Notes: a model not told the origin generated them from the sequence alone. Positions 1 to 22,381 are shown, counted from the first letter of the stretch. The stretch: 22,381 bases of DNA from an uncultured bacterium (GCA_963977445.1 CAXBPH010000098.1:1-22381); one strand, 5' to 3'. Made by a program: numbers and translations.

Positions 1-1821
1 TGCAAGGAACATCTGGGCGTAATGCCACGGGGCATGTGGCTCACCGAACGGGTCTGGGAACCCCATATGGCCCGTATTCTGGCCGAAGCCGGGGTGGAAT
101 ACGCTGCCCTCGACGATTCCCATTTCCTCTGCTCCGGGCCCCGTCCCGAAGACCTCTATGGATACTACATGACCGAAGAGGAAGGGGAAGCCATTAAAGT
201 CTTCCCTATTCAGGAGAAACTGCGCTATCTGGTCCCCTTTCATCCTGTGGAAGAGACCATTTCATACTTGCGAGATCTGGCCACCGAAGGGGGCGAGCGC
301 AGCGTGGTACTTCACGATGATGGCGAAAAATTCGGCGTTTGGCCCGGCACCTACAAGAGCGTTTTCGAAGATGGCTGGCTGGAAGAGTTTTTCACCGCCC
401 TCACCGAAAACCAGGATTGGATACACTGCGTTACCTACAGTCAATATATGGATGACCATCCGCCCTTGGGACGGACTTACATCACCTGCGCTTCCTACCA
501 GGAAATGATGGCCTGGGCGCTCCCCACCGAGCGGCAGCGGGAACTTCGGGCCGCCCGAGATGCCCTTGCCCACCAGCCCGAGTTGGAAGCCCAGTGTGGC
601 CCCTTCTTGCGGGGTGGTTTCTGGCGCAATTTCCTGGCCAAGTACCCCGAATCAAATACGATGCAGAAGCGTATGCTGCAGGTGAGTAAGCGTCTTGAGC
701 GTCTTCGGGAGCACGCGGGCACCCCGGCCTATGAAGAAGCACGCCAGTATCTGCACCGGGGTCAATGCAATTGCGCCTACTGGCACGGCCAATTTGGTGG
801 GCTCTACCTGAATCACCTACGCACAGCTATCTTCGAGCAACTCATTCGCGCCGATATCGCCTTGGATACCCTGGATGCAACCCATACGCCCCTTCGCCTA
901 GAAGCCGTAGATTTTGACGGTGACGGGCAAGACGAGCTCCTCATGAGCAACGACACCCTTGGCATCATCGTATCGCCCCATGACGGTGGCACGGTTGTCG
1001 AACTGGATTATAAGCCGGGCGCATTCAACCTCATCAACACACTGGCCCGGCGGGAAGAACCCTACCACGACAATCTCCCGGAGCAAGCCCCTGAGAATAG
1101 TGCCGGAGATGAGGGTGCCCACAGTATCCATGAGCCGTTTCAGGCCAAAGAAGCAGGTCTCCACGCCTTACTTTTTCAGGACCACTGGCGCCGCGCGAGT
1201 CTCCGCGACCATTTCCTGGCCATGGACACCGAGGTAGACGATCTTTACCGAAATCAAGCCCATGAACTGGCGGATCTTCCACGATCCACCTATGTGGGCA
1301 GCCTTACGAAACACGGCATTCTCCTGACCACGGAGGTGCCTCTCGAAAATGGCGCGGGAGCCATCTTGCAGGTACGTAAGGAGATTTCATTTACCAGCGA
1401 TGATTCCGGGCTCGAAATAACGTATGATATCTCTTGTAACAGCGCAGCGCCCTTTTCCGGCCTGTTCTGCCCCGAGTTTGGTATCAACTTCCTTACCGAA
1501 AGTGCCCCGGATCGATATTTTCATTCAGACGATCAGGATTTGGAACGGCCTATGCTCAATAGCCATGGCCGACTCGAAACGGTTGGTCACCTCGCCCTTC
1601 GGGACGAATGGCAAAATCTGGAGAGCGGATTTCGCTTAGAACAAGGGAATGGTTTTTTCTTTTTCCCATTGGAAACTATCAGCCAGTCGGAATGTGGTCA
1701 GGAACGTGTCCATCAAGGCAGTATGGTCTACCCCTGTTGGGCGTTAACGCTCTCTGGAGGCGAGACTGTTTCACGGAAATTAACTTGGTATGTGCGGCGA
1801 TTGAACGCCGTGCATGAGTGA
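1..1821 (+). CDS. GH57 family alpha-amylase / 4-alpha-glucanotransferase (DUF1925/DUF1926-type C-terminus), 5'-truncated by the window edge
   Basis: The frame is open from base 1 (CKEHLGV-MPRGMW...). GH57 motifs: GMWLTERVW (nucleophile Glu region), HDDGEKFG (acid/base Asp), ASYQEM, GFWRNFLAKYPESN, QCNCAYWHGxFGGLY. A DFDGDGQDE loop opens the C-terminal beta-sandwich. Stop TGA 1819-1821. Confidence 0.92.
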   Translation, partial: CKEHLGVMPRGMWLTERVWEPHMARILAEAGVEYAALDDSHFLCSGPRPEDLYGYYMTEEEGEAIKVFPIQEKLRYLVPFHPVEETISYLRDLATEGGERSVVLHDDGEKFGVWPGTYKSVFEDGWLEEFFTALTENQDWIHCVTYSQYMDDHPPLGRTYITCASYQEMMAWALPTERQRELRAARDALAHQPELEAQCGPFLRGGFWRNFLAKYPESNTMQKRMLQVSKRLERLREHAGTPAYEEARQYLHRGQCNCAYWHGQFGGLYLNHLRTAIFEQLIRADIALDTLDATHTPLRLEAVDFDGDGQDELLMSNDTLGIIVSPHDGGTVVELDYKPGAFNLINTLARREEPYHDNLPEQAPENSAGDEGAHSIHEPFQAKEAGLHALLFQDHWRRASLRDHFLAMDTEVDDLYRNQAHELADLPRSTYVGSLTKHGILLTTEVPLENGAGAILQVRKEISFTSDDSGLEITYDISCNSAAPFSGLFCPEFGINFLTESAPDRYFHSDDQDLERPMLNSHGRLETVGHLALRDEWQNLESGFRLEQGNGFFFFPLETISQSECGQERVHQGSMVYPCWALTLSGGETVSRKLTWYVRRLNAVHE

Positions 1822-1846
1822 GAGAGAAAAGGGATCTAACGTCATT

Positions 1847-2119
1847 ATGCAGGAACGAACAGAAGAAGTCCGGGTCGTCAATAAATTGGGTATACATGCC
1901 CGACCTGCGGCTGCACTGGTCCAGTGTGTGCTTAATTTTGAATGCGAAGTTTTTTTGTTGTTTAACGGAAGCCGGGTAAATGCGAAGAGCATCATGGGCC
2001 TATTGACACTGGCGGCGACCCAGGGTAGCCGAATCACGGTGACCTGCAAGGGCAGCGATGCAGACGCAGCAATAACCGCGATCAAAGAAATCTTCGCGGC
2101 CGGATTTGGAGAAAGCTAG
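1847..2119 (+). CDS. ptsH: Phosphocarrier protein HPr
   Basis: VNKLGIHARPAA (His15 motif) and VNAKSIMGLLTL (Ser46 motif). ATG 1847 gives a typical 90-aa HPr; the alternative ATG 1814 overlaps the GH57 stop. Confidence 0.95.
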   Translation: MQERTEEVRVVNKLGIHARPAAALVQCVLNFECEVFLLFNGSRVNAKSIMGLLTLAATQGSRITVTCKGSDADAAITAIKEIFAAGFGES

Positions 2120-3913
2120 GTGGAGTGCACCCTACGTGGCATAGGTGTATCACCCGGCATCGCCATCGGGCACGCCGTACTCTTCGGTAATGACCGTTAT
2201 GAGGTTCCGAAGTACAAGGTTGCCAATGCGGCACGGGAGCTGAAGCGCTTTGCCCGGGCACTCGATAAAACCCGGGACTACCTGAAGGATCTCCACCGGA
2301 AAGCCGAAGAAAAACTAGGTAGTGGTCACGCCGATATCTTCAAGGCCCACCTGCTCATTCTGGATGACGCCACCTTGCTGGAACAGGTGCAGCAGCGCAT
2401 TGAAAACGAACAGCTCAATGTAGAGCACATTCTGGACGAATTAAGTCAGTACTATACCAATCTGCTGAGCGCTATCGACGACACCCTGTTTCAGGCCCGA
2501 ACGGCCGATTTACTTGACGTGATGGATCGGCTGCAGCGCAATCTGCTCGATGCGGAGCGCGCCCATCCTCATGACATCCAGGATCCGGGTATTGTTCTGG
2601 CACACGATCTCTCTCCTTCGGATACGGTCATGATGGACCGCACCAAAGTGTTGGGTCTCGCGCTGGATTCCGGAAGCCCCACGTCCCACACGGCCATCCT
2701 GGCCCGGGCGCTGGAGATTCCTGCGGTGATGGGCCTGCGCCACATGGCGAGCAACCTGACCAACGAAACACTGGTAATTATCGATGGGCACGAGGGGTTG
2801 TTCATCTCAAATCCTTCGTCGGAGACGTTAGCGTCTTACGTAGAAAAGCAGACCAAGCTTGAGGAAACCCGCACGGCCCTGCGTAGTATCATGTTGCGGG
2901 GTGGGTCGGTCACCCGCGATGGTGTGGCCATACCCACCATGGCCAACGTGGAATTGCCTTTCGAGCTGGTACCCGAGCTACGGGACAGCGCCGAAGGCGT
3001 AGGGCTATTTCGTACCGAGTACCTGTTCCTCAACCGAAACACCCTCCCATCGGAAGAAGAACAGTATCTGGCCTACCTGCACGCCGCAGAGACGATGCAC
3101 CCCCACCCGGTCACCTTGCGCACCATGGATATAGGTGGCGACAAGTTTGTGTCTCACCTGCAGATTTCCAAGGAAGAGAACCCCCAGCTCGGCTGGCGTG
3201 CGGTGCGCTTCTGTCTCGAACGAAGAGACATATTCAAACCACAATTGCGTGCCATGCTTCGGGCCTCGACCGTGGGCAATATACAAATCATGTTTCCCAT
3301 GATCAGTGGTGTGGAAGAGCTCCGACAGGTCAAGGAAGTCGTTGAAGAAGTCAAAGAAGAGCTGCGCGCCGAGGGCATCGCCTTCAATCCGGACATGAAA
3401 ATTGGCTCCATGATTGAAGTGCCATCGGCGGTCACCTTGACCGACATACTCTCACGGGAAACCGATTTCTTCAGCATTGGTACCAACGATCTTATTCAAT
3501 ACTCTCTGGCCGTTGACCGGGTCAATGAAAAGATTGCCCATCTTTATGAGCCGGCCCACCCAGCGGTGCTCCGCATGATAAAGTGGACCTGCAACGCAGC
3601 ATGGGCAAGCGGAATCCCCTGTGGTCTCTGTGGCGAAATGGCCGGGGATCCCCTGTACACCGAGGTCCTGATTGGTCTGGGGGTCACATCGCTGAGCATG
3701 TCGGCCGTTTCTCTTCCCCTCGTCCGGGCGGAAATTGCCGAGATAGACTTTGCCGAAGCCCAGGAGCTTGCCGCACGTTTGTTGAAGATGGCCACTGCAG
3801 CGGAGATTAAGGCGTTAATACGAGAGCGCTATGAAAAGCGCCGCTCGGCGGAAGCCTTTATTTCCCTGGCCTCACACAGAGCGCCTGATGCCCCCACTCC
3901 GTTGGAGCTATAA
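2120..3913 (+). CDS. ptsI: PEP-protein phosphotransferase, PTS enzyme I (no N-terminal GAF domain)
   Basis: GIGVSPGIAIG start, TSHTAILAR (phospho-His), GVGLFRTEYLF, RTMDIGGDK, EENPQLGWRAVR, MIEVPSA, FSIGTNDLIQY, CGEMAGD. The GTG start directly abuts the ptsH TAG. Confidence 0.96.
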   Translation: MECTLRGIGVSPGIAIGHAVLFGNDRYEVPKYKVANAARELKRFARALDKTRDYLKDLHRKAEEKLGSGHADIFKAHLLILDDATLLEQVQQRIENEQLNVEHILDELSQYYTNLLSAIDDTLFQARTADLLDVMDRLQRNLLDAERAHPHDIQDPGIVLAHDLSPSDTVMMDRTKVLGLALDSGSPTSHTAILARALEIPAVMGLRHMASNLTNETLVIIDGHEGLFISNPSSETLASYVEKQTKLEETRTALRSIMLRGGSVTRDGVAIPTMANVELPFELVPELRDSAEGVGLFRTEYLFLNRNTLPSEEEQYLAYLHAAETMHPHPVTLRTMDIGGDKFVSHLQISKEENPQLGWRAVRFCLERRDIFKPQLRAMLRASTVGNIQIMFPMISGVEELRQVKEVVEEVKEELRAEGIAFNPDMKIGSMIEVPSAVTLTDILSRETDFFSIGTNDLIQYSLAVDRVNEKIAHLYEPAHPAVLRMIKWTCNAAWASGIPCGLCGEMAGDPLYTEVLIGLGVTSLSMSAVSLPLVRAEIAEIDFAEAQELAARLLKMATAAEIKALIRERYEKRRSAEAFISLASHRAPDAPTPLEL

Positions 3914-3915
3914 AC

Positions 3916-5076
3916 TTGAAAAAACAACGTATTTGCATACTCGGCGCGACGGGTTCCATCGGTCGAAGCGCCTTGGATGTCGTCCGTCATTATCCAGAGC
4001 GCTTTGAGGTCGTCGGCCTCGCTGCCCACCGGAACGTCGAGCTCCTCGCCGAGCAAATTGAAGAGTTCTCTCCCGAGTATGTTGCCGTCTCCGATGCTGA
4101 GGCATTGAAAGAGCTGCGCAACCGCAATCTTAATACCACCGTCATCGATGACAACACGCCTCTCGAAACCCTCGCCCGCATACCGGTGGACACCGTCCTC
4201 TGTGCCATTGTGGGCGCCGTAGGCCTGTCTCCCCTGTTGGCCGCCATTGATGCTGGCAATCGGGTGGCGGTCGCCAACAAAGAGCCCTTTGTCATGGCAG
4301 GCAAGCTCGTCATGGAACGGGCTCGGGCACGGGGTGTTGAGGTGCTGCCCGTGGACAGCGAACATAGCGCCATCTTCCAATGTGTCCATGGCCACGCCCA
4401 GCGGGATGTCGCGTGTATTCACCTGACGGCCTCCGGGGGTCCCTTCTACCAACGGGAGCGGAGCACCCTGGCGGAGGTGAAGCCCGAAGAAGCCACGAAA
4501 CACCCCACCTGGGATATGGGTGCCAAAATCAGTGTGGACTCGGCCACGCTCATGAACAAGGGTCTGGAAATTGTGGAGGCCATGTGGCTCTTTGACCTGC
4601 CCATCGAGCAAATCGATGTGGTGATCCACCCCCAGAGCATTATTCATAGTTTGGTGGAGTTTAAGGATGGTAATATCCTCGCCCATCTGGGCGTGACCGA
4701 CATGAAATTCCCCATTCTATTCGCACTCACCTACCCGGAACGGGTAGAATTACCTATGAAGCGTCTGGACCTTACCACCATGAAGGCGCTCACCTTTGAT
4801 GCCCCGGATTTCAGCGCCTTTCCCTGCCTGGCACTCGCACGACAGGCAGCGGCCACAGGTGGCACGGCGCCGGCGATTCTGAATGCAGCAAATGAAGAGG
4901 CCGTATTCGCGTTCTGCAACCATCAGCTGGGTTTTCTTCAAATCAGCGATGTGGTAGACTCGGTTTGCGGTAGCAGTGTAATCACACCAGACTATTCCCT
5001 CGAGGCTATCCTGGAGGCGGATCGTGGTGCGCGGGCGGCGGCCCGAGAGGCAATTGCCTCTTGCGCAATTCGCTAG
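3916..5076 (+). CDS. dxr: 1-deoxy-D-xylulose 5-phosphate reductoisomerase
   Basis: ILGATGSIG (NADPH binding), ANKE, LPVDSEHSAIFQ, LTASGGPF, HPTWDMGAKISVDSATLMNKGLE, HPQSIIHS, NAANEEAV. TTG start 2 nt after the ptsI stop. Confidence 0.97.
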   Translation: MKKQRICILGATGSIGRSALDVVRHYPERFEVVGLAAHRNVELLAEQIEEFSPEYVAVSDAEALKELRNRNLNTTVIDDNTPLETLARIPVDTVLCAIVGAVGLSPLLAAIDAGNRVAVANKEPFVMAGKLVMERARARGVEVLPVDSEHSAIFQCVHGHAQRDVACIHLTASGGPFYQRERSTLAEVKPEEATKHPTWDMGAKISVDSATLMNKGLEIVEAMWLFDLPIEQIDVVIHPQSIIHSLVEFKDGNILAHLGVTDMKFPILFALTYPERVELPMKRLDLTTMKALTFDAPDFSAFPCLALARQAAATGGTAPAILNAANEEAVFAFCNHQLGFLQISDVVDSVCGSSVITPDYSLEAILEADRGARAAAREAIASCAIR

Positions 5077-5177
5077 CCACCACAGGGCTGGTCACAAACA
5101 ACCTATGGTCTATCCCTCTGGGATGATCTCGCAGTCCGGGCGGGACTCAAACAGTTAAGACTCGGACAGGAGTTTTC

Positions 5178-6878
5178 ATGTTTATCACAAATATTGTTAT
5201 CTTTCTATTGGTATTGAGTTTTCTCGTATTCTTTCACGAGTTGGGTCACTTTCTTGCCGCAAAAGCCTGCGGAATCTACGTAGACCGCTTCAGCATCGGC
5301 ATGCCCCCCCGCGTCGTCGGATTCAAGTGGGGAGAAACGGACTATTGTCTGGGGGCCTTACCCATCGGCGGCTTTGTGAAAATGGCGGGCCAGGAAGACG
5401 CCCCGCTCAGCGAAGAAGAGCGCGCCAAAGAATACACGGGCATCCCCCCGGAACGGTGGTTCAACAACAAACCCGTGTGGCAACGCATAATCGTCATCCT
5501 CGCAGGTCCCGTGGCGAATCTCATCCTTGCCGTGCTGCTCTATGGACTTCTCGCCGTTATTGGTAAGGAAGTGGCTGAATCGGAGCTTTCCGCACGCATT
5601 GGCCTGGTAGCAGAAGACTCCCCCGCAGCAACAGCCCCCCTCTTTACGATCGACGCCCCCGGTGCGCCCGTAGATTTTACGAGTACTCCAGACGCCGTTG
5701 GCTTTAAGACGGGCGACTTGATTACGACCATGGACGGTGCCCATATAGAGAATATCGAGGCGTTTATCATCAAAGCGATCATCGGTGGCGAAGGCAAAGC
5801 CCATCGAATTGAAATCGAACGCCCTCAGGAAGATGGGTCCGCGACCAAGTTTGCCTGTACTCTGACGCCCGAAATTTTGGACGGTGAAGAGCGGCCACGC
5901 TTTGGCATTCTGCCCTTCTCGTCCGTCCTCGTTGGTGAAGTCATTCCCGACACGCCGGCTGAAAAGGCAGGACTCAAGGCGAACGACGTCGTCTTGCGTG
6001 CCAATGGGGAGATCACGAGCCGGGAGGCCTTCATCGCCCTGGGACAGGATCTCCCCGAAGGTGAATCTATCGATCTTCAGGTGGAGCGGGACGGGGAACG
6101 TTTCCCATTGACCATCGTCCCGGAAACAACCGGGCGATTTCGTTCCTTCCAGTTGGCCGCCTCCGACCAGACCAATGAAGCTGGCGAGCCGCTCGCAATG
6201 ATTTATCGGGTGGACCCCGATTTTAAGGAAGAGACGAAACTCCAGCGTAAAGACGTTATTACCGCCATCAACGGCAAAGAAGTTTCCCTCGAAGAAGCGG
6301 TCGAACTGATTAAGGAAAGTCCAAACGAGACCCTTAACCTGACCGTAGCTCGCCCAGCGATTTTTCTGGGGCTTGCTCAGCGCGCCAGCACGGAAAACTT
6401 TGACCTCACGGTGCACGGCGTTCGCACGATTGGGATTGCCATCCGCGAAAAGATGATTCACCACAAGGTACCTCGGAATGAGATCGTGTCGGAGGCCTTC
6501 CGTCAGAGCTGGAACGCCTTCACGACCACCATTGACACCCTGAAGGCCCTCGTCACGAATAAAGTGAGCCCGAAGGATCTGGGTGGTCCCGTCATGATCT
6601 TCCAGATGACAGCCCATTTCGCCCAGCGTGGTTTCGGTTGGCTGGTCGGCATTACCGCCTTTATCAGCATCAACCTTGCGGTGTTTAACCTTCTACCCCT
6701 TCCGGTACTAGACGGGGGCCTGCTGGTTATCAACAGCATCGAAGGCATCCGTCGTAAGCCTCTGAATCCCGTCTTTCTCGAAAAATTTAAAATGGTGGGT
6801 CTGTTCTTTATCATCGGACTCATGCTCTTCGTCACCTGGAATGATGTCGGCCGGGTCGTTCGGAGTGTGCTTCCCTGA
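5178..6878 (+). CDS. rseP: RseP-like intramembrane zinc metalloprotease (M50B) with PDZ domains
   Basis: HELGH zinc motif in TM1, FSIG, LPIGGFVKM, AGPVAN, PDZ repeats, NLAVFNLLPLPVLDGG. AGGAG SD just upstream; classical position downstream of dxr. Confidence 0.95.
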   Translation: MFITNIVIFLLVLSFLVFFHELGHFLAAKACGIYVDRFSIGMPPRVVGFKWGETDYCLGALPIGGFVKMAGQEDAPLSEEERAKEYTGIPPERWFNNKPVWQRIIVILAGPVANLILAVLLYGLLAVIGKEVAESELSARIGLVAEDSPAATAPLFTIDAPGAPVDFTSTPDAVGFKTGDLITTMDGAHIENIEAFIIKAIIGGEGKAHRIEIERPQEDGSATKFACTLTPEILDGEERPRFGILPFSSVLVGEVIPDTPAEKAGLKANDVVLRANGEITSREAFIALGQDLPEGESIDLQVERDGERFPLTIVPETTGRFRSFQLAASDQTNEAGEPLAMIYRVDPDFKEETKLQRKDVITAINGKEVSLEEAVELIKESPNETLNLTVARPAIFLGLAQRASTENFDLTVHGVRTIGIAIREKMIHHKVPRNEIVSEAFRQSWNAFTTTIDTLKALVTNKVSPKDLGGPVMIFQMTAHFAQRGFGWLVGITAFISINLAVFNLLPLPVLDGGLLVINSIEGIRRKPLNPVFLEKFKMVGLFFIIGLMLFVTWNDVGRVVRSVLP

Positions 6879-6922
6879 GTTCGCTTTCTCGCCACCCGTT
6901 GTTCACCATTGCCCAACGCGCC

Positions 6923-6951
6923 CTGCCGCAGTAAAACATTCACTGCGGCGG
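6923..6951 (+). other. Inverted repeat / stem-loop between rseP and lysC (possible terminator or mRNA-processing hairpin)
   Basis: CTGCCGCAGT (6923-6932) pairs with ACTGCGGCGG (6942-6951): 10 bp including one G-U, 9-nt loop. No U-tract follows. Confidence 0.4.
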
Positions 6952-7052
6952 TCTGCCTGACGTAATGTAAACGCCCCTGTGGTCTACTGTGCTGCAGGAT
7001 TCGACCCGACCCCATCGTCGGTAGTTCATTTTTTCTTGGAGTCAATCGTACC

Positions 7053-8363
7053 GTGCACAAAGTTACCTGTAAATTTGGTGGCACCTCTCTCGCAGACGCC
7101 GCCAATATTCGTATCATGCAATCCATCGTTCTGGAAGACCCGGCCCGTCGTTTCGTGGTCCCCTCTGCCCCAGGCAAACGCTTTGATACGGATCGCAAGG
7201 TTACCGACTTACTCTACGCGTGGCACAGTATCGCCTCTCAGGGACTTGATGCCTCCGAGCCCAAGCGCATCATCCAGGAACGCTTCGATGAACTTGCCCG
7301 GGAATTGAAGGTAGACTTCGACGTCACGCCCCACCTTGCTGAGATTGAAGCCCATCTGGACAAAGAGGATGCCCTCGACTATATGGCATCCCGGGGCGAA
7401 TACCTCAACGGGCGCCTGATTGCAACCTTGCTCGACGCGGAATTTGTTGATCCTGCTGACCACATCAAATTTACGCAGAGCGGTGATTTCGACGAGGCCA
7501 CCTATACCTCGTTGGGCGAGCGCCTTCAAGGCGACAGCCTTTACGTGATACCTGGATTCTATGGTGCCCAACCCAATGGCAACATTAAGACCTTTTCCCG
7601 GGGCGGTAGCGATGTTACGGGTGCCATTGTCGCCCGCGCCACCAACTCCGTGCTCTATGAAAACTGGACCGACGTACCGGGATTCCTGATGGCCGATCCG
7701 CGGATTGTAGAAAATCCACGGCGTATCGCGGAAGTTACCTACCAGGAATTGCGGGAGCTCTCCTATATGGGTGCTACCGTTCTTCATGATGAGGCCATCT
7801 ACCCGGTCCGGGAACCCGGAATCCCCATTCAGATTCGCAGCACCCGTGTTCGCGATAATCCTGGAACACGGATAGTCACGTCCCGCAAGACGAATCATCC
7901 CCTCTGTGGCATTGCTGGCCGCAAGGGATTCAGCATGCTCAACATTGAAAAAACGTTGATGAACCACGAACGTGGTTTCGGACGTAAGGTCTTGTCGGCG
8001 GTTGAAGAACTTGGCATTGGCTGGGAACACATGCCCACGGGCATTGATACCATATCCCTAATCTTTAAAGACGAAGAACTTGGAACACAGGGTGATAAGC
8101 TGATTGACGCCGTGCAACAACGTTGCCGGCCTGATAGTATCGGGTTGGTTTCCGGCCTGGCAATGATTGCTACCGTCGGACTGGGAATGAATCACCATGT
8201 CGGTGTCGCAGCTCGCTTGTTTACGGCGCTTTCAGAAGCGAAGGTAAACATTCGCGTCATCGATCAGGGTTCATCGGAAATGAATATCATCGTCGGGGTG
8301 GAAGAAGAAGCATTGAGTCGTTCTGTAAACGCTATCTATCGCGCTTTTGAAACCTGGGAATAA
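7053..8363 (+). CDS. lysC: Monofunctional aspartate kinase with two C-terminal ACT domains
   Basis: KFGGTSLAD, VPSAPGKR, SRGEYLN, FSRGGSDVTG, WTDVPGFLMADPRIV, ELSYMGATVLH, ACT region (GFGRKVL; IATVGLGM...GVAARLF; QGSSEMNI). GTG start with GGAG upstream. Confidence 0.93.
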   Translation: MHKVTCKFGGTSLADAANIRIMQSIVLEDPARRFVVPSAPGKRFDTDRKVTDLLYAWHSIASQGLDASEPKRIIQERFDELARELKVDFDVTPHLAEIEAHLDKEDALDYMASRGEYLNGRLIATLLDAEFVDPADHIKFTQSGDFDEATYTSLGERLQGDSLYVIPGFYGAQPNGNIKTFSRGGSDVTGAIVARATNSVLYENWTDVPGFLMADPRIVENPRRIAEVTYQELRELSYMGATVLHDEAIYPVREPGIPIQIRSTRVRDNPGTRIVTSRKTNHPLCGIAGRKGFSMLNIEKTLMNHERGFGRKVLSAVEELGIGWEHMPTGIDTISLIFKDEELGTQGDKLIDAVQQRCRPDSIGLVSGLAMIATVGLGMNHHVGVAARLFTALSEAKVNIRVIDQGSSEMNIIVGVEEEALSRSVNAIYRAFETWE

Positions 8364-8370
8364 ACCTACT

Positions 8371-9846
8371 ATGCGACGACACACGAAGATTGTATGCACC
8401 ATCGGCCCTGCCTCCGCCAGCGCCGAAATGGTGGAAAAACTTATTGACGCGGGCATGAATGTCGCACGACTGAATTTTTCTCACGGAACGCACGAAACCC
8501 ATCTGCGCCAGTATGAAATAATTCGTGAGGTTGCTGCGAGAAAAAAAGCCAACATTGCCGTACTGATGGACCTCCAAGGCCCGAAGATCAGAACGGGCAA
8601 GCTGGAAGCCCCCCACTCCGTAGAGCTGGAGCCTGGGAATCCCTTTACGATAACTGCTGAGAAGATCGTGGGCAACGTATCCCGCGTTTCCACCACCTAT
8701 ACGAAACTCCCCTACGACCTGAAACCCGATGACCGCATTCTAATGGCCGATGGCACCCTGGAACTGCGGGTGGTCGACGTTGCGCCACCGGAAATCCACT
8801 GCGTCGTTGTCCGGGGCGGCACGCTGGGTGAGAGTAAAGGCATCAATCTTCCTGGCGTCAAAATCACGGAGCCTTCCCTTACGGAAAAAGACCGCCGCGA
8901 CCTCGAATTCGTGATTGCCCAAGGCGCGGATTATGTTGCCCTTTCCTTTGTGCGCTCACCCGAGGACATTTCTGAACTGCGCCAAATCCTTCGGGATGCC
9001 AACTCGGAGACGGGTATTGTGGCAAAAATAGAGCGTCCAGAAGCCTTGGATTGCTTCGATGAAATCGCCTCCCTCAGCGACGTGATCATGGTGGCCCGTG
9101 GCGATCTTGGCGTGGAAGTAGACTTTGAAGAAGTCCCGAGCATTCAGAAACGCCTAATCCGAACCTGCAATGAACTCGGTGTTCCTGTCATCACGGCGAC
9201 CCAGATGCTTGAGTCCATGATAGAGGAAGATCAGCCAACCCGCGCCGAAGTAACGGACGTGGCCAACGCCATCTATGACGGCACCGATGCGGTCATGCTT
9301 TCGGGCGAAACGGCCTCTGGAAAATACCCTATCGAGGCCTGCACGGTCATGCACCGCGTTGCACTCCGTACGGATATGGAGCTTCACAAGAACGTTCTTG
9401 AACGTCGACTGATTCACCTTCGTCATCAAGAGCTTCAAACCCGCCGCCAGGGCCTTGCGGGCGTGCGCATCAACTCCTACGCGGATGCTATCGGTCAGGC
9501 CGTATTCCGCATGTCCACGAGTCTGGAAATCGCTCGCATCGTATGTTTCACCACGACAGGATATACTGCTGGTGCCATTTCTCGCTATCGGCCAAAAGTC
9601 CGCATTACGGCATTTACAAACCGCGAAACCACCTGCCGGAAGTGCGCGTTGATGTGGGGCGTTTCCACCGTATTGACCAAGGATTTTGATGAAATTGAAG
9701 GGTTGGTTGCTGAAGTGGAAGAAAAATTAATTCACTATCAGGCCGCCGAAGTTGGGGATACCATATTGATTGTTGCGGGCACGCCACTTGCCGCTGGTGG
9801 TCGCACCAACCTGTTGAAACTACATACCATTGGAGATCCCGCGTAA
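8371..9846 (+). CDS. pyk: Pyruvate kinase (GPKIR, Lys117-type)
   Basis: TKIVCTIGP, RLNFSHG, DLQGPKIR, KGINLP, ALSFVR, AKIE, MVARGDLGVE, ATQMLESM, PTRAEVTDVANA, AVMLSGETASGKYP. ATG 8371 preferred over the track's TTG 8347. Confidence 0.96.
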   Translation: MRRHTKIVCTIGPASASAEMVEKLIDAGMNVARLNFSHGTHETHLRQYEIIREVAARKKANIAVLMDLQGPKIRTGKLEAPHSVELEPGNPFTITAEKIVGNVSRVSTTYTKLPYDLKPDDRILMADGTLELRVVDVAPPEIHCVVVRGGTLGESKGINLPGVKITEPSLTEKDRRDLEFVIAQGADYVALSFVRSPEDISELRQILRDANSETGIVAKIERPEALDCFDEIASLSDVIMVARGDLGVEVDFEEVPSIQKRLIRTCNELGVPVITATQMLESMIEEDQPTRAEVTDVANAIYDGTDAVMLSGETASGKYPIEACTVMHRVALRTDMELHKNVLERRLIHLRHQELQTRRQGLAGVRINSYADAIGQAVFRMSTSLEIARIVCFTTTGYTAGAISRYRPKVRITAFTNRETTCRKCALMWGVSTVLTKDFDEIEGLVAEVEEKLIHYQAAEVGDTILIVAGTPLAAGGRTNLLKLHTIGDPA

Positions 9847-9914
9847 GGAATCTCCCTGGTAAAGGGCAGTAATGACCTAATATCCTGTTGCCCATGAATT
9901 ATCATTAGTTTGTG

Positions 9915-9954
9915 AAGCAGCGAGGGAGTCCAGTGGGATTCCCCGCTGTTTTCT
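9915..9954 (+). terminator. Intrinsic-terminator-like hairpin between pyk and the bacillithiol operon (terminator or attenuator)
   Basis: AAGCAGCG-A-GGGAGTCC / loop AGTG / GGATTCCC-CGCTGTTT: about 16 bp with one bulge and two G-U pairs, running into TTTTCT. Confidence 0.6.
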
Positions 9955-9977
9955 CGCTTTCCTTCGATGGATTTGCC

Positions 9978-10748
9978 ATGAGCCTTACAGAGCTAAAAAA
10001 TACCCATTCCGAAGTGGAGGATGACTGGTTCACCCGGGCTTTCGACGCCCTCTACCCCATCATCTACGCCCACCGGACCGTTGAAGCGGCTACGGCTGAA
10101 TCTGCCTTTGCCATTGAGCAGCTACAACTCTGCCCCTCCGGCTCGGTACTGGATCTCTGCTGCGGCAACGGCCGCCATATGGTCCATCTCCTTAAGCACA
10201 CCCCCCACGTCTTCGGATTGGATTATTCCACGGCACTGCTCGGTTTTGCCCGGGAGCAATTGGGTGCGACGGGCGCACTACTTCGTGCCGATATGCGCGC
10301 CATACCCTTTGAAAATGCATTCGATGCGGTCGCCAATTTTTTTACGAGCTTTGGCTATTTTCAGACCGATGAGGAAAACCTCGCTGTTGCTGAAGGCATC
10401 GCCCGTTCCCTGAAGCCCGGCGGTCGTTTCTTCATGGATTATCTGAACCCGGAGTATGTTCGTGCTCATCTCGTGGCCGAGAGTTCCCGCCGAGCGGATA
10501 GTTACGATATCTCGGAGCACCGATGGGTCGACGATCAATCCGAACGGGTGAACAAAGTCATGAAAATTCACCGTGATGGAAAACTCGTCAGTCAAACATC
10601 GGAGTCGGTAAAACTGTATACCCCCGATGTGCTTCAATCCCTCCTCGCCGAAGCCGGACTGGTCGTGGAAAATCGATTTGGAAACTATGACGGAAGTCCA
10701 GTGGGGCCAGACAATCCCCGACAAATACTTGTTGGTGTTCGGAACTGA
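9978..10748 (+). CDS. Class I SAM-dependent methyltransferase; candidate bacillithiol N-methyltransferase (NmbA-like)
   Basis: Motif I VLDLCCGNGRH, GLDYS, RADMR, FDAV.NFFTSFGYF, LKPGGRF; N-terminal WF...F..LY..IY.HR. First gene of the bsh operon, 3 nt before bshC. ATG 9978 preferred because the track's GTG 9912 would translate through the hairpin. Methyltransferase call is firm; the substrate is inferred. Confidence 0.85.
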   Translation: MSLTELKNTHSEVEDDWFTRAFDALYPIIYAHRTVEAATAESAFAIEQLQLCPSGSVLDLCCGNGRHMVHLLKHTPHVFGLDYSTALLGFAREQLGATGALLRADMRAIPFENAFDAVANFFTSFGYFQTDEENLAVAEGIARSLKPGGRFFMDYLNPEYVRAHLVAESSRRADSYDISEHRWVDDQSERVNKVMKIHRDGKLVSQTSESVKLYTPDVLQSLLAEAGLVVENRFGNYDGSPVGPDNPRQILVGVRN

Positions 10749-10751
10749 TTC

Positions 10752-12311
10752 ATGCCATCTCTGATCGACGACTATATCGCGGGTGAATCGAAATTACTGA
10801 GGCACTATGCGGCCTCCCCAAAAGACGTATTCACCCATGCTATTCCACCACGCCCTTGGGATCCCACACTCACCGAAGAGTTGACGGCCTATCAGGCCTA
10901 TCTCGGTGCACCCAAGGCGGTAAATGGCGATGCAGGTGTCTTCATAACGGGACAGCAACCGGGCATTTTCACGGGGCCACTCTATACCATCTACAAAGCG
11001 ATCACGGCGATCCAATTGGCGGAACAAGCCACCGCGATGACGGGGAAGCCCTTCGTTCCCATCTATTGGGTCGGCGGCGATGATCACGACTTCGAGGAAA
11101 TCAGTCGGGTCCATCTTCTGAACAAACAGCACACGCCCATTTCATTAGCGCTGGACGCCGCGCCGGATCAACCTCCCCTCTCTATTTTTAGACTTCCCGT
11201 CTCCCATGACCTCCATACCTTGGTGGAACGGGCGGCCACCGAAGCACCTGGTTCGGAGTTTTCCAATGAGATTCGGGAATTCCTGCACGATACGGTAGAA
11301 GATTCCGGCAATCTTTCCGAGTGGCATGCCCGCATCATGGCGCGCCTCTTTCGCGATACGCCGCTGCTCATTTTTACCCCCGAACTCGACGCCGCCCGTC
11401 GCGTAGCCATTCCCATCTTTGAACGGGAAATACGTACGCCCCTGGAGAGCACGGCCCAGCTAAACGGTGGTGGTGCCCTATTGGAAGAATCTGGTTATGG
11501 CGCGCAGGTGGTTAAGGACGATACAAGCTGTAACTTCTTTATCGAGCATAAGCAAATGCGCTGTCGCGTCCGCTACGTAGATGGCCAGTTCGTAGTCCCC
11601 GAGACCGGTGAACGTTTTGACCAAGAGGCCATGTTGGCGTGGCTACACCGGTCGCCCGAAGCCTTCACGGCCAATGTCGCCCTGCGTTGCGTGGTCCAGC
11701 AGACCTTGTTCCCCACCCGCGCCTATATCGCGGGCCCCGGTGAACTCGCCTACTGGGGGCAGCTTAAAGGAGTCTTCGCCCATTTTGACCAATCCATGCC
11801 CGTGGTTTACCCACGCATGCGGGCCGTCCTGACGACGCTCAAGACCAACAAACTCTTAAGCAAGTATAAGCTGACACCATTCGACCTGAATGCACCCCTG
11901 AACGACCTGGAAGAAGCCGCGTTGCGATGTGGAGCACAGGACCCCAGTCTCGCCCTCTTTGACGCACGACGATCCGCTATAGGCGAGTCCTTGCGTGGTC
12001 TGGAATCCGATTTGGATGGTCTTGGCAAGAAAGGCCGCGGCGCAAGTGATCTGGCGCGACAGTTCTCCGCGCAGGTAACCCAGTCCATGGAGCACCTGGA
12101 GCGTAATCTGCTCCGGGCCGATGAGACCCGAACGGCAACCGTGCGAAATCAGATTACCCGGCTCAGCACGGAGCTGGCCCCCGAACGTAAGCCCCAGGAA
12201 CGGTACTACACACTCTTTTCCTGGCTCTTTCAGTATGGCTGGGATTTAATTCCGACCCTTCATGAACGACTCGACCTGGAAAATATGGGCGTGCAGGAGG
12301 TCGAGTTGTGA
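10752..12311 (+). CDS. bshC: Bacillithiol biosynthesis cysteine-adding enzyme BshC
   Basis: ITGQQPGIFTGPLYTIYKAITAI, PIYWVGGDDHDFEEI, NVALRCVVQQTLFP, AYIAGPGELAYWGQL, MPVVYPR, a coiled-coil-like segment, and C-terminal PQER. Confidence 0.95.
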   Translation: MPSLIDDYIAGESKLLRHYAASPKDVFTHAIPPRPWDPTLTEELTAYQAYLGAPKAVNGDAGVFITGQQPGIFTGPLYTIYKAITAIQLAEQATAMTGKPFVPIYWVGGDDHDFEEISRVHLLNKQHTPISLALDAAPDQPPLSIFRLPVSHDLHTLVERAATEAPGSEFSNEIREFLHDTVEDSGNLSEWHARIMARLFRDTPLLIFTPELDAARRVAIPIFEREIRTPLESTAQLNGGGALLEESGYGAQVVKDDTSCNFFIEHKQMRCRVRYVDGQFVVPETGERFDQEAMLAWLHRSPEAFTANVALRCVVQQTLFPTRAYIAGPGELAYWGQLKGVFAHFDQSMPVVYPRMRAVLTTLKTNKLLSKYKLTPFDLNAPLNDLEEAALRCGAQDPSLALFDARRSAIGESLRGLESDLDGLGKKGRGASDLARQFSAQVTQSMEHLERNLLRADETRTATVRNQITRLSTELAPERKPQERYYTLFSWLFQYGWDLIPTLHERLDLENMGVQEVEL

Positions 12312-13024
12312 GATTTGACGTCCTCGCTATAGGTGCCCATCCGGACGATGCCGATCTTGGCGTAGGTGGCCTCTTGTGCAAACTCGCCAAGGCGGGTAAG
12401 CGGACGGCGATTCTCGACTTGAGCGAAGGCGAGCTGGGTTCCCGTGGCACCGTTGCCGAGCGTCGTGAAGAAGCGTCCGCAAGCACAACAATTCTGGGCG
12501 TCACCACGCGATTTAACGCCCAGCTACCCGATGGTGGCATTACGAATTCCATGGAGCAGCGTCTCGCACTGGTCCGTATCCTCCGGGAGACCCGCCCGAC
12601 CATCGTGCTGGGCCCCATGGAACCCGATCGCCATCCCGATCACGAGGGTGCGCATAAACTCGTGAAAGACGCGTGCTTCTTCTCGGGTGTCCACGGCATC
12701 GACACGGGACAAGTCCCCCACCGCCCAACGACGGTGTATGGCTACTATGCCTACCAGGAAGGGGAGAAACTCCCAAGCCACGTGGTCGACATTTCAACCG
12801 TATTCGAGCGAAAGATGGATGCCCTGCGCAGCTTTCGTTCTCAATTCTATAACCCGGATTATGAGGGCGCAGCGACCCACGTTGCCTCTCAACAGTTCTG
12901 GGACAGCATCGAAACCAGGGCAGCTTATTGGGGAAATCGCATCGGGGTTCGCTATGGCGAGCCCCTCTATGGCACACTGCCCGTTGCGATGGATCTTCCG
13001 CCTGAACTGGAGGAACAATCATGA
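12308..13024 (+). CDS. bshB1: N-acetyl-alpha-D-glucosaminyl L-malate deacetylase BshB1 (PIG-L family)
   Basis: DVLAIGAHPDD, DLSEGELGSRGT..R..EA, DRHPDH, VVDIS..FE.K..AL....SQF, G.RIGV.YGE. GTGA overlap with bshC; GGAGG SD at 12296-12300. Confidence 0.93.
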   Translation: MRFDVLAIGAHPDDADLGVGGLLCKLAKAGKRTAILDLSEGELGSRGTVAERREEASASTTILGVTTRFNAQLPDGGITNSMEQRLALVRILRETRPTIVLGPMEPDRHPDHEGAHKLVKDACFFSGVHGIDTGQVPHRPTTVYGYYAYQEGEKLPSHVVDISTVFERKMDALRSFRSQFYNPDYEGAATHVASQQFWDSIETRAAYWGNRIGVRYGEPLYGTLPVAMDLPPELEEQS

Positions 13025-14178
13025 AAATTGGAATTACGTGCCACCCCTCTGCGGGGGGCAGCGGCATCATGGCTACCGAACTCGGCTTTGCCCTGGCGGA
13101 ACGGGGCCACACGGTTCATTTCGTCACCTCCGAGCCGCCCTTTCGCCACAACGCCTACCGTGAAAATATCTTTTTCCACTACGTAGACTCCGTTTCCTAT
13201 CCTCTGTTTCGCACGCCCCCCTATTCGCTTGCACTGGCCACGAAGATCTGCGAAGTCGCCGAAGAACACAATATTGAGTTGTGGCACGCCCACTATGCCA
13301 TCCCCAACGCCGCGGCGGCCATTTTCGCCAATGAGATGTTGCCCGAAGAAAAGAAATTTGGCATCATCACCACTCTCCACGGCACGGATATCACGCTGGT
13401 GGGTAGCGACCCGTCTTTCTATCGCATTACTCGCTTCGCCATGGAGCGGAGCTGTGCCGTTACAGCCGTTTCTCAGTGGCTGAACGACGAGACCATGCGT
13501 GAATTTCAGTTGGCCCGCCCCATCAAGACCATCTACAACTTTCTCGATCACAGCAAGTTTAACAACGATGCCGTAAAACGTTGTCAATTGGGGTGCGGGG
13601 ATGAAAAAATCCTCATGCACATCTCCAATTTTCGCCCGGTAAAGCGGGTTACCGATGTGGTCCGCATCTTCAAGAAAGTCCTGGATCAGATTGACGCAAC
13701 ACTCGTCATGGTCGGTGAAGGCCCAGAGCGTATGGCGGCCGTTGGCGTGGCAAAACAGCTCGGCATTTCCGACCGCATCAAGTATCTGGGCAATTACGAA
13801 AATATTGAGTCCATCATTCCATGCGCCGACCTCGTTCTCCAACCCAGTGAGCATGAGAGCTTCGGGTTGGTACCCCTGGAAGCCATGGCCTGTCGGGTCC
13901 CCGTGATTGCAACCGCCAGCGGCGGCATCACGGAAGTTATCGAGCATGGCGTCTCCGGATACCTTTGTGAGGTTGGCGACATTGAGCATATGGCCCAATG
14001 TGCCCTCGAAATACTCACCAACCCAGAACTGGCGGCCTCCATCGGTCAGCGTGGTCAGGAGCGCGCCCAGTCGGGCTTCCGTCGGGATGATATCGTCGCC
14101 CAGTATGAAGCGGTCTATGATGAGGTCCTCGCAATGCGACGGGCGGGCTACACGAACAAAATGAGCGCCTACGCATAA
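13021..14178 (+). CDS. bshA: N-acetyl-alpha-D-glucosaminyl L-malate synthase BshA (GT4)
   Basis: MKIGITCHPSAGGSGIMATELG, YPLF..PPYSLALA, HAHYAIP, TTLHGTDITLVG, HISNFRPVKR, ESFGLVPLEAMAC. ATGA overlap with bshB1; GGAGGA SD. Confidence 0.96.
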   Translation: MKIGITCHPSAGGSGIMATELGFALAERGHTVHFVTSEPPFRHNAYRENIFFHYVDSVSYPLFRTPPYSLALATKICEVAEEHNIELWHAHYAIPNAAAAIFANEMLPEEKKFGIITTLHGTDITLVGSDPSFYRITRFAMERSCAVTAVSQWLNDETMREFQLARPIKTIYNFLDHSKFNNDAVKRCQLGCGDEKILMHISNFRPVKRVTDVVRIFKKVLDQIDATLVMVGEGPERMAAVGVAKQLGISDRIKYLGNYENIESIIPCADLVLQPSEHESFGLVPLEAMACRVPVIATASGGITEVIEHGVSGYLCEVGDIEHMAQCALEILTNPELAASIGQRGQERAQSGFRRDDIVAQYEAVYDEVLAMRRAGYTNKMSAYA

Positions 14179-14221
14179 GATTACTGTGTACGAAAACTCC
14201 TCTGTAAATTCAATGTGGGGC

Positions 14222-14251
14222 TTGTCTTCCATTGTCCGTGAAGGCTAGAAT
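14222..14251 (+). promoter_or_regulatory. Putative sigma70-type promoter for the GT-C / sulfatase-like pair
   Basis: TTGTCT (14222-14227), 18-nt spacer, TAGAAT (14246-14251), in the AT-richer gap after bshA. Confidence 0.45.
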
Positions 14252-14321
14252 GCGGCGGTTGAATCACTGACGTCGGGCGTGTCCCGACCCGTCGCGGCTG
14301 GAAAGGATTCTCGTATCTCCC

Positions 14322-15968
14322 GTGGATAACCCCAGCACCGAGGAACCTTCATTTCTCCCTGGACGCTCCCACTGCTTCTTCTGGGGCGGTGTGTTTACAC
14401 TCCTGGGAATCGTACTGTTCCTTCCCCCGTTATTTTCGTATTTCAGCAGCGACGACTTCCTCCACCTGAGCACCATCATGAATGGGGCCCTGCCCTTTGC
14501 CCCCACCGGCAATGGCCTCGGATTTTACCGGCCGATCATTGGCTGGAGTCTCTGGCTGGAATACCAACTCTGGGGACTCCATCCCTTCGGCTACCACGCC
14601 AGCAATGTGCTCATGCATCTCCTGAACAGTATGCTCGTTGCAATACTCGCCGCATTACTCCTGCCAGCGGAGCGAAAGAATCCATTCGTGGCCGTGGGAG
14701 CCGGACTCATCTTTTTGACCATGGCCTGCCACGCCGAGCCCGTATCCTGGATTTCAGGCAGGACCGACCTGCTGGCCACGTTTTTTGCCTTGCTCAGTCT
14801 TTGCGCATTGGCCTATGGCATCCGCAAGCCTTCACCGAGGATGTTGTTTGCTTCCCTCGTGCCCTTTGGGCTTGCCTTGCTGTCCAAAGAGTCGACCATC
14901 GCCCTCCCCATTCTCGTCCTCGCGATTGCCGTCTACCTGAGGAGTATGGATCGCTGGCGTGTGTCCCGTAGTTGCTGGTTGACCGCGCTGGCACTCGGGG
15001 TGTTGGTACTCTGCGGCTACTTCGCGATTCGCTATTGGAACCTTGGATCCTTTGTCGGCGGCTACGGCGTTCGTGGTCATCTTCGCTTCCACCAGGATCT
15101 CCTCGCGCAGGCCATGTCCCGTTTTGCGTGGCGCGTCTACTGTCCGCCGCTGCCCCAGTGGACCGAAGGCATTCTCGAACCCCATGGCCGTCGCCTGGCG
15201 GACATCGTTACGATACTCTTTTTCCTTCACGGGCTTGCCTGGTCGTGGCTCGCCTGGAAGTCTCCGGCACGGCGTACCGGGCTGTTTCTCTATGGGGCCT
15301 TCTGGATCGCCCTGCTCCCCGTCATTAATATTCGCATCTATTGGACGAATTCCGAGAGCGAACGTTTTCTCTATCTTGCATCCTTATTCGCAGCACTCGG
15401 GGCGGCATGGGCGATAAACGCCCTTCCCAAGGCCTCTTGGCGGCTAACGGTGCTCCTGCTTCTCCTCTCCATGCAGGCTTTCTTCCTCACCCAGTCCAAT
15501 CTGCGTTGGCGCGATGCCAGTTTCATCGCACGGGACATTGTGGAAGGCATCCAACGTGTATCCGGTGATGAAGCCATCATCCTGACCAACAAGCCTGATT
15601 CCCTAGACGGCGCAATTGTATTCCGCACCGGTCTACCGGAGGCCCTTCATTTTTTCGGGCCAACACCGAAGCCCTCCCTGTCTGTTGAAGTACTCTTTGC
15701 CACAACCCTCTACCAGCGGAACAGTACCTTCACGCTTGTTGAGGAATCGGTAGACACGTCCACCTTCCAGCTCACCGCCACAGACCCGGACTCCGTCATG
15801 GTGGAGGAAGATAGCCTGGATAGCATTGTGACGGTAGACGGCAATGAACGACGTGCCACGTTTCATTTTCGGATACCATTGCGGGACCAAAAACTTCTCT
15901 ACTATACTGACGGCGAGATACGGGGCCCGTCGCGCCCACCCAACCCTATCGACCCTACGGAACGGTGA
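14322..15968 (+). CDS. Polytopic membrane protein, GT-C-fold glycosyltransferase-like (PMT/TMTC-type membrane domain, no TPRs) with a soluble C-terminal domain
   Basis: About 10-11 hydrophobic segments. Acidic SDDF after TM1, FYRPI, PFGYHASNVLMHLLN, HAEPVSWISGRTDLL, ALLSKE and ERFLYL are motifs typical of this family. GTG start is uncertain. Confidence 0.7.
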   Translation: MDNPSTEEPSFLPGRSHCFFWGGVFTLLGIVLFLPPLFSYFSSDDFLHLSTIMNGALPFAPTGNGLGFYRPIIGWSLWLEYQLWGLHPFGYHASNVLMHLLNSMLVAILAALLLPAERKNPFVAVGAGLIFLTMACHAEPVSWISGRTDLLATFFALLSLCALAYGIRKPSPRMLFASLVPFGLALLSKESTIALPILVLAIAVYLRSMDRWRVSRSCWLTALALGVLVLCGYFAIRYWNLGSFVGGYGVRGHLRFHQDLLAQAMSRFAWRVYCPPLPQWTEGILEPHGRRLADIVTILFFLHGLAWSWLAWKSPARRTGLFLYGAFWIALLPVINIRIYWTNSESERFLYLASLFAALGAAWAINALPKASWRLTVLLLLLSMQAFFLTQSNLRWRDASFIARDIVEGIQRVSGDEAIILTNKPDSLDGAIVFRTGLPEALHFFGPTPKPSLSVEVLFATTLYQRNSTFTLVEESVDTSTFQLTATDPDSVMVEEDSLDSIVTVDGNERRATFHFRIPLRDQKLLYYTDGEIRGPSRPPNPIDPTER

Positions 15969-15974
15969 CATCCA

Positions 15975-17561
15975 TTGCCTTCGACCTTTGCCAACCTATA
16001 CATAACGCTCTTCATCGCTATACTCCTCGGCCTCAGCGGCTGCGGTAATGAGGACAACTCGAAAATCGCGGCACTCCCGGGCGCAAACTACAACATCGCC
16101 ATCATCCTGGTGGATACACTGCGTCCGGACCATCTTGGTTGTTATGGCTACGACAAGCCGACCTCACCCACCATCGACAAACTCGCTGCCGAAGGCGTTC
16201 TTTTCGAAAACGCCTACTCCGCATCAACCTTCACCGGCGAAGCCGTTTCCGCACTGTTTACGGGCCGTCCACCGGCCATGAACTCCACCGGCCTCGGCTG
16301 GACCTCTCGCCCCACGCCCATGGACGAAAACTTACCGAAACGCCTCGAAGCGGCCGGATACAAGACGGGGATTTTTTCCACGTCCTTCGTCATGCGCTTC
16401 CGGGGCTTCTATGACAGCTTTCAGGAGGCAGAGCTCTTTCCCGGCATGGCAAATTCCTCGTCCTTGGACACCCAACTTACGGATGCCGCCCTCGACTTCT
16501 CCAAACGACATCAAGGTGAGCGAACCTTTCAATACCTGCACTATTACGCGCCCCACGCCCCCTACAACCCACCTCCCGAAAATCTGGCCCCCTTTCACCT
16601 GGACCGGGCGGTTCTTACCCCCTCCGAAGACAGCCATCCCGCAGCACTCGTGTCTGAAGGCATGGAGAAAAACGACCCTCGTCTCGCCGAATTCAAGAAA
16701 CACTATGACGGCGAAATCGCCTTCATCGACCAGTCCATCCAACGCTATATCGACGGATTACGGGAACTCGGGCAACTCTCCAATACCCTCATTGTTCTCG
16801 TCTCTGACCATGGCGAGGAATTCATGGAGCATGGATTCGCCGATCATGCCTGGACGCTCTATGAGGAGACCCTGCGCATCCCCCTCATCATCTGGGCTCC
16901 CGACCTTATCGATGGTCAACGGGTACAGGAACGGGTTTCCATCTGCGATGTCATGCCCACCGTGTTGCAATTAACCCACCAGGGCTACCGCGCCCCCGAA
17001 AGCACCGTGGCAGGCCAAAGCCTTTTCGTACCCGGCGAAACGGCCTGGACCTATAGCCCGCGGACGAATCCCATTTACGCCTCTCTCTTCCCAGAGAGTC
17101 GGGCACAACTCCATGCGGTACTCTACGACGACTTCAAATACATTGCCGGACCCCGATGGCTCGATGGCGACGCCTGTCGTCGATTCTGGTTTTTACAGGG
17201 CACCATGGCGACCAAAGCAAAGTCCGCTGATTTTCTCCCGCTCGATCCGTGGGCACCGCCCATGCATGAAGCCCTCTACAATCTTCGTGAAGACCCTGGC
17301 GAGACCAATAATCTCCTGGACACCGACGATGCACTTGGTGAAACGGGGCGCAGGCTGTTGGGCGAATACAAAGACGCCGGCGCGCCCTATCAAAAGGAAG
17401 GGGCCCCTACCACCCTCATCGATCCCTTTGACCATGCGTTCGTCGAGTCGGCCCTTCAGGACCTGAAAGATTCAAGCGATTCAAAGGATGCAACTCCCCC
17501 CGAGGAAAGTCGAATCAGTCCCGAGGTCATTGAGAGTCTCGAAACCATGGGCTATTTGTGA
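15975..17561 (+). CDS. Sulfatase-like hydrolase/transferase (alkaline phosphatase superfamily), predicted lipoprotein
   Basis: Hydrophobic leader plus LSGC lipobox (Cys23). IILVDTLRPDHLGCYGY, FENAYS...T....SALFTGR, HYYAPHAPY, YDGEIAFID, VSDHGEEF, EALYNL..DPGE, C-terminal LETMGYL. TTG start is uncertain. Confidence 0.85.
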   Translation: MPSTFANLYITLFIAILLGLSGCGNEDNSKIAALPGANYNIAIILVDTLRPDHLGCYGYDKPTSPTIDKLAAEGVLFENAYSASTFTGEAVSALFTGRPPAMNSTGLGWTSRPTPMDENLPKRLEAAGYKTGIFSTSFVMRFRGFYDSFQEAELFPGMANSSSLDTQLTDAALDFSKRHQGERTFQYLHYYAPHAPYNPPPENLAPFHLDRAVLTPSEDSHPAALVSEGMEKNDPRLAEFKKHYDGEIAFIDQSIQRYIDGLRELGQLSNTLIVLVSDHGEEFMEHGFADHAWTLYEETLRIPLIIWAPDLIDGQRVQERVSICDVMPTVLQLTHQGYRAPESTVAGQSLFVPGETAWTYSPRTNPIYASLFPESRAQLHAVLYDDFKYIAGPRWLDGDACRRFWFLQGTMATKAKSADFLPLDPWAPPMHEALYNLREDPGETNNLLDTDDALGETGRRLLGEYKDAGAPYQKEGAPTTLIDPFDHAFVESALQDLKDSSDSKDATPPEESRISPEVIESLETMGYL

Positions 17562-17588
17562 GTCTTAGAACATGCCGTCTGGCCTGAA

Positions 17589-19226
17589 TCACCAGCCGGG
17601 AACACCCTGCTGTTCCACCAGTGCCACGACGATCCGGTCCCGGAGTTGGACGGTATCGTCAGGCCGAAAGCAGGAATGCTGAAGTACCCCATCCAGTTCC
17701 TCCCGAGAAGGAAGACCCCCAATAATCCGGTGGGCCGCCGCGAGATTCAAGGAGGTCGATTCGGCAACAAAGTAGTCCGCCAAGTCTCGAAATATGCCTT
17801 CGCCACCTGAACTTCTACGGGTGACACTCTCCGCCGCGTAAATCCGCTCAAAGGACGCACCAAAGTCACCCACATGCCGTTGCTCGACAAAGAGTCGCTT
17901 CAGGTCGCCCCCGGCCGATTGAACATAGGCATTGAGCAACCCGTGAAACACTTCTTTGGGTGTCCCCGTTTCGGGGTTACAGGCATCCAACTGGGCCACG
18001 AGACGTTGCATCGCCGTCAAACGACATATCTCTGTGGTGCCCTCGTAGAGCCGGGTTACCCGGGCATCCCGAAACGCCTTCGCCGCCGGATACTCCTCAC
18101 TGAAACCATAGCCGCCATAGAGTTGGAGCATGTTGTCGGTGAAGGTACCCAATGATTCCGTTGCAAAAGCCTTAACCAAGGCACATTCGAGGGCGAAGCC
18201 CTGGAGAACCATCAATCGGTCTCGAGCCTCCAGTACGGCACCATCTCCACGGGCCGCCGTAAGGGCCGACTCCATGGCACTGGCAACACGATAAACGGTG
18301 GACTCCGCAGCGTAGACCAGGGAAGCCATGCGTGCCAGTCGATCACGGAGCATGCCAAACTCCGAGATGGAATGGCCAAAGGCCCGTCGTTCGCTTGTGT
18401 AGGTGATGGCTTGGGGCAATAGACTTTTCATTTTACCCACACACGCGGCCGCCAGCTTGAGTCGGCCCACGTTGAGCATGTTTAGCGCTATCTTGTGGCC
18501 CTGTCCCGGTTCACCGAGGACACCGTCGTGCTCTACGTCCACATCCTCGTAGGAAACGCTACAGGTAGACGAGGCATGCTGCCCCAGTTTGCGTTCCTCA
18601 GGTCCCACAGAAACACCCATGACCCTCCCATCAACGAGAAAGGCCGTAACCCCCACCTCAGGAACCCGTGCGAAGGTGATAAAGCAGTCCGCATAGGCAC
18701 CATTGGTGATGAATTGCTTGGCACCATTGATACGGAAACCCGATGCCGTGGGCACCGCACGCGTCTTCAGGGCCAGGGCATCAGAACCGCAATGGGCTTC
18801 GGTAAGGGCAAAGGCCATGATACATTTTCCAGAGGCCGCGCGGGGCAAATAGCGCGCGCGCTGATCGGCATCGCCAAAGCAGGCCACAGGCAACATTCCC
18901 ACCCCCTGGTGGACCATAAACCCAACACTCAGGCTGTTTCCCCAGCCCATGGCTTCCCCCAGCAGGGTGGCATCCAAAACGCCAAACCCAAGGCCGCCAT
19001 CTGCCTCATCGAGTTCTGCGCAGAAGACCCCGAGTTCTGCACACTTCTGAAAGAGGGAACGGGCGAGGCCATCGTCCTTTCGGGCCAAGGCGTCTTCGGT
19101 CGGCCCCATCGTTTCCAGGCAGAACTGCTTCACGCTCTCGTAAAACAGCCGTTGGGTGTCCGTCGCGTGTTCTGGAAACCAAAGGGCACCCCCGTCCGCA
19201 GCACCACCAAAAAAGCACTCACCCAT
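17589..19226 (-). CDS. Acyl-CoA dehydrogenase (long, FadE/ACAD9-like with C-terminal extension)
   Basis: AFALTEAHCGSDA, INGAKQFITNG, EERKLGQHASST, LGEPGQGHKIALNMLNVGRL, R.AFG..I..F, QLYGGYGFSEEY, FRDARVTRLYEGTTEI (catalytic Glu). ATG 19226 with GAGG upstream; GTG 19232 is an alternative start. Confidence 0.92.
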   Translation of the reverse strand: MGECFFGGAADGGALWFPEHATDTQRLFYESVKQFCLETMGPTEDALARKDDGLARSLFQKCAELGVFCAELDEADGGLGFGVLDATLLGEAMGWGNSLSVGFMVHQGVGMLPVACFGDADQRARYLPRAASGKCIMAFALTEAHCGSDALALKTRAVPTASGFRINGAKQFITNGAYADCFITFARVPEVGVTAFLVDGRVMGVSVGPEERKLGQHASSTCSVSYEDVDVEHDGVLGEPGQGHKIALNMLNVGRLKLAAACVGKMKSLLPQAITYTSERRAFGHSISEFGMLRDRLARMASLVYAAESTVYRVASAMESALTAARGDGAVLEARDRLMVLQGFALECALVKAFATESLGTFTDNMLQLYGGYGFSEEYPAAKAFRDARVTRLYEGTTEICRLTAMQRLVAQLDACNPETGTPKEVFHGLLNAYVQSAGGDLKRLFVEQRHVGDFGASFERIYAAESVTRRSSGGEGIFRDLADYFVAESTSLNLAAAHRIIGGLPSREELDGVLQHSCFRPDDTVQLRDRIVVALVEQQGVPGW

Positions 19227-19267
19227 GGTCACCTACCCTCTGCAATTGCGTTTAACTATGCTACAGC

Positions 19268-19297
19268 TTGCGTGAGCTTCCCCGCCCTCGCTATGAT
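19268..19297 (+). promoter_or_regulatory. Putative sigma70-type promoter for the HAD gene (in the divergent intergenic region)
   Basis: TTGCGT (19268-19273), 18-nt spacer, TATGAT (19292-19297), about 60 nt upstream of ATG 19359. Confidence 0.45.
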
Positions 19298-19358
19298 TCG
19301 GCACCACCAGCGCCTACCGATATACACCACTATACGCCGCTGACATGGAAAGGTCGAA

Positions 19359-20735
19359 ATGTCTCTCAGGCTGCCCAAATTTACTGACAGCGCCACCGCA
19401 ACGAAACTCCTTACGAACTTGGGTGAGGAATTCGCCGTCGTAGCCAATCTCTCTCATGTCTTCCCACCCTACGAGCTCTATCCCCTCGCTCCCGGACGAA
19501 AACGACTGGCCCACCGGCTTCGTGCTGCGGTGATGGATATGGACGGCACGACAACGACCACGGAGCCCCTCTGCATCAATGCGCTGGAGACGATGGTCGG
19601 ACGAATCAGCGGCAAAAACACCCAACCCGATTGGCCGGGCCTCGATCCAAGAACCGACTACCCCCACATCATCGGCAACAGTAGCACCCGCCATGTGGAA
19701 TACCTCCTTCAGACGTATGGCCATACCATTCAACCTCAATTGTTCATGGAGGCCCTGGTGCAGGCGGCCGCGTGGACCCTGGGGTTTTCGCAGGATGCAT
19801 CGCGAAAATCGGACCTGGAAAACATGCTGGACATACTGGGCATAGACCGACTTAAGTCGGACCCGCGATTCCGTGTGCTATGCACCACCGAACGCCATGA
19901 CGGCAACGACGAGCGCTCCGCGATTGGGACGCTCGCCTCCGAGCTCATAGACGCCTTCCCGGGCACCGACTTCCCACGACTCACCCGGGCCGCGGTGGAG
20001 ATCTATTACCAACGCTACCATGAGTTATTGTCCGCGGTCGCCTGCGCCAATGGAGCACCCCTGCCTGCCTACATTGGCGCGCCGTCGGATGGCCTGCTGA
20101 TTCAACCCATGCCCGGTATTGGAATGTATCTTGCCCTCGTAACCGGTATGTTGGGTGATGAAGCCGCAACATGCTATGCACCACTGGCGGCCCACCTGAA
20201 AACATCGGGCATCGCGATATCATTGCCCGTCGATGACGGTGAGGCCCAACTGGCCTCGCTGGGAAGGCATTTTAAGGCCCACCCGGCGCGGGTAGCCCTC
20301 GTCACATCCTCTATCGCCTACGAAGCGCAGGTTGTCCTCGACGAAGTCTTCCGCCAGCTCTATGATGAGGTCCTGGACTGGGGATTGTCTCAGGAATGCA
20401 CAACGCGTATACGGAATCGATTCCAGTCACCAACGACCTTCTACGATGCCATCGTTACCGCCTCAGACTCCTGTGAAATGCGCCTGAAACCCCACCGCGA
20501 TCTCTATTCCCTGGCCTTGGGCCGCCTTGGCCTCCATCCAGATGAATTTGGTGATGTGGCGGGATTCGAGGATAGTGAATCAGGAACCATTGCCATTCGT
20601 GCGGCAGGGATTTCCGTCTGCTGTGCCCTGCCTTTTCACCTGACCACCGGGCACGCTTTCGAAGCAGCGACGCACACCTGTGTTGGAGGACTCCCCCAGG
20701 TCATCCTCCAGGAGCGCTGTTTCCTGCCCGAATAG
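19359..20735 (+). CDS. HAD-superfamily phosphatase/hydrolase with a very large cap insertion
   Basis: Motif I AVMDMDGT (D60/D62), motif II ALVTSS, motif III KPH..LY, motif IV FEDSESG..A..AAG. GGAAAGG SD. Confidence 0.8.
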   Translation: MSLRLPKFTDSATATKLLTNLGEEFAVVANLSHVFPPYELYPLAPGRKRLAHRLRAAVMDMDGTTTTTEPLCINALETMVGRISGKNTQPDWPGLDPRTDYPHIIGNSSTRHVEYLLQTYGHTIQPQLFMEALVQAAAWTLGFSQDASRKSDLENMLDILGIDRLKSDPRFRVLCTTERHDGNDERSAIGTLASELIDAFPGTDFPRLTRAAVEIYYQRYHELLSAVACANGAPLPAYIGAPSDGLLIQPMPGIGMYLALVTGMLGDEAATCYAPLAAHLKTSGIAISLPVDDGEAQLASLGRHFKAHPARVALVTSSIAYEAQVVLDEVFRQLYDEVLDWGLSQECTTRIRNRFQSPTTFYDAIVTASDSCEMRLKPHRDLYSLALGRLGLHPDEFGDVAGFEDSESGTIAIRAAGISVCCALPFHLTTGHAFEAATHTCVGGLPQVILQERCFLPE

Positions 20736-20750
20736 GTCCCCCAGCAGCCC

Positions 20751-22381
20751 CTACTTCACCACGGAACCCGCACCAACGCCCAGTCGATTGCCTGTGAAGG
20801 TCATATTCTCTTCACTGGTCTGGTTGTAACGTATGGGTTCGCCAGAGGTGTCGTAGATGGTGTTATATTCCACCGTGAACCCTTTACTGCCTTCATCAAA
20901 GAAGATACCGTTGTTGGGCGCACCTCCATGGGCATAGATGCTCCGGTGTACATCGTGAAACAAATTGCCCCGAATCACCGCTCCAGGCTGGAAACCGAGG
21001 GTGTAGAGGCACCCGCCATCGGCCAGAATTTTCATCGTATCATGCACGTGATTCCACGCGATGAGGGCGTCCTGCTGACTGGTCTTGGATTCGTTCCAGC
21101 GGAACCCCACCGAAATCCCCGTATAGGGCATGTCGCGGACCACGTTTCGGGTAATCTCCGTCCCCTGTGCAAAGGCATCAAATACACCGACACATCCATG
21201 ATTGATGGCACCGCAGCGTTCAATCAGGTTCTCATTGATGACGTTGGCCAGAGGCACATCTACCGGACGGGTCCAGTCGGCGGAAAGATAACCATCTTCC
21301 CCTGCAGACTCACGGGCCATTTCGCCGATGCCACGCCAGCCAACCATCACCCCGTTACCGCCAATATCTGCGATGGTACACCCTTCAACACGATTCCCCC
21401 GAGCGCCAGCTCCAAATCCGATTCCGCAGGCACCCAGATTCGAAATGAGGGCATTCTTAACGCTGCATTGCTCGGCATAGAGAAAAGAAAGGGCCAGGGG
21501 CAAGACGTAGGTTGGCTCTTCGATGCGGGTGCCGTAATGGCCGGCCTGTATGCCCATATAGCCAAAGGCCGGCAGTTCCCAACGGGTGTGGGCGAAATTA
21601 ATACCTTCGAAGTGAAGATTGTAGAGGGGGGCGTCTGCCGTACCGTGGACCTCCATGAGCGACTCGGCGACGGGGGCGACAAAGCGTCGCGTATTGGGGT
21701 CCTCCCCTTTGGCCGCCTGGTAAGTCAGGATGCCCGTGCTCTCATCGAGGTACCATTCACCCGGCACATCCACGAAGGGCAAGGCATTCTCCACATAGGT
21801 CGGTTTGTTGTTACTCGCACTCGTCATGGAGCCATGACCTATCCAGCCCATGGGATTGCTTAGTTTCAGTGTGCGATCGCTGGATGACATGATACCCACG
21901 CGGGAAATGGACCAGTTTTGAAACATGACCAGTTCGGCATTAAATCCGGCCAGATTCTCCACCCCGGGCGAGGTATCGAGAACGATACCCGTAAGGTCGT
22001 CGGAAACACCGGCTACCCGAAGAATATCCGGGGCGTTGGGGAAACGTCCCCGGGGCAGCCGCTCCCCATCGGCAAAGAGCTGCCGAAATTTCCACGTTCC
22101 GGCGGCAACGTCGGGAAGGGTAACGGTCCATTGATTGTTTTTTCCGACCACCCAGTCGGTAATGATTCGCCCACCCGATAGCTGCGCCGATTCCCCCGGA
22201 TAGGCGGCATAGGTCACCCGGTATTCTTTGTCCCCCCCATCCGACGCATCGAAATGGAGCGGTGCGGTGAGAGTGTAAACGCCTTCGCGCAGAAATATGG
22301 TTACATCGCTCTTCAGGTCGCCATGGCCGGCCCGCACCGCCTGTTGAGCAGCGTGCACGGTGGCAAACGGGGCCTCCAGAC
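20751..22381 (-). CDS. Right-handed parallel beta-helix (pectin-lyase fold, GH141-like) protein, 5'-truncated by the window edge
   Basis: The frame stays open past the track's GTG 22358 to the window end (...LEAPFATVHAAQ, the typical PFAT motif). LREGVY, YAAYPGE..LSGG, RQLF.DG.R..R.R.PN, YVENAL..VD.PGEWYLD, Asn-ladder PbH1-type repeats, DGG.LY and GIFFDEGS. Confidence 0.8.
   Translation of the reverse strand, partial: LEAPFATVHAAQQAVRAGHGDLKSDVTIFLREGVYTLTAPLHFDASDGGDKEYRVTYAAYPGESAQLSGGRIITDWVVGKNNQWTVTLPDVAAGTWKFRQLFADGERLPRGRFPNAPDILRVAGVSDDLTGIVLDTSPGVENLAGFNAELVMFQNWSISRVGIMSSSDRTLKLSNPMGWIGHGSMTSASNNKPTYVENALPFVDVPGEWYLDESTGILTYQAAKGEDPNTRRFVAPVAESLMEVHGTADAPLYNLHFEGINFAHTRWELPAFGYMGIQAGHYGTRIEEPTYVLPLALSFLYAEQCSVKNALISNLGACGIGFGAGARGNRVEGCTIADIGGNGVMVGWRGIGEMARESAGEDGYLSADWTRPVDVPLANVINENLIERCGAINHGCVGVFDAFAQGTEITRNVVRDMPYTGISVGFRWNESKTSQQDALIAWNHVHDTMKILADGGCLYTLGFQPGAVIRGNLFHDVHRSIYAHGGAPNNGIFFDEGSKGFTVEYNTIYDTSGEPIRYNQTSEENMTFTGNRLGVGAGSVVK

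Follow-up and report, generated by a model that had tools for sequence, protein, structure and literature searches.

Our analysis of a 22,381-nt stretch of DNA (the window) from an uncultured Hydrogenedentota bacterium indicated that four plus-strand genes at positions 9978-14178 very probably form an nmbA-bshC-bshB1-bshA unit for the production of N-methyl-bacillithiol (N-Me-BSH), as judged from sequence comparison. A complete bshA-bshB-bshC set for bacillithiol (BSH) synthesis lies directly 3′ of a gene for a class I SAM methyltransferase (MT) that resembles the BSH methyltransferase NmbA. Both the chemistry and the enzyme have already been published, and the locus is a new example of a known pathway rather than a new system.

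Layout and boundaries of the four-gene unit

The four genes were confirmed in an ORF listing and, together with an upstream hairpin, are arranged as follows.

9916..9955, + strand: putative terminator-like hairpin, then TTTT (9949-9952), inside the 131-nt spacer between pyk and the MT gene
9978..10748, + strand: nmbA-like class I SAM methyltransferase gene (MT), 256 aa, predicted bacillithiol N-methyltransferase
10752..12311, + strand: bshC, 519 aa, cysteine-adding enzyme of bacillithiol synthesis
12308..13024, + strand: bshB1, 238 aa, GlcNAc-malate deacetylase, GTG start
13021..14178, + strand: bshA, 385 aa, GT4 N-acetylglucosaminyl-malate synthase, ATG start

Direct reading of the junctions bore out the first-pass annotation, which had described four co-directional genes, the first two 3 nt apart and the later junctions overlapping as GTGA and ATGA: three nucleotides (ttc) separate the MT stop codon (TGA, 10746-10748) from the bshC ATG (10752), the bshB1 GTG (12308) overlaps the bshC TGA (12309-12311), and the bshA ATG (13021) overlaps the bshB1 TGA (13022-13024). 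Shine-Dalgarno (SD)-like motifs, aggagg for bshB and ggagga for bshA, lie 7-10 nt 5′ of the starts, and no clear SD-like site was found 5′ of the MT or bshC starts. The open frame of the MT spans 9912..10748 with ATG 9978 in frame, and in the public annotation the protein (P0001, 271 aa) starts at GTG 9933. Comparison with relatives marks ATG 9978, the start chosen in the first-pass annotation, as the better predicted start: the two nearest relatives, P0002 (256 aa) and P0005 (257 aa), begin with MS.. at this point, and in genomes G030 and G053 the open frame comprises just 257 aa for a 255-residue match. The hairpin falls within the longer frames beginning at GTG 9912 and GTG 9933, which is a mild argument for the same start.

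The three bsh products, previously called BshC, BshB1, and BshA, all exceeded the curated NCBIfam cut-offs, with 398.4 bits for BshC (TIGR03998; cut-off, 265.8), 249.5 bits for BshB1 (TIGR04001; cut-off, 182.5), and 502.2 bits for BshA (TIGR03999; cut-off, 273.7; next family, 121.9 bits, under its own cut-off). BshC also matched PF10079 (270.4 bits) and PF24850 (57.6 bits), corresponding to the Rossmann-like and coiled-coil domains; its first ~40 residues lie outside the TIGR03998 match yet are conserved in relatives, with Y8 invariant in alignment A2. BshB1 additionally matched the PIG-L family (PF02585, 84.3 bits). A BshB2 identity for the bshB product (34.3 bits versus a cut-off of 195.25) and an MshA identity for the bshA product (70.3 bits versus 462.5) were rejected.

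Co-transcription of the four genes as a self-contained unit is suggested by the spacers of 131 nt and 143 nt at its ends, compared with the overlaps inside it. The upstream spacer, which begins after the pyk stop at 9846, folds at -47.1 kcal/mol (9847-9980; z, -3.72), a stability reached by none of 200 shuffles, and a consensus scan placed stems with T-rich tails at 9924-9943 and 9931-9948, although the number of terminator-like sites (3) does not exceed that expected from shuffles (4.9). It is nonetheless conceivable, if rather unlikely, that "one operon" is an overstatement and that the genes are co-transcribed with the upstream aspartate kinase gene (aspK) and pyk or are served by internal promoters. 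In 10/10 Hydrogenedentota loci retrieved with upstream sequence, the MT gene is immediately preceded by aspartate kinase, accompanied or not by pyk. The stretch from the hairpin to ATG 9978 contains no promoter-like site, the only match nearby (9973-10001) extending into the MT gene; promoter-like sites were likewise no commoner than in shuffles. On the other hand, the spacer with its stable hairpin and T-run parts pyk from the MT, the genes within the unit overlap while its ends are spaced, and the four genes recur outside the phylum without aspK/pyk upstream.

Relationship of the methyltransferase to NmbA

NmbA (CT1040) of Chlorobaculum tepidum has been characterized genetically (PMC6282198) as well as biochemically and structurally (9RI2, CT1040/NmbA; PMC12719100), and BSH is methylated in vitro by both CtNmbA and the NmbA of Paenibacillus polymyxa (PpNmbA; PMC12719100). 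In a phmmer search against the PDB, CtNmbA (9ri2_A) was the best match of the window MT (E, 1.6e-37; 132.2 bits), followed by 3bxo (E, 1.2e-14). MT residues 14-252 align with CtNmbA residues 13-258, covering 239/256 residues at an identity of about 36% (87/239, hand count; 32% by Foldseek), and the two proteins have similar lengths (256 and 266 aa). These values, scored by phmmer against the PDB, fall within the published NmbA criteria (E ≤ 1e-20, similar length, coverage > 80%, identity > 25%; PMC12719100, section 4.1), whose own search is BLAST against RefSeq. SAM-binding motif I (VLDLCCGNG, residues 57-65) corresponds to VLDIAxGxG in CtNmbA; G126-Y127-F128, invariant in alignment A1, align with G-Y134-F135; and at 20/20 columns that are invariant across 45 aligned family members, CtNmbA has the same residue (read by hand).

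The AF2 model of the MT (pLDDT, 92.9) retrieved 9ri2_A at rank 12 in Foldseek (E, 1.7e-20; TM, 0.68/0.76), behind matches that include CypM, SeMT, and 1wzn. PMC12719100 describes a narrow "molecular basket" cap-domain architecture in the CtNmbA crystal, from which AlphaFold models of CtNmbA differ in the cap; owing to this deviation, model comparison cannot settle the cap architecture of our MT.

Four MT-like matches were present in the host genome, and of the two strongest, which were scored against 9RI2, the operon MT ranked above an MT-ATP-grasp fusion (132.2 versus 103.2 bits). We propose here a signature of three residues, R33, K193, and E209 (window MT numbering), all present at the aligned positions of CtNmbA. 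Each was found in 35/35 members of group A (bsh-linked, Paenibacillaceae, and Bacteroidota MTs) and in 1/8, 0/8, and 0/8 members, respectively, of a paralog clade that includes the second MT copy of the host genome, a contrast that is partly circular in that the groups used to choose the positions were themselves defined by a tree of these sequences. Independent of those groups are the residue reading in CtNmbA and the BshC profile, and nothing else: BshC was found in 5/5 genomes with an unlinked group-A MT and in 1/5 genomes with a paralog-clade MT (G125). The pairwise score against 9RI2 failed to split the groups (Dehalococcoidia paralog-clade MT, 116.3 bits; Flavobacterium MT, 103.3 bits), and the published homology thresholds are insufficient to tell paralogs apart because the Dehalococcoidia paralog scores 116 bits. 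If confirmed, the signature would help to tell genuine NmbAs from their close paralogs in genomes in which BshC was not found.

In our trees, Paenibacillaceae and Flavobacteriaceae rows served as stand-ins for CT1040. A quick tree of an 83-row set joined the window MT with the stand-ins (SH-aLRT, 96), with one long-branch outgroup also drawn in. In a 44-row tree, the Hydrogenedentota MTs formed a phylum-specific clade (100/100 support), and an AU test on the same set, again with stand-ins, did not reject a topology that places this clade and the paralogs together (p, 0.231).

We consider it improbable that this NmbA-family MT acts in the BSH pathway with another outcome, such as N,N-dimethyl-BSH, an S- or O-methyl derivative, or a precursor (cysteine or GlcN-malate) methylated before ligation. 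Such an outcome would accord with the in vitro methylation of a secondary amine by NmbA (PMC12719100, section 2.2), with the limited identity to CtNmbA, with the separate phylum-specific clade, and with the position of the MT gene 5′ of bshC and its occasional fusion to the latter. It sits poorly with the 20 invariant columns and R33/K193/E209 shared with CtNmbA, and with published work: at phylum level the MTs of Paenibacillus are just as far from CtNmbA, yet PpNmbA forms the same product (PMC12719100), and N-methyl-cysteine was never observed in C. tepidum, where BSH builds up in the knockout (PMC6282198). N-Me-BSH is preferred as the predicted product. The first-pass annotation had proposed a methylated bacillithiol as the product and a direct operon link between MT and pathway; at the sequence level this reading is supported by the homology criteria above, the NmbA-type residues, and bshC linkage in many lineages. 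Its fallback, another BSH derivative formed by an enzyme other than NmbA, found no support in these comparisons.

Conservation of gene order and the MT-BshC fusion

A neighborhood survey, put forward in the first-pass annotation and run here, covered 121 Hydrogenedentota genomes, with the MT counted at E < 1e-40. Both MT and BshC occurred in 106/121 genomes, with the MT gene placed immediately 5′ of bshC, on the same strand, in 99/106; BshA follows BshC by ~0.7 kb in 88/109. Genuine separation from bshC was seen in G019 and G086, where the MT sits beside aspK/pyk and the bsh genes lie elsewhere. In other phyla, the MT precedes bshC in 25/80 loci and the full four-gene order appears in 11/80, spanning Acidobacteriota, Planctomycetota, Chloroflexota, Fibrobacterota, and Electryoneota. 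MT-bshC linkage was present in at least 8 named phyla and requires no fewer than 6 state changes across the 44-row tree. A natural full-length MT-BshC fusion (P0150, 807 aa) was also identified, within a cluster whose 8 members come from four sources. Because it recurs across Hydrogenedentota and in other phyla, the four-gene arrangement is not due to chance.

These data bear on the view that the MT is unrelated to bacillithiol, a neighbor kept by inheritance at a locus making plain BSH. The MT matched generic class I SAM methyltransferase families alone in Pfam (Methyltransf_25, 61.4 bits) and stayed below the cut-off of every NCBIfam model (best, daptide MTase, 71.2 versus 175). No NmbA-specific NCBIfam or Pfam model exists to apply. 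The two Hydrogenedentota genomes with separated genes and the close MT paralogs in genomes in which BshC was not found point the same way. Set against the linkage across phyla and its repeated changes of state, the natural fusion, a best solved relative that is a verified BSH methyltransferase, and the co-occurrence of unlinked group-A MTs with BshC in every such genome, this view is very improbable, and assignment of the MT to the BSH pathway is retained.

The 3-nt coupling, the MT-bshC order within and outside the phylum, and the recurrent full-length fusion would also fit a physical complex of NmbA and BshC in the coupled or fused lineages, in which cysteine may be methylated before product release; we regard this as a speculative and unlikely extension. 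The ligase activity of BshC has proved hard to reconstitute in vitro, and if such a complex existed, the compact cassette or the 807-aa fusion would offer a handle on BshC.

Predicted thiol biology and comparison with known systems

In the established pathway, BshA joins GlcNAc and L-malate, BshB deacetylates the product, and BshC adds cysteine to give bacillithiol. In our organism, BshA would join GlcNAc and L-malate, BshB1 would remove the acetyl group, BshC would add cysteine to yield BSH, and the NmbA-type MT would methylate the cysteine amino group of reduced BSH in a SAM-dependent manner to form N-Me-BSH. The host genome also encodes a YpdA-type disulfide reductase (343.1 bits; cut-off, 339.9) and a bacilliredoxin (172.4 bits; cut-off, 100). 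At 94% completeness, it yielded no GshB above the cut-off (64.6 versus 299 bits) and no PF04262 match, that is, no GshA-type ligase. Given that neither a glutathione synthetase nor a GshA-type ligase was found, we propose that N-Me-BSH/BSH is probably the main low-molecular-weight thiol of the host.

The findings leave the known chemistry unchanged. They extend predicted N-Me-BSH use to Hydrogenedentota, an uncultured phylum apparently outside the published RefSeq survey, as far as its available parts indicate. In addition, the operon organization and the MT-BshC fusion provide genomic-context support for the link between NmbA and bacillithiol that is independent of C. tepidum genetics, and the 4.2-kb cassette could be used as it stands to make N-Me-BSH in a heterologous host. 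Neither the operon form nor the phylum was found in the literature searched. The main text of the survey (Hammerstad et al. 2025) does not mention an operon, gene cluster, or gene neighborhood, and Hydrogenedentota is not mentioned in two of its supplementary files, one of them available in part.

Among known systems, the four-strand-cap N-methyltransferases CypM (7WZG), DesVI (3BXO), TylM1, and CcbJ share the fold of our MT (Foldseek E, 3e-22 to 7e-19; TM, 0.68-0.81), but they score at most 57 bits in sequence versus 132 for NmbA, act on other small-molecule or peptide substrates, and are unconnected to bsh genes. The pathway described by Hammerstad et al. 2025 comprises the same four enzyme families; that RefSeq survey, which covered 43 validly published phyla, reports NmbA in 1765/3842 BSH-pathway species and predicts N-Me-BSH wherever bshA-C and an NmbA homolog occur together. 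Its phyla lacking the pathway include Fibrobacterota and Chloroflexota, whereas MAGs labelled as Fibrobacterales and Anaerolineae carried the four-gene cluster in our analysis. CtNmbA (CT1040, PDB 9RI2) and PpNmbA are the closest counterparts, being class I SAM methyltransferases of similar length that co-occur with bshA/bshB/bshC; CtNmbA has motif I, the Y/F pair, the 20 invariant columns, and R33/K193/E209 in common with our MT. Our MT differs from CtNmbA in belonging to a separate phylum-specific clade, and its activity is a predicted one. The gene position also differs: the window MT heads the bsh genes, whereas in C. tepidum the corresponding genes (CT1040, CT0548, CT1419, and CT1558) are dispersed, to judge from their locus tags.

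Gene order, junctions and surroundings of the four-gene unit

The methyltransferase gene (MT) opens a run of four plus-strand genes, and the features of the window considered here are as follows.

Genes of the window, with coordinates and strand (lengths of the four-gene unit from the ORF listing)
to 1821, +, GH57 alpha-amylase/4-alpha-glucanotransferase-type enzyme (family match)
1814-2119, +, HPr, overlapping the GH57 gene by 8 nt
2120-3913, +, PTS enzyme I, no gap after HPr
3916-5076, +, Dxr, 2-nt gap after PTS enzyme I
8347-9846, +, pyruvate kinase (pyk), upstream neighbour of the unit
9978-10748, +, MT, 256 aa
10752-12311, +, bshC, 519 aa
12308-13024, +, bshB1, 238 aa
13021-14178, +, bshA, 385 aa
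14322-15968, +, PMT_2-like membrane protein, downstream neighbour of the unit
19359-20735, +, protein of 458 aa, weak HAD-hydrolase matches at residues 360-421 only

The first-pass annotation had described four co-directional genes joined by a 3-nt gap, a GTGA overlap and an ATGA overlap, and direct reading of the junctions confirmed this arrangement: TGA, ttc and ATG follow one another between MT and bshC, GTGA is shared by bshC and bshB1, and ATGA by bshB1 and bshA. SD-like sequences precede the starts of bshB1 (aggagg) and bshA (ggagga). The identities proposed for the last three genes also held, as all exceeded the cut-offs of their NCBIfam equivalog models (BshC, 398.4 bits against 265.8; BshB1, 249.5 against 182.5, with 34.3 for the BshB2 model; BshA, 502.2 against 273.7). 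The MT protein matched only generic class I methyltransferase models in Pfam and no NCBIfam model above its cut-off; no curated NmbA model was among its matches in either collection. The proposed MT start, ATG at 9978, is better than GTG at 9912 or GTG at 9933 and was likewise retained, because the closest relatives, 256 and 257 aa long, start with the corresponding MS and the open frame at the MT is just 257 aa long in two genomes of the same genus.

The unit is separated from pyk by 131 nt and from the PMT_2-like gene by 143 nt, and G+C is even over the region (0.52-0.59). A stable hairpin at about 9916-9955, followed by TTTT, occupies the upstream spacer (z -3.72), and a consensus scan of this spacer found no convincing promoter between the hairpin and the MT start. 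The 3' spacer (14176-14325) showed no unusual folding (z +0.95), and no Rfam families or tRNAs were found in the whole window. From the gene overlaps, we infer that the four genes are co-transcribed. None of the listed sequencing runs was an RNA run carrying the window sequence; one DNA run contained 0.10 of the sampled words.

Elsewhere in the window, the genes at 1-5076 (+) for the GH57 enzyme, HPr, PTS enzyme I and Dxr form a tight chain, and no PTS EII component was found in the window. The product of 14322-15968 (+; 548 aa) had a sub-threshold PMT_2 match (25.3 versus 26.1 bits) and was without a match in NCBIfam; in G022, a genome of the same genus, bshA is followed by a gene with 44% identity to it, which is absent from that position in the other fetched loci of the phylum. 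The first ~350 residues of the 19359-20735 protein matched no Pfam or NCBIfam family.

Relationship of the methyltransferase to NmbA and to its paralogs

Among all PDB sequences, the best match of the MT protein, METHYLTRANSFERASE, was 9ri2_A (E 1.6e-37, 132.2 bits, residues 14-252 of 256), and the next chain was DesVI (E 1.2e-14). Entry 9RI2 is NmbA (CT1040) of Chlorobaculum tepidum (CtNmbA; Table 1, PMC12719100). Reduced bacillithiol (BSH) is methylated in vitro by both CtNmbA and Paenibacillus polymyxa NmbA (PMC12719100), and deletion of CT1040 led to the replacement of N-Me-BSH, a thiol of 412 Da, by BSH (PMC6282198). Identity between MT and CtNmbA extended to 87 of 239 aligned residues (36%; hand count on the printed alignment), and this match and identity place the MT within the published definition of an NmbA homologue (PMC12719100). 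Motif I, VLDLCCGNG, and the pair Y127/F128 agree with those named for CtNmbA, which also carries the same residue in all 20 invariant columns (hand reading) of a 45-sequence family alignment composed of the window MT and 44 sequences drawn from the 150 best library representatives.

The AF2 model of the MT (pLDDT 92.9, pTM 0.88) has a class I fold with a four-strand cap. In Foldseek, 9ri2_A ranked only 12th (E 1.7e-20, 32% identity), after CypM, SeMT, 1wzn and others; the fold search was therefore rejected as an NmbA discriminator, since 9RI2 stood among near-equal class I methyltransferases. For CtNmbA itself, the cap in AlphaFold models is reported to deviate from that in the crystal (PMC12719100).

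The MT family is large, comprising 532 representative clusters with E-values of 1e-30 or below, and pairwise bit scores to 9RI2 were also rejected as a discriminator. The scores were 165.5 for Ignavibacteriaceae, 161.2 for Paenibacillus and 132.2 for the window MT, followed by a Dehalococcoidia MT at 116.3, which exceeded both Flavobacterium (103.3) and a second NmbA-like member from the window's own genome (103.2). This second member (contig C31, locus L002:1435-3336, +) is a 633-aa protein with a C-terminal ATP-grasp (D-Ala-D-Ala-ligase-like) domain, and because it too reaches 103.2 bits, similarity alone leaves orthology unsettled. A survey of the phylum gave 22 matches (E 1e-21 to 1e-28) whose open frames span 574-720 aa, a length suggestive of the same MT-ATP-grasp architecture, as checked in the window's own genome only.

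Two trees, both built without CT1040 itself, were examined. The quick tree had 95 rows, made up of the window MT, three MTs of its own genome, 11 loci of the phylum and all 80 loci of the outside sample. It placed the window MT in an 83-row set with Paenibacillaceae, Bacteroidota, Acidobacteriota, Gemmatimonadota and Planctomycetota (SH-aLRT 96), a set that also took in L004, a long-branch MT of the own genome. The careful tree used 44 rows picked for speed, leaving out close duplicates and the long branches L004, L035, L046, L055, L060, L067, L082 and L086. It recovered a Hydrogenedentota clade (100/100) and a separate eight-row paralog clade (99/99) comprising the own ATP-grasp fusion, the MT of G001, one Ignavibacteria, three Chloroflexota, one Thermoleophilaceae and one Dormiibacterota sequence; none of these eight MTs adjoins bshC. 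This tree did not fix the order of the deep forks, and its root fell on a long branch. A union of the Hydrogenedentota clade with the paralog clade was not rejected in the AU test (p 0.231), and the tree is thus no proof of orthology.

A clearer division emerged from three residues. R33, K193 and E209 each occur in 35/35 rows of group A, which was selected by the analyst and consists of the bsh-linked rows, Paenibacillaceae, Bacteroidota and others; in the paralog clade, the corresponding counts are 1/8, 0/8 and 0/8, and the own 633-aa fusion lacks the signature. CtNmbA, which was included in neither group, carries R, K and E at the corresponding sites. As far as the aligned rows extend, these residues do discriminate group A from the paralog clade. 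The co-occurrence profile of BshC independently agrees with the signature: BshC was present in 5/5 genomes with an unlinked group-A MT (above cut-off in 4/5, the Holophagaceae genome having weak pieces only), and in 1/5 genomes with a paralog-clade MT. That single genome is an Ignavibacteria MAG, in which a clear second group-A copy was not found. The paralog-clade proteins probably act on another substrate. Their loci (L034, L053, L062, L015, L065, L019 and L088) lie mostly in genomes in which BshC was not found, namely those of Ktedonobacter, Thermoleophilaceae, Dormiibacterota and Dehalococcoidia, and their E-values would satisfy the published NmbA thresholds.

Linkage and fusion of the methyltransferase with BshC

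The proposed survey of MT and bsh neighbourhoods was carried out at two scales. Outside the phylum sample, the best 80 of 464 confirmed relatives in one species-representative genome collection were compared, a selection biased towards query-like sequences, and 78 of the 80 were judgeable. MT was followed by bshC at 25 of these best 80 loci: all 10 Gemmatimonadota, 6 Acidobacteriota, 2 Planctomycetota, 2 Hydrogenedentota, and one each from Chloroflexota, Fibrobacterota, Eiseniibacteriota, Electryoneota and a further MAG. The full four-gene order was present at 11. This linkage was found in 0/23 Bacteroidota, 0/6 Bacillota, 0/2 Ignavibacteriota and 0/2 Balneolota within the same 80, which included no Chlorobiota MT locus, and on the 44-row tree it requires at least six changes of state.

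The sources of close homologues assign the window's genome to Candidatus Hydrogenedentota. Within this phylum, 121 genomes were sampled, that of the window included, with MT counted at E<1e-40. MT was present in 107, BshC in 112 and BshA in 113, and the 106 genomes with both MT and BshC had MT directly upstream of BshC on the same strand in 99 cases, in addition to G081, where a contig end truncates the MT match, so that its E-value misses the cut. The scripted count gave 96 genomes, one being G081; G013, G038, G064 and G068, adjacent by coordinates, were added, having fallen outside the gap window of the script because their BshC alignment begins late. In five of the seven non-adjacent genomes (G004, G062, G089, G095, G104), the matches lie at contig ends or are truncated. 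The true exceptions, G019 and G086, have aspartate kinase or pyk upstream of MT and type II secretion genes downstream. BshA followed BshC on the same strand at a distance of 706-905 nt in 88/109 phylum genomes; in the eight fetched phylum loci with BshC, BshB lay in the BshC-BshA gap in every case, and BshA was next in five and on another contig in three.

Aspartate kinase, with or without pyk, is the usual upstream neighbour of MT in the phylum (window 7053-9846, +; loci L005, L006, L086, L087, L089 and L092-L096), and it is still upstream in both genomes in which the bsh genes have moved away.

An exhaustive search of library representatives yielded P0150, a natural full-length MT-BshC fusion of 807 aa with MT at residues 5-248, BshC domains from ~341 (PF10079 at 341-642) and a linker of ~50-90 residues. 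Its cluster (with P0273-P0279) has eight members from NCBI, JGI, Logan and ENA data, on contigs of up to 204,685 bases. A word-based search for longer fused MT relatives returned two long proteins, neither with a recorded BshC Pfam domain. The boldest reading, in which NmbA and BshC would work as a complex, seems improbable to us.

G068 also contains a joined frame:
L089:2459-4414 (contig C129), -, joined MT/BshC frame, 651 aa
It connects residues 8-242 of the MT query to residues 104-519 of the BshC query, with bshB and bshA next as usual. It was rejected as a working fusion, since it has lost the MT C-terminus, in which R248 is invariant, as well as BshC residues 1-103 with their ten invariant positions. 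With invariant residues missing from both proteins, the frame probably results from a deletion or represents a broken gene.

The thiol system and comparison with known pathways

The remainder of a BSH system was also detected in the window's own genome: a putative BSH disulfide reductase of the YpdA type (343.1 bits, cut-off 339.9) and a BrxA/B bacilliredoxin (172.4 bits, cut-off 100). This genome, 94% complete, contained no glutathione synthetase above cut-off (64.6 versus 299) and no glutamate-cysteine ligase of the family searched, PF04262. In the same genome, a YpdA-like stretch at G000:C135:3334-4116 (+) scored 158.1 bits, below the cut-off, inside an 883-aa open frame, and the same contig has a weak methyltransferase match at 8299-8808.

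Within the coverage of our literature search, which lay outside subscription journals, no described four-gene nmbA-bsh operon, no description of an MT-BshC fusion and no report of bacillithiol in Hydrogenedentota was found. None of these turned up within PMC6282198, PMC12719100 and PMC6336425 either; the RefSeq survey in PMC12719100 covers validly published phyla only, and the portions of its supplements searched made no mention of Hydrogenedentota.

By analogy with the established pathway (PMC6282198; PMC12719100), BshA would form GlcNAc-malate, BshB1 would deacetylate it, BshC would add cysteine to give BSH, and an NmbA-type MT would use SAM to methylate reduced BSH on its cysteine nitrogen. 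Gene identities, coupling and conservation are what we observed here, and the enzymatic steps would be carried over from that pathway. Both the pathway and the enzyme are already known, and the four-gene locus is a sound annotation.
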